A DNA stretch of 32,000 nucleotides from Candidatus Thorarchaeota archaeon (lineage in GTDB: Archaea > Asgardarchaeota > Heimdallarchaeia > Hodarchaeales > Hodarchaeaceae). The translations under genes and the position numbers were made by a program. The DNA is taken from assembly GCA_048882505.1 (NCBI GenBank), contig JBHLRO010000010.1, positions 1-32,000 on the forward strand. Reading direction: 5' to 3'. The notes under the pieces are model-generated. The model worked only from the letters and a program-made list of their open reading frames with translations. It searched no databases and was not told the DNA's origin. Shown here piece by piece: positions 1-32,000 of this stretch (position 1 is the first letter of the stretch; each line of letters opens with the position of its first letter).

Positions 1-2600
1 CCCACGGTGATCGAGACAATGTTGGTTTCATCATATTGGGGAGACGGATTGGTTTGGCTGGGGCCCGAATAAGTCGGCGCCGTAGCATCGATTATAGTAA
101 ACGAATCGACGGGAGTCTGATTGACGTTACCAGCAGTATCATTGAACCAGAAGTACCAGTCATAGGTTTGGCCGTATTGTAATAAGCCAGCTGAGAAGGT
201 ATAGCTGCTGGTATCAGTGACATTGACGGTGATGAGGGATCCGCCGTCCACCTGGTAGTGGAGCCAAATGGAGGCCACCCCACTAGCATCTACGGGTTCA
301 CCCACGGTGATCGAGACAATGTTGGTTTCATCATATTGGGGAGACGGATTGGTTTGGCTGGGGCCCGAATAAGTCGGGGCCGTAGCATCGACTACAGAAA
401 AAGAGTTGGTAGGAGTCTGATTGATGTTGCCCGCGGTATCATTGAACCAGAAGTACCAATCATAGATTTGGCCGTATTGCAACATGCTGGCCGTGAAGGT
501 AAAGTTACTGGTATCAGTAACGTTGACCGAGATGAGGGATCCGCCATTCAGTTGATAGTAGAGCCAGATGGAATCTATCCCACTGGCGTCCGCGGGTTCG
601 CCCACGGTGATCGAGACCGTGTTGGCTTCATCGTACTGGGGAGACGGATTAGTTTGAATGAGGTTCGAATATGTTGGAACTGAGGTATCTAAAACAGTAA
701 AAGAATCGATTGGGGTCTGATTCACATTACCAGCGGTATCATTGAACCAGAAGTACCAATCATAGATTTGGCCGTATTGCAACATGCTGGCCGTGAAGGT
801 AAAGTTACTGGTATCAGTAACGTTGACCGAGATGAGGGATCCGCCATCTAGTTGATAGTAGAGCCAGATGGAATCTATCCCACTGGCGTCCGCGGGTTCA
901 CCCACGGTGATCGAGACCGTGTTGGTTTCATCGTACTGGGGGGATGGATTGGTCTGACTGAGGCCCGAATAGCTGGGACTAGTATTATCTAGCACCGTGA
1001 AAGTATTGATGGGAGTTTGGCCTGTGTTGCCAGCAGTGTCATTGAACCAGAAGTACCAATCGTAAGTTTGCCCATATTGCAACATACTAGCCGTGAAGGT
1101 AAAGTTACTGGTATTAGTAACATTGACCGAGATGAGGGATCCGCCATTCAGTTGATAGTAGAGCCAGATGGAATCTACTCCACTGGCATCTACCGATTCA
1201 ATCACAGTAATTGAAACGACATTAGTTCCATTGTATTCGGGGGTGGGATTACTCTGGATGAGCCCAGAATAGCCAGGGACAGTGGTATCTACGACAATGA
1301 AGGATTTATTCCCTGTAAATCCGTAATTTCCGACCGAATCATTAAACCAAAAATACCAAGTGAAATTGAAACCATATTCAAGCATGCTTTCTGAAAAAGT
1401 AAAGTTACCCGTATCTGTGACATTCATAACAACCCATGGATCGCTGTCTTTCTTATAATATAATAAAACGGTATCGACTCCACTAGCATCGCCAGGTTCG
1501 GTTACCGTAATTGATACCGTATTGTTCTCATTGTACTCTGGAGACGAACTAACCTGCGTAGGGCTCGAATAATATGGGGCTGTTGCATCTATAACAATAA
1601 ACGAATTGTTGGGCGTTCTAGCGAAATTTCCAACAAAATCCAGGAACCCGAAGTACCACACAATACTCTGATTAAAGCTCAGGAAGGATTCGGAGAAAGT
1701 ATAATTGCTCGTACTTGTAACATCAATTGGCGTCCATGAAATATTATCTATTGTATAATAAAGCAGGATTACCTCTACGCCACTCGCATCATCAGGTTCA
1801 GTCACTACGACCGAAACGGTATTGTTATCGTCGTACTCTGGAGTTGCGCTGGTCTGATTAACATCCGAAAAGGTTGGTGCAGTGGTATCTCCAACAGTAA
1901 AGGAGCTGTTAACCGTTTGATCCGAGTTACCTTCAGTATCATTGAACCAAAAAAACCATGTATATACCTGTTCATATTCAAGGAAAGCTTCTGAGAAGGT
2001 ATAATTGCTTGTACCTGTAACGTCAATCCACATCCCTGGTCCGCCTTCCCACTCATAGAACAGTAGAATTGCATCCACCCCGCTGGCATCCGAAGGTTCG
2101 GTAACCGTGACGGAAACAGTGTTATTTTCATCATATTCCGGTGCATTACTCGTTTGACTAAGTCCAGTATAATTAGGTGCACTGTGATCCGTTACAGTGA
2201 ATGACATGATTGAACTTTGATAAATATTGGCTGTGGTATCATTAAACCAAAAGTACCAGTCATAACTCTGATTATACTCCAGTATAGCACCTGAGAATGT
2301 ATAATTACTCGAACTGGTTACATTTACGGAAATCCATGAGCTCATGTCAACGCGATAGTAAAGTAAGATGGTGTCGACCTTGCTTCCATTGGTCGGTTCC
2401 TCGATAGTGATTGAAACTGTATTATTCTCATCATACTCAGGAGTGGAACTAGTTTGGTTAAGATTTGAATAGGTAAGGGGTCCATCGTTAATCACAGTGA
2501 AATTCAAGAGGGGAGATTCGTTTTGGAAACCTTCGGTATCGTTAAACCAGAAGTACCAATTCCATAATCCATGTGATAGAATATCCTCAGTGAAGGTGAA
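1..2600 (-). repeat. Coding tandem repeat, 300-bp (100-aa) period, 9 copies of the W-Y-F-W-F-N-D-T-like motif
   Basis: The Trp codon of the motif sits at 158, 458, 758 ... 2558. 1-91 vs 301-391 differ at 1 nt; 433-641 vs 733-941 differ at 4 nt. Confidence 0.95.
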
Positions 2601-5153
2601 ATTTTGACCAGTTGTAACATCAATAGCCTCCCAATTCCCCAAGTTAACGCGGTAGTAGAGCAGCTGAGTATCGTTTGATGGAAAGTTGTCTAGGCCGAAA
2701 TACACGGTTTGATTTTCGCTGTAATGTACCTGTTCCGTTGTTTCATATGCCCAACTGTTATTGAAGCCGCCGTTGAAATGAATGTACTCTTGCGATCCGT
2801 TCGGATTACCCAAACCACCTGTAAGAGTAGTAACTACATACGCATTGATATTGTTAGAGGACTCTGAAATAAAAACAGATGTACTTAATCCACCTCCCCC
2901 ATCTATACCGGCATCGCCCGCTGCTCCACCTCTGCCTCCAGTAATATTAGCTATTGTATCTGGCCCTATTTTATTGTTATCGGAATAATTCAGGTAAATT
3001 CCAGTTCCAATTCCTCCTGTACCGCCCGGTGCAAAATCTCCTCCCGTTCCTCCAACACCACCAGTTATGTTGCCGTGGATATTGTAGCTAAGAACGTTAT
3101 TTCTGGAGTTATTAAGATAAATTCCTGCCGCTATTCCACCTATACCTCCAGAGCCTGAATCCCCACCTCTTCCCCCCTCACCACCAGAAACATTGAATAA
3201 CCGATTATTAGAAATGATATTAGTATCTGAATCTGTGAGATACACCCCCGCACCTATACCTCCATTCTTACCAGATTCAAAATCGCCCCCATTTACGCCC
3301 ATTCCTCCTGTAATATTCAAAAAGTCGTTGCCTGAGACAATACAATCCGAACTTCGGGTCATAAGAATACCAATACCTGGAGATTGAGAGGGACTTCCAA
3401 TGTTTTGTAATGTGTTTGATTGAATCCTAATCCTATTTGAATTATTGACAACGATTCCCGTCCTTCCTCCAATTACAACATTACGAGTGATATTAGTGTT
3501 GGACATATTTTCTAAAACTAAGCCATAATAATTTGAGATTATCGTATTGTTCTCAAAAATGAATTCCTTACTTGAATTAACCCATAATCCTGAAATAATG
3601 GAAGGGAGCGAATATCCAGATCCTTCTAGATGACTCTTCATCATATGAAACGTACTTCCTGTTTTCACCCAGAATCCGTAGTTAAACGACTCATTAAAAG
3701 GAAAAATCGTGGAATTTGCCATAACATTCATCTCTCCTCCATTTAGTACTTCAATGTGTAAATCACCATCATAATCCGATTTTATACCCATAGTTGACCT
3801 AGTTATTGTAATATTCCCTCCTGTTTGAATGGTTAGGTTTCCAATAAGAATTATGCTAGTATTATCGATTATACAATCGCTATCCAAGAGATATGTATCT
3901 CCCAAGATACTATTCTTTACTATCGTGATGTTTGAATCAGTGAGGTTCAATTGTAAACTAATAATCCCTTCCAGCGGGATTGTTGAGTTTAAACTATTGA
4001 CAACTGACGTATTATCTCCATACACCCAATCAATGCGATGAAACGCAGCAGATAGATTAGATAGCCATATGGTCCTGTTTCGACCCAAAAATATATTTGT
4101 TCTTGTATCAACCACTGTTGAACTGCTGATATCAACATTCTGAGTGATAAATGTGATTAAATTACTTCCAGTAACATTATCATCAGAATAAACCGTTGCA
4201 GTTTTGCTCAGCCGCAAAATTTGATCAAAAGATGAATTCATACGTGAGTAATCAAATAAGTTTACGCGATCCAGGAACGAGCTATTTGAGACGAGGGATG
4301 TAGAACCGAGTATTTTAATTTCGTTCAGCTCGGTAGCTTTTGCTATCAGCACTGTTGCATTGTTTAAAGCTTTGAGATAACCTATTCTTGACTCATTAAG
4401 CCGGATTGTGGCATTATCTCTAAGTAAAATGGCTGTTATGTTAGTTCCGGTTCCAGTACAGGCGCTAGTGTTTTCACCTCTGAAAAGTTCCAGATTACTC
4501 CGTGTTGAATTTACAAGTGAGGACGAATTAGCAATAAGTAAAGACGGACCACTTATGGATTTTACGGATGAATTAACAAGGTAAAGCTCGCCATTTCCAA
4601 TTGTTGCAATTCCCCAAGAAGATATAGTACAGTTAAATGTCAGAGTCGTATTAATGAGCCGAAAAACTGATGAATTAACAATGATCGAAGAATTAACAAC
4701 CAAATTTAGATCTTGCCAAACAGTGGTTTCATTTATTACAATATCGTTCCCAGAAACTTCAATTTCCTCTGTCAATCGAGTAATATTAACTTCTGAACTA
4801 TCCGCTGCTGGAACTGTCCGTGGATCGTCCGTTGGAGCCGTTATTATGACCTTTCTCCGGTTTATGCCTGATATCTGGTCATAATTATCTGCTGCTGGAG
4901 GAATATTCGTGTCAATCATTCTCTCCTCCTTCAGAGGTGATTCTGTATTGGAATCACGGTCATCAGTTCCTAGGTCATTAAGTATCGACGAATTTAAATT
5001 GCACAATCTATGTATTTTAATCTCCTGAACGGGAAGTTCATCTTGCTTCCATTGGCTCGAATCCGTAAGATAGATATATCCCACTAGTGGCATTAAAAGA
5101 ACAATACTAAGTAACAATAGGTTTAATATTGGATTGACTTTGGATATGCTCAT
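1..5153 (-). CDS. Giant secreted/cell-surface glycoprotein, C-terminus beyond the window. Signal/TM anchor, right-handed beta-helix region, four Gly-rich ~41-aa repeats, then at least 8 tandem 100-aa Ig-like repeats
   Basis: ATG at 5153 gives MSISKVNPILNLLLLSIVLLMPLVGYIYL. I translated it by hand and found no in-frame stop down to base 1 (frame consistent at 3317, 2558 and 158). The WYFWFNDT-like motif recurs every 300 nt. N-x-S/T sequons are abundant. Confidence 0.9.
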   Translation of the reverse strand, partial: MSISKVNPILNLLLLSIVLLMPLVGYIYLTDSSQWKQDELPVQEIKIHRLCNLNSSILNDLGTDDRDSNTESPLKEERMIDTNIPPAADNYDQISGINRRKVIITAPTDDPRTVPAADSSEVNITRLTEEIEVSGNDIVINETTVWQDLNLVVNSSIIVNSSVFRLINTTLTFNCTISSWGIATIGNGELYLVNSSVKSISGPSLLIANSSSLVNSTRSNLELFRGENTSACTGTGTNITAILLRDNATIRLNESRIGYLKALNNATVLIAKATELNEIKILGSTSLVSNSSFLDRVNLFDYSRMNSSFDQILRLSKTATVYSDDNVTGSNLITFITQNVDISSSTVVDTRTNIFLGRNRTIWLSNLSAAFHRIDWVYGDNTSVVNSLNSTIPLEGIISLQLNLTDSNITIVKNSILGDTYLLDSDCIIDNTSIILIGNLTIQTGGNITITRSTMGIKSDYDGDLHIEVLNGGEMNVMANSTIFPFNESFNYGFWVKTGSTFHMMKSHLEGSGYSLPSIISGLWVNSSKEFIFENNTIISNYYGLVLENMSNTNITRNVVIGGRTGIVVNNSNRIRIQSNTLQNIGSPSQSPGIGILMTRSSDCIVSGNDFLNITGGMGVNGGDFESGKNGGIGAGVYLTDSDTNIISNNRLFNVSGGEGGRGGDSGSGGIGGIAAGIYLNNSRNNVLSYNIHGNITGGVGGTGGDFAPGGTGGIGTGIYLNYSDNNKIGPDTIANITGGRGGAAGDAGIDGGGGLSTSVFISESSNNINAYVVTTLTGGLGNPNGSQEYIHFNGGFNNSWAYETTEQVHYSENQTVYFGLDNFPSNDTQLLYYRVNLGNWEAIDVTTGQNFTFTEDILSHGLWNWYFWFNDTEGFQNESPLLNFTVINDGPLTYSNLNQTSSTPEYDENNTVSITIEEPTNGSKVDTILLYYRVDMSSWISVNVTSSSNYTFSGAILEYNQSYDWYFWFNDTTANIYQSSIMSFTVTDHSAPNYTGLSQTSNAPEYDENNTVSVTVTEPSDASGVDAILLFYEWEGGPGMWIDVTGTSNYTFSEAFLEYEQVYTWFFWFNDTEGNSDQTVNSSFTVGDTTAPTFSDVNQTSATPEYDDNNTVSVVVTEPDDASGVEVILLYYTIDNISWTPIDVTSTSNYTFSESFLSFNQSIVWYFGFLDFVGNFARTPNNSFIVIDATAPYYSSPTQVSSSPEYNENNTVSITVTEPGDASGVDTVLLYYKKDSDPWVVMNVTDTGNFTFSESMLEYGFNFTWYFWFNDSVGNYGFTGNKSFIVVDTTVPGYSGLIQSNPTPEYNGTNVVSITVIESVDASGVDSIWLYYQLNGGSLISVNVTNTSNFTFTASMLQYGQTYDWYFWFNDTAGNTGQTPINTFTVLDNTSPSYSGLSQTNPSPQYDETNTVSITVGEPADASGIDSIWLYYQLDGGSLISVNVTDTSNFTFTASMLQYGQIYDWYFWFNDTAGNVNQTPIDSFTVLDTSVPTYSNLIQTNPSPQYDEANTVSITVGEPADASGIDSIWLYYQLNGGSLISVNVTDTSNFTFTASMLQYGQIYDWYFWFNDTAGNINQTPTNSFSVVDATAPTYSGPSQTNPSPQYDETNIVSITVGEPVDASGVASIWLHYQVDGGSLITVNVTDTSSYTFSAGLLQYGQTYDWYFWFNDTAGNVNQTPVDSFTIIDATAPTYSGPSQTNPSPQYDETNIVSITV
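2830..3317 (-). repeat. Coding repeat, 123-bp (41-aa) period, four units NITGGxGGxGGD...GGIGxGIYLxxSxxNxI
   Basis: Units begin at 3317, 3194, 3071 and 2948 (NITGG, NVSGG, NITGG, NITGG). Confidence 0.9.
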
Positions 5154-5450
5154 TTAACAATCCGTTCCTTCTTTAAAGTCCTTCTTTTTCTAATTGATTG
5201 CGAAAAGTTAGCCAACTTGATGACTGGGGTATCATCACATTCCCCTCTAGCTCAACCAATTGTGCAGCTCATCCTCTTTAACTGTGATAAGGACAGTTTT
5301 AATGAAATTGCGGATAATTTCATGAGGAGACCTTATTAAGGGGACGCATATAGTCTGAATAGGTGGTGGTGCCCTATACAGGTAATATCCTTGAGTTAAA
5401 CTCAAGGAAAAAAGGCCAATCTTGTATGGGGTCTCCATCCGCCTTCAAGA

Positions 5451-6311
5451 TCATGAAGGCATTATATCAAGTGTTGGGAATTGATGGTTCACTCGTACCG
5501 ATATTACCAGGAATGACTGATCTGGTTGCTTGCAACCACTCCACAAAGTCTTGAACCACAGATCGACTTCCTTCTTCGGGATATATTGGGGTAGATCGTG
5601 GTCGTATAGGTACCAATCATTATCGGGCGAACCTGGAGCTGCCATCACGTCTGGATAGTAGCTACTATCCAAGCTGATGTACGTTGGATCAGCTGCTGGA
5701 TCCTTATTTGAATAAGTAATATCAAAGCCTACAGCATGCCATCTGTAGGTATTGCTTGGGGTATAATCGCCCTGTTGCCAGATGATCTTAATTATGCCGA
5801 CTAGGTCTCTGCCGGTTCCATCTCGATCCTTCTGGTAAACTTTGATTTGACTGAATTTGTCGTCTATTTCGAATGGTTCGTAACCGCCCGTTGAATCAAC
5901 CCATAAAATCCATGAGGCAAGATCAGCTTCGGTTAGATGCATGGGTAGATCTTCTGGTACATCAAGGTAGAATTCCATCTTACCTTGTTCGACTTTGAGG
6001 TCGTTCAGCCATTTCTTTTCTGGTATCGGTACGATTTCATCAATTCCCATGGTATTTGGAGAGACGATATCAGTCTGAATCTCTCCATCGACCACTTTCA
6101 TGTCATCTAGAAGATTGCCGTTTATTCCTTGAGGATTGTCCCCCAAACTAGCCTCTGTTGTTTGGTAATCGAACAATGGTCCAATATTCCCACTAACTAG
6201 TTTGGCTGCTCCTATTTTTCCTCCCAAATGGCCGATCACAGCGGCGACAAATATCAGGACTAACAAAACTGCAAGAAATGCAAAGATTTCCTTGAGGGAG
6301 GAATCCTGCAT
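5451..6311 (-). CDS. Uncharacterised single-pass membrane/exported protein with weak pilin-like N-terminus
   Basis: The ORF track starts it at TTG 6368; ATG 6311 gives MQDSSLKEIFAFLAVLLVLIFVAAVIG, one hydrophobic helix followed by an acidic soluble domain. Confidence 0.65.
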   Translation of the reverse strand: MQDSSLKEIFAFLAVLLVLIFVAAVIGHLGGKIGAAKLVSGNIGPLFDYQTTEASLGDNPQGINGNLLDDMKVVDGEIQTDIVSPNTMGIDEIVPIPEKKWLNDLKVEQGKMEFYLDVPEDLPMHLTEADLASWILWVDSTGGYEPFEIDDKFSQIKVYQKDRDGTGRDLVGIIKIIWQQGDYTPSNTYRWHAVGFDITYSNKDPAADPTYISLDSSYYPDVMAAPGSPDNDWYLYDHDLPQYIPKKEVDLWFKTLWSGCKQPDQSFLVISVRVNHQFPTLDIMPS

Positions 6312-7004
6312 ACTCTGCTCTCTATCTATGTCCTGAAGGTTTCCTTGCGTATTCCCTAAATTCGTCAAACGTCGTCACTTAATTTCTTTTTGTTCTTCAT
6401 CGATTTTTTTATTAGCATATGCTCTGAAGAAGGCTTTATTTTTAGAAATTAAGGTTGATTGAGAGTATTGCATATTTCTTCGACAGATTAGGTTTAAACC
6501 TAAAATGTGAATGTGTGATATTTTGCTTTTTCGAATTACTTAACTGTAGGATATGCGACTGTTCCATATTAGGAATAAGATTCCCATAGTTTATTTGCAA
6601 TGGTACCGCGGGGATCCAAGTTCTTCTAAATGAGCAACCACATTATCTACGTGTGATTTATAACTTTTTCTAGTGATTTTACAGGTTATTGAAGGAACCT
6701 TTAATAGGGAAAATTCCCATATTTAAATTTTTCCACGATCAACAATATTCTCCAAGAAGATTTATGCCAATTTAATTGATTTCACGTTAAGCCAAATTAT
6801 CGGATACATTACCAAGTTTACCTTATGTAGGATATTATTTACGATTATCGAAAAGAGGATCATTCGCTGATTCTTAAGTCAACATTCTTAACCTAGTGTG
6901 AGGCCCAAGAATTGAGATAAAAGCTCACAATATGTGAATTAATAATCAAATTCCGTAAATCGTAAAATATTTTGCAAACGGGAATCTCAGGGGTATCTCC
7001 TAAA

Positions 7005-7036
7005 CAAAAAGGTTTAAATAACAGTTTGTGAATAAA
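7005..7036 (+). promoter_or_regulatory. BRE/TATA promoter of hsp20 with overlapping imperfect palindrome
   Basis: AAAAAGG-TTTAAATA at 7006-7020; TTAAATAAC-N5-GTGAATAAA at 7014-7036; SD AGGTGA at 7062-7067 before GTG 7073. Confidence 0.6.
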
Positions 7037-7072
7037 TTCCAGTAGAGATATTTTACAATTTAGGTGAATTAA

Positions 7073-7651
7073 GTGGCACGCAAAAAGAGATTCTTCGATG
7101 ATTTTTGGAATTTCGACCTTAATGAAATCTTTCGATCATTTGATGAAGAAATGGAATCACTAGGAAATTCTAATTTGGCTGAATACCAATCAGGCGAACC
7201 TATTACCTTCGGTTACTCCGTTCGGGTAGGCCCCGACACCAATTACCAACCCGAAGTAAGACAATGGGGGAACTTGAATGATTTTCGTAAGAAACAGGGC
7301 CTTCCGGAATTTCAGGTACCTTTGGACAGATTTTTAAACCGCCCACTCCCTATTGGCGCTGTAGAGTCATCAAATCGGTATGTGGACTTCATTGAAGAGG
7401 GAGGATTCTTACGAATAATTATGGAAGTTCCAGGGTATTCCAAAGATGACCTCTCGATTGATATTGATGAGATGGGTGCAGAAATCACCGTTTCAAGCCT
7501 AAATGATCAAAAACTAAAACAGGTCATTAATTTACCAGTGAAAATCGACCCTAGCTCAACTAAAACCACATTGAAAAATGGAATATTAGAAATCATTGGA
7601 AAAAAGTCAGGGGCTTCCTCCAATAATAAAATCAAGATTCAGATTGATTGA
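7073..7651 (+). CDS. hsp20: Small heat-shock protein (Hsp20/alpha-crystallin family, archaeal type)
   Basis: FFDDFWNFD N-terminus, GYSVRVGPD..PEVRQWGN, MEVPGYSKDDL, TLKNGILEI and a C-terminal IKIQID (IxI) motif. Confidence 0.93.
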   Translation: MARKKRFFDDFWNFDLNEIFRSFDEEMESLGNSNLAEYQSGEPITFGYSVRVGPDTNYQPEVRQWGNLNDFRKKQGLPEFQVPLDRFLNRPLPIGAVESSNRYVDFIEEGGFLRIIMEVPGYSKDDLSIDIDEMGAEITVSSLNDQKLKQVINLPVKIDPSSTKTTLKNGILEIIGKKSGASSNNKIKIQID

Positions 7652-7661
7652 TCTGCACGCA

Positions 7662-7690
7662 GGGCGTTCTCGCCCCCCTCTCCATTTTTT
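7662..7690 (+). terminator. Putative terminator of hsp20 (GGGCG-TTCT-CGCCC hairpin then T6)
   Basis: Starts 11 nt after the stop codon; T6 at 7685-7690. Confidence 0.5.
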
Positions 7691-7779
7691 GCGGAAAGAA
7701 TTGCGTAATGAATTTAATTTATAAATGATTTATTTATAAATGAGACGAGTAGAAAGAGTGCGTATGGACGTGAGTATTG

Positions 7780-8418
7780 ATGGAAGATGTTAATCAAGAA
7801 GTAGATCTGGGGGAGTTTGTTCCAGAGTATTTATCGAGCCTGGAGGAAACGGTCCTTGAGGAGCTTTCAGTTCGAGAAAAAAATTACTCTTTCCGATTTA
7901 ATGGGTTGCGCCGCCTCTTAAAGGACGTTCATCAGCAGAAATTGACGAAAGCTTTGGAGAGACTTCTTGAAGACGGGTATCTGGAACGCTATCCTGACGG
8001 TGGATATGGTCTGGGTAGAGGAAATGAAGCACAGATACGGAAATATTTCAGGAAGCAAGACGAGAATTACTATGACGCCAATCTGGATTCACAAAGGATC
8101 TATCGAGCGGTTTCCCCCGATCACCGTATACCCGTTCAAAAACTAACTCGAAAACTAGCTGGCAAATATTTTGGAGATTATCGTTTTATTGGCCACTATA
8201 TAGCGAACGGAAAAGGGCGATTAGAATGGCTGAATGCGGACATTCACACGCGGATCTTAATTACAACCATTGATTCGTCTCAAATTGAGGTTAGAACAGA
8301 TAATATTCCATCAAACGACCCTAATCTTAAGAAATTGCTATCTATAATTCAACAAGCCCTCTTGGATGACCATATCATCTTGAGTTTTAGGTTTGTACCC
8401 ACTTCTTCCGCAAACTAA
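7780..8418 (+). CDS. Uncharacterised winged helix-turn-helix domain protein
   Basis: FRFNGLRRLLKDVHQQKLTKALERLLEDGYLERYPDGGYGL has wHTH character. The ORF track starts at TTG 7777 and ATG follows at 7780. Confidence 0.65.
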   Translation: MEDVNQEVDLGEFVPEYLSSLEETVLEELSVREKNYSFRFNGLRRLLKDVHQQKLTKALERLLEDGYLERYPDGGYGLGRGNEAQIRKYFRKQDENYYDANLDSQRIYRAVSPDHRIPVQKLTRKLAGKYFGDYRFIGHYIANGKGRLEWLNADIHTRILITTIDSSQIEVRTDNIPSNDPNLKKLLSIIQQALLDDHIILSFRFVPTSSAN

Positions 8419-8447
8419 CCCTTATCCACTCTTGAAGTGGATATACC

Positions 8448-9647
8448 CTAAAAACTTAATGGCGCAAATGGTATCAATCCCTCCACTATAAGAGTGAAAG
8501 ATGAGAAAATCTCTTGGTCAATAATCCCGGCCTCCCGCTGCGAAAGAAACTCTCCATATTGCTGTTCAAAACGATTCTCGAACAGCTGAATCAAATCAGA
8601 GATTGTTGGATTGATTTCTGTTGAGATTAGGTACATCACGAAATTTGGGTTTGTCCGAATGATCACCAATTGATCTCCGAATGCAATTGATGATAGGCCT
8701 TCCCGGCTTTTCAATGTCTCACTCAATCTGATATTCAGGGCTCCGAACATTCCTCCTAGTAAAACAGATACATCGCCAGAAGATTCTTCTCTTTTCTTAA
8801 AATCATACGAGTAAAGCGTTAACCCTTCAGGACTGACAATCATCAAAGAATTCAATCTTGCAGCTGTTATTGCCAGTAAGGAGGGAAACTTTCTAAAGGC
8901 TGTAGAGAAGCACAAACCCGCTATCGATAGGGGAATTGCGAAAGTAAGGGCTAATTGAAATTCTTCAAAGAAAGGCAGTCGTTGAAGAAGTAACGTAATA
9001 AATGCAAGCACTAATGCGAGATATGCAGCTGGAAAAAACCGAGTTTCCAATTTTGTCGGATCTACCTGAAGCTGTTGAATTTCTCTCAGATCTCGGATAT
9101 ATCGTCCACCAACATACGTGACAAGGCCTATCAAAGTCACTAAGCTTGCAATGACCAAGAAATCGTAGATAATATAGATTGCACCAAAGCGTAAGTTTCC
9201 TGAAAGGACGGCTGGTTGAGAATCTTGATCAAGCCATATATAATCCAGAGAAAGAAAAATGGCTCCTGCAGATAGACCGACCAAACCACCAATGCCAAGT
9301 AGGGTTGAAGACCACTTCTGCGTTGGTTCACGGGGATGTAAATTCCAAAGACCAATTGCAAAGGTTCCAATCCCTGCGATTCCCAAGGTAAATGAGAATT
9401 TATATAGAATCAGAAGGATTTCGTGGAGATTGCTTTCAAGTCCAAGAATTCGGAAAAAGAGTATCAGAGTTACATTAATTATTGGAGCTGTTGGCAAGAA
9501 AAATCCCCAGGCAAAAAATCTAAGGCCTTGGAACGGGTACTTTCGATAGAGATTATATTGCTGAAGCGAAGATATTATAAAAGCGGAAATGCATAAGATT
9601 CCTGAAAATAGATCAAATATGAGTGCCAATTCCAAATTTAGAGGCAT
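8448..9647 (-). CDS. 7-TM membrane protein with C-terminal longin-like domain
   Basis: Seven hydrophobic segments in residues ~5-255. The C-terminal ~130 aa read SLMIVSPEGLTLYSYDF...LLGGMFGALN...SSIAFGDQLVII...FENRFEQQY, a longin-type pattern. Confidence 0.75.
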   Translation of the reverse strand: MPLNLELALIFDLFSGILCISAFIISSLQQYNLYRKYPFQGLRFFAWGFFLPTAPIINVTLILFFRILGLESNLHEILLILYKFSFTLGIAGIGTFAIGLWNLHPREPTQKWSSTLLGIGGLVGLSAGAIFLSLDYIWLDQDSQPAVLSGNLRFGAIYIIYDFLVIASLVTLIGLVTYVGGRYIRDLREIQQLQVDPTKLETRFFPAAYLALVLAFITLLLQRLPFFEEFQLALTFAIPLSIAGLCFSTAFRKFPSLLAITAARLNSLMIVSPEGLTLYSYDFKKREESSGDVSVLLGGMFGALNIRLSETLKSREGLSSIAFGDQLVIIRTNPNFVMYLISTEINPTISDLIQLFENRFEQQYGEFLSQREAGIIDQEIFSSFTLIVEGLIPFAPLSF

Positions 9648-9691
9648 GTTAATAATTCCCGCTTAGAGTTTCATGTTTGGGGTTCCTGTCA

Positions 9692-9708
9692 ATTTAAAAG
9701 CTTTTTTT
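9692..9708 (-). promoter_or_regulatory. Putative BRE/TATA for the 7TM-longin gene
   Basis: Minus strand reads AAAAAAAGC-TTTTAAAT about 45 nt upstream of ATG 9647. Confidence 0.45.
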
Positions 9709-10081
9709 AATAATTTTGGGGTTATTCCACCCTTGATCCTCTTTTCCGTGTTTCAAAAATCAAGATGAATCTTTTTCAGGTTGAAAACTCTGGGCGATCT
9801 TCCACAGTGGGAATACAGCAATAAATTGCAACATTTAATATCTAACAAGCGGAAACCTCTAAATTCCCTATTCATACACCTAAGGCGGACAATACTTTTA
9901 AATTCACATTCCATATGTAGGCAGAGGTAGAAAAATTGAGGAATTACGTTCTCTGCCATCCAAGTTAATTTTTTGTCTTCAGAAGAACGTTCTCGATATA
10001 CCTCAAAGGAAAAAAACTTCTTTTTTGCTCTTATTTCATCCAGAGAGGGCATTCTACCCCCCATAACCAAGGTTAAAGACC

Positions 10082-12922
10082 ATGATAGATACCACTGAGT
10101 TTAAGGCTTTCTTAAAAGACATTGGCCCCAAGTGGCAGCAGCGATGGGAAGAAGCTGGAGTATTCAACGCAGATCCAGATCCTTCTCGACCAAAATTTTT
10201 CTTGACTTTTCCGTATCCGTATGTGAATGGCTCCGTACACATGGGACACGGTTACTCTATTCTTAAAGTCGATTTCTTGGCCCGTTTGAAGCGGATGCTT
10301 GGATATAATGTACTATTTCCCCAAGGATTTCATGCAACAGGGGAACCAATCGTTGGTATGGCAAAACGTTTACGGGAAAAGGATACAACTCAACAAAGTA
10401 TTCTTAGAACTTTTGGAGTGGAAGATAAGGATTTCGAAAAATTCTACAACCCACGTCACATAGTTGATTTCTTTGTGAAATTAATGACTAAAGATATGAA
10501 AGATATCGGCCTGGCAATTGATTGGAGAAGAAAGTTCATAACGACCCCCATCACACCCGTGTACTCCAGGTTCGTGGAATGGCAGTATTTGACTCTAAAA
10601 GAATTGGGATATGTCAAATTGGGAAGTCACCCAGTCATTTGGTGTCCCAAGGATCAGTCCCCCACCGGAGATCATGATCGCTTGGTAGGCGATGGAGTCA
10701 CTATTGCGGAATATGTCCTGATTAAATTTCCCTATGAGGATAAGTTCTTTCTGCCAGCCACTCTACGTCCAGAGACAACCTTTGGCGTTACAAATATGTT
10801 TCTCCATCCTGAAGCCAAATATGTGACGGCCAAAGTCGATGGTGAAAAGTGGATAGTCTCCCAAGAAACTGTTTTAAAGTTAAAGGATCAGGAACACAGA
10901 GTACAGATTCTATCCACGCACTCCGCAAGAGAATTCTTTGGGAAATATTGTAAAAACCCATTGACTGGAGATGATGTGATAATAGTTCCAGCTACCTTTG
11001 TGGGAGCTGAATGGGGTGCGGGAGTCGTAATGTCTGTGCCCGCTCACGCTCCTGTGGACTGGGTTGCCCTAAAAAATCTTAAAGAAAATGCTGAAGAGCT
11101 GGAAAGGGAATATGGAATTTCCAAACAAGATATCCTATCGATTCATCCAATTTCGTTAATTTCGATAGATGGGTACGGTGAATTTCCAGCAGGAGAGATT
11201 ATTGAGAGAATGGGGATATCTGACCAGAATGATCCGCAGGTTGAGAAAGCTACCAAAGAGATTTATAGAGTTGAATTCCATACGGGAATTTGTAAGGAGA
11301 TTACGGGGAAGTACGGCGGTCGAATGGTAAAAGAGTTAAAGGATGAATTGATCGATGATTTTAAACAACAAGGAATTGCCACTGTATTGTATGAACCAGC
11401 AGAAGAGGTTGTTTGCCGATGTGGTACGCGAAATCATGTGAAGGTACTCAGTGAGCAGTGGTTCTTGGACTATGGAAATCCTAGTTGGAAAAAAGCCGTT
11501 CATCAAGAAATTGAGAGAATGAAGTTCTTTCCTCCAGTCGCTATCGACAGTTTCAAGTTTACTGTTGATTGGCTGAAAGAAAAAGCTTGTGCGAGAAAAA
11601 GCGGTTTGGGAACCCCCTTGCCATGGGATCCAGAGTGGATTGTAGAAACACTGTCAGATTCCACAATCTACATGGCATATTACATTGTTTCAAAATATGT
11701 CAATGAGGGTAAAATTCAGGAAAAAAATGCTGTTCCCCAACTTTTTGATTATGTATTTCGTGGATTACATGATCTGGATAGTACTTCAAAGATATCCAGT
11801 CTGTCTAAGGAGCTAATATCAAATCTGAGGGATGACTTTCTTTATTGGTACCCCATGGATCTTCGTTCTTCCGGAAAAGACTTGATACATAATCATTTGA
11901 CATATTGTTTGTTTCAACATCAAGCGATTTTCAATCCTCAGCACCGTCCTCGTATGATGGGTGTCAACGGACATATGACAGTATCGGGACAAAAGATGAG
12001 TAAAAGCCGAGGAGTTTTGACAGCCCTATCGGAAGCTGTGAAACTTTATTCTGCAGACCTAGCGCGAATTGGTTTGTTAGGGGCTGGGGAAGGATTAGAC
12101 GATGCTAATTTTGTTATAGAGGAATTAGATAGCTATAAACGCTGGCTAGAGCAATTTAAATCGTATTATGAAGATATTCAAACCCGAGAAGAATCTAATG
12201 ATATAGATCGCTGGATAACTAGTAGAATGCAAGGTCACATTAAGGACGGTACCCAGATCGGGGAAGCTTTACAAACCCGATCCTATGTTCAACGGGTGTT
12301 GTTTGGTGTAATGAACGATTTACGTCATTATAAACGCAGATCGCAGACGATTGGACCTGGATTTGTAAAAGCAGTTCAGCAAACTCTCCTACTATTAACA
12401 CCAATGGTTCCCCACTTTTGCGAGGAGTTATGGTCACTGAACCATGATTCAATGGTAGTGTCTCAAAAGTTCCCTATCTGGAACGAATCGCTGATCGATC
12501 AAGCAGCGGAAGCTCGAGAAGAATATATTTCGGATTTGATCAAGGATATTGGCAATATCCAAAAAGCCATGAAATTAGAAAGCATTACCAATATCGAGAT
12601 CACCATAACACCTGTTTGGAAAGAGACTATTCTCAAACAATTCTTGGAAGACAAGAAGAAATTGATACCCCGGATCATGCAGATCTCAGGAATAAAACAG
12701 CACGGGAAGAAAGCCACAAATTACGCCCAAAAACTATTGAAAAGCCATGAACAGGTCCTGCCAGGGTTTCCCAGGGAAGAGGAATACGATGTTATCTCGA
12801 GTGCGATAGAGTTCATTGAAAAAACCACACAGGCGAAAGTTACCGTTAAATACGCTGAAAATTCGGAATCTCCAAAACTAGACTTGGCTGAACCTTTACG
12901 TCCTGCAATTTACATAGAATAA
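10082..12922 (+). CDS. leuS: Leucyl-tRNA synthetase, archaeal/eukaryal type
   Basis: PYPYVNGSVHMGH (HIGH), KMSKS, editing domain ATLRPETTFG...GVVMSVPAHAP-D, SDSTIYMAYY, and the C-terminal AEPLRPAIYIE. Confidence 0.98.
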   Translation: MIDTTEFKAFLKDIGPKWQQRWEEAGVFNADPDPSRPKFFLTFPYPYVNGSVHMGHGYSILKVDFLARLKRMLGYNVLFPQGFHATGEPIVGMAKRLREKDTTQQSILRTFGVEDKDFEKFYNPRHIVDFFVKLMTKDMKDIGLAIDWRRKFITTPITPVYSRFVEWQYLTLKELGYVKLGSHPVIWCPKDQSPTGDHDRLVGDGVTIAEYVLIKFPYEDKFFLPATLRPETTFGVTNMFLHPEAKYVTAKVDGEKWIVSQETVLKLKDQEHRVQILSTHSAREFFGKYCKNPLTGDDVIIVPATFVGAEWGAGVVMSVPAHAPVDWVALKNLKENAEELEREYGISKQDILSIHPISLISIDGYGEFPAGEIIERMGISDQNDPQVEKATKEIYRVEFHTGICKEITGKYGGRMVKELKDELIDDFKQQGIATVLYEPAEEVVCRCGTRNHVKVLSEQWFLDYGNPSWKKAVHQEIERMKFFPPVAIDSFKFTVDWLKEKACARKSGLGTPLPWDPEWIVETLSDSTIYMAYYIVSKYVNEGKIQEKNAVPQLFDYVFRGLHDLDSTSKISSLSKELISNLRDDFLYWYPMDLRSSGKDLIHNHLTYCLFQHQAIFNPQHRPRMMGVNGHMTVSGQKMSKSRGVLTALSEAVKLYSADLARIGLLGAGEGLDDANFVIEELDSYKRWLEQFKSYYEDIQTREESNDIDRWITSRMQGHIKDGTQIGEALQTRSYVQRVLFGVMNDLRHYKRRSQTIGPGFVKAVQQTLLLLTPMVPHFCEELWSLNHDSMVVSQKFPIWNESLIDQAAEAREEYISDLIKDIGNIQKAMKLESITNIEITITPVWKETILKQFLEDKKKLIPRIMQISGIKQHGKKATNYAQKLLKSHEQVLPGFPREEEYDVISSAIEFIEKTTQAKVTVKYAENSESPKLDLAEPLRPAIYIE

Positions 12923-13057
12923 GGGAATTCGGGAAATCAATGATGGAAATCCTCTGGTTACTGGGTTTCGCCGTGTAGGAATCTGTTTCCCGAAAGGTAG
13001 TCATTTTGTTTAATTTTTTAGACCCTTTAATCACAAATAATAAACTTAGGAGTCGGA

Positions 13058-13711
13058 ATGATTTTGAATTTTCCCTCTAATTTACAGATCGATAACAGTA
13101 ATCAGCTTCCTCCTATGAAAGGCACGACGGCCCTTGCATTAAAATACTCTGATGGATCCATTATTGTATCAGATCGTCGGGCTTCAATGGGTACCTTCGT
13201 AGGAAGTAAGAAAGCAAAGAAAGTATACCTTCTCAATGATTATACAGGATTGGGTACTGCAGGCCTAGTTTCTGATGCCCAGGCATTGGTAGATCTCATG
13301 AAAAGTGAACTGCGTTTATACAAGCTTGAGAATAACTTTGACCCAAGTGTGAAAGTTGCTGGAAGTTTACTCGCAACAATCTTGCACGGTGGTTATCGAA
13401 GGTATCAGCCTTGGTGGGTTCAACTTCTTGTAACCGGTGTTGATCGGAGGGGTACACACGTATATAATCTCGGACCAGCCGGGTCGCTTTCAGAAGAAGA
13501 TTATTTTGCTGTTGGAAGCGGTATGATGATAGCCATGGGGGTTATGGAGGTCCAATGGAAACCAGGACTTGCCAAAGATGAAGCAAAGGACTTGGCGGTT
13601 ACGGCATTGAAGGCGTCAATAGCGCGTGACAATGCGACTGGTAATGGAATTGACGGATTGATTTTCAGTACGAAGAAAGAAGCCGCTGAAATCATTAGTA
13701 TCGATCTCTGA
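13058..13711 (+). CDS. psmB: 20S proteasome beta subunit with propeptide
   Basis: MKG|TT processing site (Thr1), SDRRAS (Asp17), AKKV (Lys33), VGSG (Ser129), RDNATGNG. Confidence 0.96.
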   Translation: MILNFPSNLQIDNSNQLPPMKGTTALALKYSDGSIIVSDRRASMGTFVGSKKAKKVYLLNDYTGLGTAGLVSDAQALVDLMKSELRLYKLENNFDPSVKVAGSLLATILHGGYRRYQPWWVQLLVTGVDRRGTHVYNLGPAGSLSEEDYFAVGSGMMIAMGVMEVQWKPGLAKDEAKDLAVTALKASIARDNATGNGIDGLIFSTKKEAAEIISIDL

Positions 13712-13723
13712 GGTGAATTTAAG

Positions 13724-14389
13724 ATGTATGGTGATATTAGAAGTCAATATGACCGAAGTGCAGCTATTTGGAGTCCAGATGGCGAGTTGGTTCAACTCTC
13801 ATATGCACGGAAAGCCTCTGAAAGAGGTGCCGCAGCTGTAGGGATGATACTGGATGATTCCACAATCCTTTTGGCTGGAGAGACGCTTTTTGACCCATTG
13901 GTGGTTCGACCCGATAAAATTCAAGAAATCGATGTAAATCTCTTTCTGGTTGCATCTGGGCTGTCGACGGACTCTAATCTTTTGATAGGTCAATCTCGAT
14001 TAGTAGCACAGCAGCATCGTCTTATATACGGGGAGAAAATTTCCGTTAGGGCGTTAGCTCAACGATTAGGAGATTTAATGGCACGTCATACCATACAAGG
14101 TGGATTACGGCCATTCGGAACCGCACTTCTCCTTGCTGGTTTTAATCCCGTAAGTAAGGCTGCTGAACTATTCTTTGTGGATAATGGGGGATCATATTTT
14201 GCAGTTAACGCGTATGCGGCCGGAAGCGGTAATGAGCGTGTCATAGATTCGTTGCGAAAAGAGTACAAACGAGATCTCGATGTCGAATCCGCAAAAAAGC
14301 TGGTTCTAGAGATCGTTTCGAATGCTTTAGGTAAGAAGGAACCAATGACGGAAAAAGAACTTGAAATTCATATTCTTCGCTCAGAATAG
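13724..14389 (+). CDS. psmA: 20S proteasome alpha-type subunit, divergent and C-terminally short
   Basis: YDRSAAIWSPDGELVQLSYA, DKIQEI, GGLRPFGTALLLAG, AAGSG. The SD GAGGTGA overlaps the psmB stop. Confidence 0.9.
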   Translation: MYGDIRSQYDRSAAIWSPDGELVQLSYARKASERGAAAVGMILDDSTILLAGETLFDPLVVRPDKIQEIDVNLFLVASGLSTDSNLLIGQSRLVAQQHRLIYGEKISVRALAQRLGDLMARHTIQGGLRPFGTALLLAGFNPVSKAAELFFVDNGGSYFAVNAYAAGSGNERVIDSLRKEYKRDLDVESAKKLVLEIVSNALGKKEPMTEKELEIHILRSE

Positions 14390-14408
14390 GGATTCTAATT
14401 CTGTTAAC

Positions 14409-14416
14409 TTTTTTTT
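14409..14416 (+). terminator. Oligo-T terminator after psmB-psmA
   Basis: T8 run 20 nt after the stop, in a pyrimidine-rich stretch. Confidence 0.45.
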
Positions 14417-14570
14417 CTTATTATTTCTCTTCTAAAACGATTAGTTCTTCTCCGATGGAGGGAACAGAAACTAAAAAATCCTCCTCCGATTGCTTCCAAT
14501 TTACAGTTCTTCTTTGTGTATGGAACATAGTAATTTACAGGCGCTTTAGCACAACAAAAGGCGAACCCAC

Positions 14571-15305
14571 GTGGCAACGAGACCCATGCGGATTATGTTA
14601 ATCGCAGACCTTCATGCAAATCTGCCCGCATATGTCGCTGTTCATGAGGAAATTACATCTCGATATGGGAAAAACATAGATCATGTCATATGTTTAGGCG
14701 ATATTGTCGGATATGGGCCTTGGCCCAATGAACTTTGTAAGATTGCAGAAGGGTTCGCTCTCAATGTTATAGGCAACCATGACGTGGCTTGTGCGGCGGG
14801 AAACGCGCAAGGTTTCAATCGGGCCGCCAAAAAGGCGGTACTTTGGACCTTTGATGAATTGTCGACCCGAAACAAAACATTCCTTTCGATTCTCGCCAAA
14901 AATGAATATCTTGAAATAGAAGAACACGGAGTTAAGTTCTATTTAACGCATGCGTCTCCCAAAGACTATTTGAGTGATTATATATATCCAGAGGACTCCA
15001 CGGAACGTAAAGATGAACTTTTAGGGATGATTGGTGTAAATCATGTTATGATGGTGGGGCATACCCATATCCCCTTCATCTATCAAAGCGAAAAAATGGG
15101 GAAGGTTATTTTTAATCCAGGATCGGTGGGCCAACCTCGCGATAACGATCCTCGCGCCTCAGTAGGTATCGTTGAAATTAGCACTGATTCCGAGCTTAAC
15201 TTCGAATGGATTCGGGTGAAATATGACATCCGAGAAGTGGCCCGTGAAATTCAAAGGGTCGGATTACCGATCCGCTTGGCGGAACGACTGTTTTTCGGAC
15301 AATGA
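14571..15305 (+). CDS. Calcineurin-like metallophosphoesterase
   Basis: ADLHAN, CLGDIVGYG, IGNHD, THASP, VGHTH, FNPGSVGQPRD. The start could be ATG 14586. Confidence 0.93.
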   Translation: MATRPMRIMLIADLHANLPAYVAVHEEITSRYGKNIDHVICLGDIVGYGPWPNELCKIAEGFALNVIGNHDVACAAGNAQGFNRAAKKAVLWTFDELSTRNKTFLSILAKNEYLEIEEHGVKFYLTHASPKDYLSDYIYPEDSTERKDELLGMIGVNHVMMVGHTHIPFIYQSEKMGKVIFNPGSVGQPRDNDPRASVGIVEISTDSELNFEWIRVKYDIREVAREIQRVGLPIRLAERLFFGQ

Positions 15306-15319
15306 GCAGATGAACTTCA

Positions 15320-15802
15320 TCAGAGATAATCAACCTCATTTATCATAGGTCGAATTCTCTCGATTCTTATAGAAGTTCCTATATGTAACTTGTCAAAGAA
15401 GTTCATATGGCCCGAATCGATCCTTCCGACAAGATTAACAGGGTAGGATACCGTTTTTTGCTTAAGAAAAACGATGAGCACTGTACCCTGCGGCCAGTAC
15501 GCCACATCACCGCGCGAGAGCGTCTTATACGCATTCTCAGGTGACACTCGTCCGATTTTAAAGGGAAAAGCCACCTCCCCTTCTCGTACGACAACTCGTG
15601 ATTGAATTGGATTTTTAAGGCGAAAGCGGATTAACGCTACCGTCCGTGGAGCGAATTCCCGTTGAAGCGTGGCTTTACCGATCGTTTCTTGTCCAATAAT
15701 CGTGAATTCCATCATTACTTTCTCTGATGACATTAACCGATTCCTCTGTTCACCATCGAGTATCCAAAATGATTTCAACAATGGATATGAATTATCCGAC
15801 AA
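15320..15802 (-). CDS. Cyclophilin-like fold protein (DUF369/TM1367-like)
   Basis: LQREFAPRTV, EGEVAFP, RGDVAYWPQGTVLIVF, PVNLVGRI. The true start may be internal (ATG 15715). Confidence 0.75.
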   Translation of the reverse strand: MSDNSYPLLKSFWILDGEQRNRLMSSEKVMMEFTIIGQETIGKATLQREFAPRTVALIRFRLKNPIQSRVVVREGEVAFPFKIGRVSPENAYKTLSRGDVAYWPQGTVLIVFLKQKTVSYPVNLVGRIDSGHMNFFDKLHIGTSIRIERIRPMINEVDYL

Positions 15803-16055
15803 GTTTTCGAAATTTTTGCGCCTTTCAGATCGAACTGATCCACTAGAACTACTTCGATTCTCTTCGTTTATTTGATCCGGAAGATTTCTTAAAAATCTTC
15901 TTCCTTTCCAAACCGAAGCTTTCCAGAAGGAACCCTGTAAGGTTCATCATGCTCAAGCCCGTTAGGTTCTTTGAACCGAGACTTTTTAACCACCATTATT
16001 TATTCAATATCTGAAGGGGTATACTCTCCCCTCAATTTATCACCAACATGGAAGA

Positions 16056-16946
16056 ATGACGTTCATGAGTTTAGTAGATTTTTTTGGTCAATTCCTACCA
16101 CCTGGTATATTGGAGGTCTTCGTAATCATCGCTATTATCTTGATTGGGATCTATCTCCTCAGCGGAATCAGGATTGTTAAGGAATGGGAAAGAGCGCCGG
16201 TACTCAGACTGGGCCGCTACACCGGCCTCAAAGGACCGGGAATGTTCTGGATCTTGCCTGGTATAGACAAGATCCCGCAGATCGTATCCACCAGAATTCA
16301 AACCTATAGTTTCAGAAGTGAACAGAGCCTTACTAGAGACAATGTACCTGTGTCTATCGATGCTGTTTTATTTTTTCGGGTTGTAGATGTCGAGAAAACC
16401 ATTTTAGAAGTTGAACATTATGCAGCCGCGACACAATGGATTGCACAAACCACTTTAAGAGAAGTGACTGGACAAGTTGAATTGGATGAACTGCTTGCTG
16501 AGCGCGAAAAGATTGCGGAACATATGCAAGAATTGGTGGATATAAAAACCGAAGAATGGGGGGTTAAAATCATATCGGTCGAGGTACGAGACGTAGTTGT
16601 TCCTGGACGATTACAAGAGGCTATCAGCCGTCAAGCTGAGGCCGAACGAGAACGTCGCGCTCGTATTACACTATCACAGGCTGAAAAGGAAGCAGCAAAA
16701 GGAATGATAGAAGCTGCAGAGCAATATGCCAAATCGCCTCATGCTATGGAACTTAGATGGATCAACCTCTTATTTGAGGCTGCCACTGAAGGAGGGGCGA
16801 CTATTATGCTTGTGCCCACTAATATTCCGATTGCAGGATTCGCAGGTCAAGGAACCCAGGGAATAGGCAGTGGCGGTTTACCACCTGTAGGAGTCTACGG
16901 TATAAAGGAACTGCCAAAAGAAAAGCCGAAAAAGTCAGAAGAGTAG
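16056..16946 (+). CDS. SPFH/band-7 (stomatin/slipin) membrane protein
   Basis: One N-terminal TM, IRIVKEWERAPVLRLGRY, LTRDNVPVSIDAV, AQTTLREVTGQVELDELL, AISRQAEAERERRA. Confidence 0.95.
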   Translation: MTFMSLVDFFGQFLPPGILEVFVIIAIILIGIYLLSGIRIVKEWERAPVLRLGRYTGLKGPGMFWILPGIDKIPQIVSTRIQTYSFRSEQSLTRDNVPVSIDAVLFFRVVDVEKTILEVEHYAAATQWIAQTTLREVTGQVELDELLAEREKIAEHMQELVDIKTEEWGVKIISVEVRDVVVPGRLQEAISRQAEAERERRARITLSQAEKEAAKGMIEAAEQYAKSPHAMELRWINLLFEAATEGGATIMLVPTNIPIAGFAGQGTQGIGSGGLPPVGVYGIKELPKEKPKKSEE

Positions 16947-16998
16947 TTTTTTTCAAATAGATTGGCAAACAAAAACTTGCCAATTCCCCTCCTTTTTT
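16947..16998 (+). terminator. Putative terminator: T7, 8-bp hairpin, T6
   Basis: T7 at 16947-53; ATTGGCAA-N8-TTGCCAAT at 16961-84; T6 at 16993-98. Confidence 0.5.
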
Positions 16999-17114
16999 AT
17001 TTGAATTTCACGAACTTGCCCAGTTTGGGCTATTATTATAAATAAACACATTTCTTCATAATCTCTAGGACTGGCCTGTTCTGCTATTGACTTGATATTG
17101 GGAATGGAAGGACA

Positions 17115-17885
17115 ATGATGTCTCAAGACAGGATAATTAAAGTTCAGGAAATTGCGAATAACTCATGGCAAGCTAAAGAGTTTTACTTGTTGAATGGATG
17201 GGTATTACGATTTAACGAGGGTGCCACAGGAAGGGCAAATTCAGTTCTTCCGCTGAACTATTGGGGGAACGATCTTTTGGGAGACATAAGACTGGTTGAA
17301 CTTGCATATAAGCATCATAACCTTCCTGCCCGATGGCAATTACATGATGGGTTTGTCCCGGAGAGACTATTCGAGGTATTGAAATCGGAAGGATATAAGC
17401 AGGATCCTAGAGTAGATGTAATGGGTACTGATTTGCAAACATTCAACAGATCTGATAGAAGAACAACCCCTTTATTTACGCTCAGCGCAAGCTGCAGGAG
17501 AACGAAAGCGTGGACAAGAGCATTCATTGAATTAACCACCCATCGAGATAGGGATGAATTGGGGAAGATGTGTGAAATTATGGATCGCATCACTATTCCC
17601 CGTAAACAATTTCTGGTTGCCCATGGTGATGATCAAGTGGCAGGTGTGATCTTTGGAGTCGTGGATCGAAGCTTCCTGGGAATTATGGATCTTGTGGTTG
17701 CACCCCATTATCGTAGAAAAGGACTTGCAACCGCTCTGGTTACTAATACGGTAAATTGGGCCTCTCAACACTCGGCCCGTTCGCTTTACCTCCAAGTTCT
17801 GGCCGATAATGATGCTGCCATCGCTCTATATCAAAAACTGGGTCTCAACCGATGGTTCAGCTATTTCTATCTAACCCAAACTTAA
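17115..17885 (+). CDS. GNAT family N-acetyltransferase
   Basis: GWVLRFNEGATGRANSV N-domain; acetyl-CoA motif VAPHYRRKGLAT; LQVLADNDAAIALYQKLG. Confidence 0.9.
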   Translation: MMSQDRIIKVQEIANNSWQAKEFYLLNGWVLRFNEGATGRANSVLPLNYWGNDLLGDIRLVELAYKHHNLPARWQLHDGFVPERLFEVLKSEGYKQDPRVDVMGTDLQTFNRSDRRTTPLFTLSASCRRTKAWTRAFIELTTHRDRDELGKMCEIMDRITIPRKQFLVAHGDDQVAGVIFGVVDRSFLGIMDLVVAPHYRRKGLATALVTNTVNWASQHSARSLYLQVLADNDAAIALYQKLGLNRWFSYFYLTQT

Positions 17886-17913
17886 AATCTCATTGCCTTC
17901 TTAGTAAAAAAAC

Positions 17914-18792
17914 ATGCTTTTAAAAGGCCTTTTTCTAATCAGTCGTCCTCTGAACTCCTTTTTGTCCGGTTTTGCCGTTGTAATTGGTGCAATAGCGGCA
18001 ATTTCTCATCCTCTTACACAAAATCAACTTTGGGGAGTCTTATTAGGTTATCTCACCACATCCTTGGTCGCAGTAGGGGGTTATGCTATGAATGATGTTT
18101 TTGATATCGAAATTGACAAAATAAACATGCCACATCGCCCTTTACCTTCTGGTTACCTAACCTTGAACCAGGCCAAGACCTATGCGGCCATTTTGTTTAT
18201 TATAGGAAATCTATTGGCCTTGATGATTGATGTTCCAGCATTCTTACTTGCTTTTTCTGCAGGGCTCCTGTTATACATGTATGCAGCCTATTTTAAACGA
18301 GCTGGATTCCTTGGGAATATCATGATTGGCATCCTGACCGCTGTCCCATTTATTTTTGGAGGACTTTTAACGGCAAGCTATGAAACAATGATTTTTCCGG
18401 CTCTTTTTGCATTTCTCCTAATAGTTGGTCGAGAAGTGATAAAAGATATAGAAGACGTCCGTGGCGATCGGATGGAGAGCGTTAAATCTGTCGCTCTCAC
18501 GTACGGGGTCGGTACAGCTCGAAACCTTGGATATGCGTTTCTAGTTGTGTTAATGGTGATTAGTCCCCTTCCAATCATTCTTGGATATTATTCTTCTCCC
18601 ATATTCATTGTGATTGTGTTGGGAATTGATGTAGCCATCTTGTTTGTAGGATATCTCCTGTTTAAACGGAACGAGGAAGAAATAGTAAGAAATGCCACGC
18701 GTTGTAAGCGACTACTCAAAACTTGTATCTCTTTCGGGATTTTAGCTTTTGTGATTGAAGGTTTAGGCAAATTACTTCTCCTAAGCGGTTAA
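17914..18792 (+). CDS. UbiA-family prenyltransferase, probable digeranylgeranylglyceryl-phosphate synthase (DGGGPS)
   Basis: NDVFDIEIDKINMPHRPLPSG, YAAYFKR.GFLGN, REVIKDIEDVRGD; multiple TM helices. Confidence 0.85.
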   Translation: MLLKGLFLISRPLNSFLSGFAVVIGAIAAISHPLTQNQLWGVLLGYLTTSLVAVGGYAMNDVFDIEIDKINMPHRPLPSGYLTLNQAKTYAAILFIIGNLLALMIDVPAFLLAFSAGLLLYMYAAYFKRAGFLGNIMIGILTAVPFIFGGLLTASYETMIFPALFAFLLIVGREVIKDIEDVRGDRMESVKSVALTYGVGTARNLGYAFLVVLMVISPLPIILGYYSSPIFIVIVLGIDVAILFVGYLLFKRNEEEIVRNATRCKRLLKTCISFGILAFVIEGLGKLLLLSG

Positions 18793-19023
18793 ACAAGACT
18801 CGAAACGGCCTCTTCTTGTTCCTAGAAGCCCAAATTGGGGAAGATTGAGCTAATTCTATCTGTTCTATTGCTTCAATCCGAGAGCCCAAAACCATTGGCT
18901 TTCCAAATTTTAAAGGAAAATTTATTTTAATCGAAGGCAGTCGGGTTGCCCAAGTAGAAAAAAACTACCTACCAGTACTTACACGTACTGGCGGATATTC
19001 CAAATATTCTGGTGGATTATAAC

Positions 19024-19314
19024 TTGGCGTATACGGATAAAAAAGTGAAAAAGAAACGTCGCTGGGGTAAAATCTTTGAGTATACAAGCTATCAGCGCAC
19101 TTTGCCTGTCGGCAAGGACTACGAAGAAAAGCTTGCACAATTAGAACAGGATTTTGTAAAGCGAAAGAATTTTGTCGTAACTGCCCCCGAAATAGCCACA
19201 CGACTCGATATTCGAGTATCCGTGGCCCAAAACATGTTAGATGACCTGGAAGAAAAGAATATACTAAAAAAAGGTATTTCCTCCAGACGGCTAAAAGCTT
19301 ATGTCAAGGCTTAA
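19024..19314 (+). CDS. rps25e: 30S ribosomal protein eS25
   Basis: KKKRRWGK...VVTAPEIATRLDIRVSVAQNMLDDLEEKNIL...AYVK matches the eS25 winged helix. TTG 19024 follows SD GGTGGA; the ORF track uses GTG 19012. Confidence 0.85.
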   Translation: MAYTDKKVKKKRRWGKIFEYTSYQRTLPVGKDYEEKLAQLEQDFVKRKNFVVTAPEIATRLDIRVSVAQNMLDDLEEKNILKKGISSRRLKAYVKA

Positions 19315-19412
19315 GGGAAAAAGTCAACGGAATATATTCATTTCCCAGCCGAGATGATTGGGGGTGGAGAATGGAAGAAAAGGCTTCCTAGATTCATACG
19401 GAAATAACGGAA

Positions 19413-19988
19413 ATGGAGATTTTAGAAAACCTAATTATGATGAAGAGGCTTCTCAGGCAGGGCTGGTTACGTGCTGGCGTTCCCGTTGGCTCCGTTGAAT
19501 CCCTTGCGGCTCACTCATGGTCAGTAGCTTTTCTTGCTTTACTGTTTTGTATAGAAGAAAACCAGAAACGAAACGAAATCCCACTGAATCTGGAAAAAAC
19601 GGTGTTAATAGGGCTACTTCACGATTTCCATGAATCCGAGTGGTTAGATATGGATAAAAGCGTTTCTAGAATTCTTTCCCCCGAACAGCTTGAAAGAATT
19701 CAACAGGCACTCCATGAAGGGGCTGTCACTGGTATATTGTCGAAACTTCCATCTTCTTTAAGGGGAACCTTAGAAGAAATTCTCCTTGATACTGAAAGCG
19801 AAGAATACCATCTCGCTCGAGTTGCGGATCTTATGGATTTGCTAATTCAGGCAAACGCATATGGTAAGAAGCAGTTTCTTGATCCCGGACAAGTTAGTGA
19901 GTTCAGAAGGTATGCGCGGGAGGAACTGGAACAGTATGAATCGAAATTTGGCTTCTTGAAACCTCTAATCGAAAAATGGGGGATCTGA
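19413..19988 (+). CDS. HD-domain hydrolase (YfbR/HDDC2-like 5'-deoxynucleotidase)
   Basis: LKRxxRQGW-type N-terminus, ESLAAHSW, LLHDFHE, ARVADLMD. Confidence 0.88.
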   Translation: MEILENLIMMKRLLRQGWLRAGVPVGSVESLAAHSWSVAFLALLFCIEENQKRNEIPLNLEKTVLIGLLHDFHESEWLDMDKSVSRILSPEQLERIQQALHEGAVTGILSKLPSSLRGTLEEILLDTESEEYHLARVADLMDLLIQANAYGKKQFLDPGQVSEFRRYAREELEQYESKFGFLKPLIEKWGI

Positions 19989-19998
19989 AGACAACGTA

Positions 19999-21003
19999 TT
20001 AGTTTTCATTAATGAGGGGCAAAACCATTGATTCAATAAATTTGATACTGTTCTCAACGAATTGATCTGAATCAGCTAGCTTAATTCCCAGCTTGAACGC
20101 ATGAGCTTGTTCAAACAAAGGATAGTACTGGGAAAACCCTGAATCGTCACCCCAAATCTCTTGAACGGTTTCATGGATATCTGGCTTTACAAGATCTAAT
20201 TCGACAGCTTTTCTTCCAGCATAATAGCAAGCTAATGCAAAAATTATATCTATGACAGAAGATCCAATTAAAAAGTCCAATTCACCCTCAGGGAGGCCCT
20301 CTTCCTTAGCTGTGGTAATAATTTCGTCCATCTGGACCAAAGTGTCTCGCAAAATCTCTTTGGCCGATACTTTTACTTGTTGGTCGGAGATCTTGATGTT
20401 TTCAAATACGTTTGAACCAATTCTCACTTCCCCAGCTTGGGCATACAATATGTGGATGGGGCCCCAAGCTGCGCCAAACTTGTCAAGTTGAGGAATATCC
20501 TCCTCCTTCAGAATCATTAGATCAAAAATGTGGGCAACCTCGGGAGTCACAATTTCCTCTCCAATTTCATTAACCCGTTGAATTATATCTTCTCCGCTGT
20601 CAGCCGTGAGAACAACGACAAAGTTGATATCGCTCTCTCCAACCACATGGAGTCGCTTTGCATATGATCCATAAATTATAAGGGCTTTAAGATGGTTTTT
20701 AAGGACATTATCGTCTTTAAGCTTTTTAATCACCAGCTCCTCTAGCATTTCATACTCACTCGATTCATCTGCTAAGGAAACTCCTTCTTCAATCGCAAGC
20801 GACTCTATTTCGTCATCCTCCATCGCATTGGCCTTTTCAACCTCCTCTTTAACTATCTTCATGGATCCACGAACCTCAGCTTTCAAATTTGGGTTCTCAA
20901 CTATAACATTCTTCAATACAGCTGTTAAAATCGCTTCTCCTTGTTCCATGCGCGCTTTGGTGGCGTACTGGCGGATAAGAACCCTTAATTCTTCTTCGTC
21001 CAT
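19999..21003 (-). CDS. Fusion protein: archaeal GluRS N-terminal-like domain, Pol-beta-type nucleotidyltransferase, C-terminal helical bundle
   Basis: Residues 1-75 match the archaeal GluRS N-terminal pattern. IIYGSYAK...SDINFVVV...IFDLMIL is the NTase signature. The C-terminus is all-helical. Confidence 0.75.
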   Translation of the reverse strand: MDEEELRVLIRQYATKARMEQGEAILTAVLKNVIVENPNLKAEVRGSMKIVKEEVEKANAMEDDEIESLAIEEGVSLADESSEYEMLEELVIKKLKDDNVLKNHLKALIIYGSYAKRLHVVGESDINFVVVLTADSGEDIIQRVNEIGEEIVTPEVAHIFDLMILKEEDIPQLDKFGAAWGPIHILYAQAGEVRIGSNVFENIKISDQQVKVSAKEILRDTLVQMDEIITTAKEEGLPEGELDFLIGSSVIDIIFALACYYAGRKAVELDLVKPDIHETVQEIWGDDSGFSQYYPLFEQAHAFKLGIKLADSDQFVENSIKFIESMVLPLINEN

Positions 21004-21160
21004 GTCAAATTACCTTCTTCTTTCCCTATGAAAGGTATTGAGCTATCAAGATGTTCGAGGTGAGCAAAAAGATCCGTAGATATGCGGTTTTTCTCGAGTT
21101 TGTAAGTGTGTAGGTGCCTCTAGTAAGAGATCTATGAATTCGGTAATCTTACAAAGAAAT

Positions 21161-22333
21161 TTATAACGTTTGACGTTTAATGAGTTTGTCTATTGAATTA
21201 ACAATTTCCTTTAACTGAATGCTGCTCGGTTCTTCGTCCCTTGACGCATGGTGTATCAATTCAGAAATAATTCGCCCTAATATCTCCATTTCTGGCACTT
21301 TGAATCCTTGTCTTGTAAGCTCAGCCGTTCCAAAACGCATTGCAGAATCAGTCACAAGTTTATACTTAAGAAGCATGTCTCGGTACCTGGCCCCTTGCGT
21401 AAAATCCTCTATTTGCATCAATACTTGGTGAGATTCTGTGAATCCTTTCTCTCTCCCGTGCAATGATATTTCATGTTCGTCTAAGGTTTGAGCCAAGGCT
21501 TTTGCATTTAATGTTGTTTGCATTGCATATTGAACTCCATAATGTTGAAATTCTTCTAAGGCAACCCCTAGTGCAGCTATCCGTGAGTTGTGAACGTTAT
21601 CGACCAAAACAATGCCTTTTAAGGGATCTAATCCAATAACCTCGTTGAGATTATCAAGTGCAAAATCATTTGCAAGAATAACACCCCCTTGGGGGCCAGG
21701 AAAGGATTTGTGAGTCGATCCCAGCAAGAAATCCGCACTTTCTCCTAAAGGATCTTGGAATTGCCCACCAGCTATCAATCCTAGGACATGGGATCCATCA
21801 TAAGCAACAAGGCCACCATATCCATGTACCACATCCGCTATCGGTTTAACTGGGTGCGGAAAGAGAAACAAAGAGGCCCCCAAAAAGACTAGAGGAGGTT
21901 TTTCGACTTCAAGAATCTCAATGGTTCTTGACAGGTCAATATTGTACTCTTTTGGACTCCAAGGGATATTGATGCGCTTTCTTCCAAAAAATTCAAGATT
22001 TATGGGATATCCTCCTGCTGGGTGCAAGGGTAGAATTGCTATCTTGTCTTCTGGATGTGAATGAGCTAACATCACCGCCAAAACTGCCATATTCCCTGAT
22101 AAGGGAGAAATAAGGGCCGATTTACAGTGAAATACTTTTTCAGCCAATTCTTGACTCTGAGCATAGATCTTCTGGAACACATTGGAACCACCGTAAAAAT
22201 CTGAATGGTACCGACTATGTTGGATAGACAAAGCTTTCTTGACCTGGGGGCTAAGAGTGTTCTCTGATGCTATCAGATTGAGACAGTTTGAGCGAAATTT
22301 ATCATTCTTCATGATTAGCTCCATTAACTTCAT
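21161..22333 (-). CDS. glyA: Serine hydroxymethyltransferase-family PLP enzyme, divergent
   Basis: LNLIASEN, FYGG, LSGNMA, YDGSHVLGLIAGG, GSTHKSFPGPQGG, MRFGTAELTRQG. The start is reassigned to ATG 22333 (SD GGAGA); the ORF track uses 22513. Confidence 0.88.
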   Translation of the reverse strand: MKLMELIMKNDKFRSNCLNLIASENTLSPQVKKALSIQHSRYHSDFYGGSNVFQKIYAQSQELAEKVFHCKSALISPLSGNMAVLAVMLAHSHPEDKIAILPLHPAGGYPINLEFFGRKRINIPWSPKEYNIDLSRTIEILEVEKPPLVFLGASLFLFPHPVKPIADVVHGYGGLVAYDGSHVLGLIAGGQFQDPLGESADFLLGSTHKSFPGPQGGVILANDFALDNLNEVIGLDPLKGIVLVDNVHNSRIAALGVALEEFQHYGVQYAMQTTLNAKALAQTLDEHEISLHGREKGFTESHQVLMQIEDFTQGARYRDMLLKYKLVTDSAMRFGTAELTRQGFKVPEMEILGRIISELIHHASRDEEPSSIQLKEIVNSIDKLIKRQTL

Positions 22334-22520
22334 CGCAAGGTCTCCATTTGTAAAATCACGAACTAAAGATTTAACAATTCTTATTAATTGGAACAGAGAT
22401 AGGATAGGATAAGCATTTTGGGGTGTTTCAGTCTGAAGATTTTTCTGAGATACGAAACTCACTTCACTCAATTTACTAGTACCAAGAAAAAACGAACGGT
22501 GACTGTTCATCAATTTTGAA

Positions 22521-23273
22521 GTGAACGATTTGATTGATGCACACGCCCATTTGCTTCCTGATTTTGTGGATAACGTCGAAGAACTTGTCCAAAGCGCCAG
22601 AGCCGCCGGTCTTCAAGCCATTATCAATTCTGCGATAGAACCTGATCATTATTTTTATGCGAATAATTTGGCCCGCGAACATAGTGGATTCGTATATTCA
22701 ACGTTGGGATTTTCTCCCTCACACATCAAATCGATCGATTTTGATGTTGCATACAGTCATATCAAGAATAATAGCTCACTTGTAGCAATTGGGGAAGTCG
22801 GTCTGGACTATTATTGGATTAAAGATGTTTATTGGCAAAATAAGGAACAGATCGTTTTCCAGAGGTTTATTGAACTTGCGAATGAACTGCAAAAACCCCT
22901 CGTTATTCATAGTAGGAAGGCTGAGACTGACTGCATTGATCTCTTGGAAAAACACGCAGGGGTTCCTGTTTTAATGCACTGCTTTTCAGGTACAATAGAT
23001 GATGTTAAAAGATGCTTAGATTCAGGATGGTTACTTTCAATACCAACTGCCGTTGTTAATCGGAAAAAACATCGCAGGATTGCTCGAAAGGTCCCTCTGG
23101 AATCTCTTGTGGTTGAAACCGATACTCCCTTTCTGAGCCCCATAAAGGGTGAACGTAACCAACCCGCAAATATCCGATATGCCATACAAGAAGTCGCAAA
23201 ATTGAAGGATTCTACCTTTGATGACGTAAGAAGACATACCACAAAAAATGCCAAAGAGTTTTATCGGTTATAA
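22521..23273 (+). CDS. tatD: TatD-family metal-dependent hydrolase/DNase
   Basis: DAHAHL, IGEVGLDY, IHSR, MHCFSG, VETDTPFL. Confidence 0.94.
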   Translation: MNDLIDAHAHLLPDFVDNVEELVQSARAAGLQAIINSAIEPDHYFYANNLAREHSGFVYSTLGFSPSHIKSIDFDVAYSHIKNNSSLVAIGEVGLDYYWIKDVYWQNKEQIVFQRFIELANELQKPLVIHSRKAETDCIDLLEKHAGVPVLMHCFSGTIDDVKRCLDSGWLLSIPTAVVNRKKHRRIARKVPLESLVVETDTPFLSPIKGERNQPANIRYAIQEVAKLKDSTFDDVRRHTTKNAKEFYRL

Positions 23274-23307
23274 CAATAGACTCGGAATCTACTGGATCGT
23301 GCTCTTT

Positions 23308-24954
23308 ATGGGTCATACCAGGCAAGAAGGCGTACTTCATTACCGAGAGGAAACGATTTCGAACCTTCAATCGCAGGAGTTCGATATTCTGGTAGTGGGA
23401 GGCGGAATCACTGGAGCTGGAGTTGCTAGGGATGCAGCACTCCGAGGGTACTCTGTCGCATTGGTTGAAAAGTTAGATTTTGGATCAGGCGCAAGTAGCG
23501 GGTCATCAAAGCTTGTACATGCAGGACTCAGATACGTACCGCAAAAAGAGTTTCGATTAGTAAGGGAAGCATCAAGAGAACGTAGAAAAATACTAGAAAT
23601 GGCACCACACGTTACATCTCCAGTAAAGTTCTTTTTTCCTTTTCATTCAGACCTTTGGTCAACTCGACGGAAAATCAAGCTTGGCATTTGGTTTTATGAT
23701 ATTTTGGCCGGGTTTAGAAACCACATGTTCCATAAATTCTTGGGGATTGACAAGGCACTAAAATTGATTCCAACCATTCGAGAACAAGAATTTCAAGGAG
23801 CAGGCATCTATGGTGACGGACGGATGGACGATTCTCGTCTGTCTTTAGAGATCATTTTATCAGCGCAAGATCATGGGGCCTCTGTTCTCAACTATTGCGA
23901 GGTAATTTCGTTTAAAACCAATCAGTCTGGAGATAAGATTACTAGCGTCAATGTACATGATAAAATCAAGGATCAAAAGTTTGCCATAAAATCAAGAGCG
24001 GTAGTTATCGCATGTGGACCTTGGACCGATGAAATTTTACAGATGCTTGATCCTAATGCCCCTCCACGGGTTCGCATCACTAAAGGTATCCATTTAATTA
24101 CAAAGAAATTCTATGATGGAGAATATGCGGTCGTTGTTCCAATTCGTGATAAACGTGTCAACTTCGTGATCCCTTTTGGAGATTTCAATCTGGTAGGAAC
24201 GACCGATACTGATTACACGGGTGATTTGGATTTCGTCCCAGTTTTGGAAGATGAAATCGACTATATCATTGACGCCATCAATTTCATTTTTCCTGGGAGC
24301 TTATCTAGAAAGGACATAGTCAGTGCCTATTCGGGATTGAGGCCCCTTATTATTTCTCCAGATGCCAAATCTGAGTCAGATGTATCACGAAAACATGGAA
24401 TTTTTGTTCCTCGATCAAATCTCTTTGCGATTACTGGAGGCAAATTCACTACATTTCGCGCAATGGCGAAAGATGTTGTGGACCGTTTAGGGGATTTTTT
24501 GGGGAAAAAAGCGAGATGCATGACGGATGAAACACCTCTCCATGGCTGGAGCTCACTCAGCCGCCGTTACTGGGAAAACTGGAAAATTATTGCTATCGAA
24601 GACATGAAAATCCGATATGAACTTCCCCAAGACATCGCCATACATTTACTGCGCTATGGAGAGAATTACAAACAAATTTGTCAATTTATAAAGGAAAATC
24701 CAGAGCTAGCTGATCGAATCTCCAGTGATCGCTCCTATATCCTTGTGGAAGTGGATTATGCAGTTATGTACGAAAAAGCGGTCACACTAAATGATTTCAT
24801 GCTTCGGAGAACACAACTACAGCTATCAGATAATCAGGGTTTGGACTGTATTGAACCAATTGTAGATCGGATGGCCGATTTATTAGGTTGGCCAGCTGAC
24901 GAAAAAGAAAGGGAAAAAGCTAGCTATAAAGAATCGCTGGTTTGGAGTCCGTGA
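23308..24954 (+). CDS. glpD: FAD-dependent glycerol-3-phosphate dehydrogenase/oxidase
   Basis: DILVVGGGITGAGVARDAALRG, SSGSSKLVHAGLRY, GDGRMDDSRL, TKGIHL, GTTDT, SAYSGLRPL, GGKFTTFRAMA. Likely start ATG 23308; the ORF track uses 23248. Confidence 0.93.
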   Translation: MGHTRQEGVLHYREETISNLQSQEFDILVVGGGITGAGVARDAALRGYSVALVEKLDFGSGASSGSSKLVHAGLRYVPQKEFRLVREASRERRKILEMAPHVTSPVKFFFPFHSDLWSTRRKIKLGIWFYDILAGFRNHMFHKFLGIDKALKLIPTIREQEFQGAGIYGDGRMDDSRLSLEIILSAQDHGASVLNYCEVISFKTNQSGDKITSVNVHDKIKDQKFAIKSRAVVIACGPWTDEILQMLDPNAPPRVRITKGIHLITKKFYDGEYAVVVPIRDKRVNFVIPFGDFNLVGTTDTDYTGDLDFVPVLEDEIDYIIDAINFIFPGSLSRKDIVSAYSGLRPLIISPDAKSESDVSRKHGIFVPRSNLFAITGGKFTTFRAMAKDVVDRLGDFLGKKARCMTDETPLHGWSSLSRRYWENWKIIAIEDMKIRYELPQDIAIHLLRYGENYKQICQFIKENPELADRISSDRSYILVEVDYAVMYEKAVTLNDFMLRRTQLQLSDNQGLDCIEPIVDRMADLLGWPADEKEREKASYKESLVWSP

Positions 24955-26615
24955 ACCTTTTGATTCCGATTCAATCCAAAGATCCCTGGATTCAAAATCC
25001 CCTCCGGATCAAGACTTTGTTTCAAATCCTTGAGCAACCCCATTCCAGCAGAACCAATTTCCTCTTGTAACCATGCACTAAATGATCTGCCGATCCCATG
25101 GTGGTGACTCAGTGTTCCTCCGTTTGCTAGAAATGTATCCAAAACCTTCTTTCGTATGCGATGGAACTGGTCAATCTCATTTCCTTCTTCCTGCGGGGCT
25201 AAGACAGTAAAATACAGATTTGCTCCATTAACGTAGAAATGGCTTCCATGGGTCCAAATCATGGGACATTCAGAACTAAGTACTTCCAGGACCGCATGAT
25301 ATAAAGGGAGTAGTTTTTCCCAAGTTACCGCGGTTTCAAAGGTTTCCAATAAAACTCCATGATCAATAATTGAATCTCTAAGAAAGGGAGTATCAAATCG
25401 AGAATTATACCATTGCTCTCCGGGAGATGCTCCTAAATGGTATCCGTGATGTTTTTTTGCCAGGGAAATCGCATGCTTTCGTGTCATTGACACTAGGTTT
25501 GATTGCCCCTCAATAACCATTATCCCGAGGCATCTTTTGCCTTCTGAAAATCCACGGCTCGTAAGATATTTCATCCCAATCTGTTGAAAATAAGAGGGTT
25601 CCCGCGGGGGATCGTGCATAAGAGAGCTGGCCCTTAAATTAAAATAGGTCTCTGATGCATCAGACAGTCGGAGAATTGCCGGACGAAATCCAGCCTGTAT
25701 GAGCTCTCTGTAAGCATTAATTCCATCTTCAAATGACCGAAAGAAGAATGCTGAAAACTTCCTGGCCTGTGGAATTGGCCAAACTCGCAGTGTCGCTTCG
25801 GTTATAATTCCAAAGACCCCCTCCGAGCCTGAAAATATATGCGTAAAATCTGGACCAGTTGAACGAGCTGGAACAGTCTTAATTTCTAGTGTGGTTCCCT
25901 TTCCTGTCGCAACTTTCAATCCCATTAGCATATCTTCTATCTTACCATACAAAGTGGAATTTTGACCAGCTCCACGGGTTGCAATCCATCCACCTAAGCA
26001 GCTATATTCGAAAGATTGCGGAAAATGGCCCAAGGTCAATCCATTTGAATTAAGATTATCTTCCAAAAAAGGTCCTAAAACACCTGTTTGGGCTGTAACA
26101 TACATACTGGTTTGGTTGATAGCCAGAATACGGGCCATCCGAGTTATGTTGAGTACCGTACAGCCTTTGGAAATCTGTGAAACTCCATGAGTCACACTGG
26201 TTCCACCTCCTCTGACACAAAGAGGAATCCCAAAAGCTTTGGCCGCCTGGATAACTGAAACAATCTCATCATGTGAATGGGGATATATTACCAGTTCAGC
26301 GATCGGTGGTAATTTGGCTATTCGAGTCTGTATGAGTTCAAGGTATCCTTGGCCTAACGAATTTTCGATACGTTCCCAGAAATCTGATGAGATCTGAGTA
26401 GAATGCAAAAATAAACCAATATTATCCAAGAACTCTTTGGGAAGATCAGGAGGTTGTTCATGTATTGTTTCAGGACTTTTTGATAAATAGGTTTTCTTCG
26501 GAGTACCCTGATCAATGCCTAGTTGAGAATAAACCAGCTCCTTAAAGGCAGAAGTCCATTTCACCTTGGTAGAATCTCTGTCACCCCATTTGGTAGCAGT
26601 TGGGAGAGGCTTCAT
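24924..26615 (-). CDS. Alkyl-dihydroxyacetonephosphate synthase-like FAD-linked oxidoreductase
   Basis: GGGTSV, LGHFPQSFEYSCLGGWIATRGAGQNSTLYGKIED, PAILRLSD, GANLYFT, TLSHHHGIG. Overlaps glpD by 31 nt, convergent. Confidence 0.87.
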   Translation of the reverse strand: MKPLPTATKWGDRDSTKVKWTSAFKELVYSQLGIDQGTPKKTYLSKSPETIHEQPPDLPKEFLDNIGLFLHSTQISSDFWERIENSLGQGYLELIQTRIAKLPPIAELVIYPHSHDEIVSVIQAAKAFGIPLCVRGGGTSVTHGVSQISKGCTVLNITRMARILAINQTSMYVTAQTGVLGPFLEDNLNSNGLTLGHFPQSFEYSCLGGWIATRGAGQNSTLYGKIEDMLMGLKVATGKGTTLEIKTVPARSTGPDFTHIFSGSEGVFGIITEATLRVWPIPQARKFSAFFFRSFEDGINAYRELIQAGFRPAILRLSDASETYFNLRASSLMHDPPREPSYFQQIGMKYLTSRGFSEGKRCLGIMVIEGQSNLVSMTRKHAISLAKKHHGYHLGASPGEQWYNSRFDTPFLRDSIIDHGVLLETFETAVTWEKLLPLYHAVLEVLSSECPMIWTHGSHFYVNGANLYFTVLAPQEEGNEIDQFHRIRKKVLDTFLANGGTLSHHHGIGRSFSAWLQEEIGSAGMGLLKDLKQSLDPEGILNPGIFGLNRNQKVHGLQTSDSL

Positions 26616-26714
26616 ATCTAAAACCTCGTTGGTTCATTGAAAACAGAGGCAGATCTATTCTATAAAAGGAACTAGTATCATATCTATTGAGGTTTCCCTA
26701 AAAAACAATCAGAT

Positions 26715-27356
26715 TCAGAGAATTTTGTCTTCATTTTGGGTTTGAAACTCATTTTGAGCGTACATTATCGTCACCCAGATAGCCTCCCTCGGGGTTAACG
26801 GTTTTCCTTCTTGCGCTTCCAGGTTCAAATTTTCTACCAAAATATTGTGCTTCCTCACTTCTTCAAAATAATGCTCTCCCATTTCCTGGATGGTCATCTT
26901 GGAAAATGGCGAACCCTGCCCGATTCCAGGACAGGTTTTTGTTGCATTCTTAGCCCATACTGCAGTAAGTGTCTTTGTGCCTTTTATTTTTCGAAATGCG
27001 AAAGGGTAATTCCGGCAAGCCAGTGGCCTGTATGGGTAGATGCTACAGTTGGGCTTAATATAAAAAACACAATCACCCACGGAATCCTTACGGAGGCCCG
27101 GAATTATTTGGCCTTTTGTAACTTGGATAGGACGTAAGACCAAACGTTCGCGTATTTTTTCGTCCGAAACGTCTTTTAAGGTGTAAAAGGTGATTCTCTT
27201 AAGCAAGGAATGAAAATCCTGCTCCATAGCTGCATATAGAAGATACAAGTCTCGATATGTGAGAGTTACAATCAGTTTTGGATCCCTACAACAATTTCCA
27301 CTCTGTTGGCAAGTAAATATTCGTTCTTGACCCAAGGTAACCCATTCAGGGGTCAA
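26715..27356 (-). CDS. YkgJ/UPF0153-type cysteine-cluster protein
   Basis: CQQSGNCC, CVFY...CSIYPYRPLACRNYPF, CPGIG. Confidence 0.88.
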   Translation of the reverse strand: MTPEWVTLGQERIFTCQQSGNCCRDPKLIVTLTYRDLYLLYAAMEQDFHSLLKRITFYTLKDVSDEKIRERLVLRPIQVTKGQIIPGLRKDSVGDCVFYIKPNCSIYPYRPLACRNYPFAFRKIKGTKTLTAVWAKNATKTCPGIGQGSPFSKMTIQEMGEHYFEEVRKHNILVENLNLEAQEGKPLTPREAIWVTIMYAQNEFQTQNEDKIL

Positions 27357-27535
27357 TACAGTTCGCCTTCCACAGGAATCACTAGGTTACACGTCTCACA
27401 CAAATATCGATAGTTTCGTTCTTCCGTCAGAGTATCAAAATAGGTTTCTTTCGTAAAAGGTTGGTTGCAGATCCCGCAGCGCTCCCGTGTTTTTTGAACT
27501 CCTATTAATACCCCAGGTGGAGGCGGATTTTCCAT
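27353..27535 (-). CDS. Small CxxC...CxxC zinc-finger protein
   Basis: CGICNQPF...YLCETC; 4-nt overlap with the downstream TTG start. Confidence 0.6.
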   Translation of the reverse strand: MENPPPPGVLIGVQKTRERCGICNQPFTKETYFDTLTEERNYRYLCETCNLVIPVEGELY

Positions 27536-27723
27536 TTGAAATGACCACGGAATACAATATTCTCTGGTGTTATCTTGAGGTCTTCTTTAGTTATCCTGAA
27601 CGATTTACAATTGAAGCGATGACCCCACCCTCCCAGCTTTTGCAAGAGATCAATTTTCACGCGTCCTTGCGTATCTAAAACACAGATTTAGTAATCTTTT
27701 AGAAAAAAAGTTGATTTGAAAAT

Positions 27724-27930
27724 CTAATAATCTTCTTCTTGTTGCCTTTTCAGTTTTATCTGATGGGTTAAATAACCCGCAACGCGATTTCTAAATCGCT
27801 TTGAACGTGTTTTTGCAACCTTCGAGACAATGTCCTTATTGTGGTCAAAGTCCAACGTGAGGTGCGCCTCGTATTCCTTCATAATCTGGCGAGTGATTAT
27901 CTTGACAGCGCTCGTTCGAACTTTTCCCGT
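27724..27930 (-). CDS. rps17e: 30S ribosomal protein eS17, apparent ACG start (not in ORF track)
   Basis: Hand translation gives (M)GKVRTSAVKIITRQIMKEYEAHLTLDFDHNKDIVSKVAKTRSKRFRNRVAGYLTHQIKLKRQQEEDY*, with the eS17 motifs GKVRT, DFxxNK and SKRxRNRxAGYxT. Confidence 0.93.
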   Translation of the reverse strand, partial: TGKVRTSAVKIITRQIMKEYEAHLTLDFDHNKDIVSKVAKTRSKRFRNRVAGYLTHQIKLKRQQEEDY

Positions 27931-28034
27931 TGTTATAACACTCCATTTATTTCAAAGTGTAAGGAGTAGACGGTTCATTGGTGTTTACTCCCAGCTAGAA
28001 GACCCATTCTCTTATTTTTTAAATATACCACCCG

Positions 28035-28346
28035 CTAAGGCGGAAGGTTATGCGGATCAATGATAAGATTGAACTTTTCCGTAAAAGACTCATGATGGAC
28101 AGATAATTCCACCTCGGTTTTCGTCTCTGGAATTCGGACAACCCAGTTAACAAGAAACTCATTCCCGTCCCCAAGGTCGGGAAGAGCAATCACACTTTCT
28201 TGATTGGGGGCGAATTCCAAATCACCATGAATCCGAAATTCTAAATCTTTTAATGGAGCAAACTCCAATGGTTGTCTGATTACCCATACGACGATCAATC
28301 GATTATCAAAAAATCTTTCCAAGGTCGGTGGTGAAAATCGAGGCAC
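28035..28346 (-). CDS. Small uncharacterised beta-rich (Ig-like?) protein
   Basis: GTG start 7 nt after the upstream stop, with GAGG upstream. Alternating hydrophobic strands, LPDLGDGNEFLVNWVVR. Confidence 0.55.
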   Translation of the reverse strand: MPRFSPPTLERFFDNRLIVVWVIRQPLEFAPLKDLEFRIHGDLEFAPNQESVIALPDLGDGNEFLVNWVVRIPETKTEVELSVHHESFTEKFNLIIDPHNLPP

Positions 28347-28353
28347 GATAGGT

Positions 28354-29019
28354 CTATCCTCGGGTAAAGCTTGGAAAGAAAAGTGTGCCCTCCCGAGAAT
28401 TTATGATACATATCTTGTTTTGAGCCAGAAGTTCGATCAAATAATCGACCTTCGAGGTATCCCAGGGAACACGTTGGTATATTTCGTTTATTAAGATTTC
28501 ACCATAGGTGCTGATTCCCTCGTTTATCCACGCCAAAAAAGTATGGACATCTCTTGATAAGGTGAGCGGTTCGAATAAGAATCCCTGCTTAGATTTTCCG
28601 ATGATTCCCTGCTCATTCAGCATTTCAAGAGCAGCCTCTATGTCTTGGATATCCACCTCCCATCCAGGGTGATGTTTATGAAATGAAGATGTCAATCTAC
28701 TTAGACGAACGGGTTCCAGATTGACTCGTTGGTGGGCTAGCCCGTACGGGATTATTTCGGATGCTAAACGGTGGAAAAACTGTTCTCGTCCTAAAAAACG
28801 AGGCGTTTTGAACATTGATGCAGGCAATACAGAAACAGGGAGACCTACCTCACGTTTTAAGGTAAGTAGATAATTTCTCATATCATCTGGAAGATTCACT
28901 GGAATTTTGTTGGAATTTGCGCCCTCCCTCAACTTTTTCTCCGCATAGCGAATGCTCTCATCTTTCTGCTCTTTTAATTTTTTCCCTAATGCCTTAAAAC
29001 GGTCCCGGACGTCGTTCAT
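28354..29019 (-). CDS. ESCRT-II Vps22/Vps36-like (EAP30) protein
   Basis: N-terminal helix, then FFHRLASEII, VDIQDIEAALEML, PLTLSRD, GEILINEI..VPWD..KVDYLIELL..FFPSF. This follows the tandem winged-helix pattern of Vps22. Confidence 0.75.
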   Translation of the reverse strand: MNDVRDRFKALGKKLKEQKDESIRYAEKKLREGANSNKIPVNLPDDMRNYLLTLKREVGLPVSVLPASMFKTPRFLGREQFFHRLASEIIPYGLAHQRVNLEPVRLSRLTSSFHKHHPGWEVDIQDIEAALEMLNEQGIIGKSKQGFLFEPLTLSRDVHTFLAWINEGISTYGEILINEIYQRVPWDTSKVDYLIELLAQNKICIINSREGTLFFPSFTRG

Positions 29020-29140
29020 TGCAGGATTGCCTCATTGGCTTTGAGAGGGTCATTTCCATCCTCCATTAAAAACCAAATGGTTCTGGACTGTCATGCCTTC
29101 TTAGATAGGGAGAAACTACGTTTTAAGGGCCAGAGTATCT

Positions 29141-29479
29141 CTATTTTGTGAGATCTCCTCCGTGTTTCCGTCCCGCATGCTTTAGTAGGTATTCGATAGG
29201 GATATCTTGAAAACGCCCATCTGGGAGAGTTCGACGAACCAATATAGGGAGAAGACGTTGCCTAATCTCACGTTCTGCTATTAGTAACGGGTCCCCTTCT
29301 TCCTGCTTCACTTCCTCTGGCTCTGGGTTTACCTGTTCTTCGCTTACCTCAAAGGTAACGGGTGCGCCCATGGATATCTGTAATGCCCTGGCCCCTAATA
29401 TACGGGCATACTCAAAACGGGTGAGCATGCGTGGTCCAATCTTAATCTCCATTGAATTCCTGGTAACTGCCAGAGACAT
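29141..29479 (-). CDS. rpo6: DNA-directed RNA polymerase subunit Rpo6 (RpoK/RPB6)
   Basis: [44 protein letters not shown]. Confidence 0.96.
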
Positions 29480-29619
29480 CAGCCCTACGACTTTTCTTCA
29501 TGAAAAAAAGAGCAAGAACGCCAAATTAGGCGCTGATATAAGATAGTTATTACGATTTTGTCGTTGATCTTTTGAGGTGACAAAAATCCCTGCTCATTTA
29601 ATTCCATGACAAGAATAAT

Positions 29620-29650
29620 AAAGAAAAAAGAAAGAAAAAAAGAGAAAAAG
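29620..29650 (-). terminator. Oligo-T-rich terminator of the thermosome genes
   Basis: Minus strand reads CTTTTTCTCTTTTTTTCTTTCTTTTTTCTTT starting ~17 nt after the stop. Confidence 0.6.
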
Positions 29651-29666
29651 ACTGAAGAGGAGTCAA

Positions 29667-31292
29667 CTAATCGAGATCGTCATCCATGCCGCCGTCGGGA
29701 CCGCCGGGACCTCCTGCAGGTCCGGCCGATGACTTGGCAGAGATGATATCGTCTATTCGTAGAACCATCTGAGCGTTTTCACTGGCCGCAGTTATGGCAT
29801 GGGTTTTGACACGGAGGGGCTCTACCACATCAGTCATGTTCCGAACCTTTCCCTTAAATACATCCACACCTGCTTTGTGGTTTCCACCTTCATGCTCAGC
29901 GCGGAGCGCAACAATGATGTCGATTGGATCCAGGCCAGCATTCTCTGCGAGAGTTCTGGGGATTATCTCTAGGGCGTCCGCAAAGGCCTGAACGGCTAAT
30001 TGTTCACGACCCACAAGTGATTCTGCAAATTTGTGCAGTTTTCGGCTTACATAAGCTTCGGGCGAACCTCCGCCTGTTACGATCTTTCGATCCTCTAATG
30101 CATTCCGCACAACGCAGATTGCGTCATGGATGGATCTTTCAGCTTCGTCTACAACGAGTTCAGTACCGCCACGGACCAAAATTGTCACAGCTTTGGCTTC
30201 AGGACAATCTTCTACGAAAACCATGTCGTCATCACCGACACTAGTCTCATATACTTTTCCTGCGGTTCCAAGATCATCGGCTGAGAGGTCCTTGATACTA
30301 TTAACAATTTTAGCGCCAGTTGCCTTACCAAGTTTTTCCATATCGGACTTTTTAACCCGTCGTACAGCCATGATCCCTTTTTTGGCCAGAAGATGTTGAG
30401 CAATGTCATCGATTCCCTTCTGGGCGAGTACTACTTGAGCACCCGATTCGTCAACCTTATCTACCATTTTTGCCAGCATGCCAGCTTCGCGGTCGAGAAA
30501 CTCTTGGATTTTTTCTGGATCTGTGATAGAGAGTTCTGAATCAAACTCAGTTTTTGATACCTCAAATGCTTCGGCAATTAGAGCGATTTTTGGATTTGTT
30601 AGGCTCTTGGGCATTCCTGCATGGACAACTTCTTTGTCTAACACAATTCCCTTGACCAACAGCGTAGATTCAAGATCTTCCCCTTCTTTTTTCTCCACTT
30701 TTATGTTTTCTATATCAATTTTGCCTGTTCCTTCGTCTACACTTTTCACTGCGTCTATAACCAACTTACCTAACATACCACTAGATCGAGACACTATTTT
30801 TGATCCCATGGTGGTTGTCACGATTTTGGAAAGTGAAGCATTGTCCTCTGGGGATATTTCCGTGGCAATCTCATTAAGAAGTTCTACTGCTTTCTCTGTG
30901 GCTAAACGATAACCTTCCACCAAGATCGTAGGATGGATTTTATCGCTTGTGATTAGATCGGAAGCTTTTTGGAGCAATTCGCCTGCAAGAATTACTACGG
31001 TTGTCGTTCCATCCCCAGCTTCTTGATCCTGCATTTTAGAAAGCTCAACCATCATTTTTCCGATCGGATGTGCTATATCGATCTCTTTCAGAATCGTAGC
31101 TCCATCGTTGGTTATTACCACGTCTCCGAAGTTGTCTAAAAGCATTTTGTCCATGCCTTTAGGCCCCAAGGCTGATCTGATTGCCTCAGAGATAATACGT
31201 GCGGCTGCAATATTGCTAGTGAGCGCGTCTCGTCCAGTAGTCCGAGAAGTATCTTCTTTTAGTATTAATACTGGTGTACCTTGAAAAGACAT
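29667..31292 (-). CDS. Thermosome subunit (group II chaperonin), acidic C-tail
   Basis: LGPKGMDKML, ITNDGATIL, GDGTTT, GGGSPE, LAENAGLDP, LRIDDII. Confidence 0.98.
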   Translation of the reverse strand: MSFQGTPVLILKEDTSRTTGRDALTSNIAAARIISEAIRSALGPKGMDKMLLDNFGDVVITNDGATILKEIDIAHPIGKMMVELSKMQDQEAGDGTTTVVILAGELLQKASDLITSDKIHPTILVEGYRLATEKAVELLNEIATEISPEDNASLSKIVTTTMGSKIVSRSSGMLGKLVIDAVKSVDEGTGKIDIENIKVEKKEGEDLESTLLVKGIVLDKEVVHAGMPKSLTNPKIALIAEAFEVSKTEFDSELSITDPEKIQEFLDREAGMLAKMVDKVDESGAQVVLAQKGIDDIAQHLLAKKGIMAVRRVKKSDMEKLGKATGAKIVNSIKDLSADDLGTAGKVYETSVGDDDMVFVEDCPEAKAVTILVRGGTELVVDEAERSIHDAICVVRNALEDRKIVTGGGSPEAYVSRKLHKFAESLVGREQLAVQAFADALEIIPRTLAENAGLDPIDIIVALRAEHEGGNHKAGVDVFKGKVRNMTDVVEPLRVKTHAITAASENAQMVLRIDDIISAKSSAGPAGGPGGPDGGMDDDLD

Positions 31293-31306
31293 TTTTGTTC
31301 CTCCGT

Positions 31307-32000
31307 CTACATCATTGGTGGCATGCCACCCATGCCACCCATACCGCCCATTCCGCCTGGGGGCATTCCTCCAGGGCCACCTGGGGGGCCTTCCATACTT
31401 TTACTCTGAATCACATCGTCAATTCGTAGTATTAGCTCTGCCGCTTCTCGGGCCGAGAATAGAGCTTGTCTCTTTACTCTTAGTGGTTCAATGATTCCCG
31501 CAGTATAGGCGTCCACATTCTTTCCTGTTTGCACATCGATTCCAGTATTCTTTTCACCTTTTTCATGAGCTGCTCGCAACTCAACTAGGACATCGATTGG
31601 ATCAAGACCTGCGTTTTCCGCAAGGGTACGGGGAATAATCTCAAGGGCGTCTGCAAATGCATCTACTGCCATCTGCTCACGGCCTTTGACCGATCCTGCA
31701 AACTCTTTCAGTCCGCGATACAATTCAACCTCAGGAGCGCCTGCGCCTGCTACGGCCCAGCCATCTTCAAGACAATCTCTTACTACACACAGAGCATCAT
31801 GGAGAGCGCGATCAGCTTCGTCAGTGACGTACTTTGTTCCTCCGCGGATCATAATCGAGACAGATTTGGGATTGGGACAATCACGTACGTATATGAGCTT
31901 ATCATCGCCAATCTGAACTTCTTCTATAAGTCCAGCAGATCCGAGATCATTAGCTGACAAGTCCTTAAGGTTTGTGACGATTCTTCCACCTGTTGCTTTG
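31307..32000 (-). CDS. Thermosome subunit, 5'-partial, GGM-repeat C-tail
   Basis: The frame is open to the window edge (KATGGRIVTNLKDLSANDLG), with AGAGAPE, LAENAGLDP, LRIDDVI and PPGGMGGMGGMGGMPPMM. Confidence 0.97.
   Translation of the reverse strand, partial: KATGGRIVTNLKDLSANDLGSAGLIEEVQIGDDKLIYVRDCPNPKSVSIMIRGGTKYVTDEADRALHDALCVVRDCLEDGWAVAGAGAPEVELYRGLKEFAGSVKGREQMAVDAFADALEIIPRTLAENAGLDPIDVLVELRAAHEKGEKNTGIDVQTGKNVDAYTAGIIEPLRVKRQALFSAREAAELILRIDDVIQSKSMEGPPGGPGGMPPGGMGGMGGMGGMPPMM

What the first reader, a model, noticed from the sequence alone, without database searches (positions are those of the whole stretch)
8448..9647. Seven-TM receptor-like protein fused to a cytoplasmic longin domain
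Seen: seven hydrophobic helices followed by a ~130-aa domain with a longin-type pattern. Established: longin domains are expanded in Asgard archaea, and in eukaryotes they act as small-GTPase GEF/adaptor modules (Mon1-Ccz1, TRAPP, DENN, AP sigma/mu). Inference: a one-piece membrane sensor coupling an extracellular or lipid signal to small-GTPase/roadblock signalling, conceptually a proto-GPCR/GEF. No retinal-binding Lys is present in helix 7, so it is not a rhodopsin.
Basis: partly seen in the sequence, partly recalled or inferred. Interest (0 to 1): 0.7.

Follow-up and report, generated by a model that had tools for sequence, protein, structure and literature searches.

The report
Asgard seven-helix membrane protein, longin tail
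This gene of a Hodarchaeales (Asgard) archaeon encodes a receptor-shaped seven-helix membrane protein whose cytoplasmic end is a longin domain, the fold eukaryotes use to dock small GTPases. The fusion is real, conserved and unnamed, but what it senses and binds is not shown.

Summary

Full-length orthologues were found only in some genomes of the same genus, and this genome has a second copy on contig C19. The whole 7TM+longin architecture is homologous to a wider, unnamed family (hhalign 98% for the membrane part), and every named member is an Asgard archaeon.

The GTPase link is only inferred. The genome has about 67 small-GTPase genes, but none lies on the 126-kb contig of this gene or beside its orthologues.

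This scan has already noted 7TM-longin fusions in other Heimdall-group genomes. I found no paper describing them.

Verdict: a new domain architecture built from known folds, with the mechanism unproven.

The parts
8448..9647 (-). Whole gene, 399 codons plus stop (stop at 8448-8450)
   Evidence: There are 21 homologues at 45-87% identity.
8877..9647 (-). Seven-helix membrane module, residues 1-257
   Evidence: Hydropathy and the AF2 model. hhalign to the membrane module of distant family members gives 98.3% probability over 226 columns. In shape it is nearest to HisKA_7TM modules and it superposes on GPCRs.
9567..9629 (-). TM1 (res 7-27), contains conserved Asp12
9444..9509 (-). TM2 (res 47-68), kinked at Pro55, conserved Arg66
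9348..9419 (-). TM3 (res 77-100), invariant Tyr82
9246..9305 (-). TM4 (res 115-134), Gly-rich
9108..9179 (-). TM5 (res 157-180), invariant Tyr161 and conserved Asp162. It is preceded by the longest outside loop (135-156), which is variable and is modelled as a beta-hairpin.
8982..9038 (-). TM6 (res 204-222)
8895..8954 (-). TM7 (res 232-251), no Lys
8859..8894 (-). Juxtamembrane linker RKFPSLLAITAA (res 252-263), the most conserved stretch of the protein
   Evidence: Mean top-residue frequency 0.92. Sequence read.
8469..8858 (-). Cytoplasmic longin domain (res 264-393)
   Evidence: Domain model pLDDT 88 with the longin strand/helix order. Foldseek and VIA-align best hits are TRAPP Bet5/Trs23, Fuzzy, Mon1-Ccz1, Sec22b and SRX. 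6 of 55 relatives hit Pfam Fuz_longin_1.
8451..8468 (-). Conserved extreme C-terminus FAPLSF-COOH. Many distant family members end in [FY][ILF]PL-COOH.
   Evidence: pLDDT is low in the full model.

Best explanation
The gene encodes an integral membrane protein of an Asgard-specific, unnamed family. It has a seven-helix bundle with N-terminus outside, short outside loops and a strongly conserved cytoplasmic face. The bundle runs through a near-invariant 12-residue linker into a cytoplasmic longin domain.

The most likely working model is a membrane-embedded longin platform. The longin domain holds a cytosolic partner at the membrane. By analogy with every characterised longin/roadblock platform, that partner would be a small GTPase and/or a second longin/roadblock subunit. 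The seven-helix module resembles prokaryotic 7TM sensor modules in shape. It would anchor this docking site and probably modulate it, in response to a small or membrane-borne signal rather than a large extracellular ligand.

Shown: the ORF, the helix count, the topology, the longin fold, the family and its Asgard range, and the conservation pattern.

Inferred: partner binding, any GEF/GAP activity, and any sensing.
For: Architecture:
- Seven helices and K+R counts of 13.1 inside against 2.3 outside.
- Six of 55 relatives hit Pfam PF19036 Fuz_longin_1 (best E 2e-9), and a few hit Sybindin or Robl_LC7.

Conservation:
- Conservation is highest on the cytoplasmic side: loops 0.79 and linker 0.92, against 0.57 for outside loops. 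This fits a conserved intracellular interface.
- The membrane helices are as conserved as the longin domain (0.72) and carry conserved Asp12, Arg66, Tyr82, Tyr161 and Asp162. This argues that the bundle is more than a greasy anchor.

Membrane module:
- Its nearest shapes in the ESM Atlas are the HisKA_7TM input modules of histidine kinases and GGDEF proteins (TM 0.68-0.71 over 220-231 residues). These are 7TM modules that carry cytoplasmic output domains.

Family:
- The whole architecture is old within Asgard. hhalign between the orthologues' membrane module and that of distant members gives 98.3%. A member named as Odinarchaeota aligns over residues 37-372.

Genome and literature:
- The genome is rich in candidate partners: about 67 small-GTPase ORFs and 38 ORFs with this longin type. 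Twelve of the 38 are fused to polytopic membrane domains.
- Published work describes Asgard RB/longin proteins as dimeric GTPase platforms, and says Asgard GTPase genes are not generally in operons with them (PMC10933270).
Against: - No partner is identified. No small-GTPase gene lies on contig C10 (126 kb) or on the paralogue's contig C19 (79 kb).
- No GTPase or longin/roadblock family is annotated within 6 kb of three homologues in other genomes, and gene order differs between clades.
- Genome-wide, membrane-longin genes are not clearly enriched near GTPase genes: 2 of 12 within 5 kb against a background of 13%, and 6 of 12 within 10 kb against 22% (uncorrected p=0.03).
- This protein itself matches no curated longin model.
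- Longin domains also have roles unrelated to GTPases, for example in SNAREs and coat subunits.
- The membrane module has no sequence homology to HisKA_7TM (hhalign 1.5%), so 'sensor' rests on shape alone.
- The full-length model is only moderate (pLDDT 70).
Confidence: 0.45

Rival explanations
1. Passive anchor or scaffold. The seven helices only tether the longin domain, which acts as an oligomerisation or adaptor module, to the membrane. Nothing is sensed.
For: - The outside loops are short (about 6, 8, 22 and 9 residues) and the least conserved part, so no ligand-binding ectodomain exists.
- The same longin type is appended to very different membrane domains in this genome, including two MFS transporters. 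This suggests a generic add-on module.
Against: - Seven helices with conserved buried polar residues (Asp12, Asp162, Tyr82, Tyr161, Arg66) and conservation of 0.72 are more than tethering needs.
- The whole membrane module has been kept across Asgard classes.
Confidence: 0.2
2. A small transporter or channel, with the cytoplasmic longin domain regulating or sorting it (a 'transceptor'-type arrangement).
For: - MFS transporter-longin fusions with the same domain type exist in the same genome.
- Two conserved acidic residues lie inside helices 1 and 5.
Against: - No similarity to any transporter family by Pfam, NCBIfam or a PDB profile search.
- The nearest shapes are sensor modules and GPCRs, not carriers.
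Confidence: 0.12
3. The longin domain acts without any GTPase. For example, it could bind a peptide motif or coat-like partner, or its own conserved C-terminal tail, as the longin domains of SNAREs and adaptor small subunits do.
For: - A conserved C-terminal PL-containing tail occurs family-wide.
- There is no genomic link to GTPases.
Against: - No SNARE motif or coiled coil is present.
- The best structural and Pfam matches lean towards the GTPase-platform longins: TRAPP, Fuzzy and Mon1. The differences in Z are under 1-2 units, so this is weak.
Confidence: 0.15
4. A true evolutionary homologue or ancestor of eukaryotic GPCRs (a proto-GPCR) that signals to a G protein through its longin domain.
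For: - The loop between helices 4 and 5 is modelled as a hairpin.
- A 2026 preprint reports Asgard 7TM clusters grouping with eukaryotic GPCRs (10.64898/2026.10.28.762692).
Against: - Foldseek E-values are only 2e-3 and worse, with TM 0.3-0.46.
- No DRY, NPxxY or CWxP motif and no Pfam 7tm family hit.
- Prokaryotic HisKA_7TM modules match at least as well.
Confidence: 0.05

Closest known systems
Longin subunits of eukaryotic GTPase platforms: TRAPP Bet5/TRAPPC1 and Trs23/TRAPPC4, Fuzzy-Inturned and Mon1-Ccz1 first longin domains
   Different: The eukaryotic proteins are soluble subunits of multi-protein complexes. Here the longin domain is the C-terminal tail of a seven-helix membrane protein. 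Identity is 9-16%, this protein itself hits no curated model, and GEF activity is untested.
Prokaryotic 7TM sensor modules with cytoplasmic output domains (Pfam HisKA_7TM PF16927; 7TMR-DISM_7TM PF07695)
   Same: Seven helices followed by a cytoplasmic domain. These are the nearest predicted shapes in the ESM Atlas: TM 0.68-0.71 (HisKA_7TM) and 0.62 (7TMR-DISM) over about 215-230 residues.
   Different: No sequence relationship. PF16927 finds two true members in this genome but not this gene, 0 of 45 family members hit it, and hhalign probability is 1.5%. The output is a longin domain, not a kinase, GGDEF or DUF835 domain.
Eukaryotic G-protein-coupled receptors
   Different: No sequence similarity and no class A motifs. 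The 'transducer' side is a covalently fused longin domain. Heterotrimeric G proteins are not known in archaea (general knowledge).
Asgard longin/roadblock proteins and longin-GTPase fusions (Klinger et al. 2016 as cited in PMC4917890; Liu et al. preprint 10.1101/2020.10.19.343400; Tran et al. 2024, PMC10933270; PDB 8yqg)
   Different: The published architectures are soluble: stand-alone, or fused to GTPases, TRAPPC3 or two-component domains. None of the papers I could search describes fusion to a seven-helix membrane module.
SRP receptor alpha SRX domain with SR-beta; longin SNAREs (Sec22b, VAMP7)
   Different: In the SRP receptor the GTPase carries the anchor, not the longin domain. SNAREs have an N-terminal longin domain, a SNARE motif and one C-terminal helix. 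Here the order is reversed, there are seven helices, and there is no SNARE motif.

Membership tests
Longin domain fold | Element order strand-strand-helix-strand-strand-strand-helix-helix, without the N-terminal helix of roadblock | tested here: met
   DSSP of the domain model (pLDDT 88.4): E7-14, E20-25, H35-55, E63-66, E69-75, E80-85, H90-112, H121-137.
Longin domain fold | Whole-domain superposition on solved longin domains | tested here: met
Longin domain fold | Match to a curated longin sequence model (Pfam Fuz_longin_1, Sybindin, Longin etc.) | tested here: inconclusive
   This protein has no hit at E<=10. Of 55 aligned relatives, 6 hit PF19036 (best 2.2e-9), 3 hit Sybindin and 4 hit Robl_LC7. 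The PDB profile search gives Trs23 at E 0.17.
Longin domain fold | Binds or regulates a small GTPase (GEF/GAP platform) | not testable with these tools
   No partner identified. No GTPase gene on contig C10 or C19.
Eukaryotic GPCRs | Seven TM helices, N-terminus outside, C-terminus inside | tested here: met
Eukaryotic GPCRs | Structural similarity above what helical bundles reach by arrangement alone | tested here: inconclusive
Eukaryotic GPCRs | Family sequence signatures (Pfam 7tm models; class A DRY, NPxxY, CWxP) | tested here: not met
   No Pfam hit. Motifs absent.
HisKA_7TM (PF16927) / 7TMR-DISM sensor modules | Match to the Pfam model or profile-profile homology | tested here: not met
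   0 of 45 members hit at E<=0.1. The PF16927 genome search finds two other genes but not this one. hhalign A4 against A5 gives probability 1.5%.
HisKA_7TM (PF16927) / 7TMR-DISM sensor modules | Seven-helix bundle of similar shape followed by a cytoplasmic output domain | tested here: met
   TM 0.68-0.71 over 217-231 residues to HisKA_7TM-bearing clusters, and 0.62 to 7TMR-DISM. The output domain here is longin.
Microbial rhodopsins | Schiff-base Lys in the middle of helix 7 | tested here: not met
   No Lys in residues 232-251.
Unnamed Asgard 7TM-longin family | Homology over both the membrane module and the longin domain | tested here: met
   21 full-length homologues and 92 representative hits, several spanning residues 35-397. 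hhalign on the membrane module gives 98.3%. Three Atlas clusters share the whole shape at TM 0.57-0.68.

The most novel reading that the evidence does not exclude
This would be a one-piece archaeal receptor-regulator. A signal sensed in or at the membrane by the seven-helix bundle changes how the fused longin domain binds or activates one of the cell's many lipid-anchor-less small GTPases. The GTPase is thereby recruited to, and switched on at, a defined membrane site. [quoted passage not shown]
Probability: 0.15. Interest if true: 0.85.

Novelty: new variant of a known kind. Interest (0 to 1): 0.55.

Why it matters
Asgard archaea encode dozens of Rab/Arf/Rag-like GTPases and longin/roadblock proteins. 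How these soluble switches are tied to membranes is an open question for the origin of eukaryotic membrane traffic, because prenylation machinery has not been found in Lokiarchaeum (Table 1 of PMC4917890).

A conserved family in which the longin platform is itself built into a receptor-shaped membrane protein offers a concrete, testable candidate for that link. This genome has 12 membrane-longin fusions, which suggests the solution is general rather than a one-off.

If the domain turns out to bind no GTPase, the family would still show that longin was used as a general cytoplasmic tail for membrane proteins before eukaryotes existed.

Tried and rejected
1. Complex prediction with two copies of the longin domain (alignment A3) gave a score of 0.17, below the mark of 0.42. 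The tool returns no verdict, so this is neither for nor against dimerisation.

2. The look-up of sequencing runs listed no RNA holder. The DNA holders are sediment and other metagenomes, one of which may be the source. This says nothing about expression.

The cross-genome neighbourhood test was therefore replaced by an own-genome test.

4. A Rosetta-stone test was prompted by earlier scan notes on longin-Arf-7TM operons. Several GTPase genes in this genome do sit beside polytopic membrane genes. Profile-to-sequence hhalign found no relation between those membrane proteins and this family's membrane module (probabilities 0.1-0.7%). It also found none for the other five 7TM-longin ORFs of this genome. 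A single-sequence target makes this an insensitive test, so the result is inconclusive.

5. A PDB sequence-profile search with the membrane module gave only chance-level rows (best E 0.039, a phosphate transporter).

6. The sigma-70 promoter/terminator scan is uninformative for an archaeon.

7. Literature searches found no description of a 7TM-longin fusion (papers read). The supplementary tables of Liu et al. are not held, so an asCOG entry for this family cannot be excluded.

8. Rhodopsin was rejected because there is no Lys in helix 7.

Full report
**The gene.** The minus strand of 8448-9647 carries an intact 399-codon ORF with an ATG start. It lies tail-to-tail with an unannotated 213-aa ORF (7777-8418, +). 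It is transcribed divergently from leucyl-tRNA synthetase (10082-12922, +). An Hsp20 gene and a proteasome beta/alpha pair lie nearby. Neither Pfam nor NCBIfam matches the protein, even at E 10.

**Membrane module.** A Kyte-Doolittle scan gives seven hydrophobic segments. An AlphaFold2 model built on 22 homologues (pLDDT 70, pTM 0.65) shows seven long helices at the same positions, with a hairpin in the loop between helices 4 and 5.
- In an alignment of 21 homologues, the loops after helices 1, 3, 5 and 7 carry on average 13.1 Lys+Arg, against 2.3 in the other loops. The topology is therefore N-out/C-in.
- The predicted cytoplasmic loops are the best conserved parts (0.79). The 12-residue linker after helix 7 is the most conserved stretch (0.92).
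- The helices (0.72) are as conserved as the C-terminal domain (0.72). The short outside loops are the most variable part (0.57).
- Conserved polar residues inside helices include Asp12, Arg66, Tyr82, Tyr161 and Asp162.
- Helix 7 has no Lys, and there is no DRY, NPxxY or CWxP motif.

**C-terminal domain.** Residues 258-399 were folded alone on a 55-sequence alignment. The model is confident (pLDDT 88.4, pTM 0.82) and has the longin element order.
- Foldseek against the PDB returns 12 hits at E<=1e-3, all but one longin proteins: Mon1-Ccz1, AP2 mu, TRAPP, MON1A, Fuzzy and COPI.
- At sequence level, 6 of 55 relatives hit Pfam Fuz_longin_1 (best 2.2e-9) and a few hit Sybindin or Robl_LC7. This protein itself hits none. 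A profile search of PDB sequences gives Trs23 at E 0.17.
- The fold assignment is therefore firm. Assignment to a particular longin subfamily is not.

**Family and range.** The word-indexed search found 21 homologues at 45-87% identity. All are 'hypothetical'. The named ones are Hodarchaeales/Hodarchaeota, plus one labelled Promethearchaeota.
- One homologue (P0013) is a second copy in this same genome, on contig C19, at 59% identity. A tree places the window copy with P0002/P0003 and the C19 copy with P0012/P0016.
- Among 301 sampled genomes of the phylum, full-length matches (E<1e-100) occur only in 6 of 21 genomes of the same genus. One of those has two in-frame stops.
- The exhaustive representative search found 92 proteins. 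Most are 355-385 aa with about seven hydrophobic segments and the same C-terminal domain, and several align over residues 35-397. Named distant members come from Hodarchaeales, Promethearchaeota, Odinarchaeota and Baldrarchaeia.
- hhalign between the membrane module of the orthologues and that of the distant members gives 98.3% probability (E 2e-14) over 226 columns. The fusion as a whole is therefore ancestral to the family.
- A shape search of the ESM Atlas finds three unnamed clusters (70, 134 and 79 members), overwhelmingly archaeal and mostly Promethearchaeota. They share the whole architecture at TM 0.57-0.68.

**What the membrane module resembles.**
- In the ESM Atlas the nearest shapes are prokaryotic HisKA_7TM input modules of histidine kinases, GGDEF and DUF835 proteins (TM 0.68-0.71), and then 7TMR-DISM (0.62).
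- This is shape only. PF16927 finds two genuine members in this genome but not this gene, and no family member hits it. hhalign between the two profiles gives 1.5%.
- The module is thus an orphan at sequence level, with the general build of a 7TM receptor module.

**Genomic context and the GTPase question.** This genome has 38 ORFs with this longin type. Seven have about seven helices in front. Five have 10-13 helices, and two of those five are MFS transporters. It also has about 67 small-GTPase ORFs.
- None of the GTPase ORFs lies on the window's 126-kb contig or on the paralogue's 79-kb contig.
- Across the 12 membrane-longin genes, proximity to GTPase genes is not convincingly above background: 2 of 12 within 5 kb against 13%, and 6 of 12 within 10 kb against 22% (uncorrected p=0.03).
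- Neighbourhoods of three homologues elsewhere contain no GTPase or longin/roadblock family. Two of them are syntenic with the C19 copy rather than the window copy.
- This absence of operon linkage matches what was published for the cultured Lokiarchaeon MK-D1 (PMC10933270). It does not argue against a functional link, but it gives none.

**Mechanism.** My best reading (confidence 0.45) is a membrane-embedded longin platform. The cytoplasmic longin domain docks a soluble partner, and the seven-helix module anchors it and probably modulates it.
- In favour: the conserved cytoplasmic face, the conserved buried polar residues and the sensor-like shape.
- Against: the lack of any identified partner.
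- Rivals: a passive anchor (0.2); a non-GTPase longin role, possibly using the conserved C-terminal tail (0.15); a transporter with a regulatory longin tail (0.12); and true GPCR ancestry (0.05).

**Novelty.** Both folds are known, and longin expansion in Asgard archaea is well documented. I found no paper describing a seven-helix-longin fusion. A 2026 preprint mentions Asgard 7TM clusters that group with GPCRs but makes no link to longin. Earlier notes of this scan describe the same kind of fusion in other Heimdall-group genomes, and the C19 paralogue in this genome. My independent tests agree with their cautious readings. I class it as a new variant (a new domain architecture) of known kinds.

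Noticed in passing
G000 contig C19:20736-21932 (-) (locus L002:1492-2688): A second copy of this gene in the same genome (398 aa, 59% identical, identical to P0013). Its neighbours, a 369/390-aa unknown protein and a ~240-aa unknown protein, are syntenic with homologues P0004 and P0019 in other genomes. Those two loci also carry a 1216-aa DUF362 protein and UbiA.
   Followed up: partly
G000 C13:65672-67360 (+) and C1:178312-180141 (-) (loci L005, L009): MFS-type transporters of 562 and 609 aa that end in the same longin-type domain. Three further 10-13-helix proteins (C30:24715-27294, C1:71173-72903, C13:60811-62490) carry it too.
   Followed up: partly
G000 C2:269079-270875 (+) and C2:271198-271737 (+) (locus L011): A 598-aa protein with this longin domain in its middle (res 299-432) is followed about 320 bp downstream, on the same strand, by a Rab-like small GTPase gene. 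This is the only tight longin-GTPase gene pair seen in this genome.
   Followed up: no
window 8451-8468 (-), and the C-termini of alignment A3: The extreme C-terminus is conserved: FAPLSF-COOH in the subfamily and [FY][ILF]PL-COOH in many distant members. It could be a docking motif or the cap of the last helix.
   Followed up: partly
G127:C9:418642-419802 (another genome of the same genus): The orthologue there is interrupted by one TGA and one TAA, so it may be a pseudogene or an assembly error.
   Followed up: no
window 7777-8418 (+): A 213-aa ORF with no Pfam match converges on the gene with a 29-bp gap. It has no counterpart beside the homologues examined in other genomes.
   Followed up: partly
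G000 C18:13117-15197, C7:18071-19952, C23:25013-27760, C4:31927-34137: Small-GTPase genes sit directly beside same-strand polytopic membrane-protein genes (5-8 predicted helices). The one on C23 is a GTPase-longin fusion. No sequence relation to the window's membrane module was detected.
   Followed up: partly
G000 C1:287154-289898: Two adjacent genuine HisKA_7TM (PF16927) genes of about 613-626 aa, conserved in most genomes of the genus.
   Followed up: no

Follow-up and report, generated by a model that had tools for sequence, protein, structure and literature searches.

Synthetase appended domains carried by non-synthetase proteins are a eukaryotic route to multisynthetase complexes and to extra synthetase functions; Arc1p and the AIMP proteins are of this kind, as they dock on GluRS or MetRS by way of an appended domain that these synthetases also carry. 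Among nucleotidyltransferase (NTase) folds, the class I CCA-adding enzyme and the MenT toxins are Pol-beta members that set a precedent for adding nucleotides to the 3′ end of tRNA, and the DZF domains of NF45 and NF90 have degenerate carboxylates, still bind nucleotides and act as a scaffold beside a module that binds nucleic acid or a partner. Residues 1–85 of M. thermautotrophicus GluRS, disordered in the crystal structure (PDB 3AII), have been given the label 'YQEY' (PMC2978374). In D. radiodurans GlnRS, YqeY/GatB-tail modules are reported to aid tRNA binding (PMC1865053).

A gene joining an appended synthetase domain to an NTase fold was analysed in a 32 000-nucleotide stretch of DNA (the window) from a Candidatus Thorarchaeota archaeon of the Hodarchaeales. 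Its product, P0001, is a Hodarchaeales-specific protein with a housekeeping gene context and two known modules (table 1), and a fusion of this GluRS N-domain to an NTase was not found described in literature searches. As in archaeal GluRS, the N-domain lies at the extreme N-terminus, is followed by a flexible charged linker and has a predicted five-helix fold; unlike its GluRS counterpart, it is attached to an NTase and not to a class I body, is acidic and forms a clade of its own. The combination of a Pol-beta core with a C-terminal HEPN-like domain is shared with the aminoglycoside NTases ANT(9), AadA and ANT(4′) (KNTase), which were matched at Z 14.7–10.8 over approximately 215–225 residues, but the fusion is only 11–16% identical to them, has Asn for the second Asp, carries the extra N-domain and lies in a non-resistance context. 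Unfused NTases of Heimdallarchaeia (e.g. P0094 and P0097–P0107; approx. 235–280 aa) were aligned over residues ~83–330 with 25–33% identity (E 1e-18 to 1e-4) and share the GS, K/R273 and [KR]-L-G motifs with the fusion, whereas they lack the N-domain and His158 and mostly keep a canonical D-x-D.

The remaining likenesses concern the way of working only. Arc1p and AIMP are, like the fusion, non-synthetase proteins with a synthetase appended domain, but the domain shared in eukaryotes is GST-like and not helical, and binding of the fusion to GluRS is weakly predicted. The NF45/NF90 DZF domain has no specific sequence relationship to the fusion, is joined to other appended domains and in the eukaryotic proteins mediates heterodimerization. 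The class I CCA-adding enzyme and MenT toxins, in contrast to the fusion, keep the full carboxylate triad and use other tRNA-binding domains; structural searches of the P0001 model gave no specific similarity to tRNA-directed NTases.

Table 1. Features of the fusion gene and its neighbours; positions are those of the window.
Feature	Position	Strand	Remarks
Fusion protein P0001, 334 aa	19999..21003	−	ATG start; stop codon 19999–20001; from ORF list and translation
Five-helix domain, residues 1–75	20779..21003	−	homologue of the N-terminal 'YqeY-like' appendage in archaeal GluRS and Heimdall GlnRS
Acidic linker, residues 76–85	20749..20778	−	low confidence; ends in invariant E-Y-E motif
Pol-beta-type nucleotidyltransferase core, residues 86–200	20404..20748	−	weak Pfam matches; MNT and ANT structural matches
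G112-S113, hG[GS] nucleotide-binding motif	20665..20670	−	invariant in fused and unfused relatives
D125-I-N127, [DE]h[DE] metal-binding dyad	20623..20631	−	Asn for second carboxylate; not the canonical dyad
D161, third carboxylate	20521..20523	−	catalytic-base position in ANT enzymes; invariant in close family
HEPN-like/KNTase-C-like bundle, residues 201–334	20002..20403	−	RNase motif absent; K273 and K304 conserved (R in relatives), then G306
HD-domain YfbR-like 5′-deoxynucleotidase	19413..19988	+	convergent, 10 nt from fusion stop codon; PF12917, 52 bits
Ribosomal protein eS25	19012..19314	+	PF03297, 30 bits; also near fusion in L074, L086 and L088
SHMT-like gene	21161..22513	−	listed as downstream, same strand; PF00464, 84.6 bits; true start probably internal to ORF
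TatD-family hydrolase	22521..23273	+	PF01026, 215 bits; recurrent neighbour (L074, L087, L088)

The synthetase-derived N-terminal domain

Residues 1–75 of P0001 are a paralogue of the helical N-terminal appendage of GluRS, which bears out the sequence-only reading of this DNA on that point. Every archaeal GluRS has this appendage, and so does GlnRS in other Heimdallarchaeia. The NCBIfam model of archaeal GluRS (NF003169) was matched by residues 5–75 on model positions 4–75 (E 1.6e-5), so that the N-terminal registers agree, and hhalign comparison of the fused-family N-profile with an independently sampled Asgard GluRS N-profile gave a Prob of 98.5 (E 2.1e-15, 69 columns). The fused-family profile also matched GluRS or GlnRS ORFs at their N-termini in approximately 50 other Asgard genomes (E 1e-8 to 1e-4 per genome). 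Residues 1–79 were modelled with AF2 (pLDDT 89), with helices predicted at residues 3–21, 26–36, 38–46, 48–60 and 63–73, and the 30 best Swiss-Prot AFDB matches to this model were exclusively residues ~1–75 of archaeal GluRS (TM by query 0.67–0.89, rmsd 1.1–2.9 Å), a comparison of one prediction with another, as the GluRS N-domain is disordered in 3AII. The genome's own gltX has retained its N-domain. As had also been claimed, the catalytic domain of GluRS is missing: no tRNA-synt_1c match, and hence no class I Glx-tRNA synthetase body, was found in P0001, and the NTase stands in its place.

Searches of experimental structures gave less. A Foldseek search of the PDB with the N-domain model returned nothing below E 4.9 (yeast GlnRS NTD 3tl4, E 9.6, TMq 0.55), and VIA-align against 48 161 chains returned non-specific helical matches only (best Z 6.0), with YqeY 8xjg (Z 4.8, rmsd 1.9 Å, 49 aligned) and human GlnRS (Z 4.6) both within the noise. 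The GatB/YqeY domain (PF02637) was not matched in P0001 in a Pfam search at E ≤ 10, and hhalign against 27 Asgard GatB/E domains was non-significant for both the aaRS-N profile (Prob 11.6, E 0.0026) and the fused-N profile (Prob 3.9). Among 5.8 billion proteins only two stand-alone N-domains were found, of 74 and 112 aa, and these may be fragments.

Core residues common to the fusion and the GluRS domain are Y13, A14, G22, A24, V29, P38, L40, K/R41, K/R45 and N59. At N17-A18, both N and A are 100% conserved across 29 GluRS domains, and N is 100% conserved across 14 GlnRS domains; in fused N-domains the Asn-Ala pair is replaced by A/V and R. GluRS lysines K20, K23, K27 and K32 are replaced by E, E, T and L/Q, respectively, and Glu at positions 20 and 23 is common to fused and GlnRS-type domains. 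The mean net charge is −2.5 (pI 5.4) for fused N-domains versus +2.4 (pI 8.7) for those of GluRS. Six basic positions are kept in the fused family (R7, R18, K31, K41, R45 and K52), and K/R41 and K/R45 are present in the synthetase domains as well.

The nucleotidyltransferase core and helical bundle

P0001 scored below the Pfam gathering scores for Polbeta (PF18765; 19.0 versus 26.9 bits) and NTP_transf_2 (PF01909; 16.4 versus 21 bits), and Polbeta was matched by 34 of the 37 family members at E < 0.01 (best E 1.9e-6). Whole P0001 gave no meaningful match in a phmmer search of PDB sequences. By VIA-align, residues 82–332 of the model were matched to ANT(9) 6xz0 (Z 14.7, rmsd 3.9 Å, 214 aligned), followed by the aminoglycoside NTases AadA (Z 14.4) and KNTase (Z 10.8–10.9), and a Foldseek match of the model to an ANT-type structure had an E of 4e-4. 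Protein AMPylases were among the structural neighbours (DrrA, Z 9.9; GlnE, Z 8.1; MntA), and NF90–NF45 was among the weak matches (Z ~6). For the C-terminal half, HEPN matches were obtained to 2hsb (Z 9.4, residues 210–333) and HepT (Z 8.2–8.4, residues 208–334), and the RNase motif R.{4,6}H was present in none of the 37 members, in agreement with the earlier description of a HEPN/KNTase-like bundle devoid of that motif.

The NTase motif with its second Asp changed to Asn was likewise found as described, with G112-S113, D125-I-N127 and D161 in place. D-x-N was present in 78 of 78 close homologues of P0001. Deep fused lineages all carry D-x-N or N-x-N, the latter in two lineages and arisen twice, and D161 is changed to Asn in two of them (P0090/L034 and P0095); in total, four deep fused lineages have lost an additional carboxylate. 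Unfused paralogues are mostly D-x-D, and three carry D-x-N. Asn is able to ligate Mg2+. Within the host's own genus D125, D161 and E123 do not vary, and neither do many residues around them. The G-S motif, K/R273 and K/R304 are retained across fused lineages and unfused relatives, and His158 is a residue of the fused clade that is absent from unfused paralogues.

Full-length homologues with at least 50% identity to P0001 numbered 77. The dN/dS ratio was approximately 0.1 in every domain, with dS saturated, the N-domain being constrained as strongly as the other parts; these ratios indicate that purifying selection acts on the entire fusion protein. P0001 is as acidic as had been pointed out (net charge −34, pI 4.45), with a net charge of −12 in residues 63–90, and within the linker the model has a pLDDT of <50 at residues 77–81 and E83-Y84-E85 is invariant in the fused family.

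Distribution, origin and gene neighbourhood

Among 301 Asgard genomes surveyed, the full fusion was present in 19 of 20 genomes of the same genus and in both genomes of the sister family, and none was found outside Hodarchaeales; the unfused NTase was widespread in the class Heimdallarchaeia. Deep fused representatives all came from Hodarchaeales or Heimdall MAGs. The fused clade was monophyletic in both trees (UFBoot 94 for the N-domain, 95 for the NTase), and since the N-domain and NTase halves each form one clade, the fusion arose once. It was derived from an unfused NTase of approximately 260 aa that is extant in many Heimdall genomes. The source of the N-domain is less sharply marked: bit scores for GluRS and GlnRS overlap, and in the N-domain tree the fused clade stands alone on a long branch, outside the GlnRS clade.

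Local capture from an adjoining synthetase gene is no more than a lead: the gene order offers no simple deletion path and the neighbourhood in the window differs. The unfused NTase lies 2–19 kb from GlnRS in family f3, where it apparently shares an operon with a KaiC-like ATPase; the NTase lies 22–24 kb from GluRS in family f4. The unfused paralogue in the host's own genus sits among ZIP and ECF transporter genes, an uninformative setting.

The positions of the genes agree with the earlier remarks on eS25 nearby and on an HD gene that converges with the fusion at a distance of 10 nt. The same convergent pair was found in the loci of homologues with 32% and 28% identity (P0084 and P0092), and in the P0110 locus no more than 2 kb separates the HD gene from the fusion; in other lineages RsmB, NDK or TldD adjoins the fusion in place of the HD gene. 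Because it is convergent, the HD gene is not co-transcribed with the fusion. SHMT and TatD are both near the fusion in L088. The conserved neighbourhood comprises TatD, SHMT, RsmB, Ost5, HD, eS25 and eS17e, and contained no defence or mobile genes. No separate HEPN toxin gene, as in an MNT–HEPN pair, adjoins the fusion, its neighbours being the HD, eS25, SHMT-like and TatD genes.

Candidate functions and their meaning

An artefact of chimeric assembly or of wrong ORF calling can practically be dismissed: the same architecture was found on many independent contigs and in the single-contig genomes G256 and G241, and the 77 close and approximately 10 distant full-length homologues came from different sources, so that the fusion is conserved across Hodarchaeales and not unique to this contig. 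It is unlikely that P0001 is an active NTase that reaches tRNA(Glx) or a translation protein through its N-domain and attaches nucleotides to it, with the convergent HD hydrolase perhaps acting as remover, as in the pairing of NTase and HD in GlnD. Activity of this kind would fit the homology of the N-domain to the 'YQEY'-labelled domain of 3AII (PMC2978374), the help reportedly given to tRNA binding by the D. radiodurans modules (PMC1865053), the invariance of GS, D125, D161 and helical-domain basic residues in the own genus, the recurrence of the HD pairing in homologues of ~30% identity and the presence of DrrA, GlnE and MntA among the structural neighbours. It is opposed by the replacement of the second catalytic Asp in all fused forms, with more lost in four deep lineages, by an acidic N-domain that has shed the synthetase-invariant residues and lysines, and by the HD gene itself, which is not co-transcribed and gives way to RsmB, NDK or TldD elsewhere. 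The analysis did not support the part of the sequence-only reading in which an active enzyme nucleotidylates either a translation protein or the ends of tRNA.

GlnRS ORFs were 645–687 aa long with an N-domain profile match in families f3 and f7, versus 578–602 aa in the own genus; the own-genus GlnRS of G256 (572 aa) has no N-domain, and no N-domain profile match was found upstream of two other own-genus GlnRS. A trans-acting substitute for the N-domain missing from the GlnRS of its own lineage, with the NTase assisting GlnRS/tRNAGln handling, would account for this and would agree with the Glu residues shared at positions 20 and 23 and with the proximity of the unfused NTase to GlnRS in f3. 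Such a role is nevertheless highly improbable, as the host genome (94.5% complete) has the fusion and a GatE-like protein with no GlnRS found, three or more further genomes of the genus (at least 90% complete) have the fusion without a GlnRS match, and the fused clade is not inside the GlnRS clade; a GlnRS-less subclade that keeps the fusion under purifying selection already looks likely. The ranking of ANT(9), AadA and KNTase as top structural matches, together with the acidity of the whole family, unfused paralogues included, would suit an ANT-like small-molecule NTase acting on a cationic metabolite (aminoglycoside-like or a polyamine), in which the N-domain would be an unrelated stabilizing or oligomerizing appendage; ANT substrate clefts are acidic. 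Against this, and making it very unlikely, are the score of 21.5 bits with the NCBIfam ANT(9) model (ANT_9), whose cut-off is 340, the degenerate catalytic dyad, the housekeeping context with no resistance or biosynthetic genes, and an N-domain constrained as strongly as the remainder of the protein.

The likeliest function, proposed tentatively and with a little less than even probability, is that of a putative nucleotide-binding NTase-fold adaptor with little or no transferase activity and a re-purposed docking N-domain, serving Glx-tRNA or translation housekeeping. The second metal-binding Asp would have been changed to Asn at the base of the fused clade and further carboxylates shed in later lineages, so that nucleotides would still be bound while canonical two-metal transfer would be slight or absent. 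The NTase part would be a pseudo-enzyme like the DZF domain of NF45/NF90, because carboxylates have eroded while the G-S motif and basic residues of the helical domain were kept under purifying selection. In the own genus, where D125, D161 and E123 are invariant, a one-metal or non-canonical transferase reaction may still take place.

The synthetase-derived domain, acidic and with the Asn-Ala pair and four GluRS lysines gone, would be a docking module that brings the protein to GluRS, or to some partner that the GluRS N-domain has as well, and would not bind tRNA directly, although its six conserved basic positions may allow RNA binding. The protein would act as a regulator or adaptor and not in modification of tRNA ends. 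Complex prediction of the genome's own GluRS (P0079) with fusion residues 1–80 gave 'weak support' with a score of 0.38 (best control 0.00). Of 80 solved complexes 58 attained the mark, as did 2 of 110 mismatched pairs; at ≤0.60 it was attained by only 7 of the 80 and by both mismatches, which makes a pass of this kind wrong more often than right. At least 81% of contacts agreed between runs, with a partner pLDDT of at least 78. The docking model may merely reproduce a likeness, as the partner is homologous to GluRS's own N-domain. It is decidedly unlikely that the adaptor is an archaeal counterpart of multisynthetase scaffolds that docks on GluRS or GluRS–tRNA(Glx), senses nucleotides in its degenerate NTase pocket and couples this to Glx-tRNA formation; if true, such a scaffold would have arisen in Hodarchaeales, the archaeal order thought closest to eukaryotes.

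The fusion is a clean single-origin case in which duplication placed a GluRS/GlnRS N-domain on an unrelated enzyme fold and both halves were then altered, by erosion of the catalytic dyad and loss of the basic surface. Through the fused paralogue, the function of the archaeal GluRS N-domain can be approached from a second side. Should docking on GluRS or tRNA(Glx) prove true, the protein would represent a new regulator of Glu/Gln decoding in a lineage where both the direct (GlnRS) and the indirect (GatDE) route occur; otherwise, it would still constitute a well-defined family that illustrates how pseudo-enzymes evolve in nature.

Homology of the N-terminal domain

Residues 1-75 of the fusion protein (P0001) had been assigned by the sequence-only reading to the N-terminus of archaeal glutamyl-tRNA synthetase (GluRS), and this assignment was borne out. 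The NCBIfam archaeal GluRS model NF003169 was matched by residues 5-75 (model positions 4-75, E 1.6e-5); no Pfam model covers this region in either the fusion protein or the GluRS of the same genome. Whole Asgard genomes were searched with the fused-family alignment, A1, and the N-termini of 577-668-aa ORFs were matched in about 50 other genomes (per-genome E 1e-8 to 1e-4), the sample of these ORFs that was fetched being GluRS or glutaminyl-tRNA synthetase (GlnRS). Profile-profile comparison of 43 fused N-domains with GluRS N-termini, the latter from genomes sampled by the GluRS model and not by an A1-type profile, gave Prob 98.5% and E 2.1e-15 over 69 columns. The AF2 model of residues 1-79 contained five helices (pLDDT 89), and its best 30 matches in AlphaFold Swiss-Prot were all archaeal GluRS at residues ~1-75 (TM by query 0.67-0.89). 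Homology to the synthetase domain is thus shown by four independent lines. Searches of the PDB with the model were empty because the GluRS N-domain, there labelled 'YQEY', is disordered in 3AII, the M. thermautotrophicus structure (PMC2978374). A YqeY/GatB relationship was not confirmed: the hhalign comparison with GatB/E domains (27, from Asgard genomes) reached Prob 11.6, and YqeY structures gave Z 4.5-4.8, within noise. The GluRS of the window genome (P0079, contig C1) has retained its own N-domain.

The sole length-matched database matches to the N-domain profile were P0120 (74 aa, E 6e-14) and P0121 (112 aa, E 1e-8), each of which could be either a free-standing N-domain or a piece of a synthetase gene. 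At one locus of a small Asgard genome (L028) the GluRS frame was open far upstream (1227 aa), and the hydrophobic in-frame stretch, which resembled transmembrane helices, is either a same-frame upstream ORF or an unusual N-terminal extension.

Nucleotidyltransferase core and changes accompanying the fusion

Residues ~80-334 resembled ANT(9) (Z 14.7, rmsd 3.9 Å, 214 residues aligned), AadA (Z 14.4) and KNTase/ANT(4') (Z 10.8-10.9), with weaker structural matches to DrrA, HalB, GlnE and MntA. Residues 208-334 alone resembled HEPN proteins (2hsb, Z 9.4; HepT, Z 8.2-8.4), and AFDB clusters and the ESM Atlas concurred with these nucleotidyltransferase (NTase)/HEPN-like matches. An R-x(4-6)-H motif was present in 0 of 37 family members. 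The fusion protein scored under the gathering score of Pfam NTase models, and 34 of the 37 matched Polbeta.

The second metal-binding position was Asn in every fused form (78/78 close homologues and all deep lineages), with N-x-N in two deep lineages (P0086/L033 and P0092) and the third carboxylate replaced by Asn in two others (P0090/L034 and P0095); most unfused paralogues carried D-x-D and three D-x-N. The GS, K/R273 and [KR]-L-G motifs were retained throughout fused and unfused forms, and His158 appeared in the fused clade. In the N-domain, the Asn-Ala pair invariant in 29 sampled GluRS (its Asn also in 14 GlnRS) was absent from fused forms, which had E, E, T and L/Q where GluRS has lysines 20, 23, 27 and 32, and mean net charge was -2.5, against +2.4 in GluRS and +0.2 in GlnRS.

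Distribution and genomic context

At 50% identity or more, 77 full-length homologues were found, all in Heimdall or Hodarchaeales MAGs. When all of 1.84 billion representatives were searched, about 10 more full-length fused forms came to light at 28-34% identity, those with names being Hodarchaeales, along with about 12 unfused forms of 235-264 aa. Among 301 Asgard genomes searched, the full fusion was present in 19/20 of the window genome's own genus and 2/2 of a second family of the same order, so that it is not unique to this contig, and in no genome outside the order; unfused NTases were common in the class, and in most own-genus genomes one stood beside the fusion as a second copy. Fused forms made up one clade in both the N-domain and NTase trees (UFBoot 94 and 95), which indicates that the fusion happened once. 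Within the genus, rough pairwise dN/dS values (dS saturated) were ~0.1 in each of the three domains (N-domain, NTase core, helical domain), the linker standing at 0.26. No description of the fusion was found among the papers searched.

Motif coordinates were all re-derived from the window, and the descriptive statements of the earlier reading (the ORF, the 10-nt convergent gap to an HD-domain gene, eS25 nearby, the acidity: pI 4.45, net charge -34) were reproduced in full. Down to 28% identity a housekeeping neighbourhood was kept (TatD, SHMT, RsmB-like methyltransferase, Ost5, HD, eS25, eS17e), and the loci examined across lineages bore no sign of defence islands or mobile elements. The convergent HD pairing recurred in three deep lineages and was not universal; convergent genes cannot be an operon.

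The SHMT-like ORF probably has an internal true start, since its Pfam match runs from residue 62 and its L088 homologue is 390 aa long. A cyclophilin-like gene (PF04126) has the NTase gene ~4 kb away in both the window and the f3 genome G026, and is a possible remnant of synteny common to fused and unfused loci. In two f3 genera 18-20 nt separated an unfused D-x-D NTase gene from the KaiC-like ATPase gene (PF06745) that lay downstream of it in the same direction; in G026 the next genes on that strand encode an M24 peptidase and GlnRS. The arrangement resembles an operon and might give a clue to the ancestral function of the NTase.

Features of the window and of related loci
Feature	Position	Strand	Remarks
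Fusion ORF	19999..21003	-	334 residues, ATG start
HD-domain gene	stop 10 nt from fusion ORF end	convergent	PF12917, YfbR-like, 52 bits
eS25 gene			PF03297; precedes HD-domain gene
SHMT-like ORF	21161-22513	-	450 aa if called from TTG; with TatD gene, opposite side of fusion ORF from HD/eS25
PF04126 gene, window	15323-15802	-	
PF04126 gene, G026	L077:14415-14792		
Unfused NTase + KaiC-like ATPase	L077:9770-11178; L079:4043-5524	-	family f3
GlnRS with N-domain	L023:234-2174; L025:171-2090; L077:6401-8353		640-651 aa, other Heimdall genomes
GlnRS, own genus (G256)	L083:805-2523		572 aa, without N-domain
GluRS frame, L028	G010:C85:17400-19552		

Possible synthetase partners and readings of function

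The anatomy and evolutionary history of the fusion are well supported. As to function, the sequence-only reading had proposed a transferase that reaches tRNA or the GluRS/amidotransferase complex through the synthetase appendage. The Asn at the second metal-binding position in all fused forms, and the loss of the N-domain Asn-Ala pair, lysines and positive charge, argue against a scheme in which a tRNA-binding arm simply brings an active transferase into place, and an active NTase directed at tRNA or protein appears unlikely. An ANT-like enzyme acting on a small molecule is improbable.

GlnRS of families f3 and f7 (640-687-aa ORFs; TIGR00440 643-675 bits, over the cut-off) bore the archaeal GluRS-type N-domain, whereas GlnRS of the own genus, present in 12/21 genomes (ORFs of 578-602 aa), was without it: the one in G256 lacked it, and two others had no N-domain profile match upstream. 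This complementary pattern suggested that the fusion might supply the N-domain to GlnRS in trans. Such a helper role is nevertheless a long shot, since several genomes of at least 90% completeness have kept the fusion and gave no GlnRS match. The window genome gave no GlnRS match and encodes a GatE-like protein; GatB_Yqey had no match in the two f3 genomes checked.

For the one pairing predicted as a complex, own GluRS with fusion residues 1-80 (alignments on both sides), the outcome was 'weak support' (score 0.38, best control 0.00), with contact agreement between runs of at least 81% and partner pLDDT of at least 78. This mark was attained by 58/80 solved complexes and 2/110 mismatched pairs; a pass at 0.60 or below is more often wrong than right, because just 7/80 solved complexes and both mismatches fall there. 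The fusion N-domain is itself a homologue of a GluRS domain, and the predicted docking is only a lead. We tentatively favour, for the mechanism, a nucleotide-binding adaptor or regulator of NTase fold that would have little or no activity and would carry a re-purposed synthetase domain for docking.

Follow-up and report, generated by a model that had tools for sequence, protein, structure and literature searches.

Genes for a GlpD-type FAD-dependent glycerol-3-phosphate (G3P) dehydrogenase and for a flavoprotein related to alkyl-DHAP synthase (AGPS) lie side by side in a range of bacteria, and we know of no assayed enzyme from this GlpD-coupled AGPS-like branch. In Mycobacterium tuberculosis, glpD1 (Rv2249c), the AGPS-like flavoprotein gene Rv2251 and the DAGK-type diacylglycerol kinase gene Rv2252 are presumably grouped together, which would make a bacterial set, lipid kinase included, like that of the metagenome loci with GlpD and a DAGK-type kinase considered below. 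These three genes are merely mentioned in PMC4564863. In Pseudomonas aeruginosa, the genes PA3026-PA3025-PA3024-PA3023 belong to the regulon of GliR (PA3027), an AraC activator, and are co-induced with a phospholipase C; deletion of PA3026-PA3023 gave no phenotype and the operon was read as one of glycerolipid metabolism (PMC8151288). It places an AGPS-like FAD-binding oxidoreductase beside a GlpD homologue, as in the Hodarchaeaceae locus described here, and the same gene sets recur in metagenome loci. However, the P. aeruginosa operon is co-directional and includes two kinases, one of the FGGY type and one YegS/DAGK lipid kinase, whereas the Hodarchaeaceae pair is mostly convergent, with no kinase or regulator at its locus.

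For AGPS itself (EC 2.5.1.26; Dictyostelium, PDB 2uuu; guinea pig, 4bby; Myxococcus, MXAN_1676), mutagenesis has defined Arg352, Arg447 and Tyr508 as catalytic residues in Dictyostelium numbering (PMC3509576). A recent study of plasmalogen origins regarded the AGPS tree as uninformative and noted no report of the pathway in Archaea (PMC13012113).

The GlpD and AGPS-like genes of the window

The locus lies in a 32,000-nucleotide stretch of DNA (the window) from a genome of the Hodarchaeaceae (Hodarchaeales, Asgard), with the following features:

17914..18792, plus strand: UbiA-family prenyltransferase, DGGGP-synthase-like (PF01040); context, outside the GlpD and AGPS-like module
23248..24954, plus strand: GlpD-type FAD-dependent glycerol-3-phosphate dehydrogenase, 568 aa (Pfam DAO and DAO_C; PDB matches)
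24924..24954: overlap of the 3' ends of the convergent GlpD and AGPS-like genes, 31 bp, from their stop codons
24924..26615, minus strand: AGPS-like flavoenzyme, long form with N-terminal domain, 563 aa (FAD_binding_4 and FAD-oxidase_C)
26715..27356, minus strand: YkgJ-like CxxCxxCC protein, putative Zn/Fe-S (Pfam PF03692)

Both reading frames and the tail-to-tail overlap described in an earlier note on this DNA are borne out: GlpD stops with TGA at 24952-24954 and the AGPS-like gene with the complement of CTA at 24924-24926, so that the convergent genes share 31 bp. A gap of 99 nt separates the AGPS-like gene from the YkgJ-like gene upstream of it, and both run in the same direction. In a relative with 91% identity ('Candidatus Heimdallarchaeota archaeon TM2S.58', the sole match when genome contigs were scanned with a single protein) the overlap is about 25 bp, and among the 50-58% relatives at least one, L025, lacks it. 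The dN/dS ratios against the 91% relative, 0.13 (AGPS-like gene) and 0.11 (GlpD), indicate purifying selection on both genes.

The GlpD protein matches solved GlpD/GlpO structures with E values from 3e-82 (PDB 3da1) to 7e-61 (E. coli GlpD, 2qcu), and the substrate and catalytic motifs GLRY, KGIH, GTTDT.Y.GD, YSGLRPL and GGKFTTFR are aligned between them; the NCBIfam GlpD equivalog scored 356 bits, just below its cut-off of 360. Since the homologue alignments begin at residues 19-31, the true start is probably Met21, at 23308, where the earlier note had placed it. The active-site motifs have a canonical look and do not indicate acceptance of lipid-bearing G3P. Neither a second GlpD copy nor another G3P dehydrogenase was found in the host genome, which encodes a GlpK-like kinase elsewhere; these observations, together with the kinases and regulators that partner the pair in other lineages and the co-induction of the P. 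aeruginosa operon with a phospholipase C, sit well with a catabolic role.

The AGPS-like protein carries a PCMH/VAO-type FAD-binding domain (PF01565, 1e-35) and the cap domain (PF02913, 6e-35). Its best solved relatives are the AGPS of Dictyostelium (2uuu, E 1e-88, alignment from residue 48) and of guinea pig (4bby, 5e-74, alignment from residue 24). The AlphaFold model (pLDDT 86) predicts the three-domain fold of AGPS, with Foldseek TM scores of 0.80-0.85 to 2uuu, 4bby and 5adz over 540-590 columns, against 0.71 for D-lactate dehydrogenase (D-LDH). The assignment to the AGPS family rather than to the lactate or glycolate oxidases, as first proposed, therefore stands: the D-LDH match in the PDB reached 3e-31 and covered the FAD domain only (residues 107-319), and the GlcD equivalog scored 165 bits against a cut-off of 568, which rules out a GlcD or D-LDH identity.

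The motifs first picked out in the sequence are present and align with AGPS catalytic residues, namely R316 (PAILRLSD) with Dictyostelium R352, Y468 (GANLYF) with Y508, and H504-506 with the HHH loop; to these we add R413 (FLRD), equivalent to R447, which was missing from the original list. All are invariant in 10 of 10 Hodarchaeaceae sequences. As judged from the alignment, the protein thus retains all mutagenesis-defined catalytic residues and the HHH loop, and it is of the same length class as AGPS, N-terminal domain included. Asgard genomes also encode short AGPS-like paralogues (470-495 aa) of the same superfamily, in which equivalents of Arg352 and Tyr508 are retained along with an HHH or HQH loop. 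Unlike the window protein, which is a long form, they have no N-terminal domain and no Arg447 equivalent, and they fall as the outgroup in trees.

Gene order in Hodarchaeaceae and pairing in other lineages

The GlpD and AGPS-like pair occurs in 20 of 21 Hodarchaeaceae genomes, and a phylum scan found adjacency retained in about 17 of the 20 loci, with three genomes carrying the two genes unlinked. The pair sits inside a block of about 20 housekeeping genes of conserved order across the family, among them thermosome, rpo6, eS17, YkgJ, AGPS-like, GlpD, TatD and SHMT-like genes. Adjacency within Hodarchaeaceae could be inherited synteny, an observation that counts against reading a role into it. 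The two genes are convergent in most of these genomes and hence do not form one transcript but have separate promoters. No kinase of the FGGY or DAGK type and no regulator was found at the locus in the window or in the Hodarchaeaceae regions compared, FGGY and DAGK_cat genes being located elsewhere in the host genome.

A DGGGP synthase had been noted about 4.5 kb upstream as a hint of two lipid chemistries in one organism. There is indeed a UbiA-family gene 4.5 kb upstream of GlpD (PF01040, 2e-40), and its best NCBIfam matches are of the DGGGPS type, at 212.6 and 193.9 bits, both short of their cut-offs (269 and 296). However, it belongs to the same block in four of the Hodarchaeaceae regions compared, the window being one of them, and the genes between it and the pair are unrelated and lie on both strands, so that its nearness reflects generic family-wide synteny and shows no functional link. 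About 15 Hodarchaeaceae loci have the YkgJ-like gene beside the AGPS-like gene, and none of the 80 metagenome loci contains it, which rules it out as a general partner; we regard it as a syntenic neighbour.

Outside the family, neighbours were identified by tblastn with probes in 80 metagenome loci. GlpD lay within 3.5 kb in about 47 of them, mostly adjacent and co-directional. Other frequent partners were a DAGK-type lipid kinase, which characterises another large branch, or an FGGY sugar-type kinase, which together with GlpA/GlpB-like subunits accompanies many homologues; GntR/FadR or LysR regulators also occurred. Fusions of GlpD and the AGPS-like protein were found in both orders. Two other Asgard lineages (G015 and G122) carry co-directional pairs, and in G122 the operon runs DUF362-GlpD-AGPS-like-FGGY kinase with a divergent LysR gene. 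The comparison of gene neighbourhoods shows, through adjacency, operons and fusions, that GlpD and the AGPS-like enzyme are coupled in many lineages, and by sequence and context the window pair is the Hodarchaeaceae copy of this widespread prokaryotic module. The expectation that similar pairs exist in bacteria was right, and a catabolic role there is plausible.

Relation to eukaryotic AGPS

The enzyme had also been taken as the equivalent of eukaryotic AGPS. We gathered eukaryotic AGPS with two query segments of 76-77 aa from the Dictyostelium and guinea-pig alignments, the former retrieving Amoebozoa and bacteria and the latter almost only vertebrates; the resulting data set is one without Discoba, ciliates, Myxococcus MXAN_1676 and P. 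aeruginosa PA3026. In three trees (quick LG+G4 searches with SH-aLRT supports, many rows being of deviant composition), eukaryotic AGPS and the acyltransferase-linked bacterial genes formed one clade (clade E, SH-aLRT 99-100), and the Hodarchaeaceae sequences fell outside it each time. An AU test rejected a clade of Hodarchaeaceae with eukaryotes (dlnL 275, p 1e-40), which rules out these archaea as donor or sister of eukaryotic AGPS. All five acyltransferase-linked loci and an acyltransferase-AGPS fusion are in clade E, and none of the GlpD-linked genes is. The Asgard long forms branch from a basal polytomy, where no bacterial group is supported as their sister, so that horizontal acquisition, likely in the view of the earlier note, is here no more than possible.

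Residues outside the catalytic set follow the same division. The Hodarchaeaceae protein has S140/V141, Q200, Q218 and T425, the state of 88-100% of the long forms outside clade E, in contrast to N/I, D (100%), M and V in clade E; these conserved positions also set it apart from true AGPS, in which the Asp at the place of Q200 is invariant. This signature describes groups defined by the tree and is no independent test of the split. Raw identity to guinea-pig AGPS does not tell the clades apart, being about 31% in the aligned region for the window protein and for a clade-E bacterial protein alike. The gene partner differs as well, an acyltransferase or reductase for true AGPS and GlpD here. Taken together, sequence and fold uphold membership of the AGPS family, and the phylogeny goes against the proposed equivalence: as placed by these trees, the Hodarchaeaceae enzyme is neither an ancestor nor a close cousin of the eukaryotic one. 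With the root as set in these trees, the acyltransferase-coupled, eukaryote-type enzymes would nest in a far larger GlpD-coupled family.

Possible roles of the pair

What survives of the original proposal, which had left open synthesis or remodelling on the one hand and scavenging on the other within a dual ether-lipid chemistry, is an AGPS-family enzyme paired with GlpD; the DGGGPS link and the eukaryotic equivalence do not. Most likely, the module would act at the DHAP level to salvage, break down or remodel the backbones of glycerolipids, a suggestion about evenly poised between right and wrong, and one that we favour over eukaryote-type de novo ether-lipid synthesis. GlpD would oxidise a G3P head group, either free or already bearing a chain at sn-1, to the ketone level of dihydroxyacetone-phosphate (DHAP). 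In the AGPS-like enzyme, Tyr468 would then enolise the substrate and a covalent adduct would form between C1 and flavin N5, while Arg316, Arg413 and the HHH loop would bind the phosphate. Such chemistry would exchange or remove the O-linked substituent at C1, possibly including an oxygen-independent cleavage or exchange of alkyl ethers, and DHAP and electrons would enter central metabolism. Judged by sequence, the enzyme may either make ether bonds or break them.

The main reading of the earlier note, in which the enzyme is a genuine alkyl-DHAP synthase of a de novo route and the archaeon hence has two ether-lipid chemistries, appears unlikely. GlpD would supply DHAP, a PF01553 acyltransferase would make acyl-DHAP, a fatty alcohol would be swapped in and the product reduced to a G3P-type ether lipid. 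The catalytic residues, N-terminal domain and fold of AGPS would all allow this, and a genome search for the expected acyltransferases and fatty acyl reductases found part of them: all of 22 Hodarchaeaceae genomes (22 of 22) encode PF01553 proteins, among which a 244-aa copy is the protein that, within its own genome, best matches the acyltransferases encoded upstream of true AGPS genes, PlsY was found in 11 of 22, and a thioester-reductase-like SDR in the host genome could provide the fatty alcohol. The PF01553 proteins and this SDR would allow a biosynthetic route, a point against the favoured role. However, the gene lies outside the characterised acyltransferase-coupled clade, no acyltransferase or fatty acyl reductase was found at the locus in any Hodarchaeaceae genome or in the 14 Asgard regions inspected (the candidates being elsewhere in the genome), and the genome search yielded neither PEDS1 nor a clear fatty acyl-CoA reductase with the FAR C-terminal domain. 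Moreover, glycolytic DHAP needs no GlpD, and the DGGGPS-like gene is near by generic synteny.

We consider it somewhat less probable still that the enzyme acts outside lipid metabolism, on a soluble DHAP-level or polyol-phosphate substrate, or as a dehydrogenase or redox partner handing electrons on, for example to the YkgJ-type protein conserved upstream of it in Hodarchaeaceae. In Brucella, the erythritol genes EryA and EryB join a GlpD relative and an FGGY kinase in polyol catabolism, and the many homologues found with FGGY kinases and GlpA/GlpB-like subunits rather than with lipid enzymes would suit a function of this kind. The retained residues, however, are those of the covalent, non-redox catalysis of AGPS, the similarity to lactate- and glycolate-type dehydrogenases is much weaker and confined to the FAD domain, and the other large branch pairs with DAGK-type lipid kinases. 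As for YkgJ, it is absent from all 80 loci, which are non-Asgard, and kept its position when the AGPS-like gene underwent inversion.

That the two genes are not functionally coupled here, GlpD being an ordinary glycerol-catabolic enzyme and the AGPS-like gene its neighbour by frozen gene order, seems quite improbable: the whole region is syntenic, the genes are convergent with separate promoters and lie apart in three genomes, and GlpD is present in 202 of 400 Asgard genomes while the long AGPS-like form is restricted to a few families, yet the same pairing recurs in unrelated arrangements in other Asgard and many bacteria, with fusions in both orders, and within Hodarchaeaceae the inverted AGPS-like gene remained beside GlpD and became co-directional with it.

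A more far-reaching reading, to which we give only a small chance, is that the Hodarchaeaceae pair makes or exchanges alkyl ethers on a backbone of DHAP, with chains that are non-isoprenoid or even isoprenoid. Since DHAP is achiral, reduction of an alkyl-ether product could yield glycerol phosphate of either stereochemistry. If this were true, the membrane lipids of these archaea would be mixed or convertible, their enzyme would exchange ether bonds without oxygen, and the same chemistry would hold for the whole bacterial GlpD-coupled family.

Few archaea are closer relatives of eukaryotes than the Hodarchaeaceae, and Hodarchaeales are central to the question how the archaeal ancestor of eukaryotes came by bacterial-type membranes. 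In this family an AGPS-family enzyme is a stable, selected component of the genome, and eukaryotic AGPS does not derive from it. The chemistry of a single GlpD-coupled member would give thousands of genes a function, and bears on whether prokaryotes, including these archaea, form or cleave glycerol ether bonds without oxygen.

The gene pair and its identity

The host genome is archaeal (4.3 Mb, 94.5% complete, with proteasome, thermosome and archaeal LeuRS genes), and the window is its contig C10. The earlier note had described a tail-to-tail GlpD/AGPS-like pair with a DGGGPS-like gene some 4.5 kb upstream, and this arrangement was found:

23248-24954, + strand: GlpD-type FAD-dependent glycerol-3-phosphate dehydrogenase, with DAO and DAO_C domains
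24924-26615, - strand: AGPS-like flavoprotein of 563 aa, with alkyl-DHAP synthases as closest solved relatives
26715-27356: YkgJ-type CxxCxxCC protein, upstream neighbour of the AGPS-like gene, conserved in Hodarchaeaceae only
4.5 kb upstream of the pair: UbiA-family, DGGGPS-like gene

The pair is real, conserved and selected: the two convergent open reading frames overlap by 31 bp from their stop codons, and comparison with a 91%-identical relative, Candidatus Heimdallarchaeota TM2S.58, gave dN/dS values of 0.13 (AGPS-like) and 0.11 (GlpD). The GlpD identification held up, given its domains, its matches to solved GlpD/GlpO proteins (E 3e-82 to 7e-61) and the alignment of the E. coli GlpD substrate and catalytic motifs. 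Homologues begin to align at residues 19-31, so the start proposed earlier, 23308 (Met21), is probably correct. It is the sole GlpD copy of its genome.

The top solved relatives of the AGPS-like protein are the alkyl-DHAP synthases of Dictyostelium (E 1e-88) and guinea pig (5e-74), followed by D-lactate dehydrogenase (E 3e-31), whose match is confined to the FAD domain. Its AlphaFold model (mean pLDDT 86) likewise resembles AGPS structures (TM 0.80-0.85 over 540-590 columns) more than D-lactate dehydrogenase (0.71). Mutagenesis of Dictyostelium AGPS identified R352, R447 and Y508 as important (PMC3509576); the window protein has counterparts of all three and of the HHH loop (R316, R413, Y468 and H504-506), as the earlier note had read for the Arg, Tyr and HHH, and none of them varies among the ten Hodarchaeaceae sequences that were compared. 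The catalytic residues alone are not diagnostic, since short Asgard paralogues (470-495 aa) keep the Arg, the Tyr and HHH or HQH while missing both the N-terminal domain and a counterpart of R447. The protein in the window belongs to the long, AGPS-like form.

The closest homologues are 50-56% identical and labelled Hodarchaeales, Heimdallarchaeota or Promethearchaeota. In a survey of 400 Asgard genomes, the strongest AGPS-like matches occurred in 20 of 21 genomes of the window's family, both genomes of a sister family in the same order and 2 of 31 in a further family of the same class. Other matches in the phylum were mostly open frames of about 470-495 aa, and translation of four of them (L049-L052) gave the short form each time; a single long form (562 aa) comes from a distant family (genome G122). 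Short forms, which are putative enzymes, occur in about 30 of the 400 genomes (for example at L055:15861-17282), and in genome G014 a long form lies 5 kb from a short one. GlpD is much commoner than the long AGPS-like form (202/400). A literature search found no publication on AGPS homologues in Asgard archaea.

Coupling to GlpD and gene order

Gene order was compared across 14 Asgard regions. In about eight Hodarchaeaceae regions the order thermosome, rpo6, Vps22-like, eS17, YkgJ, AGPS-like, GlpD, TatD is conserved, continuing with SHMT-like, nucleotidyltransferase fusion and HD hydrolase genes, and in four of them, the window included, the block extends to the UbiA/DGGGPS gene. Some 20 mostly housekeeping genes (window 13000-32000, L057-L063) keep their order, their proteins being just 50-58% identical between genomes. 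The nearness of the DGGGPS-like and YkgJ genes is thus family-wide housekeeping synteny and uninformative on function, and the tie to the DGGGPS-like gene drawn in the earlier note is not upheld. At 80 metagenome loci that carry long-form homologues, no YkgJ-type gene was found.

The GlpD link, by comparison, holds on evidence beyond Hodarchaeaceae. Within the family, the AGPS-like gene alone is inverted in three genomes (L058, L061 and L026, in G067, G076 and G075), where it still adjoins GlpD, now co-directionally, in an otherwise conserved order. Elsewhere in the same class, one genome of a different family has the two genes in the order AGPS-like, GlpD. G122 carries an operon (L056:1321-8856) of DUF362, GlpD, AGPS-like and FGGY kinase genes with a divergent LysR-type regulator; its AGPS-like protein groups with bacterial GlpD and FGGY loci, suggesting that it was acquired separately. 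Among the 80 metagenome loci, searched for partners within 3.5 kb, about 47 carry a GlpD/GlpA-type gene, in most cases directly beside the AGPS-like gene and in the same direction. Of these GlpD-linked loci, about 17 also have a DAGK-type lipid kinase and about 15 an FGGY kinase, several of the latter with a GlpB-like gene; GntR/FadR, MerR, SDR and acyl-CoA synthetase genes are further recurrent neighbours at metagenome loci. Natural fusions of 1100-1127 aa join the two proteins in either order, AGPS-GlpD or GlpD-AGPS. A PF01553 acyltransferase-AGPS fusion (P0428, 801 aa) and a NUDIX-AGPS-like fusion were also seen among the public metagenome proteins (fusions noted: P0369, P0370, P0387, P0405, P0525, P0428 and P0408).

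Separation from the eukaryote-type clade

Three quick maximum-likelihood trees (98, 157 and 84 rows without Myxococcus, Pseudomonas, Discoba or ciliate sequences; LG+G4 as the only model, SH-aLRT support, rooted on the Asgard short forms) were mutually consistent. Metazoan and amoebozoan AGPS fall in one clade (support 99-100), together with Ignavibacteria and Opitutaceae sequences, all five loci where a PF01553 acyltransferase gene immediately precedes the AGPS gene, and P0428. In none of the trees does this clade hold a GlpD-linked gene; all of these, and all GlpD fusions, lie outside it. The Hodarchaeaceae sequences (one clade, support 100) are excluded from it as well; they branch from a basal polytomy that also holds further Asgard long forms and a GlpD/FGGY clade (support 100). 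Constraining Hodarchaeaceae with eukaryotes cost 275 log-likelihood units and was rejected (p-AU 1e-40). Five alignment positions split the groups: the window protein has S140, V141, Q200, Q218 and T425, the GlpD-linked signature, where the eukaryote clade has N, I, an invariant D, M and V. We do not read the pair as the eukaryote-type AGPS pathway raised in the earlier note. Work published in 2026 on how plasmalogens arose obtained an uninformative AGPS tree and described the pathway as not reported in Archaea (PMC13012113).

Possible roles and the published module

GlpD would oxidise a glycerol-phosphate head group to its ketone form, and the AGPS-like enzyme may then form a flavin-N5 adduct at C1 and exchange or remove the O-linked group. 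In the textbook route the GlpD and AGPS steps do not follow directly on one another, yet the two enzymes occur fused, which suggests that the GlpD-type enzyme takes 1-acyl- or 1-alkyl-G3P, that the AGPS-like enzyme takes free DHAP, or that the pair removes sn-1 substituents of lipid backbones. We favour, at roughly even odds, salvage or remodelling of lipid backbones, given that GlpD is catabolic and the only G3P dehydrogenase in the genome, that partner kinases and regulators at other loci look catabolic, that a phospholipase is induced along with the Pseudomonas operon, and that biosynthetic partners are linked to the other clade only.

De novo ether-lipid synthesis seems unlikely, even though PF01553 acyltransferases occur in 22/22 and PlsY in 11/22 Hodarchaeaceae genomes and a thioester-reductase-like SDR is present. 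A search of the own genome for acyltransferases and G1P dehydrogenases, as the earlier note proposed, recovered bacterial-type lipid genes alongside archaeal ones, and no convincing GpsA gene was found there:

C17:14028-14606: PlsY
C13:19778-20866, C3:102528-103439 and C1:362986-363720: PlsC-type acyltransferases
C2:174518-175618 and C11:110792-111901: G1P-dehydrogenase-like genes

A non-lipid role of the pair is still less probable. Adjacency by mere synteny is the least probable of these readings, the GlpD link extending beyond the family.

Similar pairs in bacteria, mentioned in the earlier note, do exist. P. aeruginosa PA3026-PA3023 encodes an FAD-binding oxidoreductase (PA3026), a GlpD homologue (PA3025), an FGGY kinase (PA3024) and a YegS-type lipid kinase (PA3023); GliR induces it more than 40-fold, alongside a phospholipase C, and deletion of the operon gave no phenotype (PMC8151288). 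This is a published bacterial example of the module, with a putative role in glycerolipid metabolism (PMC8151288). The pair in the window is an archaeal member of this already published module, with a putative enzyme function.

Follow-up and report, generated by a model that had tools for sequence, protein, structure and literature searches.

A probable ACG start codon in the single-copy gene for ribosomal protein eS17 of a Hodarchaeales archaeon

Introduction

Archaeal translation is usually described as starting at AUG, GUG or UUG. The gene for ribosomal protein eS17 found in the window, by which we mean the whole stretch of 32,000 nucleotides that was analyzed (positions 1 to 32,000 of contig JBHLRO010000010.1, assembly GCA_048882505.1, Candidatus Thorarchaeota archaeon), has none of the three at its initiator position, and the question is where, and by what means, its synthesis begins. 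The original prediction, made from the letters of the DNA, proposed noncanonical initiation at ACG or at an ATA slightly upstream, thought it possibly regulatory, and named a consensus error as the main alternative. Hodarchaeales are often placed next to eukaryotes, and an ACG start in an essential single-copy gene of this order would bear on the evolution of start-codon stringency.

Results and discussion

The gene lies on the minus strand at 27724..27930 and, read from an ACG at 27928..27930, comprises 68 codons followed by a TAG stop codon (27724-27726); the product is as long (68 residues) as those of the closest homologues (P0002-P0004). It matches the Pfam family PF00833 (Ribosomal_S17e) with an E-value of 3.3e-17 and a score of 63 bits against a curated cut-off of 22.8, and a 25-sequence alignment of the family has ten invariant columns, all of which it retains, in agreement with the predicted intactness of the reading frame. 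A second intact copy, with this one left untranslated, had been considered, but the gene is the only one in a genome rated 94.6% complete. Upstream, the frame is closed by a TGA at 27952..27954, and the eight sense codons that lead from there to the ACG include no ATG, GTG or TTG. The ACG stands directly before the conserved glycine, at the place of the initiator methionine, and is preceded at a distance of 8 nt by a Shine-Dalgarno (SD)-like GGAGTG (27939..27944, minus strand), whose duplex with the 3' end of this genome's 16S rRNA amounts to −6.7 kcal/mol and which is kept in the closest homologues. Scoring of candidate positions with a start-site matrix, for which 279 unambiguous genes of the genome supplied the data, placed the ACG in the 95th percentile. 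The arrangement of stop, SD and ACG described originally is thus confirmed.

Among the Hodarchaeales MAGs that form the genus compared here, the ACG of this genome (G000) is shared by one other, G016 (JBHLSH010000031.1, Ca. Heimdallarchaeota TM2S.58), a separately assembled sister species that also has the same upstream TGA and an identical 40-nt stretch ahead of the ACG; identity across the locus is 87.6% over 3.2 kb. The two eS17 genes differ by 6 nt and by only 2 amino acids, both C-terminal, and their first 16 codons are identical. The remaining 19 of the 21 genus members have ATG at this start, and in the three closest homologues, which come from metagenomes, are 76-81% identical and likewise have 68 residues, GTG, ATG and ATG occupy exactly the position of the ACG, and the SD and spacer ahead of it are almost the same. 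A scan of metagenomes found no further ACG members of eS17. Because the ACG pair is nested among the ATG genes of the genus in a quick, poorly resolved tree, the simplest history would be a single T-to-C change in the ancestor of G000 and G016. A merely fortuitous likeness to a start site was ruled out by what G016 shares and by the matrix score, and we conclude that the ACG is very probably the true start of eS17, as far as sequence comparison can tell.

Divergence between the two sister species differed from gene to gene. Four-fold degenerate sites had changed at 1 of 26 positions in eS17, 121 of 462 in four large-subunit genes, 5 of 60 in uS15 and 7 of 119 in a GTPase gene; an RNA-level constraint on eS17 was considered on the basis of its low synonymous divergence and was not relied on, because uS15 and the GTPase gene are similarly low. 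The near-identity of eS17 and its leader (27724-27975, compared with L037) may reflect recombination or uneven rates. In the GTG-started homologue (L454:1455-1503), the segment containing the SD and start is tandemly duplicated, as seen on two contigs; the ATG copy, which is not in frame, forms a 6-codon ORF immediately ahead of the GTG.

Near-cognate starts were also sought elsewhere in the genome by a codon-blind test, in which long genes with a poor region upstream of their first canonical start were taken and the best SD-like position was scored. That position coincided with a near-cognate codon (ACG, CTG, ATA, ATC or ATT) in 24 of 51 genes where 6.0 were expected (p 5e-10); CTG accounted for 9 (1.0 expected), and ACG, with 1 (0.6 expected), was not enriched. 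The genome therefore carries a minor class of predicted SD-led near-cognate starts, mostly CTG. In the genes for an Arf-family GTPase, PurP, an isochorismatase, a phosphoglycerate mutase, CcmB and a winged-helix protein, the Pfam domain starts ahead of the first canonical codon. In the isochorismatase gene (G000 C20:29007; L193:143-808), an ACG common to G000 and G016 corresponds to an ATG in G009 and G007. The Arf GTPase gene (G000 C3:140421; L191:222-1166) has CTG in G000, G016 and G007 and TTG in G009 and G001, and its first canonical codon lies 71 codons into the domain, past the P-loop. The CTG codon of PurP is common to G000 and G016. The ACG of a rubredoxin gene (G000 C15:49754; L462), on the other hand, corresponds to ATG in G016 and is either a recent change or an error, which illustrates the need for comparison with the sister genome. 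The uL23 gene of G009 (L187) also lacks a canonical start and has CTG where G000 and G016 have TTG.

The initiation machinery appears ordinary. Among 27 tRNA matches to Rfam RF00005, a set that may be incomplete, the initiator tRNA is standard (A1-U72, anticodon CAT) and the tRNA with a CGT anticodon is an elongator-type threonine paralogue; a variant initiator with a CGU anticodon, considered as a decoder of the ACG, was rejected on these grounds. The reading frame of aIF1 is intact. Both the initiator tRNA and tRNA-Thr(CGT) genes (G000 C11:13193-13294 and C18:80368-80462) contain short introns.

The explanation that we regard as reasonably likely is that the ACG is a tolerated or static, down-tuned start, used by the ordinary initiator tRNA with the help of a strong SD. 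In the ancestor of G000 and G016, the ATG of eS17 would have become ACG while the gene stayed intact and single-copy. Pairing of the SD would position the 30S subunit at the ACG, where the normal Met-tRNAi (anticodon CAU) might accept the codon with one mismatch, and the product would have the usual Met-Gly N-terminus, made less efficiently than from ATG. The codon could work because SD-led initiation in this lineage would tolerate such near-cognate codons in a small fraction of its genes. That eS17 seems to drift to weak codons more often than the other ribosomal protein genes tested is probably due to its own promoter and strong SD, which might give it spare output, a guess on our part, so that a weak start would be neutral or act as static down-tuning. 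Standing against this explanation are the occurrence of the ACG in only two known species, the lack of ACG enrichment in the codon-blind test, and an excess of weak eS17 starts over the control genes larger than plain lineage tolerance predicts, which could mean regulation.

A near-cognate codon (ACG, ATC, ATA or CTG) occupies the methionine position of eS17 in 29 genomes from seven clades of Asgard archaea and Thermoproteota. The 78 class members with an eS17 match comprise 12 with near-cognate starts, 5 with GTG or TTG and 61 with ATG (read in 42 and, in 19, deduced from the profile match at position 1). Two of the 12 are the ACG genes, and the other ten, five with ATC and five with ATA, all belong to one family, f5. 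Further Asgard cases are CTG in four genomes of Freya/Jordarchaeia, three of them ambiguous because of an ATG two codons upstream that abuts the SD, ATA in two genomes of Helarchaeota, and CTG in one additional family. For Thermoproteota, 90 eS17 loci were read in 151 genomes, 60 of the loci having been picked for a non-methionine signal, and the 80 scorable ones divided into 50 TTG, 15 ATG, 5 GTG, 6 CTG and 4 ATA. The six CTG genes belong to a clade including Caldarchaeales; a supposed assignment of the ATA clade to Korarchaeia found no support, its NCBI label being Nitrososphaerota/Bathyarchaeota. Near-cognate eS17 genes have stronger SDs than ATG-started ones (medians of −8.3 and −4.4 kcal/mol, among genomes whose kinship makes them not independent). 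In families f15 and f17 (L067, L078, L081), an extra cysteine separates the methionine from the conserved glycine. A second, divergent eS17 resembling non-Asgard sequences in G105 (L092, C124) and the three copies in G402 are probably products of bin contamination.

In the same 29 genomes, chosen by the feature itself, four other ribosomal protein genes start canonically wherever read: eL37 in 28 of 28, eS8 in 26 of 26 and eS19 in 28 of 28, with uL2 having ATG in 17 of 17. The unselected comparison within the class gave near-cognate starts in 12 of 78 eS17 genes versus 2 of 80 uS15 genes (Fisher p 0.005), a contrast resting mostly on family f5, to which 10 of the 12 cases belong; only read codons were counted for uS15, since it is not Met-anchored in many Thermoproteota, and the class search with eL15 was uninformative, as its profile is not Met-anchored. 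Family f5 has further weak starts. In four of its genomes, uL3 has ATT (in three members of a single genus) or ATA at the methionine position with no canonical codon upstream (G034, G030, G026, G070; L172-L174, L177), and uS15 has ATA in G073 and G074 (L468, L469). These exceptions, together with the excess of eS17 over uS15, point to an effect of lineage, to which an effect particular to the eS17 gene is probably added.

Regulation is the alternative that fares best, although we consider it unlikely on balance: the weak start of eS17 would be a selected regulatory device, in which a leader hairpin or upstream ORF may take part. In its favor, four different near-cognate codons have come to occupy the same position in seven clades, in 19 of the 29 genomes no canonical codon stands between the near-cognate one and the stop upstream of it, the near-cognate label requires 10 changes on the poorly resolved quick tree, at least three of them forced by strong branches, and the control genes keep canonical codons in the same genomes. 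On the other side, ATG is the commonest start in both the class and the genus and none of the weak codons is conserved group-wide, the 29 genomes were selected by the feature, and most class cases come from the family in which uL3 and uS15 are also weak.

The features of the leader fall short of demonstrating a switch. A TATA-box-like element at 28016..28023 (minus strand) is kept in 24 Hodarchaeales leaders, and by the spacing rule for archaeal promoters, transcription would start near 27992, giving a leader of about 60 nt. A tentative hairpin was predicted at 27963..27992 (minus strand), the 3' arm of which is also complementary to the SD. The four closest sequences retain its stem, and the loop diverges among them, but compensatory pairs numbered 0 of 11 and folding z-scores ranged from −0.2 to −1.9; the hairpin was not conserved across the genus, SD-sequestering hairpins in this genome folded no better than shuffles, and the leader region had no match in Rfam. 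The short upstream ORF, at 27952..27978 (minus strand), has 8 codons in the frame of eS17, starting with ATG at 27978 and ending at the TGA. An ATG-started leader ORF is present in all five of the closest sequences, with frames and lengths that differ. The suggestion of regulation in the original prediction is therefore weakened by the near-cognate starts on unrelated genes and the lack of a covarying leader, and is kept alive by the repeated appearance of weak codons in eS17. A wider form of the idea, in which eS17 of Asgard archaea and Thermoproteota has recurrently been selected for a weak start that ties its synthesis to initiation stringency or to the handling of the SD by the small subunit, is to us slightly more doubtful still; if true, archaea would have their own equivalent of IF3/eIF1 feedback, with a ribosomal protein as its carrier.

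Initiation at the ATA (27934..27936, minus strand), which would extend the protein by two residues, or the use of both codons, is improbable. The ATA, a near-cognate codon in the frame of eS17, occurs in the two ACG genomes and is absent from the ATG/GTG relatives; ATA also starts eS17 in other clades, and in the NCBI annotation the genes of both species are called from it, two codons upstream of the ACG, with 70-residue products (P0051, P0001). ACG is not known to be among the starts listed in translation table 11, which would explain that call. The ATA lies, however, only 2 nt from the SD and scored at the 25th percentile, the three closest homologues have CTA or CCA in its place, the exact ancestral position is held by the ACG, and most solved eS17 chains begin with Met-Gly. 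Of the two codons originally proposed, it is thus the ACG that is favored by comparison with relatives and by the site score.

Much less probable is an N-terminus supplied by readthrough of the UGA from the ATG at 27978, by a frameshift from an out-of-frame ATG at 27946, or by C-to-U editing of the mRNA. The in-frame position of the former ATG and a putative tRNA with a UCA anticodon, called by ARAGORN, are compatible with such routes, but the varying frame and length of the leader ORF in the closest homologues, the lack of a conserved N-terminal extension and of an Rfam element nearby argue against them, and none would explain ATA, ATC and CTG in other clades. It is harder still to believe that the gene is dead or gives a 52-residue protein from the first in-frame ATG (27880..27882, codon 17, the sole canonical start in frame), which indeed lies 16 codons past the ACG, as had been noted, has no SD ahead and scored at the 2nd percentile: three residues invariant in the 25-sequence alignment would be lost, and the protein encoded by this single-copy gene differs between the two species only at its C-terminus. 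A single-base consensus error, ATG read as ACG, is likewise very unlikely, despite the unshared ACG of rubredoxin, since a separately assembled second species with 6 differences in the gene and 12% across the locus has the same base.

Initiation at the ACG, the reading preferred here, has partial precedents. Essential, conserved genes of Deinococcus-Thermus, rpsL (uS12) with CTG and Deinococcus dnaA with ATC, were shown by N-terminal proteomics to start at near-cognate codons (PMC2830850), and they resemble eS17 in having such a codon at the homologous methionine position and mis-annotated starts; for them, as for eS17, regulation has been proposed and not shown. They differ in being bacterial and proven, the start of eS17 being read from sequence, and the CTG of rpsL is conserved in its group, whereas eS17 switches among ATG, GTG, TTG, ACG, ATA, ATC and CTG. 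Bacterial infC, another translation gene, starts at ATT or ATA and is autoregulated (PMC2830850); its product IF3 itself controls start-codon stringency, a role that eS17 is not known to have, and its weak codon is widely conserved, while most eS17 genes read are canonical. The structural position of eS17 is near the mRNA exit chamber (PMC7531240). In archaea, GUG and UUG initiation is controlled by aIF1 (PMC4705826, PMC6237735), and CTG starts 5% of the small ORFs of Methanosarcina mazei (PMC11456600); SD-positioned initiation by Met-tRNAi under relaxed stringency would be common to these and to eS17, in which, by contrast, the mismatch falls at the second codon position and in a core ribosomal protein gene. 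The eukaryotic use of ACG, with Met-tRNAi as proposed here for eS17, depends on scanning and reached 0.4-0.5% of AUG in a yeast CYC7 test (PMC4705826), while eS17 has an SD and must supply a ribosomal protein.

Our search of the open-access literature, with most subscription papers outside its scope, found no report of archaeal ACG starts, non-AUG eS17 or near-cognate starts in Asgard archaea. It appears that weak start codons are tolerated, and perhaps exploited, in these archaea to a greater extent than commonly assumed. The eS17 gene offers a natural test sequence for the degree to which an SD compensates for a mismatch at the second codon position under aIF1. Gene prediction programs that accept only three start codons would shorten or overlook eS17 and, in each genome of such lineages, another dozen or two genes at the least, the Arf-family GTPase among them. 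Immediately upstream of eS17, the minus strand at 28035-29019 holds genes for proteins of 221 and 103 residues that match nothing in Pfam and whose position ahead of eS17 is preserved in the closest homologues (L454, L456, L459, L460).
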